Part shown: in pieces, positions 1 through 32,000 of the stretch
Layout: every line of letters starts with the position of its first letter
Position numbering within the stretch: the first letter of the stretch is position 1
Origin: Gemmata obscuriglobus
GTDB taxonomy: Bacteria; Planctomycetota; Planctomycetia; Gemmatales; Gemmataceae
Assembly: GCF_008065095.1 (NCBI RefSeq)
Contig: NZ_CP042911.1
Location: 7,950,001 to 7,982,000, forward strand
Direction of reading: 5' to 3'
Length of the DNA stretch: 32,000 bases
Program-made: the position numbers and the translations under genes
Notes under the pieces: generated by a model
Told to the model about the DNA's origin: nothing
Database searches by the model: none
The model's input: the letters and a program-made list of their open reading frames with translations, nothing else

Positions 1-484
1 CCGAGTACCAGGTGTCGAACAGTACCACCCGGGGCGACAGGTCCCGTCCCTTGGCGACCGCCAGCATGGCTCGGAAGTGGTCGTTCTTGGTCTCGGCTCG
101 GGCCGGGTCGGCGAGCCGGTAATCACACGGTACCAGGGCGGCCCCGTCGGTCCACAGCAGGGTCACCAGCCCGATCCCGCTCACCACCCGGCGGTGCCGC
201 CCGGACCAGCACCGGCGCACCAGCCCCATGTGCCGGGCGAACGGCTTGTCCAGCACCGAGTCGTCGAGCACCACGGCACCGCCCGGGCGGACCGACGACC
301 GGGCTTCGTCCCACAACGCCGCTGGGTCCGGTTCCAGCCGGTGCAGCAGTCGGGTGAACGCATCATGCGCGGGCGCCGTCGGATGGTCCGGTTGGGCTCG
401 CGCGGCTTCCGCGGCCGACGCCACCTTGGGGGTGGCGATCAGGAATTGGATGTAGTCCTCGGCGCTCGCACGTGGTGCGTTCAT
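1..484 (-). CDS. DDE transposase, IS4/IS701-like, N-terminal 161 codons (gene continues beyond the left edge)
   Basis: My own translation of the minus strand from ATG 484..482 reads MNAPRASAEDYIQFLIATPKVASAAEAARAQPDHPTAPAHDAFTRLLHRLEPDPAALWDEARSSVRPGGAVVLDDSVLDKPFARHMGLVRRCWSGRHRRVVSGIGLVTLLWTDGAALVPCDYRLADPARAETKNDHFRAMLAVAKGRDLSPRVVLFDTWYS. It is open to position 1 and is absent from the ORF track because there is no stop in the window. The LDDSVLDK...WSG...G(I/L)xLVTLLW and FDTWY blocks look like the first two catalytic-Asp regions of IS4/IS701-type DDE transposases. Confidence 0.75.
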   Translation of the reverse strand, partial: MNAPRASAEDYIQFLIATPKVASAAEAARAQPDHPTAPAHDAFTRLLHRLEPDPAALWDEARSSVRPGGAVVLDDSVLDKPFARHMGLVRRCWSGRHRRVVSGIGLVTLLWTDGAALVPCDYRLADPARAETKNDHFRAMLAVAKGRDLSPRVVLFDTWYS

Positions 485-556
485 GGCCCGATCATAGACC
501 AACAACACACCATGCGCAAATCCTGCGCCAGCGCAACTGCGTAAGTCCTAGAGAAA
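1..556 (-). mobile_element. Insertion sequence, one end only (terminus approximate)
   Basis: The transposase starts at 484. About 70 nt of lower-GC non-coding sequence (485-556, ending GTAAGTCCTAGAGAAATAACC) precedes the point where WD40-type coding sequence resumes. The exact terminus is not mapped because the other end lies outside the window. Confidence 0.5.
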
Positions 557-1953
557 TAACCGACCTCCGGTTCGACCGCGCGGGCCGGTTGACCGCGCTG
601 GCCGACGGTGCGCTGGTCACGTGGGACGCGGCAACCGGCCGGGTCGCGAGCCGGTCCGGTCCGTTCCCCATCGGCAAGCCGGTCTGGTCCTCGCGGTGGG
701 CCGTATCTGCCGACTGCGGGCGTGTGTTCCGAACCGATTCGTCTCACCGGTTCGCGGACGTGAGCGATACGGGCACGGGTAAAATCGTGTGGGCGGAAGA
801 GGGGTTTCATCTCGGTTTCGTTCACGCCGAGTTCGATCAGACCGGGCGGCGGGTGTTCGCGGCTCATTCCGGGCGGGTGATCGCGTTCGACGGGCAGTCC
901 GGGAAGACGCTCTGGACGGCCACGGCCGGCACCGGGCGCGGGGCGGTCGGGACGGCACTGGCGGTCAACCCCGACGGCCGGTCCGTCGCGCTGGCCGGCG
1001 GTTGGGCGGCGACCCGTCGAGCGGGTACTATGGGCCTGTTCGACGCGGCCACCGGGAAGCCACTGTGGGCCGGGGAGAGCGACGGCTTTGAAGCCGTTGC
1101 GCTGACGTTCGCACCGGACGGCCGAACGCTGTACGCCGTGGAAGCGGGCGAGAACTACACGGTCGCCCGGGTCCGCGCGTACAGCACCGGTACGGGAAAG
1201 GTCGTGACCACCTTCAACGTGCCCACGCCGCTACCGCGAGTGGCCATCGTCAGTCCGGACGGCCGGACCCTGGCCGTTGCCTCCGGGCGCCACGTCCACC
1301 TGCTGGAACCGCTCACGGGGCGGCTGCGGCACACGTTCATCGGCCACGAGGGGCGGGTGAGTGCCCTTCGGTTCCGCCCCGATGGTCGGGTACTCGCTGC
1401 CGCCAGCCCGGACGCGCCGGTGTTGCTGTGGGACGTGTACGGCACGTCCGCCGATCGCAGGCCGCTTCCCGCCCCGGATGCCCTGGGGAAGGGGTGGGAC
1501 GATTTGGCCGGCGCAGACGCGCAGGTGGCGTTCCGCGCGGTCCGGCTGCTCGCTGCCGGTTCGGATGCGATTCCCGTTCTGCGCGAGCGGATGAAGGCCG
1601 TCCGCCCGCCGGATCTGAAAACGGTGAATCAGTGGGTTGCGGACCTCAGTTCGGCCGACTTCGCGACGCGGGAGCGGGCCTCGGCCGCGCTGGCGAAGGT
1701 CGCCCGGTTGGTGGAGCCCGAACTCCGGAAGGCGCGAGAGGCGTCCGAATGGCCCGAAGTGCGGCAGCGGCTCGACGCGGTGCTGGCGCACGCCAAACCG
1801 GCGGGAGAGGAACTCCGCGTCGTCCGGGCGGTGGAAGTGGTCGAGGCGATCGGCACCCCGGCCGCAGCGAAGTTACTTGGTGAGTGGGCGGAAGCGGGTG
1901 GCCTCTTGGCCCAGGAAGCGAAGGCCGCGGGAAAGCGGCTCAGTGGGAAGTGA
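472..1953 (+). CDS. WD40/beta-propeller repeat protein with HEAT-like C-terminal tail, probably 5'-truncated by the IS
   Basis: ORF-track 493 aa with a GTG start. Blade-like repeats are present (SPDGRTLAVASGRHVHLLEPLTGR; RFRPDGRVLAAASPDAPVLLWDV). The C-terminal ~150 aa is helical (ADLSSADFATRERASAALAKVARLVEPELRKA...). The first ~28 codons lie in the IS end, and there is no signal peptide or N-terminal domain. Confidence 0.7.
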   Translation: MVRSWPDHRPTTHHAQILRQRNCVSPREITDLRFDRAGRLTALADGALVTWDAATGRVASRSGPFPIGKPVWSSRWAVSADCGRVFRTDSSHRFADVSDTGTGKIVWAEEGFHLGFVHAEFDQTGRRVFAAHSGRVIAFDGQSGKTLWTATAGTGRGAVGTALAVNPDGRSVALAGGWAATRRAGTMGLFDAATGKPLWAGESDGFEAVALTFAPDGRTLYAVEAGENYTVARVRAYSTGTGKVVTTFNVPTPLPRVAIVSPDGRTLAVASGRHVHLLEPLTGRLRHTFIGHEGRVSALRFRPDGRVLAAASPDAPVLLWDVYGTSADRRPLPAPDALGKGWDDLAGADAQVAFRAVRLLAAGSDAIPVLRERMKAVRPPDLKTVNQWVADLSSADFATRERASAALAKVARLVEPELRKAREASEWPEVRQRLDAVLAHAKPAGEELRVVRAVEVVEAIGTPAAAKLLGEWAEAGGLLAQEAKAAGKRLSGK

Positions 1954-2156
1954 ATCCGATCCACGATCCGGTTGATTGATCTTGTGTCATTGCATTTTAG
2001 TCGTCTCCATCTGCGCGGCTCCTGGAGGGTGAACGGACTGCAACGCCCGGGGCCACAACGACACAAACCTGGAACGGACCGTGAACAAGTACCGCTAGCC
2101 GGCTCCGCCGAGTACCCGCTCGTGGGTGGGGCGCTGATCAAGTAGATCAATCACCG

Positions 2157-2185
2157 GTTCCAAAAGCGCCGAGGCGCTTTGGAAC
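2157..2185. other. Stem-loop GTTCCAAAAGCGCC-GA-GGCGCTTTGGAAC (13 bp with a one-nt bulge)
   Basis: Read directly from the sequence. It sits in the 360 nt gap between the WD40 gene and the IS4 remnant. No U-run follows it. Confidence 0.3.
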
Positions 2186-2315
2186 GAAGACGATACCGAA
2201 AGCGTGCTGGTGGTGCGGCCACCTGATCACGACCCCGGCCCTGCCCCCCGACGGGTGCGATCGCCCTACCGTATCTTCTGCACTTTATCGCGGCAAAGCG
2301 ATATCTACTCTCGCG

Positions 2316-3332
2316 CATCCCTTTCAACACGGGTGAGTGATCCGTAATAGCCTATGGGGATAGATGTTGCGTGAGCATTATTGAGGTGCAGGGGCGTTAC
2401 TGGGCGCGGTCGTTGAGCGTTTCGTGGAGCGAAGCCCGATGGCGGTCGCGGTCCGTGGTGCGTCCGAGTGCGCCCTCAATCCGACCTCGACGCCCTGTTC
2501 GTTCGCATCGCCGGGGTCGGGACGACCGCGAGTTGCTGTTCCCCACGTGCGTCGAGCTGATGGCCAACGTCGTGTGCCGGGTGAAGCCCTCGGTCCACGC
2601 CGCGTATCCGGCCGACGGCCACGCGTGTCGGTGTCCGTATCGGCCGTGTGCGCCCGCCTGGCCCGTGTCCCGACGGCCGCGGGACGGGAACGGGTGCGGC
2701 ACACCGCCGACCGCCTCGGGCCGGTCATCCGGGCGATGGGCGGGTCGGCCCCGGACCCGCTGGCCGGTTACCGGGTAAAGGTGCTCGACGGGAACCACGT
2801 GTGCAAGACCCACAGGCGGCTCAAGCCGCTGCGGGACGTGGTCGCCGGGCCAGGCCCTGGTGGCTCTCGACCCGGCCCTCGGGTTGGCGATCGACGTGGT
2901 CTGTTGCGAGGACGGGCACGCCCAGGAGCGGTCCCGGCCCGCCCCGATCCTGGCGACGGTGGCCGAGAACGACGTGTGGGTCGCGGACCGGAACTTCTGC
3001 ACACCGGGTTCCTGTTCGGGATCGCCCTACGGAACGGTTCGTTCGTCATCCGCCGGCACGCCGCGACCCGGAGTTGGAAGTGTCGGGTGCGTGCCCGGGA
3101 CCGTGGATCGCCGTTCCGGTCGAAACATGGGCGGGTCTGGGAGCGTGGTCGGTCGGGCCGATGGCCGAATGGCTCAAGGAGCCGGCCCGGGGTGCGAACC
3201 TGGGGCGGTATCGGAAGGCCACCCGCGGGCCGAAAAAACCGAAGCCGCCCCGCACCCGATTCCCCGAGGCCAAACACGTCGCGACATCGCGGCTGCTCGG
3301 CACTGAACAGACGCGATGTATTGAGAGGGATG
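2316..3332 (+). mobile_element. Decayed, internally deleted IS4-family insertion sequence bounded by imperfect terminal inverted repeats
   Basis: IRL is CATCCCTTTCAACAC (2316-2330). The reverse complement of 3318-3332 is CATCCCTCTCAATAC, giving 13/15 identical. These repeats enclose the frameshifted transposase remnants. No target-site duplication was recognised. Confidence 0.6.
2371..3305 (+). pseudogene. IS4-family DDE transposase pseudogene (multiple frameshifts, shortened)
   Basis: Transposase-like segments change frame repeatedly. Frame 1: RELLFPTCVELMANVVCRVKPSVHAAY (~2527-2605). Frame 3: VSVSAVCARLARV...AGYRVKVLDGNHVCKTHRRLKPLRDVVAGPGPG (~2625-2860). Frame 1: ALDPALGLAIDVVCCEDGHAQERSRPAPILATVAENDVWVADRNFCTPG (2860-3009). 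Frame 3: GFLFGIALRNGSFVIRRHAA (~3003-3063). Frame 2: GANLGRYRKATRGPKKPKPPRTRFPEAKHVATSRLL (~3191-3299). VLDGN, DGHAQE and WVADRNFC are IS4-type blocks. At least four frameshifts and a total length under 1 kb indicate decay. Confidence 0.7.
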
Positions 3333-3460
3333 GTACGACCAACCCACGCGGAACAGTTTCACGAACCACCACACCCTGAGTACGGAACGTCACGCCCTCG
3401 TGGCGGGTCGGCGGGAACCGGTGCTCCAGAGCACGCCGCTCACCCAATACGGGGGCTCGA

Positions 3461-3883
3461 TCACCCGCACGCCGTAGTGGGCACCGTGCGGGCCGCGAGG
3501 TGCCCACCGACCCAGTCGAGCAGCCGAATCAGGTCGGCCGGCGCGACCGGCTTCACGAGGTGCAGGTCGATGCCGGCGTCGGCCGAGCGCCACCGGTCCT
3601 CCTCGGACCCGCACCCAGTGACCGCGACCACCAGCGGTTGCCGACCGCCGGCACGCTCGCGCAACCGGCTCGCCACCTCCCACCCACTCGGGCCGGGCAG
3701 TTGGATGTCGAGCAGGACCACGTCCGGAATCTCGACTGCGGCGTCACGGAGCGCGTCCGGACCGCACGTGGCGACCCGGACGGCGTGGCCGCACATGGTA
3801 AGGAGTTCGGCCGTTGACTGAGCGCAATCGTGCTGGTCTTCAACGACCAGCACAGAGAGGGGAAGGCGCGGCGTCAAGTTCAT
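3461..3883 (-). CDS. Single-domain response regulator (CheY-like receiver, no output domain)
   Basis: The sequence reads MNLTPRLPLSVLVVEDQHD...PDVVLLDIQLPGPSGWEVA...LVVAVTGCGSEED...GIDLHLVKPV. It has the acidic pair, the phospho-acceptor Asp context, and the T and K positions of REC domains. ATG 3883 was chosen; the ORF-track GTG at 3964 is an alternative. Confidence 0.85.
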   Translation of the reverse strand: MNLTPRLPLSVLVVEDQHDCAQSTAELLTMCGHAVRVATCGPDALRDAAVEIPDVVLLDIQLPGPSGWEVASRLRERAGGRQPLVVAVTGCGSEEDRWRSADAGIDLHLVKPVAPADLIRLLDWVGGHLAARTVPTTACG

Positions 3884-4218
3884 CGAATCGGTCCGATCGG
3901 GCGGGTTCGGCGCCCGGACGGCATTCGCCGCCCAATACGCTCGAGAAGGGCGCGGGTTGCGCACAGGGGGTCGACGTACACGGTGTCCGTGCTACGCAGC
4001 CAGCGTCACAGCCAACCGCCGTCGATACCGTTGGTACGCGGAACATTTTACGCAGTCACCCAACAATCGAAACCCTGATCTTGCAGACGCCGGCTCATAA
4101 ATGGGTTTTCTCCTGACGAGCCGCGTCGGTGAACCGCCTCCGAACCGTGAAAATCGGCAACGTACATCGGCGCGCGAAAACCGTTCGCTTAGGGTTTGTG
4201 CGTAACAGGAGGTCCAAA

Positions 4219-4821
4219 ATGCCCAATCCCCTCAAATGGCCGAGCGAAGACGAGGGCCGCCGACTTCACGCGACCCTGCCCGGCACCGATCCGGCTGCCA
4301 CATCCACTTTCGCTGACGCATTTTACGATCCGTTGTGCGCATACCTGACCCGCACCTACCGCCACGTCCCCGAGGATCTGCTTGTGAGCGTTGCGGGCGA
4401 TCTGATCTTGAAACTGATTCAACACCCGGAACAGTATGACCCGAAACAACTTCCGGTGTGCGCGTACCTGCGGATGGCCGCGCGACGCAAGTTGACCACC
4501 GCCTGTGAGCGCGAAACCCGGCGCCGGCGGCGCGAAGTTTCGCTCGATTTTGTCGCGGATCCGCCTGCTGCCGGGAACAGGTTCCCGGGGACCGGTGACG
4601 GGCCGAATTGGGCGCACCCGGCGCTCGCGGCGGAACTCGCCACCCTCTCCCCTGCGGAACAGACCACGTTCGGGCTCCTGCGCGACGGCGTCCGCGACAC
4701 CGGCGCGTTCGCCCGGGCGCTCGGGTTGAACACGGACCGCCCGGACGTCGCGATCGTTGTCAAACGGATCAAAGACACCCTCAAGGCGCGACTGCGGCGC
4801 GCCGTCGGAGGTCGGCCATGA
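4219..4821 (+). CDS. Sigma-70/ECF-like RNA polymerase sigma factor-like protein
   Basis: AGGAGG (4208-4213) lies 5 nt before ATG 4219. A region-2-like segment is present (FADAFYDPLCAYLTRTYRHVPEDLLVSVAGDLILKLIQHPEQYDPKQLPVCAYLRMAARRKL). A region-4-like HTH is also present (LSPAEQTTFGLLRDGVRDTGAFARALGL...VKRIKDTLKARLRR). The stop overlaps the next start as ATGA at 4818-4821. Confidence 0.6.
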   Translation: MPNPLKWPSEDEGRRLHATLPGTDPAATSTFADAFYDPLCAYLTRTYRHVPEDLLVSVAGDLILKLIQHPEQYDPKQLPVCAYLRMAARRKLTTACERETRRRRREVSLDFVADPPAAGNRFPGTGDGPNWAHPALAAELATLSPAEQTTFGLLRDGVRDTGAFARALGLNTDRPDVAIVVKRIKDTLKARLRRAVGGRP

Positions 4822-5174
4822 CCACGTTCCCACTCGACCGGCTCGCGGAGCGAGCGTCCACGGAACCGTTCTTCCTTGGATCTCGGCTGAAGGCGTTCGC
4901 GGCGCGTGAGCGCCTCGACGACCCCGCCCTGGCCGCGCGACTCGGTTGCGCCGTTCCGGTACTCGCGCAGGTGCGCCTGTGCCGGGCGCCGCGACTCGAC
5001 TCAAGCGCCGCGTACCGCGAAGATGTCACCGCGATCGCCACCAAGTTCGGTCTGAACACGGTCGCACTCGCCGAGGCCGCCAAGGCGGTCCCGGTTGAAG
5101 CACTGGCGCGCCCCGGTGCGACCGAACCCGCGGGCGCGGTTCTGGCGGCGCGCGACCGGGGCACAACGTCATGA
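4818..5174 (+). CDS. Small XRE-like helix-turn-helix protein (putative repressor partner of the peptidase)
   Basis: The ATG at 4818 overlaps the upstream stop. FLGSRLKAFAARERLDDPALAARLGCAVPVLAQVRLCRAP fits the XRE HTH pattern (LG..L...R....L....LA..LG.....L). Its stop overlaps the next ATG at 5171-5174. Confidence 0.55.
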   Translation: MTTFPLDRLAERASTEPFFLGSRLKAFAARERLDDPALAARLGCAVPVLAQVRLCRAPRLDSSAAYREDVTAIATKFGLNTVALAEAAKAVPVEALARPGATEPAGAVLAARDRGTTS

Positions 5175-5854
5175 CCGTTCGGCCGCCGGTCCGGGTGTCC
5201 AATCTCGCAGCCCGGTTCTGGGCCGAAGTCGGCCCGCCGCCGCCGTTCCCGCGCAACCTGCGCGATGTCGCGTGCTGGCTCACCGATCTGACCGTTCAAG
5301 AAGTACCGCGCCTCACTCTGTCGCGCGCCGCGGAGCACTTCCGGCGCGAAGGTGTCCCCTGCGCCGAACCGACGCACGACCGACCGCTGTGCGGGTGCTT
5401 CGGCGCGCGTACACGCGCTATCATCCTCATCGATCCCGATGACGAACCCGACCAACTCCGGTTCACGTTCGCGCATGAATTAGCTCACTTCCTTCGCGAC
5501 TGGTGCGAACCGCGCCGTGCGGCGGTGCGCCGGTTCGGCCCCGCCATCCTCGAAGTTCTGGACGGCGCCCGCGAGGCGACGTATGCCGAGCGGTTCGCGG
5601 GCGCGCTCCGCGGTGCCCCCGTTGGCCCCCTCACGCACTTCCTTGAGCGCGACCGGTGGGGCCGGGTGACCGGCGACGACGCGCACGAGGCGGAAGAGGC
5701 CGCCGACCGGCTGGCGTTCGAGTTGCTCGCCCCGTTTGAGACCGTGGCCCCCTCCGCGTCCGACACGCACCGATCGCTCGCCGCACGGCTCGCCGATACC
5801 TGCGGGCTGCCGCCCGAGCCGGCCCGAACATACGCCGCGGCGCTGCTCCGCTAA
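5171..5854 (+). CDS. ImmA/IrrE-family (DUF955/M78-like) zinc metallopeptidase
   Basis: The HEXXH motif occurs in FTFAHELAHFLRD, in a 227 aa protein directly downstream of and translationally coupled to an HTH gene. This is the canonical ImmR/ImmA arrangement. Confidence 0.8.
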   Translation: MTVRPPVRVSNLAARFWAEVGPPPPFPRNLRDVACWLTDLTVQEVPRLTLSRAAEHFRREGVPCAEPTHDRPLCGCFGARTRAIILIDPDDEPDQLRFTFAHELAHFLRDWCEPRRAAVRRFGPAILEVLDGAREATYAERFAGALRGAPVGPLTHFLERDRWGRVTGDDAHEAEEAADRLAFELLAPFETVAPSASDTHRSLAARLADTCGLPPEPARTYAAALLR

Positions 5855-5940
5855 CCACTTCTCACAAAAGACCACTACACGCCTCCCGAAAAATCATCAA
5901 AATCGTGTCGATGTCAGCCTCCCGACGCGGAACGGCTTAA

Positions 5941-7200
<1,260 letters not shown>

Positions 7201-7347
7201 GAACAACAAAACGGGTCTCACCGCGGAGAGCATGAGAGGGCGCCGCGCGCGGAAAATTGGCCAGACGATCTTCATCGTTCGGTTTCCCCTCTCTGCGCCC
7301 GTTCGTACCCTCTGCGGCGAAACCTCTTTCTTCTCGGAGGCGTTCCA

Positions 7348-9231
7348 ATGCCCGGATCGAACGGCGTGCTGACCGAGCCGCAACAGCAACTCGCGAACGA
7401 GATCGCCCGCGCGGGCGGGCCGAAGTTCGCCCACCCCGACGACGCCGGGTCGGTCGGCGTCACCATGTTCGACCTGCCCGGCAGCGACGACCTCACCGTC
7501 ACGGTGCTGCTCGGGCGCGACCACCTTCAGCTCGCGCCGTCGCAGTCGCTGGTGCGGATCAAGAGCCGCAAGGACGAGCGCAACTACCTCGGGGTGGTCA
7601 CCGCCGGCCCGTTCGCCGAGCCGGACGGGCTCCGCGCCGACTCCGACATCCTCAAGGCCGTCGCCACCCACCGCGGCGACTACCTGCCGCCGTTCCACGG
7701 CCGCGTTCAGGTGACCATCCTCGGCGAAGAACTCAAGGGCGGCGAACTGGCCCCGCCGCGCCTGCGCCCGCTCCCCAACAGCCCGGTGTTCGTGCTCGAC
7801 GACGCGGACGCCGCCCGCGTGCTGAAGTGCGGCGGGAACGTGCGGCTCGGGCTGGCGGTGGGGCACCAGACCGTCGAGGTCGGGGCGCCGTCGCACGCCA
7901 AGGCCGTGTTCCCCCGCCACACCGCGGTGCTCGGCACCACCGGCGGCGGGAAGTCCACCACCGTCGCGGGCCTCATCGCCCGGGCGCGGGCGGCCGGGAT
8001 GGCGGTCGTCGTGCTCGACGTGGAAGGCGAGTACACCGCGCTGCACCAGCCCACCGACCACAAGACGATGTGCGACGGGCTCCGCGCCCGGGGGCTGGCA
8101 CCCGCGGGCGTGCCCGAGCAGGACATGACGGTCTACCACCTGGTGGGCCGCGGGACGGCGAACCCGGACTTCCCGAACTGCAAGCCGTTCTCGCTCCAGT
8201 TCGCCCGGCTCTCGCCCTACGCCGTGATGGAGATCCTCGACCTCTCCGACGCCCAGCAGGAGCGGTTCCTGAAGGTGTACGACATCGCCAAGCCGCTCCT
8301 CCGCGACCTCGACATCTTCCCGCAAAGGGGGCACCCCGAGCAGGAGCAGATGGCGCTCGACCTCGACGAGTTCGAGCGCGGCTACCCGCGGGTCACCGTC
8401 CCGCTGCTCATCGACATCACCCGCGCGTGCGCGCTGCGGGCCGAGCCCAAGGGCGACAAGAAGCGCGGGAAGAAGGGCGACGACGACGCCGACGACGCCC
8501 CGACCTTCGACCCGTGGTGCCGCGAGCTGAAGCAGTCCGGCGCGGTCGACCACCTGAACAAGCGGGTCCACGCGGCGAACCCGCCGGGCAACACGGTGTC
8601 GTGGCACGCGGTCCACGGCCGGCTGTCGCGGCTGAACCGGCTCAAGGTGTTCTTCGACGAGACCCGCGACGGCACCCAGCCGCTGAAGTACGCGAACCTG
8701 CTGAAGCCCGGCGCGCTGTCCGTGATCGACCTGTCGGACACCGGGTTCTCGGAGCTGAACAACCTCGTCATCGCGGACATCCTGCGGGGCATCCAGGACG
8801 CGCAAGACCTCGCGTGCGAAAAGGCCGAGCAGCAGAAGTCGGCGCCGACGCCGGTGCTGATCGTGATCGAGGAGGCGCACGAGTTCCTGAGCGAGGAGCG
8901 GATCAACAAGACCCCGGTGCTGTTCGAGCAGGTGGCGAAGATCGCGAAGCGGGGCCGCAAGCGGTGGCTCGGGCTGTGCTTCGTCACGCAGCTCCCCGCG
9001 CACCTCCCGAAGCAGGTGCTGGGGCTGTGCAACTCGTTCATCCTCCACAAGCTGCAAGACCCGCAGGTGGTGACGCTGCTGAAGCGCACCGTCGGCGGCG
9101 TGGACGAAGGACTCTGGGACCGGCTCCCGAACCTCGCCCCGGGTCAGGCGGTGGTCAGCTTTCCGCACTTCGCCCGACCGCTGTTGGTCAGCATCGACCC
9201 GAGCCAAGCGAAGCTGCGTCTGGCGGAATGA
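7348..9231 (+). CDS. herA: HerA-type hexameric ATPase/translocase (HAS-barrel + FtsK/HerA P-loop, DUF87-like)
   Basis: GGAGG lies 8 nt before ATG 7348. An N-terminal barrel-like region is present (LVRIKSRKDERNYLGVVTAG...PLPNSPVFVLDD). Walker A is RHTAVLGTTGGGKSTT and Walker B is PVLIVIEEAHEFL. The C-terminal LCFVTQLPAHLPKQVLGLCNSFILHKLQDPQ is typical of HerA/DUF87. Confidence 0.9.
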   Translation: MPGSNGVLTEPQQQLANEIARAGGPKFAHPDDAGSVGVTMFDLPGSDDLTVTVLLGRDHLQLAPSQSLVRIKSRKDERNYLGVVTAGPFAEPDGLRADSDILKAVATHRGDYLPPFHGRVQVTILGEELKGGELAPPRLRPLPNSPVFVLDDADAARVLKCGGNVRLGLAVGHQTVEVGAPSHAKAVFPRHTAVLGTTGGGKSTTVAGLIARARAAGMAVVVLDVEGEYTALHQPTDHKTMCDGLRARGLAPAGVPEQDMTVYHLVGRGTANPDFPNCKPFSLQFARLSPYAVMEILDLSDAQQERFLKVYDIAKPLLRDLDIFPQRGHPEQEQMALDLDEFERGYPRVTVPLLIDITRACALRAEPKGDKKRGKKGDDDADDAPTFDPWCRELKQSGAVDHLNKRVHAANPPGNTVSWHAVHGRLSRLNRLKVFFDETRDGTQPLKYANLLKPGALSVIDLSDTGFSELNNLVIADILRGIQDAQDLACEKAEQQKSAPTPVLIVIEEAHEFLSEERINKTPVLFEQVAKIAKRGRKRWLGLCFVTQLPAHLPKQVLGLCNSFILHKLQDPQVVTLLKRTVGGVDEGLWDRLPNLAPGQAVVSFPHFARPLLVSIDPSQAKLRLAE

Positions 9232-10423
9232 GAGGCTGGCCCCAACACGCCCTGTGATCGGCTTGGAAATCCCCACTCTCGCTCGTGGGCGCCGGCGACC
9301 GCATCGCCGGTGCATCGGGTATTGTTCCATCGCATTTCTCCCACGTCGCACTTCCAAAAGTCCGAACGGCAGCTCTTGGGGTGACCGACATCAAGTTTTT
9401 GCCCAGGACAATCGCACAGCACATCCGAACCAGAACCGCCGCAAGGGTCTATTCGGTATGACGTTGCATCGCGTTGCGCGGACGGCGCTGAAACTGTCCT
9501 CCGCTCGTCTCGGGCACTTCTGGCACGCTCCGAGCGTGGGATTCGGTGGTAGCGACCACCCAGCGAATCGGTAGCTCGTGACCAGTCCAACGGCAGCGAA
9601 TGTCCAGTCGGCGCCCCATCGGTTATCCGCATCCCCGGCACGTTCCCGCAACCCGCACTGGCTCAATCCGTTCGATTGCGCACGGCCACGGTCCAGCATT
9701 GCCCCGCGTGAGCCGGGACCGCCCAAACCGCTCGATGGCCCTCGGACGCGATCCGCGAGAAAGACCAACCGCGGGCGAAACAACTCGCCTATCTAACTGA
9801 TGGCACGGCACGCGAAGAGCCAGTCGCCGTGACGACAACGCTTTGGTGAGCGGCCACATTGCCGTGGTCTGTAGCCTTGTCGGCTGAGGTGTTGTCACGC
9901 CAAGCGAAGCAGGAGTGCTGCGGTACGAAGTGACCAAGAGTCAGGCCGGACGCTCCCGTTCCGGTTCGTCGGCATCCGCGCGGACTGCGTCGCTGAAGCG
10001 CGGGATCGGGTGGCAGTGGATCGCCTCCGCCCAGGCGAGACATTCAGCACCGAGAAGGGCACGTGCAAGGAGTGGCGCACCCGAGACGATGCAAAGACAT
10101 GCGCGCTGCTTAAATACGGAGGAGCAGAAGAGATTGTGCGATCTGCAAAGGCAGCCAGCGCGTGTTAGATGTCGTTGAGCGGGACACTGCCACCAGGAAC
10201 AGCTCTCACGGAGCATCTCCGCGCCAGATGCGATTTACGACAAATTCATCGTAAGTCTCCGGAAACTTATATCAACGCAACATGACCCGGCAGCACAAAG
10301 AATAGGCCGCGCCAATCGATCCGCCCTTCGCTCAACCGGGATACTGGTGGTACTCAAGGTGTTGGTGCATCACGACGGCGCGACGCACCGAATCGGTTTC
10401 ACCAACTTGGCTCCGACCGAGGA

Positions 10424-10927
10424 ATGATCGTGGTTGAGACCGCCACTTACGCCCCGGGGCCGGATGTGCGAGCCAAGTTCAGGCGCGAGATCGAGCAACT
10501 GCTTGCCAAGATTCCCGCCGAGCAGTGGGCCGATCATGACCTGCGCGGGGTGCTCTACGAGTTCGTACCCTGGCACCGCATGTCGTCCGTCACCATCCAG
10601 ACCCGCGATGACAGATCCGACGACATCGCGGCGTGGAAATATTACTTCTCAGCCGAGTCCGACGGGTCGCTGATTCGAGATGAGTACGAGGCGTGGCACA
10701 ACGAACCAGACAGCAAGCGGCTCGTGTACCACAAATTGCTGATCGAGGCGGCGGAAGCGTTCCTCTCGATCGATTTCGGGAAATACAGCAATCCGTACTG
10801 GTCCGCGATTAACCGAAACTTCTGCCTGAACAAAACGTTCTTGCTCCAGGTCTACGACGTGGACGGTACGTTCACCTTCAACTACTGCGATTACGTCATC
10901 GCCCGGCGGCTCGAAACGCGGGGTTGA
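10424..10927 (+). CDS. Hypothetical protein (167 aa), lower GC than its neighbours
   Basis: It is the only convincing ORF in 9232-11100. It has a balanced, non-Arg/Pro-rich composition (…WKYYFSAESDGSLIRDEYEAWHNEPDSKRLVYHKLLIEAAEAF…). GAGGA lies just upstream of ATG 10424. I see a vague resemblance to small immunity-type (DUF4303-like) proteins, which is unverified. Confidence 0.6.
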   Translation: MIVVETATYAPGPDVRAKFRREIEQLLAKIPAEQWADHDLRGVLYEFVPWHRMSSVTIQTRDDRSDDIAAWKYYFSAESDGSLIRDEYEAWHNEPDSKRLVYHKLLIEAAEAFLSIDFGKYSNPYWSAINRNFCLNKTFLLQVYDVDGTFTFNYCDYVIARRLETRG

Positions 10928-10955
10928 CGCTCGCCTCGATTGGTGTGTCGCAAAC

Positions 10956-10987
10956 GCGTGACGCCGCCCGCCTTTTCCGGCGCACGC
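10956..10987. terminator. Stem-loop between convergent genes (GCGTGaCGCCG - CCCGCCTTTTC - CGGCGCACGC)
   Basis: A 10 bp GC-rich stem with one bulge and a T-rich loop lies 29 nt after the stop of 10424-10927. A convergent gene ends at 11107. Confidence 0.35.
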
Positions 10988-11106
10988 TAAGTCTGCTCCG
11001 AAGCCCCGGCGAGTAAACACTCGGTTGCCCCACGCCGAAAGGCTGGCGCCCCGGTGTGAGCAGAATCGGAGACGTTGGGCAGTGCGTGGCACGGACACAA
11101 GGGCGG

Positions 11107-11934
11107 TCACTCCGCGAGGTAGTGGGAGACGTGGACGGTCACGGCCAGTTCGGTCGCACGCGGGTCGTCCGACGCGACCTCGTCTTCCTCAAGCACGTAA
11201 CCGACCGCGGCCAGTAGGGCACTGCACCGCTGATCCGTCATCATGCGGTCCGGCCGGACGGAGGCGGCGTGCCCGTAGTTCAGCGAAGACACCACGCCGA
11301 GTTGCCGCCCGGCCGCCCGGGCCAGGCGCTCGGCGCGGCCCCGGGCGGCCCGGTACGCCTCGGCTGAAGCCCGGGTCAGTTGCTCATCGGTCGGCCGGGC
11401 GATGTACACGAATTTGGGCGAGCGGTCGTCCTCCGGTTGGGTCGCTTTTGCGATCATATGCTGGATCTGTGCCGCCGGGTCGGCCCACGGTAAGGGCTCC
11501 CGCTCCGACGTCGGCTCCGACGGGTTGACGTTCGCCGCGACATCGAACCGGAGTTGATCGACCAAACTCAACACCGCGTCGGCCGACAGCCCGGTAATGT
11601 CCCAGGTGGCCGCCACCGCCACGTTCACGCCCCGCCGGTCCTCCGGGGTCGCTCCCCGCGCGCCGCGCCCGGCGGCCGCACGCATCCGGGCGATCGGGTC
11701 GGGGTCGGCCTGATCGTCGGGGTGCGAATCGCCGGCCCAGGCGCGGGTGGCCCCCAGGCGCATCAGCCGGCGCACGGTGTCGTCTGCCAACTGGTGCATC
11801 TCAGCCAGTGAGGCGTCCAGGGTGGCCCCGGCGGCCCGAACGCGAGCGATCATGAGCAGAACCGACGGCCTTTGCCGGACGACCGCGGTGGCATTGGCGC
11901 TGACCATCGATCGAACAGAGGTAGATTCGGCCAT
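11107..11934 (-). CDS. SIMPL/DUF541-like protein
   Basis: TDEQLTRASAEAYRAARGRAERLARAAGRQLGVVSSLNYG matches the SIMPL signature as I remember it (A..A...A...A..LA.aaG..LG.v.s). ATG 11934 (MAESTSV...) was chosen over the ORF-track start at 12003. Confidence 0.55.
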   Translation of the reverse strand: MAESTSVRSMVSANATAVVRQRPSVLLMIARVRAAGATLDASLAEMHQLADDTVRRLMRLGATRAWAGDSHPDDQADPDPIARMRAAAGRGARGATPEDRRGVNVAVAATWDITGLSADAVLSLVDQLRFDVAANVNPSEPTSEREPLPWADPAAQIQHMIAKATQPEDDRSPKFVYIARPTDEQLTRASAEAYRAARGRAERLARAAGRQLGVVSSLNYGHAASVRPDRMMTDQRCSALLAAVGYVLEEDEVASDDPRATELAVTVHVSHYLAE

Positions 11935-12085
11935 CCGTCCCGCTCCTCCGGCGTGAGTGACGTTCGCGAAGCAACGAGCCGCGGGGTTTGTCTGATTTGG
12001 CACGAGCCCGGCGCACCGGACGACGGTGCCCCGTGCGGACCGGATTCGTGTCGAAAACCAGTCGCCACCGAGGCCGATTGCTCGG

Positions 12086-12204
12086 ATCCAGCAGTTTCAA
12101 ACTCCGGGTTCCAAGTCGGGAATCAGTCCAGTAAAAGCTCCGGCCATTCGTATGCCTTTTGAGTTTTACGTGAAACTTGGAACCTGGAACTTGAAACCAC
12201 TGAG
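12086..12204 (+). repeat. AT-rich palindromic intergenic element, copy 1
   Basis: It shares these blocks with 20038-20147: ATCCAG-AGTTTCAA, GGTTCCAAG, TTCGT-TGCCTTTTG, TTTACGTG-AACTTGGAAC, TTGAAAC-ACTGA. The outer arms AGTTTCAAACTCCGGGTTCCAAG and CTTGGAACCTGGAACTTGAAAC are inverted repeats. Confidence 0.8.
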
Positions 12205-12373
12205 ATTGTACTGTGCGTGAGACTAACAAATCGGCGCGCGGCCCGCAACCACCCCGCGCATGCGCCGTTGCATGCCGCACCTGCTCCGGGCGGTCGTGAG
12301 CGGCGGAATTTTTTGTCGAACTCCGCCCACCCGGCCGGAACAACTCGCGGAACCGCCCCCACGGAGCCGCGAC

Positions 12374-12646
12374 ATGGAACCGGTTCTGATCGAGTCGTAC
12401 CGGGTGATGCTGAAGTCCCATCCCGTCGATTGTTCGGTCGATCGCATCCTGTGCGATCCCGAACTCCGCGCCGAGTTCCTGGAGTTGGTTCGCGCCCGGG
12501 CCGGCGAGCGCTGCGAGTTCGATGTCCTCCACGGGCTGAACAACCTCCGCAAACGGAGCCGGCTCCCGCGGCGCGACGACGACGAGCCACGCGCCCGCTG
12601 TGCGCAGCGGCCCGCACCGAACCCGGCGTCGGCAACCGGACCGTGA
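12374..12646 (+). CDS. Hypothetical small protein (90 aa)
   Basis: ATG 12374 (MEPVLIESYRVMLKSHPVDCSVDRILCDPELRAEFLELVRARAGERCEFDVLHGLNNLRKRS...). Third codon positions are strongly G/C-biased. It is convergent with the kinase gene. No domain was recognised. Confidence 0.5.
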   Translation: MEPVLIESYRVMLKSHPVDCSVDRILCDPELRAEFLELVRARAGERCEFDVLHGLNNLRKRSRLPRRDDDEPRARCAQRPAPNPASATGP

Positions 12647-14731
12647 TTAAAGCGTGTGGGGCGAGGCGGGAATCGACTGGAGCAGGGCGGTCACCTCGTT
12701 GAGGTCGACCGGCTTCACGAGGTGGTGGTTGAAGCCCGCCTCTTGCGACCGGCGCCGGTCGTCGTCCTGGCCGTAGCCGGTCATCGCGATGAGCGTCACG
12801 TCCCGGAGGCCCGGGATCTGGCGCAACCGGGTCGCGACCTCGTAACCGCTCATGCGGGGCAGCCCGATGTCGAGCAGCACGACACCGGGAGGGTGCGCCG
12901 CGGCGTCGCGGAGCGCGGCCGGGCCGTCGTGCGCGGTCCGCACCGTGTGGCCGCTCAGCGACAAAAGCTCGGCCAGGCTTTCGGCCGAATCGACGTTGTC
13001 GTCCACGATCAAGAGCCGGTGGGTCGCGGGGGCCGCGTGCGTCGGCTCGCCGTTCGGGCGTGTACCCGCGGTGCCCGTCCCGAGGGCCGGCAGGCGGACC
13101 ACGAACTCGCTCCCGCGCCCGGGGCCGGCGCTGTGCGCCTCGACGCTCCCGCCGTGCAGCTCGACGAGGTTGCGCACGAGGGTGAGGCCGATGCCGAGGC
13201 CGCCCTGCGCGCGGTCCAGCGTGCGCGGCTCCTGGGTGAACAGGTCGAACGCCCGCAGCAGCATCTCGGGGCTCAGCCCGATCCCGTTGTCGCGGACGCG
13301 GACCACCGCCCCGCCGCCCTCGCGCGCGGCGCTCAGCTCGATGCGCCCGCCGGGGTCGGTGTACTTCGCGGCGTTGTTCAGCAGGTTGCCGAAGATCTGG
13401 GTCAGCCGCGTCGGGTCGGCGTCGAGCGGGATCGGGTCCGGCGGGACGGAAACGATCAGCTCGTGCCGCCGGGACTCGATCAGCGGGCGGGCCGTTTCGA
13501 CCGCCCGGGCGATCGCGTCCGCGAGCGCCACCCGCTCCCGGTGCAGGGTCACCTTCCCGCTCGTCAGCCGCGACACGTCGAGCAGGTCGTCCACCAAGTG
13601 GGCCATCTGCCCCACCTGGCGGCCCAGGATGCCGGTCAGCCGGGCCACGTCGGGGTCGTCGGACTTGGTGGACTGGAGGACGTAGACGGCGTTGCGCACC
13701 GGGGCGAGCGGGTTGCGCAGCTCGTGGGCCAGCATCGCCAGGAACTCGTCCTTGCGCCGGTCCGCGTCCGCGAGTTCTTTGGCGCGCAGCCGCAGCTCGG
13801 TTTCCAGGCGCTTCCGCTCCACCGCGCTGCCGATGACGTCGGCCAGCGCTTGCGCGTACTGGATCTCGTCGGGGGTGAACCGGCGCGGGGCGTGGGTGTA
13901 CGCGCCGAGCAGCCCGAACGGGCGCGGGCCGCGGCCGGGGATGCGCACGACCAGCCCGCTCGCGGCGCCCGCCGCTTTCAGGTCCGGGTCCAGCGGGGCA
14001 CCGCCCCCGGGGTCGCCGAGCGCGACGGCCCCTTCGGAGCGCAGCGCGGTGTCGATCCGGGGACTTGTGCCGGGGCGCAGCAGGGCGGACGGTTCGGCCC
14101 AGCCGGAACCCGCGAGCCGCCCCCACTCGCCCCCGCCGGGCAGGAGTTCGAGCACCTCGGCCAGCTCGGCGCCCACCGTTTCGGCGAGCCGGCGGACCGC
14201 GTCGCCGCACAGTTCCACGATGTCGTGGCCCGCCAGCGCGGCCCGCGCGGACTGTGCGAGGGACGCCTGCTGCCGCCCGCGGGCGCGCAGCTCGGCGTCG
14301 CGGACCACCCGCTCGGTGACGTCCGCGACGAGCGTCAGCGTGCCACCGGCGTTCACCCCGGTGACGAGCGGGAGCACCCGCACCGACTGCTGCATTAGCG
14401 ATTGCGGCGCCCCGGGCACGGGCGTAGGGATGGGAAGCACGTACTTGTGGAACTGTTGCGAGAGGATCGCCGTTTGCCCGGCCAGCGCCTGCCGGTAGTA
14501 CCGTTCGAGCCCGCGGGCCGCGAGATCCGGGAACAGGTCCAGCAGCCCGCGCCCCAGCACCGCCGCGGCGGGCCACCCGCTGGCCCGCTCCAGCCACCGG
14601 TTCCAACCGGTCACGACAAGCCCGGCGTCCGTCGCGAGGAGGCCCCAGTCCCCGACGGCGTCCAGTTCGCGAACGAGATCGGCCGATACAACCATCTGTT
14701 CACTCGTTCGCGTGCGCCCCGGTGTCCTCAC
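12647..14731 (-). CDS. Hybrid sensor histidine kinase (PAS - GAF - HisKA - HATPase_c - REC)
   Basis: PAS-like N-terminus: LLATDAGLVVTGWNRWLERASGW. GAF-like middle: GLLGAYTHAPRRFTPDEIQYAQALAD. H-box: DEFLAMLAHELRNPL. N-box: NLLNNAAKY. G-boxes: RDNGIGL and GGLGIGLTLV. C-terminal receiver: LLIVDDNVD...VVLLDIGLPRMSGYEV...IAMTGYGQ...HHLVKPV. The GTG start overlaps the cheC stop as GTGA at 14728-14731. ATG 14695 is an alternative start. Confidence 0.93.
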   Translation of the reverse strand: MRTPGRTRTSEQMVVSADLVRELDAVGDWGLLATDAGLVVTGWNRWLERASGWPAAAVLGRGLLDLFPDLAARGLERYYRQALAGQTAILSQQFHKYVLPIPTPVPGAPQSLMQQSVRVLPLVTGVNAGGTLTLVADVTERVVRDAELRARGRQQASLAQSARAALAGHDIVELCGDAVRRLAETVGAELAEVLELLPGGGEWGRLAGSGWAEPSALLRPGTSPRIDTALRSEGAVALGDPGGGAPLDPDLKAAGAASGLVVRIPGRGPRPFGLLGAYTHAPRRFTPDEIQYAQALADVIGSAVERKRLETELRLRAKELADADRRKDEFLAMLAHELRNPLAPVRNAVYVLQSTKSDDPDVARLTGILGRQVGQMAHLVDDLLDVSRLTSGKVTLHRERVALADAIARAVETARPLIESRRHELIVSVPPDPIPLDADPTRLTQIFGNLLNNAAKYTDPGGRIELSAAREGGGAVVRVRDNGIGLSPEMLLRAFDLFTQEPRTLDRAQGGLGIGLTLVRNLVELHGGSVEAHSAGPGRGSEFVVRLPALGTGTAGTRPNGEPTHAAPATHRLLIVDDNVDSAESLAELLSLSGHTVRTAHDGPAALRDAAAHPPGVVLLDIGLPRMSGYEVATRLRQIPGLRDVTLIAMTGYGQDDDRRRSQEAGFNHHLVKPVDLNEVTALLQSIPASPHTL

Positions 14732-15348
14732 GCGCTGGCGGCCCGTTCGGCCCAGTCCTCGATCGCCCGAACGAACAGATCAAGTGAGTTGATGCCGAGC
14801 ACCAGCACCATGCACCCGGTCACCTCGCTGGCGCGGACCTTGAACCGCGCGCCGACGAGCAGCGCGTGACGGATCTCGTCCGCGCCGATGACCAGCGTGT
14901 CCAGCATTGAGCCGAGTGAATCTAAGTGTAGCCGCGGCACCGCGAATGTAAATCGGACCTGGAGCAAATCGCCGAACACCCCGAGGCACGCGTTCAGCAG
15001 GATGTTGCCGATCTCGGCCAGCACCTCGCGCGCGGAGTCGCCCATCTGCCCGGTCGGCGCCCCGGCCTCCGCCAGCAGCCCGACCAGCTTGGAGGCCCCG
15101 TCGATGTCCAGCAGCAGGAACGCGTCCCCCGACACCGGCCCGCCGAAGATCTGGTGGACCGTCGCGACCTCCCCCTGGACGAACCGGTGGAGGGCCGGGA
15201 GCAGCTCGGCGATCGGGTGCGCGGACACCTCCGGCACCGCCAGCTCGACGCGGTTGCCGGTGATCTCCGACAGCGCCGCCGCGGTCCGCGAGAACGCGAT
15301 GTTCACCGCCTCGGTGACCGCGTCCGTTTGCCCCTCGGTGAGCCTCAC
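14728..15348 (-). CDS. cheC: CheC-type chemotaxis phosphatase (two active-site motifs)
   Basis: Two copies of the CheC/CheX/FliY consensus D/S-x3-E-x2-N-x22-P were counted by hand. They are DAVTEAVN + 22 + P and DSAREVLAEIGN + 22 + P. The GTG start overlaps the cheY stop as GTGA at 15345-15348. Confidence 0.85.
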   Translation of the reverse strand: MRLTEGQTDAVTEAVNIAFSRTAAALSEITGNRVELAVPEVSAHPIAELLPALHRFVQGEVATVHQIFGGPVSGDAFLLLDIDGASKLVGLLAEAGAPTGQMGDSAREVLAEIGNILLNACLGVFGDLLQVRFTFAVPRLHLDSLGSMLDTLVIGADEIRHALLVGARFKVRASEVTGCMVLVLGINSLDLFVRAIEDWAERAASA

Positions 15349-15719
15349 TGGGCGGCCCCCTGGCGCCCGAGCGCGGCGGCGACGGCCCGGAGGACGGCGT
15401 CGGCGGCGAGCGGCTTGGGCACGAACCCGGACGCCCCGCCCGCGTCGGCCAGTTCGCGGGTGGAGGTCTGCACGTCGGCGGTGGCCATCACCACCACGGC
15501 CCCCGGGTCCATCACCCGGAGCTGCCGGAGCACCTCCAGCCCGTTCATCTCGGTCATCGTCACATCGAGCAGCACGAGGTCCGGCTTGTCGAGCGCGTAC
15601 CGCTCCAGCGCGGCCAGCCCGTCCGGCACGTCCGCGACGCTGTGCCCCGCGCCCTCCAGGATGCGGCGCGAGACCCGCCGCGACAGGGCCGAGTCGTCCA
15701 CCACCAGGATTTTCGCCAT
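15345..15719 (-). CDS. cheY: CheY-like single-domain response regulator
   Basis: MAKILVVDDSALSRR...DLVLLDVTMTEMNGLEVL...VVMATAD...FVPKPL. ATG 15719 shares one nt with the cheB stop (TGATG). The ORF-track N-terminal extension is Arg/Gly-rich and overlaps cheB. Confidence 0.9.
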   Translation of the reverse strand: MAKILVVDDSALSRRVSRRILEGAGHSVADVPDGLAALERYALDKPDLVLLDVTMTEMNGLEVLRQLRVMDPGAVVVMATADVQTSTRELADAGGASGFVPKPLAADAVLRAVAAALGRQGAAQ

Positions 15720-16756
15720 CACAGGGCCTCCAGAATCGCCTCGGCCATCTGATCCAGCGGGACCGCCCGGTCGCTCAGCCCGCCCTCCGCCACCGACCGC
15801 GGCATCCCGTAGACCACGCACGACGACTCGGCCTCGGTGAACACCCGGCCGCCCTGCGCCTTGATCCACGCCGCCCCCTGTGTGCCGTCCGACCCCATGC
15901 CGGTGAGCACCACCCCGAGCGTGCGTTCGCCGTACACCTCGGCCGCCGAGCGGAACAGCACGTCCACCGCCGGCCGGTGCGGCGTGTCGAGCGGGTGCAG
16001 GCTCAGCCGGGCGGCCACCGTTCCGTCCCGCTGGCGGGCACACGTCAGGTGGTGTCCGGCGGGCGCGACCAGCGCCGCGCCCGGACGAAACGTATCGCCC
16101 TCGCGCGCCTCGGACACGGCCACGCGCGCGACCGCTGCAAGGCTCCTGGCGAAAAGCTCAGTGTAGCCGACCGGCATGTGCAGGACTATCGCAATCGGCA
16201 CCGGGAAGTCCGCCGGGAACCGGGGGACGAGGTGCTTGAGGGCCTGCGGCCCGCCCGTCGAAACCCCGACCACCAGCACGTCGGCCCGTTTGGCCTTCGG
16301 CGCGGCGGCCGGGGGCGGCGCACCGGGGAGCGGCCCCCGGGCCACGGGGGCCACGCGCGCGGCGGCGACGGCCTTCACCGTCGCGATCAGCCGGTCGGCC
16401 ACCTCGAACACCTTCTCGGTGGCCAGCGCGGTCGGCTTCTGGACCACCTCGACGGCGCCGGCCTCGAGGGCACGCACCGCCAGCTCGTCGCTCTCGCCCG
16501 CGGTGCTCAGGACGACGACCGGGAGCGGCCGCTTGGCCATCTGCCGCTTGAGGAAGTCGAGCCCGTCGGACCGGGGCATGTGGAGGTCGAGCGTGACCAC
16601 GTCCGGCCGGAGCGCCTCCACCTGTTCGAGCGCCTCGTCGCCGTCCCGCGCCACCCCGACCACTTCGAGGAACGGGCTCCGGGCCAGCATCTGGCGGACG
16701 GATTTGCGGACGTACGCGGAGTCGTCCACGATCAAGACACGCACGATGTCGTTCAC
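15719..16756 (-). CDS. cheB: Protein-glutamate methylesterase CheB (REC + methylesterase)
   Basis: The receiver reads RVLIVDDSAYVRK...VVTLDLHMPRSDG. The catalytic domain has VVGVSTGGPQAL, IVLHMP and GVVLTGMGSDG (the Ser/His/Asp triad contexts). Confidence 0.95.
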   Translation of the reverse strand: MNDIVRVLIVDDSAYVRKSVRQMLARSPFLEVVGVARDGDEALEQVEALRPDVVTLDLHMPRSDGLDFLKRQMAKRPLPVVVLSTAGESDELAVRALEAGAVEVVQKPTALATEKVFEVADRLIATVKAVAAARVAPVARGPLPGAPPPAAAPKAKRADVLVVGVSTGGPQALKHLVPRFPADFPVPIAIVLHMPVGYTELFARSLAAVARVAVSEAREGDTFRPGAALVAPAGHHLTCARQRDGTVAARLSLHPLDTPHRPAVDVLFRSAAEVYGERTLGVVLTGMGSDGTQGAAWIKAQGGRVFTEAESSCVVYGMPRSVAEGGLSDRAVPLDQMAEAILEAL

Positions 16757-16771
16757 GGCTCTCCCGGGCGA

Positions 16772-17608
16772 TCAGCGTTTGACGTACACGAACGCCTTGG
16801 CGATCTCTTCCAACTGGAACGCGCTCGCCACCCGCAGCAGGGACTCCGCCGCGCCGGTGAACAGGTACGCCGGCGCCGGCGTCCGCTCGGCGAACCCGCG
16901 GACGACCCGCGCAACGGTCGCGGCGGAAAAGTAGATGAACACGTTCCGGCAAAAGATGAACGGGGCGGCCGCGAGGGCGCGCGTGTCGTCCGCGTTCAGC
17001 AGGTTCGCCGGCCGGAACTGGACCCGCGCGTGCAGCTCGGGGGCCACCTTCGTGCCGCCTTCGGCGGGAGCAAAGTACTTCTCGCGCAGGTGCGGCGGGA
17101 GGACCCGGAACGAGCGCTCGCGGTACACGCCGCGCCGGGCCTTCTCGAGCGCCGCGGGGCTGACGTCGCTGGCCCACACCTCGACATCGGCCCGGTCGAA
17201 CCAGCCGGCCTCGTTGAGCGCGATCGCGATGCTGAGCGGCTCCTCGCCCGTGGCGCACGCGGCCGACCACACCCGGACCGGGCCGCGCCCCGCCGCCACG
17301 TGCTGGGGCACGAGCACGTCGACGAGCGCCCGCACCTGCTCGTGCTCGCGCCAGAAGTACGTCTCCTGAACGGACAGCGCGTCGGTCAGGTGCGGCCACT
17401 CCTCGTCCGACCCCGGGCCATACTTGAGTAGGTAGTAGTAGTCCAGGAACGAGTCCAGTTTCAGGTCCCGGACGCGGTCGGTGAGTTTGCTGCCCAGGAG
17501 GTCGCGCTTCTCATCCTCGAACGACACGCCGATGCGGTCGCGGATCAGGTCGCGCAAGATGACGAAGGTCCCGAGCGGCAGTTCGGGCTGCTCCCCGGCC
17601 GGCGTCAT
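16772..17608 (-). CDS. cheR: Chemotaxis protein methyltransferase CheR
   Basis: ETYFWREHEQ, RVWSAACATGEEPLSIAIAL (SAM-binding) and IFCRNVFIYF are present. ATG 17608 was chosen. The ORF-track GTG at 17800 would add 64 codons containing the G5C10 tract. Confidence 0.88.
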   Translation of the reverse strand: MTPAGEQPELPLGTFVILRDLIRDRIGVSFEDEKRDLLGSKLTDRVRDLKLDSFLDYYYLLKYGPGSDEEWPHLTDALSVQETYFWREHEQVRALVDVLVPQHVAAGRGPVRVWSAACATGEEPLSIAIALNEAGWFDRADVEVWASDVSPAALEKARRGVYRERSFRVLPPHLREKYFAPAEGGTKVAPELHARVQFRPANLLNADDTRALAAAPFIFCRNVFIYFSAATVARVVRGFAERTPAPAYLFTGAAESLLRVASAFQLEEIAKAFVYVKR

Positions 17609-17666
17609 ATCCGGCACCCGGCCGGGCGCTCGGGTGCCCCTACCGGCCGGCGGCACGCGCGCGCCC

Positions 17667-17681
17667 GGGGGCCCCCCCCCC
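17667..17681. repeat. Homopolymer tract G5C10 (C5G10 on the coding strand) inside GCGCGC-rich flanks
   Basis: Read directly: gcgcccGGGGGCCCCCCCCCCgcgcgcgc. It lies in the mcp-cheR spacer, or in the possible cheR 5' extension. Confidence 0.9.
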
Positions 17682-17804
17682 GCGCGCGCTTCGACGTTTT
17701 CGGCCCCATCGAACAGGTTCCCGTAATTCAGACCAAAGCCGGTTGAAGAGCAACGGCTCGGCAGGGAGGCGGTTGCACCCGCCTGCCAGCACCGCCCCAC
17801 GCCG

Positions 17805-19865
17805 CTACGGCTTGTTACCCTTCGGCGGGCGTGGCTTCGGGGCCGGGCGCCGGGGCTTACTGGCCACCGCGCTGAGCGCCGCCACGCGCTCGCGCAACCC
17901 CTCGGTCAGGCGCTGCGATTCCCGCGCGCCCTGGAGCGTGCGCTCGGTCCCTTCGCGGGCGGCGGCCAGCGTGCCGAGCACCGACTCGCACGCCGCGGAG
18001 TGCTCGCGGTTGGCCCGGGTGATGAGTGCCATCTGCCGGGACACGTGCTCGGCCGTGGCCGTCATGTCCTTGGTGGCCCGGGTCTGCTCGCCGAGCGCTT
18101 GGCCCACCTGCCCGGACTGGCGGCGCATCCCCCCGACCGCCTTCGCCACCTGGTCGGCCGCCGTCGCCTGTTCGGCGGTGGCGCGGGTCACGTCGGCGAT
18201 CAGCGCGACGAGCCGGTCCGTTTCCGCCGCCACTTGGTCGGTCGCCGCCGACTGCTCGGCGACGGCCCGCGCCGTACTCGCCGCGACCTTCCGCATGGAC
18301 ACCAGCGACTGCGTGATCTGGGCGGCCCCGGCCGCCTGCTCGTTGGTTGCGTGCCGGACCTGCTGGGCGAGGAGCCGGGTCGCCTGGCCGGCTTTGATGA
18401 TGTCCCGCGTGCTCCGGCCCTGCTCGCCCATCGCCTGCGCGACCTGGCGCGAGATCTTGCGCATCTGGCCGGTCGACAGAACGGTCCCTTGTAGCGCCCG
18501 GGTCTGCTCAGCAGACGCCGCCGCCACCTGTCGCGCCTGCGCCGCCGTGGTGCCGATCGCGCTCACTACCTGGTTGCTCGCCTGAAACTGCTCCTCCGAC
18601 GCCCGGGCGATCTGGGCGACGATTTGCGTGGTTCCCTGAACGCCCGTGAGGATCTTCTTCAACCCGGCGATGCCGTCCTCGGCGAGCTGCCCACTTTCGT
18701 AAGCAACTTTCGCGCCCTCGTTGGACGTGGCGACCGCTTCTTGCACCGCCTCTTGCAGCCCCCGCACGATCACGGCGATGTCGGCGGTCGCCTGGGCGGC
18801 CCGGTTGGCGAGGTTGCGGATCTCCTCCGCGACGACCGCGAACCCGCGCCCGGCCTCGCCCGCGCGGGCGGCCTCGATCGACGCGTTGAGCGACAGCAGG
18901 TTGGTCCGCTCGGCGATGGTGTTGATGGTCGACACGATCCCGCCGATCTCCCCGGCCCGCTTGCCCATCTCCTTGATCGCCCCGGCCGACTGGGTCATGG
19001 AGTCGCGGACCCGGCCCAGCCCGGCGATCGACTTCTGCACCGCCGCCCCGCCCTCCTCGGCCTCGCGGGCGATGCGGGCCGTCACCGCGTTGGCCTCCTT
19101 GGCGAGGTCGGCGACGGCGCGGATGGACCGGTCGAGTTGGGTCGCGCTGGCGGCCGCGCCGGCGGCCACGTCGGTGATTCTTTCGGCGCTCTGGGCCACC
19201 CCGGTGGCGGACCGCGCGGCCTGCTCGATCCCGGTGGCGACGCCCTCCACCTCGGCGCTGAGGCTCTCCGCGGTCGCGGCCATCTGCTCGGTCGACGCGG
19301 CCATCTGGTTGATCGCGGAGGCCGCGGTTTCCGCCGCGGCGGTCATCTCGTCGGCGCTCCCGGCCACCTGCCGGATCGAGCGGCCGAGCTGCTCGACCGC
19401 GGTCGCGCCCTGCTCCACTGAGGCGGCCAGGGCCGCCGTGTCGCCGCTCACCGCCTTCACCGAGGCCGCCACCTCGGCCATCGCGCCGCGCACGGTGGCC
19501 GCGGCGGCCCCCATTTCCTGCGCCTTGCCGGTCACCGCGCGGACGGACGCGGCCGCCTCCTCGGTGGCCGCGGCGGTCTCGGTGAGCCCGACGTTGAACT
19601 CGGCGGTGGTGGCGTTCAGTTGCTCGACGGACGCCGCCATCTCGTTGATCGAGGAGGCGAACTCCTCCATCGCGCCGGCCACGGCGCCGGCCTGCCCCGC
19701 GGTCTCCTTGAGGGACGCCGCCGTTCCGCTCGCCGCCGCCGCCGCCGCGTCCAGCGCTTGGGCCTGGGCGCTCGCGCCGGTTAGCGTGGCGTCCACAATG
19801 CGGGCGAGTTCGTCCGTCGCGGCGGCGGCGAGCGGAACGGCGGCGTCGGCGGACTCGGTGGCCAT
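17805..19865 (-). CDS. Soluble methyl-accepting chemotaxis protein with an exceptionally long coiled-coil signalling domain and no sensor or TM region
   Basis: The conserved hairpin tip [44 protein letters not shown] sits at aa ~310-353 of 686. There is no hydrophobic N-terminal segment. GGAG lies 6 nt upstream of ATG 19865. There are many A-x-x-E-Q-x-x-A-(S/T/A) methylation-type motifs. Confidence 0.95.
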
Positions 19866-19942
19866 GTGGTTCTCCGGTGAGTTCGTTGTGCCGCTGCGGA
19901 CCCGTACCCGACAATCCGGCTGACGGTGACTGCTTCTTGTGG

Positions 19943-19998
19943 CCCAGACATTCCTGTCTGGGCGCCCTTACCCCGCCGCACAGACAGGAACGTCTGTG
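19943..19998. promoter_or_regulatory. Two related palindromes upstream of mcp (candidate operator pair)
   Basis: The palindromes are CCCAGACA-TTCC-TGTCTGGG (19943-19962) and CACAGACA-GGAAC-GTCTGTG (19979-19998). Their cores CAGACATTCCTGTCTG and CAGACGTTCCTGTCTG (reverse complement) differ at one position. Their centres are 36 bp apart, and they lie 80-135 nt upstream of the mcp start. Confidence 0.35.
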
Positions 19999-20037
19999 CC
20001 ACAAAGCCAAAAACTGACACCAGCAACCGGATCGTAA

Positions 20038-20147
20038 ATCCAGTAGTTTCAAGTTCCAGGTTCCAAGGTTGGGAACCGGCTGAACAAAAGCCGTGCCCTT
20101 CGTGTGCCTTTTGGCTTTACGTGGAACTTGGAACTTGAAACGACTGA
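20038..20147 (+). repeat. AT-rich palindromic intergenic element, copy 2 (between cheW and mcp)
   Basis: The sequence is ATCCAGTAGTTTCAAGTTCCAGGTTCCAAGG...GTGCCTTTTGGCTTTACGTGGAACTTGGAACTTGAAACGACTGA. The outer arms GTTTCAAGTTCCAGGTTCCAAG and CTTGGAACTTGAAAC are inverted. It ends 3 nt from the cheW stop codon. Confidence 0.8.
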
Positions 20148-20149
20148 AA

Positions 20150-20587
20150 TCAGTGAGCGTTCGTGTGGCCGAGCACTTCGGCCACGTTCAGGATCAGCAC
20201 CACGCGGCCGCCGACCGTGGCGACGCCGCCCAGGTATTTGCCGCTGGTGCCGGCCATGCCCTCGGGCGGCGGGTGGACCGCGTCCGCCGGGATGGTCACG
20301 AACTCGCGGGCCGAATCGACGATCAGGCCGACGGTCCGGGCGCCGTGCGCGACCACGATGAGGCGCGTCGCCGCGTCGTACCCGCGGCGCGGGAACCCGA
20401 ACCGGCCCCGCAGGCTCATCGCCGGCACCACCTGGCCGCGCGAGAACACGACCCCGTCGACGAACGCCGGGGCGTTCGGCACCGGCGTCACCTGCTCGAC
20501 CATCTCCATCCGCTGCACGGCGGCGCTGGGCACCGCATACGCGGTCCCGGCCAGCTCGAACAGGACGTACGGTTCTGCGGTCGCCAC
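20150..20587 (-). CDS. cheW: Chemotaxis coupling protein CheW
   Basis: 145 aa with a GTG start. LFELAGTAYAVPSAAVQRMEMV...PNAPAFVDGVVFSRGQVVPAMSLR...VGLIVDSAREFVTIP...ILNVAEVL is a typical CheW-like domain. Confidence 0.9.
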   Translation of the reverse strand: MATAEPYVLFELAGTAYAVPSAAVQRMEMVEQVTPVPNAPAFVDGVVFSRGQVVPAMSLRGRFGFPRRGYDAATRLIVVAHGARTVGLIVDSAREFVTIPADAVHPPPEGMAGTSGKYLGGVATVGGRVVLILNVAEVLGHTNAH

Positions 20588-20609
20588 GGTCAGTTCGCCT
20601 CGTTGGTGG

Positions 20610-22574
20610 TCAGCGGGGTGCGCGCGTGCGGGCGTACCGGGCCAGCCCGGGGGCGTCGAGAATGAGGACCGCGCGGCCGTCGCCGAGTTCGGTCGCGCCT
20701 GCCAGCCCGGGCACCTGGACCAGGGGGTCGGCGAGCCGGCGCACGACCACCTCGCGCAGCCCGATCACGCGATCGACGCCCAGCGCGAGCGCGGACCGCC
20801 CCTCGCCCACCACCAGCGCCGGGAACGCCCCAGCCGGCCGCGGCGCGCCGAACAGGTCCGCCAGGCGCAGCAGCGGGAGCACGCCCTCGTGGTTCCGGAT
20901 CAGCTCGTTGTTCTCCAGCGCGGTGACGGCGTCCGGTTCGACCGCCAGCACCGCGCGTACCGCCGCCTGCGGCGCGGCGTAGGTCTGCCCGCCGACGGTC
21001 ACGATCAGGGCGTCGGCGATGGCGAGCGTGAGCGGGAGCCGGACGGCGAACCGGGCGCCGCGGCCGGGCCGGGTCGTCAGGTCGAGGGTCCCGCCGAGTT
21101 CCTCCACCGCGCGCCGGACCACGTCCATCCCGACCCCGCGCCCGCTCGCGCGGTCCGCCGCGTCCTGTGTGGAGAACCCGGGCGCGCAGATCAGGTCCAG
21201 AACGGCGCCCGGGTCGGTCCAACCGCCGGGCGGCGCCAGCCCGGCCTGCCGGGCGCGGGCGAACACCCGCTCGGGGTCGATCCCGCGCCCGTCGTCCTCG
21301 ACCTCGATCACCACCGCCCCGCCGGCCGCGGCGGCGCGCAGGTCGATGCGCCCGCGCGCCGGCTTCCCGGCGGCCGCCCGCTCCGACGCGGGTTCCAGGC
21401 CGTGGCTGACGGCGTTCCGGACGAGGTGCAGCAGCGGATCGGCGAGCCGCTCGACTACGAACTTGTCGATCTCGGTGCTCTCGCCAGTGAGCACGAGATC
21501 GACGCCGCGCCCGGGCTCGCGGGCCAGGTCGCGGACCACCAGCCGCATGCGCGCGAACAGGTCCCGCACGGGCACGAGCCGGACCCGCATCACGCCGTCG
21601 CGCAGGTCGCGCAACTGCCGGCCCACGGTGAGGCTCGTTTCGTGCAGCTCGCGCCGCTCGGCGGCGGGGAGCAGTTGCGCCACGCGCTCCAGCGCCCCGT
21701 CCAGGCGCGCCCGGGTGATCGCCAGCTCCCCGACCGCGCGCATCAGCTCGTCGAGGCGCGTGAGGTCCACGCGGACGACGTTGCTCGGGGCCAGCGGCGC
21801 CACCCGCGCCGGCTCGTCCGCCGGCACCGGGGCGGGCCGATCGAGGGGTTCCACGCCCAGCCCGTCCGCGGCGAAGAGCGATTCAAAGTGCGGGTCAGAA
21901 CTGGTAACGACGAAGGTGAACGAAACGCCCCCGGGGGTGGCCACCGGTGCGGCGCGGACGATCTGGCCGGCGGCGCGCAGGCGCTCGCGCACGGTGCCCA
22001 CGTTCACCCCCGACGCGGCCAGCGCCGGAGTGGGCGCGAACGTGACCTTCCACGTTCGGCTCGCGCCTCCCGCGGGTCCGGTTGTTTCTGACGCGGGGGC
22101 GGGCTCCGGACTCGGGGGGGCGGTGGCACCGGCCGAGGCGCTGGTTAGCGCGGCCAGGCGTGCGGCCAGCGCGCCGGTTTCGGGCGCGGGCGTGTTGTCC
22201 CGCCGGGCGGCAATGACGGCTTCGAGCGCCGCCACCCCGTCCACCAGCGCGGCGATCCCTTCCGGGTTCAGCGCGGCGCGCCCCTTGCGAACCGCGCCGA
22301 GGTACTCCTCCAGTTGATGGGCGACCGACTCCGCCTGCCCGACGCCCGCGATCCCCGACAGTCCCTTGAGGGTGTGGAAGTGCCGGAACAGCTCGTCGAG
22401 GCGTTCGGGCCGGGCGGCGCCGGGGTTCGCTTCGAGCGCGAGCAACAGGTTCCGCGCCCCGGTCAGATGCTCGTCGCATTCGACCAGATAATCCGGAAAC
22501 AGGTCGTCTGTATCGCTCGGGTCGTCGGAGGTCACAATGAAAGGGTCCGCCGTGCGCGGTCGCGGCTCCAGCAT
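20610..22574 (-). CDS. cheA: Chemotaxis histidine kinase CheA (Hpt - dimerisation - HATPase - CheW-like)
   Basis: Hpt phospho-His context: ELFRHFHTLKGLSG. P3: VVRVDLTRLDELMRAVGEL. P4: HLVRNAVSHGLEP, IEVEDDGRGID, GFST...SGRGVGMDVV. The C-terminal P5 is CheW-like. ATG 22574 was chosen; the ORF-track TTG at 22592 is an alternative. Confidence 0.95.
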   Translation of the reverse strand: MLEPRPRTADPFIVTSDDPSDTDDLFPDYLVECDEHLTGARNLLLALEANPGAARPERLDELFRHFHTLKGLSGIAGVGQAESVAHQLEEYLGAVRKGRAALNPEGIAALVDGVAALEAVIAARRDNTPAPETGALAARLAALTSASAGATAPPSPEPAPASETTGPAGGASRTWKVTFAPTPALAASGVNVGTVRERLRAAGQIVRAAPVATPGGVSFTFVVTSSDPHFESLFAADGLGVEPLDRPAPVPADEPARVAPLAPSNVVRVDLTRLDELMRAVGELAITRARLDGALERVAQLLPAAERRELHETSLTVGRQLRDLRDGVMRVRLVPVRDLFARMRLVVRDLAREPGRGVDLVLTGESTEIDKFVVERLADPLLHLVRNAVSHGLEPASERAAAGKPARGRIDLRAAAAGGAVVIEVEDDGRGIDPERVFARARQAGLAPPGGWTDPGAVLDLICAPGFSTQDAADRASGRGVGMDVVRRAVEELGGTLDLTTRPGRGARFAVRLPLTLAIADALIVTVGGQTYAAPQAAVRAVLAVEPDAVTALENNELIRNHEGVLPLLRLADLFGAPRPAGAFPALVVGEGRSALALGVDRVIGLREVVVRRLADPLVQVPGLAGATELGDGRAVLILDAPGLARYARTRAPR

Positions 22575-22690
22575 TATCAGGGAGCCTAGCAAAAATAGCT
22601 CACGGCACCCATTTTACCCAGCCGTTACAGACCACGCATCGCACCGCCGACCGACTGCGGGTCATTTAACCGTTACGGCCGGCGCGACCG

Positions 22691-22867
22691 TTAGAAGTGA
22701 CTCACACTCTCCGCGCAGAGGGCCGGGGGCCGTGCAAGCGTCTTGGAAGCTGGTAAGCAGGCGCGACACTCCCGGAGGAAGGCCCGCATAGCGGCTTCCT
22801 CGTGTGCGTACTGCTGCCGACGGGCCTGCCGCGCGACCGCCTTCGCAACCCGCTCCGACTTCTTCAT
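22691..22867 (-). CDS. Small hypothetical protein (58 aa), last unit of the cassette-like array
   Basis: ATG 22867 (MKKSERVAKAVARQARRQQYAHEEAAMRAFLRECRACLPASK...) is preceded on the coding strand by CTTCGGA-AGGCGTGCCGCG. This is the same leader layout as the other array genes. Confidence 0.4.
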   Translation of the reverse strand: MKKSERVAKAVARQARRQQYAHEEAAMRAFLRECRACLPASKTLARPPALCAESVSHF

Positions 22868-22879
22868 CGCGGCACGCCT

Positions 22880-22973
22880 TCCGAAGTTGAACTTACAGTT
22901 CACCGCCGCACCCCCCGCGACCGGTGCCGGGAAAAACCCAGGGGTCGCGGTCCGATGTAGCGGCGGGTTCGGC
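22880..22973 (-). repeat. attC-like imperfect palindrome, diverged copy G
   Basis: Plus strand: TCCGAAG...CAGTTCACC...CCGCGACC/GGTCGCGG inner stem...GTTCGGC (22967-22973). It lies between the GYF-TPR stop (22990) and the small ORF start (22867). Confidence 0.6.
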
Positions 22974-22989
22974 TGTTTGGCGGCCCCCC

Positions 22990-23901
22990 CTACCCCCCCA
23001 GCAGTTCAAGGACCCTCGCACGACCCGCCTGGGTATTCGCCAGGTACGACCGCGCCGTCGATTCCAGCGAGCGCCGGCGGGACCGCGCGCGCGGGAAGAG
23101 CCAGCCCCAGAGGGCGGACAAGCCCACGCGCGCGCGTTCCGCAAGTTGGCCCTCAATCAGTGGGACGGCCTGCTCGTACTGGTCGAGCGCTTCCGGGTAA
23201 CGGCCCTGATCGCACAGGACGGCGCCCAGGTTGCAAAGCGCCCCGCCCAGGAGGACCGCCGTCCACGGGTCGTTCGGGCGCGCCTGCAACAACTGACTGC
23301 GGATCGCCACCGCCTTCCCGATCGACGCCTTCGCCTCGTCCAGCGCGCCGAGGTCGCGGTGGAGCAGGCCCCGCTGGTTGAAGCTGGCGGCCAGTGCCTG
23401 CTGGTACTCGTGGTCCCGGGGCGCGGAGCGGGCGAGCCGCTCGCGGATCGCGCCCGCCTCGTCGAGCGCCCACCCCGCGCTGCCGAGGCGGCCCGCGGAC
23501 TGGTGGAGCGCGCCGAGGGCGAAGTAGCACTCGGCCAGAGCCGCCGCGTTCGCGGGCACGTCCGGGCGGCGGAGGGCGGCTTGGGCGGCAAGCGCCGCGA
23601 GCGCCCAACACGTCGCCTCCTGGTGGGCCGCGCACGCGTCGTGCCAGTGCCCCGTGCTCAGCCCGCCGCCCATCGACCGCCCGCGGGCGGCCACGGCCAC
23701 CAGCCGCTGGCCTTCGTCTTCCGGCTCCCCTCCGAGGAGGTTCGCAACAAGGAACTGGGCCTCCCGACCTCGCGCCGCCACCTTACGCCACGCCAGATCG
23801 GTGGGCCGGAGAACCCCAGCGGCCACCAACTGATCGATCTGGGATACCGTGGCCGGGCCGCGCTCGACGCCATTGAGGGTGTAATACCAGTCGATTGGCA
23901 T
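22990..23901 (-). CDS. GYF_2 (DUF4339)-domain protein with TPR-like repeats
   Basis: The N-terminal IDWYYTLNGVERGPATVSQIDQLVAAGVLRPTDLAW is the GYF_2 pattern. TPR-like helices follow (NLGAVLCDQGRYPEALDQYEQAV; LLHRDLGALDEAKASIGKAVAI). Confidence 0.8.
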   Translation of the reverse strand: MPIDWYYTLNGVERGPATVSQIDQLVAAGVLRPTDLAWRKVAARGREAQFLVANLLGGEPEDEGQRLVAVAARGRSMGGGLSTGHWHDACAAHQEATCWALAALAAQAALRRPDVPANAAALAECYFALGALHQSAGRLGSAGWALDEAGAIRERLARSAPRDHEYQQALAASFNQRGLLHRDLGALDEAKASIGKAVAIRSQLLQARPNDPWTAVLLGGALCNLGAVLCDQGRYPEALDQYEQAVPLIEGQLAERARVGLSALWGWLFPRARSRRRSLESTARSYLANTQAGRARVLELLGG

Positions 23902-23911
23902 CGCTCCATCC

Positions 23912-23995
23912 GCCGCTAAAAGAACAGTTCACCTGCACCGCCACGTCCCGAGCCGCGGTGCAGGTGAACTGCTCCGCGGCGCTGTCGGGTTCGGA
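23912..23995 (-). repeat. attC-like element, short variant A
   Basis: A perfect 17 bp palindrome is formed by CAGTTCACCTGCACCGC (23925-23941) and GCGGTGCAGGTGAACTG (23955-23971). GTTCGGA follows at 23989-23995. It lies between the stop at 24003 and the start at 23901. Confidence 0.65.
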
Positions 23996-24002
23996 TCGGC
24001 GC

Positions 24003-24383
24003 TCACCCCGCATCCACCCTGTATCCCAGCGCCGAGGCCGCGCGCTCGACCAGTGGCCAGGCGGGGCCGTCCACCTCGTCCGGGCTACCGAAGAACAGCT
24101 CCGAGTCCGGCATGACGCAACAGGCGGCCACGTTGCCGAGGTCGTCGCCGAACGAGACACACACGGCCGCATGCTGAACCGACTGGAGTCTCGCCAGTCG
24201 CTCCCACTTGCCGGGCAGCGCGTCTGAGAACCGCAGGGTGGCAGCGATCATGCCTGCCACATGGTCTTGGCCTGCGTCCGGATCGGCGTGAACCTCGGCG
24301 AACTCGTCCGCCAACCGGCGGATCACGTCCGCGACCGACAGGGGGGCGCCACCTTCGGGTGGGAGGAGTTTCACGAACGCCAC
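24003..24383 (-). CDS. Hypothetical protein (126 aa)
   Basis: The GTG 24383 start is preceded on the coding strand by GTTCGGCACCCGGAGGGAGGGTGACTG. Composition is coding-like and no domain was recognised. Confidence 0.6.
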   Translation of the reverse strand: MAFVKLLPPEGGAPLSVADVIRRLADEFAEVHADPDAGQDHVAGMIAATLRFSDALPGKWERLARLQSVQHAAVCVSFGDDLGNVAACCVMPDSELFFGSPDEVDGPAWPLVERAASALGYRVDAG

Positions 24384-24483
24384 CAGTCACCCTCCCTCCG
24401 GGTGCCGAACGAATCCATGCAAGCAATGTGTGCCACGGTGAGGGCTGCTCGCCCTTGGGATCTCGGAGGCTTGCGACGGCATC

Positions 24484-24722
24484 GGACACCATTCTGGCGA
24501 TCGACCTGGGTCGGTACAAGAGCGTGGCGTGCGGTTACCAGCGGAGCACTCAGGAGCACACGTTCCGCACCTTGGACACGCCCCCGCGACAATGGACCAA
24601 CTGTTGGCCCGATACCCGGGCGCGGTGCTGGTGATCGAGGCGTGCTCGAACGCCGGGTGGGGTCGCGGCGGGCGGTCGCGGCTGGGCACACCGTTAAGGT
24701 GACCAACACCGCGAACGGCGTG
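24484..24722 (+). pseudogene. IS110-family transposase fragment (N-terminal ~75 codons, frameshifted, no start codon)
   Basis: DTILAIDLGRYKSVACGYQRSTQEHTFRTLDT (frame a), then MDQLLARYPGAVLVIEACSNAGW (frame b), then HTVKVTNTANG (frame c). This matches the conserved IS110 DEDD N-terminus (ILAIDLGK.KSV.C.......F.T......L..LL....P..VVIEAC..AGW......G..V.VANT) as I remember it. It is truncated near 24722. Confidence 0.65.
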
Positions 24723-24769
24723 AATTGTCCCGTGATACCAATTATTCTGTGCGTACCGATTGGCGGCAC

Positions 24770-25612
24770 TTATCGTTCGTCCAGGACCTCGCCACCGTTT
24801 GGCGTTATGGCGCCCCAATAAATCGTTTCGGCGATCGAAGGCGAGACGGTTCCGACGGACCCGTCCGCGCGGGCAACAATCATCCCGCCCCGGTGCGGGG
24901 TCTGCGCGAGGGACGGATCGCACCTCTCGGCGAACGGCATCGGCAGAACCTGAAACGTCACGGCTCCCCGGCTGCCGCGACTGACGGGCGGGGCCGCCGA
25001 TGTCACGGGGTAAACGTCGTTCAAGTTGCGGCCGCCGGCGACCGGGCCGCCGTCGGCGAACGTCGCTCGCCGCGCGACGACGGCCACATCGGTGTACGTG
25101 TACTCGGTGGCCGTGTCCGCGCACCGGGCGAACCGCTCCGCCAGCAGTACGGTGTTCGAGGTGCCGTCCGTGAACGTCGCGGCCAACGAGGGCGAGCCCT
25201 CGAGCGCGAACGCGTTGACGGCGTAGCTGGTCAGGGTGGCGAAGGAGACGTCGGGGGTCAGCGTCGGGTCCGCCGGGCTGCGGTAGACGGGACAGACGTA
25301 GTTGAACGCCCGGTTCTCGCGCCGGAGCCGGTACAGCGCGTCCTGCTCGACGTAGGGGAGAACGAAATCGAACGGAGAGTCGATCGGGTGGTTAATGCTC
25401 CCCTTCCTCGCATCAATCGAGGGGAGGCGCCCGTCGTGCGTGTTCGCCACGTTGTGAAGGGCCAGGGCGATTTGTCGCATGTTGTTCGAGCTGCGCATGC
25501 GCACCGCGGTCTCGCGGACCTTCTGGACCGCGGGGAGGAGGAGGCCGATCAGCACCGCGAGGATCGCGATGACGACCAAAAGCTCGATCAGAGTGAACCC
25601 GGTGCGGCGCAT
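24770..25612 (-). CDS. DUF1559 protein with prepilin-type N-terminal methylation motif (H-x9-DG pseudopilin-like)
   Basis: GGAGGGGAG lies upstream of ATG 25612. The N-terminus is [34 protein letters not shown], followed by [12 protein letters not shown]. The C-terminal [12 protein letters not shown] is H-x9-DG. This family is characteristic of Planctomycetota. The ORF-track upstream extension to 26026 is Arg-rich and overlaps other features. Confidence 0.9.
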
Positions 25613-25806
25613 GTCGCTCCCCTCCGTGGAACTTGTGGCGCGTTGGTCCGAACCCGCCGTTGTCGAGCACCCGCTTCCGGGCGAAGAACCGGACCGCGGT
25701 AACGTTGCCCACTGGCGACGTAGACGCCGCGTTGCGTTTGACCTGTGGGAAGCAGCCGACGCCGCAGCTACACTACGGCGTCCGGGACCGGCCCGTCGTA
25801 CCCGCG

Positions 25807-25905
25807 GCCGAAGCACACCGGGTGCTCCGGCGGCAGGTGCTCGTCGCACCGATACCGCCCGGCCACGACGGCCCCGCGACTGATCCGCGTCGGGGTCAGT
25901 TCGGT
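25807..25905 (-). repeat. Degenerate attC-like element (copy I)
   Basis: On the coding strand it reads ACCGAAC (25905-25899)...GAGCACCTGCCGCCGG...CTTCGGC (25813-25807). A further GTTCGGA core (25653-25647) lies 35 nt before the DUF1559 start. Confidence 0.3.
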
Positions 25906-26183
25906 GGCGTTCTCCAGGTCGTATACCACCGATTGCACACCGCACACCGACCGACGGCCGGCTTGCCCTCCAGCGGAACGAGGGACATCGACTCCCACTC
26001 CACCCGCACGTCCGGCCGCTCCTCACTCAGCACCGCCGCCAATGCCGCGAGCACAGCCTTGCGGATTTGCTCATCCGCTTGCAACGGTAATAAGGTGCGG
26101 CGGGCAACCTCGGGGTCCTGATCGACGAGGAAGGAGATCGTTAGAAGCGTCGTCTCAGTTGCCAACTGATGCCCCCCGCGCAT
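25896..26183 (-). CDS. Hypothetical protein (95 aa)
   Basis: ATG 26183 is preceded on the coding strand by GTTCGGCAGCGGAAGGCGCGA. The sequence reads [52 protein letters not shown]... The stop follows immediately after CCGAAC. Confidence 0.55.
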
Positions 26184-26197
26184 TCGCGCCTTCCGCT

Positions 26198-26273
26198 GCC
26201 GAACGAACAGCCCACCAGCACCGCCACCGGATGAACGATGCGTCCCGAATCAGCCGGCGGTGTCAGGTTCGGC
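26198..26273 (-). repeat. attC-like imperfect palindrome, copy B (centre type II)
   Basis: GCCGAAC (26198-26204) - CCACCAGCACCGCC - ...GGATGAACGATGCGTCCCGAATCAGCC - GGCGGTGTCAGGT - GTTCGGC (26267-26273). The upstream ORF stops inside it at 26250. Confidence 0.85.
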
Positions 26274-26702
26274 GCGTTGCCACCTCGCGTCGGTGGGGTA
26301 CTGGCCCTTCTCCCACTCGCCACACTCTCCGCACACCCAACCGTGATCCACCCACCCGTTCGGGGTGTAACGGAACACGACTACCTCTTGGGCGTCCGGC
26401 CCGAGTACCCGCCGCCCGCCGGAGAACAGCAGGACGGCGGCTGACGCTGAGGCCGCCTGGCCGTGGTTGACGCTGATGCACACCACGCCGCACGCCTCCA
26501 GCCGCAGCGCCGGGCTGACTGGGCCGCGAACGTCCACGCACCCGCCGGAGTTGGCGTAGCCGGGGTGATCCTCAATGAACCACGAGGTCGGCGCGAACCG
26601 GATGCCGGTGTGGGCGGACAGCGACTCCACCAGTCCGCCGAGCATCCGCCGCCACTCGGCCTCGGGGCGGTAGCCAGGATTCTTGTTGAACACCGACTCC
26701 AC
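26250..26702 (-). CDS. Hypothetical protein (150 aa)
   Basis: The GTG 26702 start is preceded by GTTCGGCAAGAGAGGCGCTGGG. The sequence reads (M)ESVFNKNPGYRPEAEWRRMLGGLVESLSAHTGIRFAPTSWFIEDHPGYANSGG...GWVCGECGEWEKGQYP. The TTG start at 26771 in the ORF track lies inside repeat C and was not used. Confidence 0.6.
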   Translation of the reverse strand: MESVFNKNPGYRPEAEWRRMLGGLVESLSAHTGIRFAPTSWFIEDHPGYANSGGCVDVRGPVSPALRLEACGVVCISVNHGQAASASAAVLLFSGGRRVLGPDAQEVVVFRYTPNGWVDHGWVCGECGEWEKGQYPTDARWQRAEPDTAG

Positions 26703-26717
26703 CCCAGCGCCTCTCTT

Positions 26718-26807
26718 GCCGAACAAACAGCCCACCGGCACCGCCACGTCCCGAGCCGCGATGCGTCGCAATACTGCGGCGGTGTTAGGTGCCGCGACTG
26801 ATTCGGC
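26718..26807 (-). repeat. attC-like imperfect palindrome, copy C (centre type I)
   Basis: GCCGAAC (26718-26724) - AAACAGC - CCACCGGCACCGCC - ACGTCCCGAGCCGCGATGCGTCGCAATACTGC - GGCGGTGTTAGGTG - ...ATTCGGC (26801-26807). It fills the gap between the stop at 26811 and the start at 26702. Confidence 0.85.
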
Positions 26808-26810
26808 GTC

Positions 26811-27068
26811 CTACGCTGCCGAGGCGACGGCGAACCGAACTCCGGCCAGCAAGCCAACAGTTCCGAACACCAGAACCTCGTTGACGGCCAAGTACGCCCA
26901 CCGCCACTGCTTGAACGCCGGATAGTCCACGAACGCCCGAGTGCCGATCCGACCCTGCGGAACCAGGAGCGGGATCGCCAGCCCCCACCAACTTAGGCAC
27001 GCCGCCGGGGCGAGCATCAGGAGCATCGCGGCGACATGGAGGTCGATCTCACTCCACAACCGCTGCAC
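26811..27068 (-). CDS. Small membrane protein (85 aa, two hydrophobic segments)
   Basis: The GTG 27068 start is preceded by GTTCGGCGAGGGAGGGCTCCGGG. The hydrophobic segments are HVAAMLLMLAPAACLSWWGLAIPLLV and WAYLAVNEVLVFGTVGLLAGV. Confidence 0.6.
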   Translation of the reverse strand: MQRLWSEIDLHVAAMLLMLAPAACLSWWGLAIPLLVPQGRIGTRAFVDYPAFKQWRWAYLAVNEVLVFGTVGLLAGVRFAVASAA

Positions 27069-27084
27069 CCCGGAGCCCTCCCTC

Positions 27085-27175
27085 GCCGAACAAACAGTTC
27101 ACCTGCACCGCCACGCCCCGAGCCGCGGTGCGTCGCAATACCGCGGCGGTGTCAGGTGCCGCGCCGGAGGCGGCG
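27085..27175 (-). repeat. attC-like imperfect palindrome, copy D (centre type I)
   Basis: GCCGAAC (27085-27091) - AAACAGTT - CACCTGCACCGCC - ACGCCCCGAG - CCGCGGT GCGTCGCAAT ACCGCGG - CGGTGTCAGGTG (ending at 27158). The distal heptamer is degenerate (GGAGGCGGC). Confidence 0.85.
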
Positions 27176-27193
27176 TGCCTTTGGTGCCAGCCG

Positions 27194-27694
27194 CTACCGG
27201 ACCCGCTTGAAGTACTCGCGGATGCCGCCGATCTGGGTCGTCACCCAGTACGCGTCCGGGCCGTCGAACTGGATGATCGTGAACTCGCTCAGTTCCATCA
27301 CGCCGTCCAGCGGCGACGGCTTGTCCTTGATCTCGCGGATGACGACCGAGTGCTTGTCCTTGCCCAGCACGGCGTACCGGTCCGTCTCCGCTTGGCCGTT
27401 GAGGTCGGTCGTGAGGGCCGTCGCGGTGTACGTCACGCGCAGCTTGCCGAACAGGGTGCGGAGGGCGGCCTCCTGCTTGTCGTCCACCGGCTTCCGCTCC
27501 CGGATGCCGGCGACGGTCCGGTCGGCGTCGGACTGCCAGGTGCCGAGCAGCCGGTCGTCGGTCATGCGGGTGAGTCGAACGGGGGCCGCAACCGCCACCA
27601 CCAGAGCGGCGAGCAGACCGGCCGCCGCGACCATCGACGCGACGGCAACCCATTTCCACCGCCGCGACGACTGCTCGCCTTTACCCACCCGCAT
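27194..27694 (-). CDS. Hypothetical membrane-anchored protein (166 aa)
   Basis: ATG 27694 is preceded by GTTCGGCAAGGGAGGAGCG. An N-terminal anchor or signal is present (RRWKWVAVASMVAAAGLLAALVVAVAAP), followed by a soluble domain. The ORF-track extension to 28150 reads through repeats E and F and the tRNA-like gene. Confidence 0.65.
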   Translation of the reverse strand: MRVGKGEQSSRRWKWVAVASMVAAAGLLAALVVAVAAPVRLTRMTDDRLLGTWQSDADRTVAGIRERKPVDDKQEAALRTLFGKLRVTYTATALTTDLNGQAETDRYAVLGKDKHSVVIREIKDKPSPLDGVMELSEFTIIQFDGPDAYWVTTQIGGIREYFKRVR

Positions 27695-27706
27695 CGCTCC
27701 TCCCTT

Positions 27707-27794
27707 GCCGAACAATGAACTCACCTGCACCGCCATCACCGGATGAGCGGTGCGTCCCGAATCAGCCGGCGGTGTCAGGTGCAGCGTCTGGGGC
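27707..27794 (-). repeat. attC-like imperfect palindrome, copy E (centre type II)
   Basis: GCCGAAC (27707-27713) - AATGAACT - CACCTGCACCGCC - ATCACCGGATGAGCGGTGCGTCCCGAATCAGCC - GGCGGTGTCAGGTG - CAGC GTCTGGGGC (the distal heptamer is degenerate). Confidence 0.85.
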
Positions 27795-27809
27795 GGCCTC
27801 GGCCGCGCA

Positions 27810-27835
27810 GGGAATGCGCGATGCACGGCATTCCC
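27810..27835 (-). terminator. Stem-loop GGGAATGC / GCATTCCC immediately 3' of the tRNA-like gene
   Basis: An 8 bp stem (27810-27817 / 27828-27835) with a 10 nt loop lies 11 nt downstream of the tRNA-like 3' end. There is no U-run. Confidence 0.3.
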
Positions 27836-27845
27836 GGGACACGAA

Positions 27846-27957
27846 TGCGGCGGGCGGGATTCGAACCCGCGAAGGTCGTCACCCGAAGGTGAACCCCACC
27901 CCGGCCCGACGCGGTTACGCGACGGGACAGGTGCCGTCTCCACTGGGCTACCGCCGC
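27846..27957 (-). ncRNA. tRNA-shaped RNA gene (112 nt) with canonical acceptor, D and T arms but no anticodon loop
   Basis: The minus-strand sequence is GCGGCGG-TA-GCCCAGTGGAGACGGC-A-[61 nt]-GCGGGTTCGAATCCCGC-CCGCCGC-A. It has a 7 bp acceptor stem, U8, an A14/G18G19-type D loop and a perfect GTTCGAATC T loop. The anticodon position is occupied by a ~14 bp rod (CCTGTCCCGTCGCG-TAAC-CGCGTCGGGCCGG, two mismatches) capped by a tetraloop. A 10 bp variable arm capped by TTCG follows. I found no 5 bp stem with a 7 nt U33-containing loop anywhere in the central 61 nt. Confidence 0.5.
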
Positions 27958-27979
27958 ACGCGCGCCTGCGCCCTCGGGT

Positions 27980-28070
27980 GCCGAACGAACAGCCCACCTG
28001 CACCACCATCACCCGATGAGCGATGCCGTCCAAACTACATGGCGGTGTCAGGTGCAGCGCCGGGTTCGGC
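27980..28070 (-). repeat. attC-like imperfect palindrome, copy F
   Basis: GCCGAAC (27980-27986) - GAACAGCC - CACCTGCACCACC - ATCACCCGATGAGCGATGCCGTCCAAACTACAT - GGCGGTGTCAGGTG - CAGCGCCGG - GTTCGGC (28064-28070). It lies between the DUF4259 stop (28080) and the tRNA-like gene. Confidence 0.85.
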
Positions 28071-28079
28071 CTGAACACC

Positions 28080-28427
28080 TTACCCGGCCCTCTGCTGCAT
28101 CGCCTCCAGCGGCGCCGCGATGGAGGCCCGCCGCGGTGCCACGTCCTCATCCCGGTAGTAGCTGTCCAGCCCCTCGTCCGAGTCGCATACCCCGAGGAAC
28201 CGTGCCGACCACCGGGCCACGATTGCCGCGTCCACGTGCGCCCGGCACCGCTCGACCAGGAAAGCCAGTACCACCAGCCGAGCCGCCACCTCGTCGTCCA
28301 CGTCGTGGACGTTCAACTCCGGATCGGCCGCGAACCGGTCGAGCTCGGCGACGAGTTGCCGGGCAAGGCCGCAGGCGTACTCGCAGGCGTCGTCGCTTTG
28401 GAAGGTGTCGGTGCCCCACCGCCCCAT
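28080..28427 (-). CDS. DUF4259-like protein (115 aa)
   Basis: ATG 28427 is preceded by GTTCGGCGAGGGAGGGCGATGGGAC. The N-terminal MGRWGTDTFQSDDACEYACGL matches the DUF4259 opening (MG.WG.G.F.ND.A.D) as I remember it. Confidence 0.7.
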   Translation of the reverse strand: MGRWGTDTFQSDDACEYACGLARQLVAELDRFAADPELNVHDVDDEVAARLVVLAFLVERCRAHVDAAIVARWSARFLGVCDSDEGLDSYYRDEDVAPRRASIAAPLEAMQQRAG

Positions 28428-28481
28428 GTCCCATCGCCCTCCCTCGCCGAACCAGTGTTTGGTGTGCGAAGGAACGCCCAG

Positions 28482-28532
28482 CAGCCCCAAGCCTGGTATC
28501 AAGCCTAAAGACTTATACCGGGCTTGGGGCTG
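28482..28532. other. Long hairpin CAGCCCCAAGCCtGGTAT ... ATACCgGGCTTGGGGCTG between the oxidoreductase gene and the first array gene
   Basis: About 17 bp pair, with one mismatch, around a 15 nt A/T-rich loop. A second short stem AGCAAG-TGC-CTTGCT lies at 28540-28554. Neither is followed by a U-run. Confidence 0.45.
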
Positions 28533-28568
28533 GCCTGCAAGCAAGTGCCTTGCTGTCGCGCCCTCTGG

Positions 28569-30002
28569 TTACGCTTTCTTCACGTGCAACTGCTGCACTT
28601 CCTTCCACACGTCGCCGTAAGCCTCCTTGTCGAACGGCGGGCACCCGGTCTCGTACTGGCCCAGCGGGTGCTGCTTCGTGCGCATCAGGGCCGTACAGTA
28701 GCTGAACGTCCGGCACACCCGTTTGCGGTCCAGCTTACCGGTGTCGAGGAGCTGGCGCACCCAGTCGGGCTGCGAGAGCGTTGCGCGCCCCACCCCCACA
28801 ATGTTGATGCGCCCGTCGCGCACGTTCGCCGCCCCCGCCTGCGGCAGGAACTCTTGCAGGTAACTGTACCCCGTCCCCACAAGGGCCAGATCCGGGTACG
28901 CCGCTTGAACCGTGGCGGCGGCGCGGAAGTGGCGGTCCACGCCGATCAGCGGGTGCTCGGGCGACTCGTACCCGTCCGGCGGCGGGTACTCGAAGGGGCG
29001 CCCGTAGTGCGGCTGCGCGTAGGGGTTGCCCATCGTCGCGTTGACGAGCGTCACACCCAGGGCGCGCATCTCACCGATCCACCGGAGCGGTTCCGTGAGG
29101 TCCACCGCGAACGGCTCCGTCTCCGACATGCCCCACCCGTTGACGAGCGGCAGCGCGTGCGCGTCCGGCGCGCCGGCATCGTCTTCCCCCTTGTGGAAGG
29201 GGATGCCGTCGAACAGGTTCATTCGCGTGGCGACGACGACGTGGGCCGGCACCGCGGCGCGAACCGCCTGAATCACCTCGCGGGCGAACCGGGTGCGGTT
29301 CTCGTAGCTGCCGCCGTACGGCCCCGGGCGGTTGCGCGCCCCGAGGAGTTCGTTGAGCAAGTACCGGTGGCACTGCTTCACGTCGACGAAGTCGAACCCG
29401 ACCTCTACCGCGAGCTTCGCGGTCGCAACGTAATCGTCCACGAGCCGCTTGAGTTCGTCGTCGGTGATGAGCGGGTAGTCCGCCGTCACCTTCTCACCGG
29501 TCGCCTTGTTCGCGACGGTGCGCGGGTCGAGAACGGGGTCGTGGGTGGCGATGATCGGGTGCGGGTGGCTGTACCGGCCCGAGTGCGTCAGTTGCAGCCC
29601 GAACAGCAGGTCCGAATCGGTCCCGTTGGCGCCGCGGTGCGCCGCGCGGCACTCCTCGACGATCCGCGCGAAGTGGGGCTTCGTGTTCGGGTTCAGCACG
29701 ATCTGGCGCGGGTTGGCCCGCGCCCCCGGCGTGACCGCGCACGCTTCGCCCCAGATCAGTTTTGCGCCGCCCGCCCCGAACCGGGCGTAGCGCCGGAAGG
29801 TGAGCGGGCCGGGGGCGCCGTCGGGTTCCCCGTCGCACCCCTCCATCGGGTGAACGCACCACCGGTTGCCGGCCGTGCGCGGGCCGACGGCGATCGGACG
29901 GAACAGGGGGGCCAGGTCGTCGGAGAAGCGCAGGTCGGTGCCGAGGCGGGCGTTTTCCGCTTCCAGGTCCGCGACCGACTTATACTTGAAGAACTTCGCC
30001 AT
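28569..30002 (-). CDS. NADH:flavin oxidoreductase, Old Yellow Enzyme family (TIM barrel)
   Basis: 477 aa. VHPMEG, LQLTHSGRY, GFDFVDVKQCHRYLLNELLGARNRPGPYGGSYENRTRFAREVIQAVR and VGVGRATLSQPDW are OYE/NADH-oxidase-type blocks. Confidence 0.85.
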   Translation of the reverse strand: MAKFFKYKSVADLEAENARLGTDLRFSDDLAPLFRPIAVGPRTAGNRWCVHPMEGCDGEPDGAPGPLTFRRYARFGAGGAKLIWGEACAVTPGARANPRQIVLNPNTKPHFARIVEECRAAHRGANGTDSDLLFGLQLTHSGRYSHPHPIIATHDPVLDPRTVANKATGEKVTADYPLITDDELKRLVDDYVATAKLAVEVGFDFVDVKQCHRYLLNELLGARNRPGPYGGSYENRTRFAREVIQAVRAAVPAHVVVATRMNLFDGIPFHKGEDDAGAPDAHALPLVNGWGMSETEPFAVDLTEPLRWIGEMRALGVTLVNATMGNPYAQPHYGRPFEYPPPDGYESPEHPLIGVDRHFRAAATVQAAYPDLALVGTGYSYLQEFLPQAGAANVRDGRINIVGVGRATLSQPDWVRQLLDTGKLDRKRVCRTFSYCTALMRTKQHPLGQYETGCPPFDKEAYGDVWKEVQQLHVKKA

Positions 30003-30150
30003 CGGAGCCTTGGGGGTGAGGTGTGGTCGTTTCCTGTTACAGTACCAAACCCGCGCCCCGGCGCGAGCGGAACGGTTCGCGGTCGCGTCGCACTCGCCAC
30101 GATGTTAGAATAGGGCTCACCATTTCGCTCGTGTTCGGAGGGACCGCGTT

Positions 30151-32000
30151 GTGATCGCAACCGCCGCCCGTCTCACCGTTCTTTTCGCGGGGCTGCTCGC
30201 GGTGCCGGGGCCGACCGCGCACGGGGCCACGCCGCGCGAGATCGACCGCGCGATCCAGGCCGGCACCGCCGCCCTCAAAGCCCGATACGACAAGGGCGGG
30301 CCGGCGATCGGCGCCCAGGACACCACCCTCGGCGCGGCGTGCCTCGCGGGGCTGGCGCTGCTCGAAGCCGGCACCCCGGTCAACGATCCCGCCGTGAAAT
30401 CCATCGCGAACACGGTCCGGACCCACGCGTACACGCAGAACCGCACCTACTACGTCGCGCTGTCCCTCATGTTCCTGGACCGGTTCGGGGACTCGAACGA
30501 CGTGCCCCTCATTCAGATGCTCGCGGTCCGGCTGCTCGTCGGACAAACGGCCGGTGGCGGGTGGACCTACGAGTGCTGCCCCTCGATTCCGCAGACCGAC
30601 GTGGACTGGCTGAAGGCCAATTTGAAGGCGAACCAACTGGTCGCCGGCGCCGCCGGGAAGCCGCCCAAGTTGCACACCGACGCGGAGCGGTACGGGCAAG
30701 CGTTAACGGCGGCCAAGGCCCAGACCAACGGCGCGGGGATGACGGACGACAACTCGAACACGCAGTTCGCGGTGATCGCGATGTGGATGGCGCGTAAGCA
30801 CGGGGTGCCCGTGGACACCGCGCTCGATTTGATCGAAAAGCGGTTCATCGCCTCACAAGACGGGCGCACCGGCAACTGGGCGTACAGCGGCGGCGTCGCG
30901 GCGGCCGGGATGGGGGTGGGCAGCCCGTCGATGTACTGCGCCGGGCTGCTGGGGATGGCCACCGGGGTGGCCCGGCGCGAGGAGCGGCGGCTCAAGGCGG
31001 AGGTGCCACCGCCCAAAAAGGAGCCGGCCAAGTCCGACAAGCTCGACGACCCGTTCTACAACCCGCCGGCGCCGAAAGAACCGGCGCCGAAAAAGGCCCC
31101 CGCCCGACCGGCCGACGAGCGCGACGCGGTGGTGCAGCGCGCTTTCGCCGGGCTGGGGCTGACCATCGCCGACCAGATCCGCACCGGCAAGGGGTTGCTG
31201 TTCGCCAGCGAGGGCGGCGGGCACGGCATCGGTGACCTGTACTTCCTGTGGTCCCTCGAACGCGTGGGGGTCGTGTACGGCCAGGAGAAAATCGGCGGGT
31301 TCGACTGGTACGACATCGGGTCCACCGCGTTGGTGCGGTCGCAGAACCGCGACGGCACCTGGACCATCGGCGGTTCCTACGGTGCCGAAGTGAACACGCC
31401 GTTCGCGGTGCTGTTCCTGTGCCGGTCGAATTTGGCCCGTGACCTGTCGTCCAAGGTCCAAAAAGACCCGACCAGCACGGAAATGCGGGCCGGGGTGCAG
31501 AAGCCGGTCGATGTGGTGCCGACCCGAACGAGCACGGCCGTGCCCGCGCAGACGATCGACCTGCCGAACCCGACTGGCGACGAGGCGATCACGCTGGCGT
31601 CGAAAATACTCAAGGCGTCGGGGAGCGATTGGGCGAAGCTGCTCGCCGAAACGCGCGACGCAAAGGGGACCACCCAAACCCGGGCTCTGGTGCTCGCCGC
31701 GACACACTCCGCGGGCGACCGAAAGGCGGCGGCACGCGAGGCACTGACCGAACGGCTGTGCCGCATGAACGCCGCGACGCTCCGCGCGATGCTCAAAACC
31801 GACGAACCCGAGCTACGCCGGTCCGCCGCGCTCGCCTGCGCGATGAAGGATGACAAGGACCACATTCCGGACCTGATCGCGGCGATCACGGACGCCGACG
31901 ACGCAGTAACGCGAGCCGCGAAGGCCGGGTTAAAGAGCTTGACCGGTAAAGATTTCGGCCCGCCCGCAGTGCCGACCGCCGAGCAGAAGACCGCCGCCGC
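30151..32000 (+). CDS. Secreted prenyltransferase/squalene-cyclase-repeat-like protein with C-terminal HEAT-like repeats (runs off the right edge)
   Basis: My own translation of frame 1 from GTG 30151 stays open to 32000. GGAGGG lies 7 nt upstream and the in-frame stop is at 30106. It is not in the ORF track because there is no stop in the window. Signal-like N-terminus: VIATAARLTVLFAGLLAVPGPTAHG. Also present: GGWTYEC, DDNSNTQFAVIAMWMARKHGVP, DLYFLWSLERVG, NRDGTWT. The tail reads EPELRRSAALACAMKDDKDHIPDLIAAITDADDAVTRAAKAGLKSLTG. Confidence 0.8.
   Translation, partial: MIATAARLTVLFAGLLAVPGPTAHGATPREIDRAIQAGTAALKARYDKGGPAIGAQDTTLGAACLAGLALLEAGTPVNDPAVKSIANTVRTHAYTQNRTYYVALSLMFLDRFGDSNDVPLIQMLAVRLLVGQTAGGGWTYECCPSIPQTDVDWLKANLKANQLVAGAAGKPPKLHTDAERYGQALTAAKAQTNGAGMTDDNSNTQFAVIAMWMARKHGVPVDTALDLIEKRFIASQDGRTGNWAYSGGVAAAGMGVGSPSMYCAGLLGMATGVARREERRLKAEVPPPKKEPAKSDKLDDPFYNPPAPKEPAPKKAPARPADERDAVVQRAFAGLGLTIADQIRTGKGLLFASEGGGHGIGDLYFLWSLERVGVVYGQEKIGGFDWYDIGSTALVRSQNRDGTWTIGGSYGAEVNTPFAVLFLCRSNLARDLSSKVQKDPTSTEMRAGVQKPVDVVPTRTSTAVPAQTIDLPNPTGDEAITLASKILKASGSDWAKLLAETRDAKGTTQTRALVLAATHSAGDRKAAAREALTERLCRMNAATLRAMLKTDEPELRRSAALACAMKDDKDHIPDLIAAITDADDAVTRAAKAGLKSLTGKDFGPPAVPTAEQKTAA

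Follow-up and report, generated by a model that had tools for sequence, protein, structure and literature searches.

A regulatory trio of sigma factor, HTH protein and peptidase joined to a HerA pair in Gemmata obscuriglobus: a candidate inducible helper of CRISPR immunity

Switches made of an XRE-type helix-turn-helix (HTH) protein encoded beside an M78 zinc peptidase are known from CapH/CapP and also from DdrO/IrrE and ImmR/ImmA. In 24 CBASS systems, capH and capP are found alongside a sigma70-family sigma factor (Lau et al. 2022). CRISPR-associated nurA-herA genes have been described in archaea, where the CARF/HTH factor Csa3a co-activates adaptation cas genes together with nurA-herA, or where a link to Csm6 exists, and where support of spacer acquisition has been proposed. 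In Myxococcus xanthus, the ECF sigma/anti-sigma pair DdvS/DdvA controls an island of CBASS and type III-B CRISPR-Cas. Finally, in NurA-HerA of Deinococcus radiodurans, Sir2-HerA and DUF4297-HerA, the HerA protein is encoded beside a nuclease or effector partner with which it presumably forms a complex. Precedents therefore exist for parts of the locus described here, namely for sigma, CapH and CapP beside CBASS, for nurA-herA beside archaeal CRISPR loci and for DdvS, and the sigma/capH/capP precedent qualifies the view of a first-pass annotation that the combination had not been described.

The window, i.e., the whole stretch analysed, comprises 32,000 nt of the G. obscuriglobus genome (GCF_008065095.1, contig NZ_CP042911.1, positions 7,950,001–7,982,000, forward strand), and all coordinates below refer to it. 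Five genes lie on its plus strand as originally read, with ATGA overlaps at 4818 (gene 1/gene 2) and 5171 (gene 2/gene 3), a GGAGG before gene 4 and another before gene 5, and the motifs FAHELAHF, GTTGGGKST and LIVIEEAHE in the translations. Gene identities, apart from the NurA call, were computed directly. Gene 1 (4219..4821, +), with an AGGAGG 8 nt 5’ of its ATG, is predicted to encode a divergent ECF-type sigma factor of 200 aa with region 2-like and region 4-like parts. The window protein alone stayed below threshold (TIGR02937, E = 0.0019; Sigma70_r2, E = 0.045); Sigma70_r2 was matched by 15 of the 29 family members (best 1.7e-5), and the family profile matched two solved ECF sigma factors, 9isn_F (6e-4) and SigL of M. 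tuberculosis (6dv9_F, 1.3e-3), the SigL alignment spanning region 2 into region 4. These family matches lend moderate support to the initial sigma-70/ECF-like assignment. Like DdvS, the gene 1 product is proposed to be a dedicated sigma factor that drives adjacent CRISPR-Cas or defence genes. DdvA, however, is a transmembrane anti-sigma factor, whereas no anti-sigma-like protein was detected in the module, control apparently being exerted by a cytoplasmic HTH/M78 switch, and cargo and CRISPR type differ as well.

Gene 2 (4818..5174, +) probably specifies an XRE-family HTH protein of 118 aa, CapH/DdrO-like and with a disordered C-terminal tail. The window protein had no Pfam match, and family members showed scattered weak matches to HTH_31, Xre-like-HTH and HTH_17. 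Its AF2 model (pLDDT 77.7, core near 90) yielded only XRE-type HTH domains as top Foldseek matches in the PDB, at weak E-values, with the N-terminal domain of CapH (7t5u) ranking first and DdrO (6jq1/6rnz) also among them; the confident core and the closeness to the CapH fold support the XRE-like HTH call moderately. In the tail, variable in sequence and disordered in the model, A110, A111 and R112 are shared by all 29 sequences from two phyla, and D113 by at least 90% of them. From this conservation we infer that the AARD motif (codons at 5145..5156, +) might be the place where the gene 3 peptidase cuts or docks; its arginine at P1’ resembles the CapH site F82-R83.

The product of gene 3 (5171..5854, +) is firmly supported by profile matches as a predicted M78 zinc peptidase of the ImmA/IrrE/CapP type (227 aa), as had been proposed: it matches Pfam Peptidase_M78 above cutoff (1e-7) and PADLOC capP (1.4e-7), and the family profile reaches CapP (7t5t, 6.6e-5), its top match, and IrrE (3dte, 2e-3). 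H102, E103, H106, E175 and an AADRLAxELLAP motif are invariant in the family. By fold and profile matches, the HTH protein and the peptidase thus resemble CapH/CapP and DdrO/IrrE, in line with the initial comparison to known switches. Unlike CapP, however, the gene 3 peptidase bears a conserved, family-specific insert of ~65 residues and has no conserved cysteine switch, Cys112 varying across the family. Nor does it have the C-terminal HTH and GAF domains with which CapP and IrrE sense ssDNA; the DNA-damage trigger proposed in the first-pass annotation therefore has the standing of an assumption. Further differences from CapH/CapP concern the orientation of the regulators, divergent there and co-directional with the cargo here, and the cargo itself, which consists of a nuclease-like/HerA pair plus cas adaptation genes.

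Gene 5 (7348..9231, +; GGAGG 8 nt upstream) encodes a predicted HerA-family hexameric ATPase/translocase of 627 aa. The strong matches to Pfam (DUF87, 8e-17; HerA_C, 2e-10), PADLOC HerA (4.9e-32) and the PDB entry for Sso HerA (4d2i, 7.9e-22) firmly support this assignment, which agrees with the initial one; NCBIfam HerA models matched as well (1e-25 to 1e-17), though none reached its equivalog cutoff. Its partner, gene 4 (5953..7200, +; 415 aa), is a nuclease-like protein from a family of more than 1,100 homologs (533 representative clusters at 50% identity). The NurA identity assigned to it in the first-pass annotation failed every profile test: 41 family members gave no Pfam, NCBIfam, PADLOC or PDB sequence match, and hhalign against the true NurA profile was no better than the reversed control. 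What stands of that call is the HerA partnership, a weak fold match (Foldseek best hit Sso NurA, 2ygk, prob 0.80, E 0.076, TM ~0.3, followed by Argonaute PIWI domains) and the equal spacing of CDGT and RGFPxLIDLAD in gene 4 to the matching ADGS and RGYPEILQQAD in NurA. Gene 4 belongs to a distinct family and is possibly a NurA/RNase H-fold protein. By the profile tests it differs from the archaeal pairs, which contain a true Pfam NurA, and, matching none of the NurA, Sir2 and DUF4297 profiles, from the HerA partners listed above; those three systems have neither a sigma/HTH/M78 regulator nor CRISPR linkage, and the module has the former and, in most relatives, the latter. Like the archaeal pairs, it combines a HerA and a nuclease-like partner with a physical or transcriptional tie to CRISPR, but the control by Csa3a or the Csm6 link is replaced by the sigma/HTH/peptidase trio, and the hosts are bacteria.

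Co-conservation, again computed directly, extends well beyond G. obscuriglobus. Of 47 informative Gemmataceae and Chloroflexota loci, counting the window, 43 show the trio co-linear with the pair, and this holds down to 25–45% identity across Planctomycetota and Chloroflexota. The five-gene arrangement is far beyond chance, and the possibility of a merely accidental adjacency, raised along with the original proposal, is answered by these loci from two phyla. Nor is the cluster a syntenic core locus: its borders are where similarity to other Gemmata species stops, and the flanks are not syntenic. Its distribution jumps between phyla at 40–52% identity, gene 4 has been swapped as a cassette, and some genomes hold two copies, each adjoining its own Cas4-Cas1. 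No copy was found on plasmids or phages. The Frigoriglobus copy is surrounded by IS elements and a toxin-antitoxin pair.

A feature overlooked in the first-pass annotation, together with its copy inside gene 1, gene 6 and the CRISPR-Cas adjacency, is a bipartite promoter-like motif, AAAA-N4-GTCGAACTT-N12-CGGAAC/T, which 41 loci of Gemmataceae and Chloroflexota carry 17–53 nt ahead of gene 4 (in the form GTCG[AC]A[CT]-N14-17-GGAA) and at fixed spacing to the gene 4 RBS. Both the motif and its directionality were computed: a PWM scan gave 86 matches on the gene strand versus 6 on the opposite strand, the strongest minus-strand matches standing before minus-strand genes. The evidence is comparative, as the relaxed pattern is not enriched inside the window alone (8 matches versus 5.1 expected). 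In G. obscuriglobus, the candidate sigma-dependent promoter of genes 4–5 (5899..5933, +; AAAA-N4-GTCGATG-N15-GGAAC) is a weaker variant (18 bits, with GTCGATG), followed by GGAGG and, at 20 nt, by the ATG of gene 4. A further copy lies within gene 1 (4552..4578, +; GTCGCGGATCCGCCTGCTGCCGGGAAC) and could serve as an internal promoter for genes 2–3; its -35-like half is degenerate in the G. obscuriglobus clade. All 42 aligned gene 1 sequences have GTCG and GGAA at homologous codons, 19 nt apart, and the valine is encoded by GTC in 41 of 41 (36% background usage), although the amino acids specified differ (E/A/D/G at one position, G/R and N/K elsewhere). This copy is under constraint at the DNA level: nucleotides stay and amino acids change. 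The second intergenic copy (12315..12341, +; GTCGAACTCCGCCCACCCGGCCGGAAC; 30.4 bits) fits the core consensus exactly and is a candidate promoter of gene 6 (12374..12646, +). The latter, called in G. obscuriglobus records, encodes a small conserved protein (~70-aa core, 90 aa here) with no Pfam or PDB relative found. Gene 6 is the sixth member of the module; kept in 15 loci, it follows gene 5 or is placed between genes 4 and 5, in many cases directly before Cas4-Cas1. Homologous motif sites stand before gene 6, Cas4-Cas1 or both in at least ten related loci (L001, L004, L009, L011, L022, L024, L027, L029, L031 and L032), and in a deep clade the motif stands before DUF2130-Cas4-Cas1-Cas2.

The adjacency to cas genes, the strongest signal from gene context, was computed as well. 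At least 22 of 34 informative loci have cas genes adjoining the module, usually Cas4-Cas1/Cas2 and often behind the same motif; Cas4-Cas1 was found in 21 of the 34. The cas genes directly adjoin the module and hold their orientation across two distinct arrangements and two CRISPR subtypes. The partners are a type I-G-like Cas4-Cas1 fusion or, in L039, a type I set with Cas7 (DevR/Csa2); there Cas6/Cas3/Cas7 are added beside the module. In L044, a CRISPR array lies 200 bp past gene 5. Twelve of the 34 loci have no cas gene within 10 kb, which indicates that CRISPR-Cas is not required for the module to persist. The 32 kb window likewise contains neither cas genes nor a CRISPR array, and the G. 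obscuriglobus module is an orphan copy. Taken together, cas adjacency and the common motif suggest that the module assists CRISPR immunity by inducible DNA processing.

Under the mechanism we propose, a stress signal (DNA damage or infection being the likeliest) would prompt the gene 3 peptidase to cut the gene 2 HTH protein, probably at AARD, as in a CapH/CapP- or DdrO/IrrE-like proteolytic switch, and thereby release expression or activity of the gene 1 sigma factor. We infer that the latter reads the motif as its private promoter, AAAA-N4-GTCGAACTT-N12-CGGAA(C/T), so that genes 4–5 and gene 6 would be transcribed, as would, in most relatives, the adjoining Cas4-Cas1/Cas2 spacer-acquisition genes; with such a dedicated promoter, control would run in two tiers, from repressor to sigma factor, which sets the module apart from CapH/CapP. 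The copy inside gene 1 might provide fresh HTH protein and peptidase for feedback and reset. The HerA motor and its nuclease partner would process double-stranded DNA ends, most likely in support of CRISPR, either by making or trimming the DNA fragments used in spacer acquisition or by degrading invader DNA. In our estimate the explanation as a whole, in which genes 1–6 constitute a self-contained regulatory and effector module, is about an even call. Counting against it are the orphan state of the window copy, the twelve loci likewise without cas, the weak candidate promoter of gene 4 and the degenerate internal -35 half in G. obscuriglobus, the missing ssDNA-sensing domains of the peptidase, the failure to find a universal operator for the HTH protein, the negative NurA profile tests of gene 4 and the lack of motif enrichment inside the window.

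Part of this scheme would change if the motif were bound by the gene 2 HTH protein as its operator rather than read as a sigma promoter, or if the gene 2 product were a directly binding anti-sigma factor. A GAAC core is common to both half-sites, which lie ~22 bp apart and could suit tandem HTH binding, and no universally conserved operator was found elsewhere, only clade-specific elements being present upstream of gene 1. Yet the motif is strictly orientation-dependent (86 versus 6), not palindromic, located at a promoter-like distance from the RBS with an A-rich element upstream, and its GAACTT box resembles classical ECF -35 elements. As for an anti-sigma role, translational coupling of genes 1 and 2 is usual for sigma/anti-sigma pairs, but the gene 2 model matched only DNA-binding XRE domains and no anti-sigma factor among its Foldseek PDB matches, which favours the repressor-to-sigma cascade. 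We give either variant little chance of being right.

A broader alternative is a stand-alone inducible anti-phage system, in which the nuclease-HerA pair acts as effector like Sir2-HerA or DUF4297-HerA, destroying phage or host DNA upon induction, and the nearness to CRISPR only reflects clustering in defence islands. Such a system would fit the match of the effector HerA to PADLOC defence models (up to 4.9e-32), the defence operons that CapH/CapP-type regulators typically target, persistence without cas in the window and 12 other loci, the surroundings of the Frigoriglobus copy, the non-syntenic flanks and the cassette exchange of gene 4. However, Cas4-Cas1 behind the same motif argues for shared regulation beyond proximity, and the immediate, orientation-keeping adjacency in two arrangements and with two subtypes, the absence of a full PADLOC system at the locus and the lack of plasmid or phage copies do not fit well either. 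The defence module of the first-pass annotation is no longer the best reading, and we rate it as unlikely, albeit with an appreciable chance. Rather improbable, in our view, is a lineage-specific DNA-damage repair regulon in the manner of Deinococcus IrrE/DdrO plus a bacterial NurA-HerA, with induced end resection and a secondary cas linkage. Non-syntenic location between Gemmata species, duplicate copies each with its own Cas4-Cas1 and the jumps between phyla weigh against it, and in the scanned loci the motif occurred only at module and cas-proximal genes, none at recognisable repair genes. In its favour, the best solved relative of gene 5 is the repair HerA of S. solfataricus, DdrO and IrrE are among the matches of genes 2 and 3, gene 4 belongs to a family that is widespread and well conserved among Gemmataceae, copies on mobile elements were not found, and in L049 gene 5 is followed by a Mre11/SbcD-like gene and a PD-(D/E)XK helicase.

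Some observations concern the surroundings of the module. The context initially described for the window was partly right: a DDE transposase lies at its left edge, and GC content drops to 0.59 in the stretch to the right of the cluster. The gap between genes 5 and 6 in G. obscuriglobus is due to a 3.1 kb insertion.

The first-pass annotation, which proposed a damage- or infection-inducible NurA-HerA defence module with its own sigma factor, had put forward as a test whether the first three genes (sigma factor, HTH protein and M78 peptidase; genes 1–3) and the nuclease-like/HerA pair (genes 4 and 5) are conserved together. A genome scan yielded 49 loci in Gemmataceae and Chloroflexota (e.g., Thermogemmatispora, Thermalbibacter and Ktedonobacteraceae), and tblastn with the window proteins showed the trio and the pair to be co-conserved: the five genes are co-linear in 43 of the 47 loci with enough upstream DNA, the window itself being counted among the 43, at identities down to 25–45%. 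The exceptions to co-linearity reflect decay or disruption (loci L001 and L026) or absence (locus L030). In L001, from Frigoriglobus tundricola, the IS elements DDE_3 and DDE_Tnp_1 replace genes 1 and 2 and gene 3 is cut to a 92-aa remnant (7610–9945), and what is left of genes 1 and 3 in L026 is frameshifted fragments (8779–9300); both loci have retained the candidate promoter motif of gene 4 described below despite decay of the trio. When the window is compared with other species of Gemmata, similarity stops at the cluster borders. Two full copies of the module were encountered within one MAG both in JAIOPV01 (L010 and L011) and in PNLP01 (L027 and L035), with Cas4-Cas1 downstream of all four. 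The idea of a core locus of the lineage was rejected in view of the non-syntenic flanks, the duplicate copies and the cross-phylum distribution.

The five ORFs on the plus strand were confirmed at the coordinates originally assigned (gene 1, 4219–4821; gene 2, 4818–5174; gene 3, 5171–5854; gene 4, 5953–7200; gene 5, 7348–9231), as were the ATGA overlaps of genes 1/2 at 4818 and genes 2/3 at 5171, the GGAGG sites ahead of gene 4 and of gene 5, and the HEXXH and Walker motifs in the translations. Gene 1 starts with the ATG at 4219 (plus strand), with AGGAGG upstream. Called genes in the G. obscuriglobus records CP025958.1 and the ABGO draft agree with the window ORFs, and the HerA protein is identical there.

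A gap between genes 3 and 4 exists in every locus and holds a bipartite element, AAAA-N4-GTCGAACTT-N12-CGGAA(C/T), followed after 10–20 nt by GGAGG and the start codon. This motif was found upstream of gene 4 in 41 loci of both phyla, gene 1 contains a site as well, and others lie at the downstream small protein gene (gene 6) and at cas genes. A weight-matrix scan returned 86 matches on the gene strand versus 6 on the other, and the best minus-strand matches precede minus-strand genes. The plus-strand sites of the window are located at 4552–4578 (internal to gene 1, degenerate), 5907–5933 (gene 4; GTCGATG variant, 18 bits) and 12315–12341 (gene 6; exact, 30 bits), motif enrichment within the window alone being not significant (8 matches versus 5.1 expected at two mismatches). 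The −35 elements of ECF promoters typically read GGAAC(TT). Directionality, the fixed distance to the ribosome binding site, an upstream element rich in A and the presence of a GAACTT box fit a promoter, not a palindromic operator, and from the co-evolution of the two we infer that the motif is read by the gene 1 sigma factor. The internal copy falls into linker codons of gene 1, where GTCG and GGAA stand 19 nt apart in 42/42 sequences while the encoded residues vary; the valine at this site is always encoded by GTC, versus a background usage of 36%. Variable residues combined with fixed GTCG/GGAA and the GTC usage show that selection acts at the DNA level and not at that of the protein. With a promoter in the linker codons of the sigma gene itself, constraints on coding and on regulation would neatly coincide.

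The sigma-like character ascribed to gene 1 became apparent at the family level. With the window protein alone (200 aa), profile scans remained sub-threshold; Sigma70_r2 was matched by 15 of the 29 members in the family alignment, and the family profile matches two solved ECF sigma factors, 9isn_F and SigL (6dv9_F), the SigL alignment spanning region 2 into region 4. These profile matches support, with moderate confidence, the assignment of gene 1 as a divergent ECF-type (group 4) sigma factor composed of regions 2 and 4 only. As to an anti-sigma factor beside gene 1, no anti-sigma domain was present among the structural matches of the downstream gene 2 product; all of these are XRE-type HTH domains, and an anti-sigma role of this protein was set aside.

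The gene 2 product gave no Pfam match, and in its AF2 model six helices form a confidently predicted core, for which every top PDB match in Foldseek was an XRE-type HTH domain, with the CapH N-terminal domain (7t5u) first and DdrO also listed (weak matches, E 0.5–3). The model thus agrees with the earlier XRE-like call, and gene 2 is predicted to encode an XRE-type HTH protein adjoining the M78 peptidase gene. Its disordered C-terminal tail carries an AARD motif, of which A110, A111 and R112 are invariant in both phyla and D113 nearly so. We infer from this conservation a candidate protease site, which would place an arginine at P1' as where CapH is cut, at F82-R83. For gene 3, the ImmA/IrrE-type peptidase call was upheld: PF06114 (M78) was matched at 1e-7, above cutoff, the family profile matches CapP (7t5t, 6.6e-5) and IrrE (2e-3) with the HEXXH and E..A..FA..LL.P motifs both aligned, and H102, E103, H106, E175 and AADRLAxELLAP are invariant across the family, all of which identifies the predicted product as an M78 peptidase. 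A conserved insert of ~65 residues separates HEXXH from the third ligand. Since only ~40 residues follow the third-ligand motif and the protein measures 227 aa, compared with 288 aa for CapP, it is devoid of HTH and GAF domains. In CapP and IrrE, the central HTH and C-terminal GAF domains build an ssDNA-binding groove, whereas ImmA is devoid of them; the gene 3 product is ImmA-like in this respect. A cysteine switch (Cys112) was also considered for gene 3 and rejected, as the residue is not conserved.

The window (~4152–4168, where the sequence is ACAACGTACATCGGCGC) and loci L002, L005, L009–L012 and L025 share a conserved and clade-specific element, ACAAC(C/T)GACATCGGCGC, some 60 nt ahead of gene 1; in L015, L029 and L032 another, palindromic element, CAACGGTCGTTG, is found at the same place. 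Both are candidate operators of the gene 2 HTH protein; no universal operator was found upstream of gene 1, these elements being clade-specific.

For gene 5, the HerA call was corroborated by matches to PF01935 (DUF87; 8e-17), HerA_C (2e-10) and PADLOC HerA (4.9e-32) as well as to S. solfataricus HerA in the PDB (4d2i, 7.9e-22). With GTTGGGKST (Walker A) and LIVIEEAHE (Walker B) present, the encoded protein is predicted to be a HerA ATPase, the N-terminal ~170 residues of which were matched by no profile. Gene 5 follows gene 4 in every locus with enough sequence.

The picture is different for the NurA assignment of gene 4. Profile searches gave no support for it: at a cutoff as lax as E ≤ 1, neither the window protein nor 41 diverse relatives matched PF09376 or anything else in Pfam, NCBIfam, PADLOC or the PDB sequences. 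This applies to Sir2 and DUF4297 effectors as well, as the protein is without any PADLOC or Pfam match; in this it differs from Sir2-HerA and DUF4297-HerA, neither partner being recognisable here. With a true NurA profile of 21 sequences, built from the archaeal plasmid gene Halar_0183 (itself matching PF09376 at 3e-24) and its homologs, hhalign gave a score of 16.5 (E 0.35), and the reversed-profile control scored higher (22.1); the comparison therefore lends no support to NurA and was rejected as evidence. An AF2 model of moderate quality (pLDDT 64.6, residues 117–188 unmodelled) had Sso NurA (2ygk) as its top PDB match in Foldseek, albeit a weak one (prob 0.80, E 0.076, TM 0.26–0.33), so that even the best fold match stayed above E 0.05; Argonaute PIWI domains came next and Pfu NurA (3tai) ranked 47. 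At the motif level, the family-invariant D116-G117-T118 (CDGT) superposes on the invariant D107-G108-S109 (ADGS) of NurA in the non-significant hhalign alignment, and R367-G368-F369-P370...D374/D377 (RGFPxLIDLAD) aligns with NurA R357-G358-Y359-P360...D367 (RGYPEILQQAD) without statistical support. The spacing between the two motifs, 251 residues versus 250 in NurA, derives from the same non-significant alignment. We regard the gene 4 product as a probable nuclease of the NurA superfamily, membership being undemonstrated. Gene 4 is the founding member of a separate family, for which more than 1,100 homologs and 533 clusters at 50% identity were counted, and the family was absent from the plasmid and phage collections searched. 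Comparison of G. obscuriglobus with Gemmata algarum (locus L012, 10030–11289; window 5980–7320) revealed an identity of ~0.9 through genes 1–3 and the candidate promoter that falls to 0.56–0.76 across exactly gene 4 and returns to 0.97–0.99 in gene 5. Such a profile indicates that recombination in one or the other lineage swapped gene 4 alone, as a clean gene-sized replacement.

Gene 6 (12374–12646, plus strand) encodes a conserved ~70-aa protein, with the motif upstream, for which no family or solved relative was found. In relatives, it lies either directly after gene 5 or between genes 4 and 5; the G. obscuriglobus copy is parted from gene 5 by a 3.1-kb insertion. The arrangement between genes 4 and 5 occurs in Fimbriiglobus-like loci (L018, 3970–4173; L020, 3453–3656; L021, 8056–8259; L033, 2498–2641), where it accounts for a gap of 0.5–0.8 kb in L020, L021 and L033, and the L033 gene 6 carries a motif copy of its own. 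L010 has, in the place of gene 6 and behind the motif that lies downstream of gene 5, a gene for a 241-aa protein without Pfam family (13303–14028), followed by Cas4-Cas1.

Cas4-Cas1 was present in 21 of 34 informative loci among the relatives, and in most relatives Cas4-Cas1 and Cas2 come immediately after the module; locus L039 has Cas6, Cas3 and Cas7 (DevR/Csa2) instead of Cas4-Cas1. The motif stands directly ahead of Cas4-Cas1 in L022, L027 and L031, and Frigoriglobus has a type I-G (formerly I-U) system made complete by the GSU0053/GSU0054/Cas3 genes. What the relatives display is recurrent cas adjacency, and the module is in this sense a CRISPR-associated accessory module; the window is without cas gene and without CRISPR array. 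Among the loci, a CRISPR array lies within reach only in L044, a Thermogemmatispora MAG, where at least 10 repeats, recurring every ~74 bp, start ~200 bp after gene 5 (5178–6026). In the deepest clade, a DUF2130 gene followed by Cas4-Cas1 and Cas2 is divergent from gene 1 (minus strand; L042, 7018–8212; L043, 6664–7997; L047, 6388–7515; L050, 6802–8071). The DUF2130 protein (~400 aa, zinc-ribbon/coiled-coil, Pfam 5e-54) may be another regulon member, its gene being preceded by the bipartite motif in L042, L043 and L050. Downstream of gene 5 in L049, which is from a Chloroflexi MAG, come a 1,249-aa PD-(D/E)XK nuclease-SF1 helicase fusion and an Mre11/SbcD-like phosphoesterase (13376–18312) rather than cas genes.

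Taken together, we favour a mechanism, to which we would give an even chance overall, in which an HTH/M78 switch of the CapH/CapP kind answers a stress signal and governs the sigma factor encoded in the module, repression of the genes 1–3 operon being the simplest way. The sigma factor would transcribe the nuclease-like/HerA pair along with gene 6, and also the adaptation genes in loci that have them, and the internal promoter in gene 1 would restock repressor and peptidase. The HerA machine would most likely handle DNA ends for CRISPR adaptation or invader degradation, its role being modelled on those proposed for the archaeal CRISPR-associated nurA-herA and the Csa3a regulon. The cas-free window would suit stand-alone defence as well, a reading that we hold to be unlikely but still in contention. 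A repair regulon is likewise in contention, with a lower probability. The three estimates were made separately and need not add up to a whole. Even in the case of stand-alone defence or repair, gene 4 would represent a new HerA partner family of ~530 clusters without a Pfam model. Only tentatively do we extend the sigma-cascade mechanism to an unrecognised CRISPR-dedicated circuit of Gemmataceae and some Chloroflexota, in which the HTH/M78 switch frees a private ECF-like sigma factor whose regulon comprises a new NurA-like nuclease/HerA, a new 70-aa protein and Cas4-Cas1/Cas2, with spacers being acquired under stress only and HerA supplying the prespacers. If this held true, bacteria would have a counterpart, built on a sigma factor, to the Csa3a/NurA-HerA model of archaea, with one promoter inside the sigma coding sequence.

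Parts of this scheme have precedents. The HTH/M78 switch is already well characterised, Lau et al. (2022) noted 24 CBASS systems in which capH and capP are accompanied by a sigma factor of the sigma70 family, and a CBASS/CRISPR island of Myxococcus is under ECF sigma factor control. Bacterial NurA-HerA and HerA-based defence systems have been described as well. Our literature search, of incomplete coverage, returned no paper on the module, its promoter, a bacterial type I-G link or an ECF-DUF955 link. The proposed cascade would widen the CapH/CapP paradigm, adding a second tier in which a repressor acts on a sigma factor, and would give a function to sigma factors that were noted, not studied, beside CapH/CapP. 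The timing of CRISPR spacer acquisition and the source of prespacers without a RecBCD/AddAB link are largely unknown, for type I-G especially, and the module offers a testable circuit in which the promoter-like motif is defined, a protease site can be proposed, the sigma factor would be a dedicated one and the nuclease/translocase would share its regulation with Cas4-Cas1/Cas2.

As for the surroundings, the G+C content is ~70% for the genome and dips to 0.59 around 10–11 kb of the window. Compared with loci such as L004, L009 and L016, ~3.1 kb are inserted between genes 5 and 6 (9232–12300), including a low-GC (~0.59) orphan gene of 167 aa without family (10424–10927, plus strand) and a SIMPL-domain gene (11107–12003, minus strand). 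To the right of gene 6 lie a PAS/GAF hybrid histidine kinase gene (12647–14731, minus strand) and, beyond it on the right side of the window, a cheX/cheY/cheB/cheR cluster. On the left, a response regulator gene (3461–3964, minus strand) is preceded by an ORF-poor stretch (1954–3460), and the G. obscuriglobus record lists a WD40 protein (472–1953), a DDE transposase at the window's left edge and, further left beyond this edge, a 678-aa ECF sigma-PD40 fusion.

Follow-up and report, generated by a model that had tools for sequence, protein, structure and literature searches.

Probable integron cassette array without its integrase on the Gemmata obscuriglobus chromosome

In the 32 kb stretch of the Gemmata obscuriglobus chromosome (CP025958.1) that was analysed here, referred to below as the window, a series of minus-strand genes is interrupted by imperfect palindromes, and the question is whether these are attC sites of an integron and, if so, whether the array is still mobile. 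The gene calls used for the window are those of GenBank, mapped from L001. The initial annotation preferred an integron cassette array or CALIN to REP/BIME-like palindromes, and the link to integrases, the GTTCGGC core, the architecture of the sites and an attI remnant support that choice.

To score the sites, two covariance models were employed: R1, made of 33 attC sites that all come from other Gemmataceae arrays or genomes and include no window sequence, and R2, made of 21 attC sites from other genomes, none of which has the stem type of the window. Six sites in the window (22886-28070), all on the minus strand and in gaps 3' of ORFs, matched these models at 28-81 bits; 740 kb of unrelated GC-rich DNA, used as a control, gave just two matches of about 21 bits, and the opposite strand of the sites reached at most about 25 bits. 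Since R1 and R2 derive from the same element family, these matches show family membership and are not an independent call of attC. The L-arm motif CACCNGCACCRCC occurs six times in the window, always within 23930-27995, and a repeat search clustered the element copies into one group. This confirmed that the element family is real, far beyond chance, at the places given here:

27980-28070, minus strand: attC F, R1 80.9 and R2 60.2 bits; the sole fully canonical site of the window
27707-27797, minus strand: attC E, R1 72.5 and R2 51.7 bits; R'' degenerated to GCCGCCC (AAC lost)
27085-27174, minus strand: attC D, R1 47.5 and R2 34.0 bits; R'' degenerated to GCCGCCT (AAC lost)
26718-26807, minus strand: attC C, R1 62.2 and R2 47.9 bits; R'' is GCCGAAT
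26198-26280, minus strand: attC B, R1 43.1 and R2 28.5 bits; alignment with deletions, R''/L'' side truncated
24404-24410, minus strand: orphan R' core (top-strand GTTCGGC), ahead of the next ORF
23912-23980, minus strand: marginal, badly degenerated attC, R1 18.4 and R2 19.6 bits, in the range of the control noise
22886-22973, minus strand: last attC, R1 33.8 and R2 36.4 bits; different stem type, R' is GTTCAAC

Copies F, E, D, C and B thus lie at about the positions first described, and their two centre types, one shared by C and D and the other by B and E, were confirmed. A further copy proposed at 22880-22973 is significant, but the one proposed at 23912-23995 is marginal (18-20 bits); searched by nhmmer with a profile of the window copies, the latter scored 40.5 bits, and it folds into a perfect short hairpin from which the bulge is absent and R' is lost. 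The proposed copy at 25807-25905 found no support (9.5 bits, E 1.3).

The left spacer, described before as 6-8 nt, is 8 nt in every copy, 5 unpaired and 3 paired. The outer heptamers had been taken for exact inverted repeats, which is true of F (GCCGAAC/GTTCGGC intact, L-box pairs 9/9) but not of the others: on the plus strand the right heptamer reads ATTCGGC in C, AGGCGGC in D and GGGCGGC in E, and apart from F it is GTTCGGC only in B, where it is out of register. Folding of the bottom strands, suggested as a check, gave for F the R box, a 5/5 loop and a bulged L box, but the R box of E forms just 4 bp and that of D is absent from the minimum-energy fold; site C has L-box mismatches and failed the strict L-box rule. 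The unpaired T reported for the right arm was found again, and this arm has another conserved bulge, at a plus-strand C, which had been missed. Both bulged bases are located on the L'' arm, which is the placement required for strand selection. The stems covary, with 95.8% of the cells paired against 26-45% in slid controls and with 10 pairs that vary on both sides (84 cells against 32 +/- 3.9 in shuffles, none of 500 shuffles being as high).

The textbook attC core is RYYYAAC/GTTRRRY, from which the core of the window sites (GCCGAAC/GTTCGGC) deviates at position 4; GTTCGGC is the invariant core of the family's attC sites. The published covariance model for Planctomycetes attC sites (Ghaly et al. 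2021, PMC8352920, supplementary file 3) has the form GCCUAAC-5-GUU-G-CAgCGG-A ... GUUAGGC, and the order of its segments is identical to that of the window family: R'' of 7 nt, 5 nt, 3 bp, a bulged G, 6 bp, a bulged A, the stem, 6 bp, 3 bp, 5-6 nt and R' of 7 nt. The two differ in the core, for which the consensus of the model is GCCUAAC/GUUAGGC, and in the first three L-box pairs, which are GCU/AGC in the window and GUU/AAC in the model. Of the attC model searches that had been recommended, those with the family covariance models gave strong matches, whereas no significant match in the window was found with the filter HMM of the published model, which uses sequence only; its best match was to F (2.2 bits, E 6), in the correct register, and the positive control L124 scored just 17 bits.

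The same kind of attC is located directly 3' of a bona fide integron integrase at four other loci (TIGR02249, 399-460 bits). One of them, L125, is a complete integron with a full-length IntI (450 bits) and 12 attC sites, and it has a window-type site at 13701-13792 (90 bits). Window-type sites are also present in L136 (IntI 452 bits) and L044 (399 bits, N-terminally truncated), and L124 (460 bits) has sites of a related attC type whose core is identical. At these four loci intI precedes the cassettes in the same orientation, with attI placed after the stop codon of intI; the crossover core of attI is GTTCGGC in L044, L124 and L125 and GTTAGGC in L136. The placement of intI and attI is the same in L130, an integrase-carrying contig of G. 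algarum that stops inside attI, ahead of the core and any cassette. The Gemmataceae integrases are 64-72% identical to many proteins annotated as integron integrases, including those of Thiobacillus, Gallionella and Propionivibrio; in L129, the one proteobacterial relative examined, no cassettes were found after intI.

These loci bear on two readings in which the repeats are not attC sites. REP elements are 20-40 nt in length, dispersed genome-wide, often in alternating orientation, and associated with RAYT transposases. Like the window elements, the REP/BIME elements of enterobacteria and pseudomonads are imperfect GC-rich palindromes in intergenic gaps, and if the repeats were lineage-specific palindromes of this kind, or RNA hairpins acting as terminators or mRNA stabilisers, their likeness to attC would be convergent. 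Their position between co-directional genes, a weak match of F to the REP-derived naRNA4 model that falls short of significance (25 bits, where the gathering score is 59.5) and the poor scores given by the published attC filter HMM agree with this. However, the window elements are about 90 nt long, array-confined, in a single orientation and linked to IntI; the family begins right after the integrase and attI in L044, L125 and L136, the attI crossover core is common to the family sites of L044 and L125, the orientation of sites is uniform within every array, the two bulged bases on one arm were kept through compensatory stem changes, and neither the 36 kb of G. obscuriglobus flanking DNA nor the 64 kb of DNA of relatives contains a copy. 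We consider this reading highly improbable. Copies of a MITE inserted repeatedly between genes could account for the terminal inverted heptamers, the length of about 90 nt and closely similar copies across species (such as window site E and positions 2713-2803 of L095), but such an origin is scarcely credible, as target-site duplications are lacking, each gene has one copy, at its 3' end and in a single orientation, the family is linked to IntI as described above, and the intervening units are unrelated genes that differ between genomes, as if gene and site move together.

At the head of the array, the following features were found:

28482-28532, no strand: strong terminator-like hairpin after the Oxidored_FMN gene; the attI similarity ends here
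28453-28480, minus strand: attI remnant of about 28 nt, the crossover-proximal part, resembling the attI of G. algarum
28446-28452, minus strand: GTTCGGC core where attI meets the first cassette, with the crossover G|TT; the same core follows attI in L044, L124 and L125

The remnant reads TGGGCGTTCCTTCGCACACCAAACACTG on the top strand, and the final 28 nt of L130 read TGTGCGAAGCCTCGCACACTAAACACTG; an 18-mer of the remnant gave a unique match with 2 mismatches, where 0.01 would be expected by chance. Matches of the hairpin at 28482-28532 to miRNA models are spurious. The window was said to hold no integrase, and indeed no IntI-like coding sequence was detected in any frame of the window and 10 kb beyond, nor any integrase gene or pseudogene within about 11 kb upstream or about 22 kb downstream. 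That a piece of attI survives directly indicates that the integron was complete at one time and lost intI by deletion. Copies scattered irrespective of genes and a gene order conserved in relatives had been named as evidence against an array; across 42 kb of this genome no attC was found except in the array, nor was there one at the syntenic place in relatives (64 kb of syntenic DNA), and the relatives retain HEAT-HEAT-Oxidored_FMN, with synteny and similarity ending at about 28570, at the array.

The genes carried by the array are as follows:

28080-28427, minus strand: cassette 1 ORF, 115 aa (GenBank gene call)
27846-27957, minus strand: tRNA-like gene, sole content of cassette 2 (273 bp); Rfam tRNA 37.9 bits
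27194-27694, minus strand: cassette 3 ORF, 166 aa, without known family (GenBank gene call)
26811-27068, minus strand: cassette 4 ORF, 85 aa, hydrophobic (GenBank gene call)
26250-26702, minus strand: cassette 5 ORF, 150 aa (GenBank gene call); stop codon within attC B
25896-26183, minus strand: ORF, 95 aa (GenBank gene call), part of a long unit from 26203 to 24410
24770-25612, minus strand: DUF1559/prepilin-type N-methyl protein, 280 aa (PF07596 68 bits, PF07963 30 bits)
24485-24680, plus strand: N-terminal remnant of an IS110-family transposase, frameshifted (NF033542 16.2 bits, E 0.004)
24003-24383, minus strand: ORF, 126 aa, without known family (GenBank gene call)
22990-23901, minus strand: GYF + TPR protein, 303 aa (PF14237 and PF13424 among others)
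22691-22903, minus strand: doubtful 70-aa ORF overlapping the last attC, without family match and absent from the GenBank gene calls

These genes are mostly orphans and are not related to the cassettes of other arrays. The DUF4259 gene of the initial annotation is the ORF of cassette 1, but its match to that family is weak (19.1 bits, below the cut-off). The ORF described as ending inside element B does so, and the unit thought to hold only an RNA gene contains the tRNA-like gene, which scores above the Rfam gathering score of 29; its anticodon region has 46 nt instead of 13, and ARAGORN detected it in intron mode only, as Val(cac) with a 33-nt insert. The IS110 match is weak and covers profile positions 2-62 of NF033542; the remnant appears to take the place of an expected attC.

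We concluded, with a probability of about 0.88, that G. obscuriglobus once had a chromosomal integron whose cassette array makes up this region and that the repeats are attC sites of the Gemmataceae type. The sites are identified, a remnant of attI is present, intI is missing locally, and decay is evident: one site is intact (F), four are damaged, one is apparently replaced by an IS remnant, another has almost disappeared and the last has diverged. Because of this decay, the array has most likely become a largely immobile fossil (formally a CALIN), and its genes are kept as ordinary genes of the chromosome; its present inactivity is suggested by the state of the sequence. A different reading is that the array is still working, with an intI elsewhere on the 9-Mb chromosome acting in trans to excise or reshuffle cassettes at F and perhaps at E and C; intI would then be missing locally because a rearrangement split the integron, not because the integron died. 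In favour of this, F is a fully canonical site with the correct fold, E and C retain scores of 62-72 bits, the synteny break at the array is consistent with a rearrangement, and about half of the CALINs are found in replicons that also encode IntI (Cury et al., PMC4889954). We nevertheless regard action in trans as unlikely, since four of the five best sites are without full R-box or L-box pairing and none of the entries in two lists of the best 120 IntI relatives (67-100% and 64-100% identity) lies on a contig of about 9.0 Mb, which is indirect evidence; the collection behind these lists includes complete genomes of G. obscuriglobus, and the lists do contain integrases of G. algarum and from Gemmataceae MAGs.

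A CALIN is defined as an attC cluster that lacks an integron integrase, and its proposed origins include the loss of intI (Cury et al. 2016, PMC4889954). In common with CALINs, the window array comprises two or more same-strand attC sites spaced by less than 4 kb, has no neighbouring intI and carries cassettes mostly of unknown function, and an IS remnant lies within it; it differs in retaining a piece of attI and in that most of its sites are visibly decaying. Sedentary chromosomal integrons, such as the superintegron of Vibrio cholerae, whose repeats are the VCRs, share with the window a chromosomal array, attC sites that are highly alike and cassettes of small orphan genes, but the window array is far smaller (about 8 units), is without an integrase and has the core GTTCGGC, not GTTRRRY, and the integrase of its parent lineage is co-directional with the cassettes. 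Integrons with intI oriented as the cassettes are reportedly of the Treponema denticola type, and an upstream, co-directional intI is what L044, L124, L125 and L136 have in common with it; the integrases here, in contrast, have 64-72% identity to the large set of annotated integron integrases that includes Thiobacillus, Gallionella and Propionivibrio proteins.

A working integron of this lineage has intI upstream of the cassettes on the same strand and, after the intI stop codon, an attI that ends in G|TTCGGC; each of its cassettes consists of one small gene and one attC. By analogy with studied integrons, recombination would start with binding of IntI to the folded bottom strand of attC (the plus strand of the window), predicted to fold into an R box of 7 bp, spacers of 5 unpaired nt on both sides and an L box from which two bases, C and T, are extrahelical, and IntI would cut between the G and the TT of R', leading to insertion or excision of the cassette. 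In the window, intI and most of attI would have been deleted, about 28 nt of attI being left. The window array is real, but it is a new and ordinary case of an element type that is already known.

The window carries the cassette array of an integron that lacks the integrase. Six copies of the motif CACCNGCACCRCC were counted, all within 23930-27995, and the pattern search found it nowhere else in the 32 kb; the copies also grouped together in the repeat search. A well-kept copy, read along the plus strand, starts with GCCGAAC, has CACCTGCACCGCC 8 nt further on and, after a centre of about 30 nt, continues with GGCGGTG-T-CAGGTG, 9 nt and a closing heptamer. The initial annotation had described this layout, and its GCCGAAC, CACCTGCACCGCC and GGCGGTG-T-CAGGTG were all recovered; the first spacer, which it put at 6-8 nt, is 8 nt, and a pattern with 7 nt matched nothing. 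It had also taken the outer heptamers for exact inverted repeats, which is correct for site F only, the pair in C being nearly intact. The closing heptamer is GTTCGGC in F alone, ATTCGGC in C, and AGGCGGC and GGGCGGC in D and E, respectively; B is shortened, and its GTTCGGC is present but out of register. The two types of centre that it had proposed, one common to C and D and the other to B and E, were confirmed when the copies were compared.

To score these copies we employed two covariance models built from attC sites of other Gemmataceae arrays, R1 from 33 non-window sites and R2 from 21 sites, all with stem sequences other than that of the window. The scores are as follows.

Scores of the minus-strand window sites with the two models (bits, R1 then R2)
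Site F: 80.9, 60.2
Site E: 72.5, 51.7
Site C: 62.2, 47.9
Site D: 47.5, 34.0
Site B: 43.1, 28.5
22886-22973, minus strand, diverged attC with a different stem type: 33.8, 36.4
23912-23980, minus strand, degenerate site, a hairpin without bulges whose score is at noise level: 18.4, 19.6

All matches in the window were on the minus strand, each of them behind a minus-strand ORF or RNA gene, and the opposite strand of the sites scored about 25 bits or less. As a control, 740 kb of unrelated GC-rich DNA, every piece of which contains the half-site pattern, gave two matches of about 21 bits. A further copy proposed earlier at 25807-25905 was rejected, as it reached 9.5 bits with an E value of 1.3 (R1). 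Another match, at 7078-7161 on the minus strand (R2 23.6 bits, R1 17.7 bits), is located inside a coding region and has the core GCCGACC/GGTCGGC without AAC/GTT; it is probably a chance hairpin. The sequence-only filter HMM of the Planctomycetes attC model, which we retyped from the supplement of PMC8352920 and controlled with the integrase-linked locus L124, was not significant on the window copies (F 2.2 bits, in the correct register; L124 17 bits; the related array L065 26 bits). Rfam has no attC family, and the Rfam search of the window gave no significant match at the gathering threshold, the tRNA-like gene of the array being missed as well.

The consensus of the sites on the top (coding) strand begins with R'' GCCGAAC, followed by 5 nt, GCT, a G, CA(C/G)C(T/G/A)G, an A and the stem; after the stem come 6 nt, AGC, 5-6 nt and R' GTTCGGC. 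Loop length varies between about 10 and about 60 nt. Textbook attC cores read RYYYAAC for R'' and GTTRRRY for R'; position 4 of the cores is G and C here, off that consensus. The pair GCCGAAC/GTTCGGC is nearly invariant, with 98.7% pairing across the 33 related non-window sites. A bulged G and a bulged A are found on the L'' arm of every copy and are retained despite compensatory changes in the stem; seen on the bottom strand (the plus strand of the window), these two unpaired L'' bases are a bulged C and T. In the attC sites studied so far, extrahelical bases on the L'' arm mark the strand that is recombined. Across the 33 non-window sites the proposed structure was 95.8% paired, compared with 26-45% for slid partners. 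Changes on both sides were observed in 10 of the 16 L-helix pairs, amounting to 84 cells versus 32 +/- 3.9 in shuffled alignments, and the covariation score was 0.293 versus 0.085; neither value was reached in 500 shuffles. No variation was seen in the R box. DNA folding gave exactly the expected shape for F and for two sites of the complete integron L125, and an imperfect one for E, D, C and B. The pairing pattern is the same as that of the Planctomycetes attC model (PMC8352920), the published consensus of which is GCCUAAC-AAuGC-GUU-G-CAgCGG-A ... CCGCUG-AaC-UucGuC-GUUAGGC (PMC8352920 supplement). Four attC traits, namely pairing outer cores, L''/L' arms with bulges and an unpaired spacer, a variable centre, and sites at the 3' side in one orientation, are present.

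A scan of genome contigs with a 19-base half-site pattern gave numerous chance matches in GC-rich genomes; the matches listed included arrays in G. algarum (L095), in contigs of a Gemmata MAG (L026, L036, L044, L079 and L117) and in L065 (CAZKIQ010000141.1). The latter is a 5.4-kb contig binned as Alcaligenaceae; its five-site attC array is of the Gemmata type, and therefore the contig is probably mis-binned. A metagenome scan added 19 further loci, including the 17-site array L148 and the integrase-linked locus L136. In each related array the copies share one orientation, with ORFs on the strand equivalent to the window minus strand; one 3' site per ORF in a single orientation was also observed in L026, L036, L065, L079, L095, L117, L125, L136, L138 and L148. 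In L044 (109-192) and L065 (4294-4380), R' of the last attC of the array is reduced to its G. The attC centres of 27707-27797 in the window (G. obscuriglobus) and 2713-2803 in L095 (G. algarum) are nearly the same, and the neighbouring cassettes are unrelated, which indicates that attC sequence types are shared across species. A solitary attC of 93 bits was seen on a 255-kb metagenome contig (L147, 4051-4141, plus strand), with a tRNA-Ser gene (4422-4514, minus strand) some 280 bp away.

Five of the loci are linked to an integrase, as judged from the IntI scores.

Integrase-linked loci
L044, 1030-2058: intI at 1204-2058, minus strand, 398.7 bits with TIGR02249 (cut-off 265), 680 bp from the array
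L124, 8001-9160: IntI of 460 bits, then cassettes
L125, 10001-11140: complete integron with a full-length IntI of 450 bits, attI and 12 same-strand attC sites, of which 13701-13792 is of the window type
L130 (G. algarum), 10001-11534: IntI of 424 bits; the contig stops inside attI
L136, 3480-4665: IntI of 452 bits, then attI and eight attC sites

The intI gene is upstream of attI on the same strand in all five, with attI after the intI stop codon, and it is co-directional with the cassettes in each of the four loci that reach them (L044, L124, L125 and L136). In a proteobacterial relative (L129), intI is followed by ordinary genes and no cassettes. Many proteins annotated as integron integrases, some of them from Betaproteobacteria, share about 70% identity with the integrases of these loci. 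The L044 protein is about 42 residues short at the N terminus (profile positions 43-313 of 315) and may be another integrase in decay. In L125 an identical attC sequence is carried at 11797-11888, 13153-13244 and 15651-15742, so a cassette may have been triplicated; a run of N at about 11190-11680, an assembly gap, comes just after attI.

At the head of the window array, the top strand beside the first GTTCGGC (28446-28452) reads TGGGCGTTCCTTCGCACACCAAACACTG, and the G. algarum intI contig (L130) ends with ...TGTGCGAAGCCTCGCACACTAAACACTG. About 22 of the 28 positions of 28453-28480 are identical to the G. algarum attI, of which a proximal part of about 28 nt survives. An 18-mer of attI had a single match in the window, exactly at the array head, with 0.01 expected. 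The attI of L125, L124 and L044 ends with ...ATCTAAT(T/C)(A/C)CA(T/A) directly before GTTCGGC and is related to the window remnant; the GTGTTA...TAACAC repeats found in the attI of L125, L130 and L136 are gone from the window. Repeated inverted motifs of the GTGTTA...TAACAC type recur in the attI of all five integrase-linked loci. The metagenome scan gave no match to the exact junction of attI remnant and core. From these matches we infer that the window retains the crossover-adjacent part of attI, the rest having been lost together with intI. No IntI-like coding sequence was detected in any frame of the window and 10 kb beyond (best tblastn E value 0.7), nor any integrase domain in Pfam scans of all large ORFs. 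The flanks of the array are free of intI for about 11 kb upstream and 22 kb downstream; the adjacent intI that defines a complete integron is thus missing. Among the IntI relatives with 64-100% identity, none of the best 120 in each of two lists is on a contig of about 9 Mb, which hints that the G. obscuriglobus genome has no intI elsewhere.

The initial annotation had also offered REP/BIME-like palindromes as a reading of these repeats. REPs are 20-40 nt long, dispersed, present in both orientations and linked to RAYT, whereas the window elements are about 90 nt. No attC was found outside the array in the window plus 10 kb; all copies in these 42 kb belong to one array in one orientation, and none occurs in 64 kb from relatives, which argues against REP/BIME. 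The integron cassette array has six significant sites in 5.2 kb with a widest gap of 3.2 kb and no integrase nearby. It qualifies as a CALIN, which is defined by at least two attC sites not more than 4 kb apart without a nearby integrase, 4 kb being the clustering distance of IntegronFinder.

The array is decaying. Cut between G and TT of each R', its units measure 466, 273, 622, 367, 520 and 1794 bp, and the best-preserved sites are those closest to attI. The strict structural rule was passed by F alone; the AAC of R'' is lost from E and D, the L box of C contains mismatches, and part of the R''/L'' side is missing from B. The 1794-bp unit contains two or three ORFs and ends at the orphan core 24404-24410, beside a weakly supported IS110-type remnant that occupies the place expected of an attC. 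Some IS110-family elements target attC sites. The ORFs between the repeats are mostly without a family, except for DUF1559/N-methyl, GYF+TPR and a weak DUF4259 match.

28080-28427, minus strand: ORF of cassette 1, with the weak DUF4259 match
27846-27957, minus strand: tRNA-like gene, the sole content of the 273-bp cassette (Rfam tRNA 37.9 bits)
about 24485-24680, plus strand: IS110-family transposase remnant, N-terminal and frameshifted (NF033542 16 bits, E 0.004; Pfam did not confirm it)

The tRNA-like gene has intact acceptor, D and T arms and an anticodon region of 46 nt versus 13; ARAGORN called it in intron mode alone, as Val(cac) with a 33-nt insert. It had no relatives in the fetched loci.

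The GenBank records that cover the window are CP025958.1 and ABGO01000235.1. Upstream of the array, on the same strand, are an Oxidored_FMN gene and then a strong hairpin; a che operon is downstream. G. palustris G18 and the LR593886.1 genome both retain the HEAT-HEAT-Oxidored_FMN block; similarity to the window ends near 28570, and the syntenic block in these relatives contains no attC. Elsewhere in the window, 5953-9231 (plus strand) encodes a 415-aa protein without a family and then a HerA/DUF87-type ATPase, a gene pairing reminiscent of defence-system pairs, and a low-GC stretch (0.59-0.64) is found at 9-11 kb.

In the parent element, IntI would bind the folded bottom strand of attC, with strand exchange between G and TT, and cassettes would enter at attI and leave between attC sites. 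After the loss of intI and the erosion of the R boxes, most units are probably no longer mobile, and their genes, which have Shine-Dalgarno sites of their own, would persist as ordinary genes. The co-directional intI-attI-cassette layout, the G and C at position 4 of the cores and the cassette with only a tRNA-like gene are mildly unusual. It seems rather doubtful that they amount to a distinct and undescribed Gemmataceae layout, which would combine co-directional intI, an attI with GTGTTA...TAACAC motifs after the stop codon and a GTTCGGC end (GTTAGGC in L136), a fixed GCCGAAC/GTTCGGC attC core with two extrahelical bases C/T, and a tRNA-like RNA cassette, which would represent a structured RNA gene carried by an integron.

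Integrons and CALINs are known, Planctomycetes included (PMC4889954; PMC8352920), and the Planctomycetes attC model drew on 188 planctomycete attCs (PMC8352920). Our literature search retrieved no paper tying Gemmata to integrons or IntegronFinder, and none on intI orientation in planctomycetes. The known picture of how integrons work is unchanged by the window array. The region appears to be an integron in the process of dying, with intI deleted, attI reduced to a stub, the sites eroding and an IS remnant apparently replacing one of them. The attC and attI sequences of Gemmataceae form a clean set useful for better detection models; the region also adds Gemmata to the planctomycetes that carry integron-derived DNA, and is a concrete case of how a CALIN originates and how cassettes turn into ordinary chromosomal genes.

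What the first reader, a model, noticed from the sequence alone, without database searches (positions are those of the whole stretch)
27846..27957. tRNA-shaped RNA without an anticodon, occupying its own cassette-like unit
The unit between repeats F and E (27980 to 27707) has no ORF with a leader like its neighbours. It holds a 112 nt gene instead.

The gene has a perfect 7 bp acceptor stem (GCGGCGG/CCGCCGC), a discriminator A, a normal D arm and a canonical GGGTTCGAATCCC T arm. The anticodon stem-loop is replaced by a ~14 bp rod capped by UAAC. The variable arm is a 10 bp helix capped by UUCG. I checked every 5-7-5 window in the central 61 nt and found no plausible anticodon loop. An 8 bp hairpin follows the 3' end.

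Its D-arm junction (GGCACCTGTCCCGTCGCG) also resembles the 5' arm of the flanking repeats on the same strand (GGCACCTGACACCGCCGCG). This raises the possibility that the two are evolutionarily related.

Possible roles: a tRNA mimic (decoy for a tRNA-targeting toxin or nuclease, a primer, or a substrate for CCA-adding or aminoacylation enzymes), a decayed class II tRNA, or a recombination target.
Basis: seen in the sequence. Interest (0 to 1): 0.65.

Follow-up and report, generated by a model that had tools for sequence, protein, structure and literature searches.

The report
Anticodon-less tRNA-like gene in a cassette
A 112-base gene in Gemmata obscuriglobus has a complete tRNA body but a closed hairpin where the anticodon should be, and it is the only cargo of a small mobile-type gene cassette; it is real and unannotated, but I found only this one copy, so its function is inferred, not shown.

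Summary
Window 27957..27846 (minus strand) scores 37.9 bits against the Rfam tRNA model (cut-off 29). It has a perfect 7-bp acceptor stem, discriminator A, U8/A14/G18G19/A21 and a canonical T arm. A 12-bp rod capped by UAAC replaces the anticodon arm, followed by a long variable arm capped by UUCG. ARAGORN finds no tRNA. Its intron mode calls tRNA-Val(CAC), but it also calls a tRNA in 300 of 300 controls with a shuffled centre, so that call is uninformative.

The gene is the sole content of a 273-bp unit bounded by attC-like sites (GCCGAAC ... GTTCGGC). The host is Gemmata obscuriglobus, where I counted 150 such sites in six fetched stretches of four array regions. Cargo includes SUKH, Barstar and Imm1 immunity proteins. 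No integrase lies beside any array.

I found no second copy: none in about 190 cassettes, JGI metagenomes, IMG/VR, phages, plasmids or a 5.8-billion-protein database. My scan of reference genomes failed, so absence there is untested.

The proposed kinship with the flanking repeats is not above chance (61 of 500 shuffles).

Best reading: a tRNA-derived RNA that cannot decode, probably matured by tRNA-processing enzymes and acting as a tRNA mimic. A non-functional relic is nearly as likely.

The parts
27967..28081 (-). Upstream attC-like site F. R'' core GCCGAAC at 28070-28064; imperfect palindrome CACCTG(A)CACCGCC ... GGTGGTGCAGGTG; R' core GTTCGGC at 27986-27980.
   Evidence: Repeat family; alignment; nhmmer 96.8 bits; sequence reading.
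27713..27985 (-). The 273-nt cassette-like unit, from just after the G of one GTTCGGC core to the G of the next. The tRNA-like gene is its only cargo.
   Evidence: Start-to-start repeat spacing of 273; core positions read; shortest unique region (161 nt) of the 160 cassettes measured; flat GC by codon position.
27958..27985 (-). 28-nt leader TTCGGCACCCGAGGGCGCAGGCGCGCGT. It has no room for its own promoter. Its purine-rich stretch is degenerate compared with the GGAGG leaders of neighbouring cassettes. A 3-codon mini-ORF (GTG CGG CGG TAG) starts in its last three bases and runs 9 nt into the gene.
   Evidence: Sequence; alignment of leaders; no sigma-70-like promoter in 26000-28700.
27846..27957 (-). 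tRNA-like gene, 112 nt. Acceptor 5' strand 27957-27951; D arm 27948-27933; rod 27931-27900 (UAAC loop 27917-27914); variable arm 27897-27872 (UUCG loop); T arm 27870-27854; acceptor 3' strand 27853-27847; discriminator A at 27846. No CCA is encoded.
   Evidence: Rfam tRNA 37.9 bits, E 2e-6, full-length alignment with a 46-nt insert; folds; own tRNA-body scanner; own covariance model, self-score 140.5 bits.
27810..27835 (-). Trailer hairpin GGGAAUGC-(10 nt)-GCAUUCCC. It is not followed by a U run, so it is not an intrinsic terminator by the scan.
   Evidence: Sequence; terminator scan found none here.
27793..27806 (-). Second small hairpin GCGGCC-GA-GGCCGC, overlapping the start of the nhmmer hit for attC site E (27805..27697).
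   Evidence: Sequence.
27697..27805 (-). The cassette's own attC-like site E. It has the palindrome CACCTG(A)CACCGCC ... GGCGGTGCAGGTG and the R' core GTTCGGC at 27713-27707. The SD GGAGG and the start of the next cassette ORF (27694..27194) follow.
   Evidence: nhmmer 96.4 bits; alignment; sequence.
22875..28452 (-). The whole cassette array of the window: seven attC-like sites, all cargo on the minus strand. The first junction at 28452 is a bare GTTCGGC-GAGGGAGGG core with no hairpin, directly after the flavin oxidoreductase gene (28569..30002).
   Evidence: Cassette proteins have no significant Pfam match, apart from a GYF/TPR protein and a DUF1559 protein; the first cassette has a sub-threshold DUF4259 hit.

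Best explanation
This is a genuine tRNA-derived gene in Gemmata obscuriglobus. Its anticodon stem-loop has been replaced by a closed 12-bp rod with a UAAC tetraloop. Everything that makes a tRNA body is kept: the 7-bp acceptor stem, discriminator A73, U8, A14, G15 with C48, G18G19, A21, the T arm and a long class II-type variable arm. It therefore cannot read a codon.

It is the sole cargo of a promoterless 273-bp unit bounded by attC-like recombination sites, oriented like the protein-coding cassettes around it.

Most likely mechanism (inferred, not shown):
1. The unit is transcribed as part of a read-through array transcript.
2. The tRNA body makes RNase P cut at G27957 and a 3' tRNA-processing nuclease (RNase Z or exonucleases) trim after A27846.
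3. CCA is added.
4. The result is a stable tRNA mimic of about 115 nt that engages proteins which recognise the tRNA elbow and acceptor, but never enters decoding.

The Gemmata cassette pool carries many toxin-immunity genes, and tRNAs are frequent targets of polymorphic toxins. The role I favour is therefore a non-cleavable decoy or competitor for a tRNA-targeting enzyme.
For: Shown:
- tRNA homology: Rfam RF00005 at 37.9 bits against a gathering score of 29, full-length, with the anticodon arm replaced by a 46-nt insert.
- All tertiary-contact nucleotides are present (direct reading).
- No anticodon arm.
- The rod is well paired, with probabilities of 0.7-1.0.
- Non-coding composition.
- Cassette boundaries and attC-like architecture: complementary GCCGAAC/GTTCGGC cores, an imperfect palindrome with one conserved extra base, and a variable centre.
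- No own promoter or terminator detected.
- Same orientation as the cassette ORFs.
- The same site family forms arrays holding 150 sites in the G. obscuriglobus stretches I fetched, and arrays in G. algarum and metagenome contigs.
- Cargo of those arrays includes at least 12 SMI1_KNR4/SUKH proteins, Barstar, Imm1 and two ribosomal protein S21 genes.

From the literature:
- SUKH, Barstar and Imm1 are immunity proteins of polymorphic toxin systems. tRNases are a major toxin class (PMC3482391). G. obscuriglobus has an expansion of 21 SUKH paralogs (PMC3113570).
- Planctomycetes have chromosomal integrons, and attC clusters without an integrase are common (PMC4889954 and PMC9176274).
Against: - No second copy was found anywhere I could search, so there is no covariation and no evidence of selection. 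The searches covered about 190 cassettes and 235 kb of Gemmata-type arrays, JGI metagenomes, IMG/VR, phages and plasmids, and 5.8 billion predicted proteins queried with three-frame translations.
- Expression, processing and CCA addition are untested.
- The variable arm and T arm have only about 0.2 ensemble probability in a secondary-structure model.
- The rod's core is an imperfect palindrome. It could have arisen in one step by insertion, so intact pairing does not prove selection.
- No tRNA-targeting toxin was identified in the genome.
- No integrase was found next to any array, so mobility of the unit is inferred from architecture alone.
Confidence: 0.4

Rival explanations
1. Non-functional relic. 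A tRNA gene (or its transcript) was captured into a cassette and disabled when a small palindromic sequence was inserted into, or replaced, the anticodon loop. It persists because cassettes far from a promoter are under little selection.
For: It is a singleton: I found no homologue. The inner 22 nt of the rod form a near-perfect palindrome, CCCGTCGCG-TAAC-CGCGTCGGG, which pairs by construction. It is the shortest cassette of the 160 measured. At least one other cassette, L138 13065-13260, has no sizeable ORF.
Against: All 7 acceptor pairs, all 5 T-stem pairs, the T loop and every D-loop tertiary nucleotide are intact. The variable region is also structured rather than decayed. Random decay should not spare exactly the tRNA body. 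I could not find a close source tRNA: comparison with 301 tRNAs from unrelated genomes gave no clear isotype.
Confidence: 0.33
2. A natural 'tRNA scaffold' or punctuation element. The tRNA body only recruits RNase P and a 3' tRNA-processing nuclease (RNase Z or exonucleases). This would either release and stabilise the rod hairpin as the active small RNA, or cut the polycistronic array transcript between the first and third cassettes and so change the expression of the downstream cassette.
For: The architecture (a foreign hairpin grafted in place of the anticodon arm of an otherwise intact tRNA) matches engineered tRNA scaffolds (my own knowledge, not checked here). The cassette is promoterless and has no terminator, so defined RNA ends would have to come from processing. 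The gene sits between two coding cassettes on the same strand.
Against: I found no target or partner for the rod. The rod and the variable-arm sequences are unique in the window. There is no second example in about 190 cassettes.
Confidence: 0.12
3. An aminoacylatable carrier that does not decode. The RNA would be charged by a synthetase that ignores the anticodon; with A73 and a class II shape, LeuRS is the obvious candidate. It would then donate the amino acid to a non-ribosomal acceptor.
For: Intact acceptor stem, A73, long variable arm and an elbow able to form. That LeuRS, SerRS and AlaRS do not need the anticodon is established knowledge. For SerRS, the variable arm and G73 are given as identity elements in PMC7609411.
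Against: No aminoacyl-transferase gene (Fem, L/F-transferase, cyclodipeptide synthase and the like) is in this cassette, and the adjacent cassettes have no significant Pfam hits. G3-C70 excludes AlaRS identity and A73 argues against SerRS. LeuRS recognition of this D-loop arrangement is untested.
Confidence: 0.06
4. A true decoding tRNA-Val(CAC) carrying a 33-nt intron that is removed.
For: ARAGORN in intron mode gives exactly this call.
Against: The same mode calls an intron-containing tRNA in 300 of 300 controls with a shuffled centre. The parse has C at position 37, a U31-U39 mismatch and an intron at 32/33. No group I intron or any other Rfam family matches. To my knowledge, no bacterial mechanism splices a 33-nt tRNA intron.
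Confidence: 0.03
5. A DNA-level element: a tRNA-shaped recombination target (a mimic of an integration site) or a structured part of the recombination site itself, related to the flanking repeats.
For: tRNA genes are common integration sites for tyrosine integrases (general knowledge). The gene shares the 8-mer GGCACCTG with the repeats' 5' arm.
Against: The similarity to the repeats is at chance level (61 of 500 shuffles) and the repeat HMM does not hit the gene. Complete attC-like sites flank the gene on both sides, so nothing is missing from the recombination sites. No integrated element abuts it.
Confidence: 0.05

Closest known systems
Canonical bacterial tRNA (Rfam RF00005), especially class II tRNAs (Leu, Ser, Tyr)
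   Same: Acceptor stem, discriminator, U8, A14, G18G19, A21, the T arm GGGUUCGAAUCCC, a 3-bp D stem and a long variable arm. It scores above the family's gathering threshold.
   Different: There is no 5-bp anticodon stem with a 7-nt loop. Instead there is a closed 12-bp rod with a tetraloop. It is 112 nt long. Standard finders do not detect it.
tRNA-like domain of tmRNA
   Same: A tRNA mimic with acceptor and T arms that lacks an anticodon and is processed by tRNA enzymes (PMC3985003 abstract).
   Different: No G3-U70 alanine identity pair (it has G3-C70), no mRNA-like tag reading frame, a full D arm, and about a third of the size. ARAGORN's default search finds no tmRNA; a relaxed tmRNA search gave only an implausible permuted call running past the ends of the 400-nt test stretch.
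Bacterial Y RNAs of the YrlA type (tRNA-mimicking module bound by Ro60/Rsr)
   Same: A non-decoding bacterial RNA that mimics the tRNA elbow, with T-arm and D-arm mimics (PMC4201824 abstract).
   Different: To my knowledge (not checked here), in YrlA the RNA ends lie in the long stem that stands in for the anticodon stem, and the acceptor-like stem is closed. Here the ends are at the acceptor stem and the rod is closed. The Rfam Y RNA model scores 16.6 against a gathering score of 80. No Ro60 gene is among the gene products I scanned.
[quoted passage not shown]
   Same: Complementary core sites at the two ends of an imperfect palindrome with an extra unpaired base. Variable centres. Arrays of short, same-strand, promoterless units with mostly unknown cargo. 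No neighbouring integrase, as defined for CALIN (PMC4889954).
   Different: The cargo is a tRNA-like RNA gene, not an ORF; three full-text literature searches found no report of a tRNA or tRNA-like gene as cassette cargo. The core is GTTCGGC rather than the usual GTTRRRY. Integrase-dependent recombination of these sites is untested.
Allo-tRNA-like and other irregular tRNA genes linked to mobile elements or toxin-antitoxin loci
   Same: Non-standard tRNA-shaped genes with long variable arms. [quoted passage not shown]
   Different: Allo-tRNAs have unusual 8/4 or 9/3 acceptor/T-stem geometry (my own knowledge) and, as far as I know, still have an anticodon loop. This RNA has the standard 7/5 geometry and no anticodon loop.

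Membership tests
tRNA (Rfam RF00005) | Covariance-model score at or above the gathering threshold | tested here: met
   37.9 bits against 29, E 2e-6, model positions 1-71. The default filtered run did not report it.
tRNA (Rfam RF00005) | 7-bp acceptor stem, discriminator base, T arm with a UUCRANY loop, and a D loop with A14 and G18G19 | tested here: met
   Direct reading. The D stem has only 3 bp plus a C-C mismatch.
tRNA (Rfam RF00005) | 5-bp anticodon stem with a 7-nt loop (U33, anticodon, purine 37) | tested here: not met
   ARAGORN finds none. Rfam places a 46-nt insert there. The intron-mode call is no better than the controls with a shuffled centre (300 of 300).
tRNA (Rfam RF00005) | Aminoacylation and decoding on the ribosome | not testable with these tools
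   Needs charging assays or tRNA sequencing.
Class II tRNA (Leu/Ser/Tyr type) | Base-paired variable arm of more than 10 nt between the anticodon and T arms | tested here: inconclusive
   A 26-nt arm (10 bp, UUCG loop) is possible, and the cloverleaf lies within 2 kcal/mol of the MFE. The arm has only about 0.2 ensemble probability.
tmRNA | G3-U70 pair, tag-peptide reading frame, SmpB-type tRNA-like domain | tested here: not met
   It has G3-C70. ARAGORN's default search finds no tmRNA in the window. A relaxed tmRNA search gave only an implausible permuted call running past the ends of the 400-nt test stretch.
Y RNA / YrlA | Model match, and RNA ends in a Ro-binding stem with a closed acceptor-like stem | tested here: not met
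   Deinococcus_Y_RNA scores 16.6 bits against a gathering score of 80. The topology is the opposite.
Intron-containing bacterial tRNA | A group I intron in the anticodon loop, or a spliceable intron leaving a canonical anticodon arm | tested here: not met
   No intron family matches in Rfam. The extra sequence is only about 33-39 nt. The ARAGORN parse is non-canonical and non-specific.
Integron gene cassette (attC-bounded) | Inverse core sites R'' and R' flanking an imperfect palindrome with extra unpaired base(s) and a variable centre | tested here: met
   GCCGAAC ... CACCTG(A)CACCGCC ... GGCGGTGCAGGTG ... GTTCGGC, seen across the window and in other loci. The core departs from GTTRRRY at one position.
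Integron gene cassette (attC-bounded) | Arrays of same-orientation, promoterless units with unrelated cargo | tested here: met
   7 sites in the window and 18-39 per 20 kb in other G. obscuriglobus loci. The window's cassette proteins have no relatives in the six metagenome loci L131-L136, which include three arrays.
Integron gene cassette (attC-bounded) | An integron integrase (IntI) and an attI site at the head of the array | tested here: not met
   There is no recombinase next to the window array. The proteins I scanned beside the heads of three other arrays have no integrase domain. This fits the CALIN category. Whether IntI exists elsewhere in the genome was not tested.
Integron gene cassette (attC-bounded) | Recognition by the IntegronFinder attC covariance model, and recombination by IntI | not testable with these tools
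   The model is not available here, and recombination needs an experiment.

The most novel reading that the evidence does not exclude
The cassette encodes an RNA immunity factor: a mobile, anticodon-less tRNA decoy. tRNA-targeting toxins (anticodon nucleases, acceptor-stem tRNases or RNA-modifying toxins delivered by competitors) would bind it but could not inactivate it, so it protects the cell's real tRNAs. It would be the first RNA-only cargo of an integron-type cassette and the first tRNA-mimic immunity determinant in a polyimmunity locus.
Probability: 0.12. Interest if true: 0.8.

Novelty: new variant of a known kind. Interest (0 to 1): 0.45.

Why it matters
If the RNA is made and matured, it would show two things.

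First, integron-type cassette pools can carry RNA genes that use the cell's tRNA-processing machinery to obtain defined ends without a promoter or terminator of their own.

Second, tRNA mimicry may be part of the repertoire of mobile immunity functions.

There is also a practical lesson. The gene is invisible to ARAGORN and to Rfam run with default filters, and it is not annotated in the genome record. Similar anticodon-less tRNA-like genes could be systematically missed.

The limit is that this is one copy in one strain, so at present it is a lead rather than a family.

Tried and rejected
1. Genome-collection scan with GGCACCTGN{40,70}GGGTTCGAATCCC. Absence from other reference genomes, and from the rest of the G. 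obscuriglobus chromosome, is therefore NOT established.
2. The same pattern in IMG/VR gave 7 unrelated phage tRNAs.
3. Translated-seed searches with the sense-frame pseudo-protein found nothing in IMG/VR or in JGI metagenomes.
4. A three-frame pseudo-protein query against 5.8 billion proteins found nothing even at E 10.
5. blastn against plasmids and phages found nothing.
6. ARAGORN intron mode was rejected as evidence after the shuffled-centre control.
7. Kinship with the attC arm was rejected: the alignment score is at chance level.
8. ARAGORN calls in L135 (tRNA-Val, tRNA-Ser) lie in ordinary G+C-rich sequence that appears to be coding and have no Rfam support. I rejected them.
9. Isotype assignment by comparing the body with 301 tRNAs from the fetched loci was inconclusive: Gly, Leu and Arg tie at low similarity. 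Gemmata's own tRNAs could not be fetched.
10. A search for the downstream cassette protein in other contigs found only the same strain.
11. My own covariance model R1 over 235 kb of arrays found only itself. The next hit (L141, 19.7 bits, E 0.21) is an attC site between inverted GCGGCGG/CCGCCGC flanks.
12. No integrase was found beside the arrays.
Full report
**What is there**

On the minus strand, window 27957..27846 reads GCGGCGGUAGCCCAGUGGAGACGGCACCUGUCCCGUCGCGUAACCGCGUCGGGCCGGGGUGGGGUUCACCUUCGGGUGACGACCUUCGCGGGUUCGAAUCCCGCCCGCCGCA. ARAGORN on the whole window finds no tRNA. Rfam at gathering thresholds with its default filters finds nothing. A permissive Rfam search of 27600-28200 does align the tRNA model end to end (positions 1-71) at 37.9 bits, above the curated cut-off of 29, with E 2e-6. 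It places a 46-nt insert where the 13 central anticodon-arm positions belong. So the tRNA homology is real, and the gene is hidden from routine pipelines by filter behaviour, not by weak signal.

Reading the alignment gives these features:
- a 7/7 acceptor stem and discriminator A;
- U8, A14, G15 with C48 available for the Levitt pair, G18G19 and A21;
- a 3-bp D stem plus one C-C mismatch;
- a 5-bp T stem with the loop UUCGAAU;
- no encoded CCA.

**The centre of the molecule**

The 61 central nucleotides fold into two elements.
- A rod of three 4-bp blocks separated by U-U and U-C mismatches and closed by UAAC. Its pair probabilities are 0.7-1.0.
- A 10-bp arm with two G-U pairs and a 2-nt bulge, closed by UUCG.

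The central MFE is -31.4 kcal/mol against -24.7 +/- 3.0 for dinucleotide shuffles (8 of 300 fold as well). The full cloverleaf costs -59.7 against an MFE of -61.6. In the MFE structure the variable arm pairs with the T arm instead, so those two arms have only about 0.2 probability without tertiary contacts. Real tRNAs often behave this way in such predictions, so I treat the cloverleaf as plausible but not proven.

**Is there a hidden anticodon?**

As a control I kept the 5' and 3' tRNA parts and shuffled only the central 61 nt. The intron mode called a tRNA in 300 of 300 such sequences, so the call carries no information. The parse itself has C37, a U-U closing pair and a non-canonical intron site. 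No intron family matches in Rfam.

**Not coding**

GC content by codon position is flat across the unit (0.69-0.72 in all open frames). Neighbouring cassette ORFs show GC2 near 0.47 and GC3 of 0.83-0.93. The longest sense ORF in the unit is 35 aa.

**The unit**

The flanking repeats belong to a family of seven in the window. On the minus strand each has:
- a core GCCGAAC (or a close variant);
- an imperfect palindrome CACCTG(A)CACCGCC ... GGCGGTGCAGGTG, with one conserved extra base on the 5' arm;
- a variable centre;
- the inverse core GTTCGGC, followed by a purine-rich SD and a start codon.

The first cassette (ORF starting at 28434) is preceded by a bare GTTCGGCGAGGGAGGG with no hairpin, right after the flavin oxidoreductase gene. 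This is the architecture of integron attC sites and cassettes. Taking the crossover after the G of GTTCGGC, by analogy with integrons, the tRNA-like gene lies in a 273-nt unit (27985..27713). The unit consists of a 28-nt leader, the 112-nt gene, a trailer with two small hairpins, and its own attC-like site. No sigma-70-type promoter or intrinsic terminator was found in 26000-28700. No integrase is adjacent, so this is a cluster of attC sites lacking an integrase in the sense of Cury et al. (PMC4889954). Chromosomal integrons and taxon-specific attC sites are known in Planctomycetes.

**Source and wider context**

The window is from Gemmata obscuriglobus (CP025958.1; also draft ABGO01000235.1 of the same strain). 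The region is unannotated at the tRNA-like gene.

The attC pattern occurs in six JGI metagenome contigs. Two of them carry arrays of at least 7 and at least 12 sites.

A profile of open-frame translations of the attC sites retrieved 16 tiny 'hypothetical proteins' that are really attC sites. They come from G. obscuriglobus, G. algarum and G. palustris. Fetching their loci gave these site counts:

| Locus | Organism and position | attC-like sites |
|---|---|---|
| L138 | G. obscuriglobus, 2.78-2.86 Mb | 18 |
| L139 | G. obscuriglobus, 2.78-2.86 Mb | 39 |
| L140 | G. obscuriglobus, 2.78-2.86 Mb | 38 |
| L141 | G. obscuriglobus, 3.61 Mb | 21 |
| L145 | G. obscuriglobus, 0.42 Mb | 27 |
| L142 | G. 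algarum | 18 |
| L144 | another metagenome-assembled genome | 6 |

Together with the 7 sites of the window, that is 150 sites in G. obscuriglobus. The cargo is mostly unknown. It includes at least 12 SMI1_KNR4/SUKH proteins, a Barstar, an Imm1 and two ribosomal protein S21 genes. SUKH, Barstar and Imm1 are immunity proteins of polymorphic toxin systems, in which tRNases are a major toxin class (PMC3482391). Zhang et al. noted 21 SUKH paralogs in G. obscuriglobus (PMC3113570). The proteins beside the array heads have no recombinase domain.

**Is there a second copy?**

I did not find one.
- My tRNA-body scanner (T arm plus acceptor complement, any centre) recovers the gene and nothing credible in all the arrays.
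- A covariance model of the gene (R1) scores 140.5 bits on itself and at most 21 bits elsewhere in 235 kb.
- Rfam finds no family in the arrays.
- Translated-seed searches of IMG/VR and JGI metagenomes found nothing.
- A three-frame pseudo-protein search of 5.8 billion proteins and blastn against phages and plasmids found nothing.
- The exact sequence is present only in assemblies of the same strain.

Among the 160 cassettes I could measure, this one has the shortest unique region, 161 nt against a median of 431.

My single scan of the reference-genome collection was wasted on a pattern that saturated with ordinary tRNAs. The rest of the G. obscuriglobus chromosome and other species' genomes therefore remain unsearched.

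**The proposed link to the repeats**

The gene and the repeats share GGCACCTG and some following bases. The best local alignment score is 23, and 61 of 500 shuffles of the gene reach it. The repeat HMM does not hit the gene. I reject the kinship as unsupported.

**Interpretation**

Shown: this is a tRNA-derived, non-coding, anticodon-less gene that is the sole cargo of an attC-type cassette, in a genome with very large arrays of such cassettes.

Inferred: because the unit has no promoter or terminator and lies in cassette orientation, any RNA must come from read-through transcription. The intact tRNA body is what RNase P, 3' tRNA-processing nucleases such as RNase Z and the CCA-adding enzyme recognise, so a stable mimic of about 115 nt is the expected product. 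It cannot decode.

Given the immunity-type cassette pool, I favour a decoy or competitor for a tRNA-binding enzyme, probably a toxin. The evidence for that is contextual only.

A relic is almost as likely: a tRNA copy disabled by a palindromic insertion and kept in a weakly selected cassette. The main argument against a relic is that every stem and tertiary nucleotide of the tRNA body is intact. The main argument for it is that this is a singleton.

Lesser rivals are a processing or scaffold element, an aminoacyl carrier (LeuRS is the candidate, given A73 and the class II shape), an intron-bearing tRNA-Val, and a DNA-level site.

**Comparison with known systems**

It works most like the non-decoding tRNA mimics (the tRNA-like domain of tmRNA, and the tRNA module of bacterial YrlA Y RNAs), but it is a member of neither.
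- It lacks G3-U70 and a tag reading frame.
- Its ends are at the acceptor stem.
- The Y RNA model scores far below threshold.

It passes the tRNA model's score threshold but fails the defining anticodon arm, so I do not file it as a tRNA. The unit meets the structural features of an integron cassette, but no integrase was found.

**Verdict**

This is a real and unusual feature. It is best described as a new variant of known kinds: a tRNA mimic, and a non-coding cassette. The function is untested and there is no family yet. Interest is moderate (0.45).

Noticed in passing
window 22875-28452 (minus strand): Array of seven attC-like sites with short same-strand cassettes. It sits between a flavin oxidoreductase gene and a chemotaxis (cheA/cheW) cluster, with no integrase beside it. 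The first junction is a bare GTTCGGC-GAGGGAGGG core with no hairpin.
   Followed up: partly
L138, L139, L140 (G. obscuriglobus CP025958, 2.78-2.86 Mb); L141 (3.61 Mb); L145 (0.42 Mb): Very large arrays of the same attC-like family: 95 sites in 60 kb in the first region, 21 in L141 and 27 in L145. Cargo includes at least 12 SUKH/SMI1_KNR4 proteins, Barstar and Imm1. In other words, the 'polyimmunity'-type genes of this species are organised as attC cassettes.
   Followed up: partly
L139 484-738 and 12956-13210: Two cassettes encode ribosomal protein S21 (Pfam PF01165). These are extra copies of a translation-apparatus component carried as cassette cargo.
   Followed up: no
L141 1-5268 and L145 1-3683 (opposite strand to the arrays): Both arrays begin next to paralogous genes on the opposite strand: a protein of about 1830 aa (with a Portal_Mu hit on record for the L141 copy) and a 172-aa coiled-coil protein. 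This may be a phage-derived toxin-delivery module. No recombinase domain was found.
   Followed up: partly
P0001-P0016: Many attC-like sites in Gemmata genome records are annotated as tiny hypothetical proteins of 43-76 aa, because one frame through the site is open. A profile of these translations is an efficient way to find the arrays.
   Followed up: yes
window 27846-27957: The Rfam tRNA match (37.9 bits, above the gathering score) appears only in the permissive search of a short stretch. The default filtered search of the 32-kb window drops it. tRNA-like genes with large inserts can be lost this way.
   Followed up: yes
window 27949-27960 (minus strand): A three-codon mini-ORF (GTG CGG CGG TAG) overlaps the 5' end of the tRNA-like gene, 11 nt after a GAGGG stretch. 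It is probably coincidental.
   Followed up: no
L138 13065-13260: Another cassette with no sizeable ORF (longest 16 aa). It contains a long G+C-rich hairpin (CCACGGGGGTGGGCGCG ... CGCGCCCACCCCCGAGG) and is not tRNA-like.
   Followed up: partly
L135 1375-3114 and 4046-4153: In a metagenome-assembled contig, a near-identical attC-like site lies about 1 kb from a gene whose product looks like a Cas4-Cas1 fusion.
   Followed up: no
L009 about 2730-2830 (IMG/VR contig): A phage tRNA-shaped gene with a 7-bp anticodon-type stem (GCACCTG/CAGGTGC) enclosing a 29-nt A+T-rich loop. It is an unrelated example of an expanded anticodon region.
   Followed up: no
window 24770-26026 (minus strand): One cassette-sized unit carries a DUF1559 protein with a prepilin-type N-terminal methylation motif. 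That family is hugely expanded in Planctomycetes.
   Followed up: no
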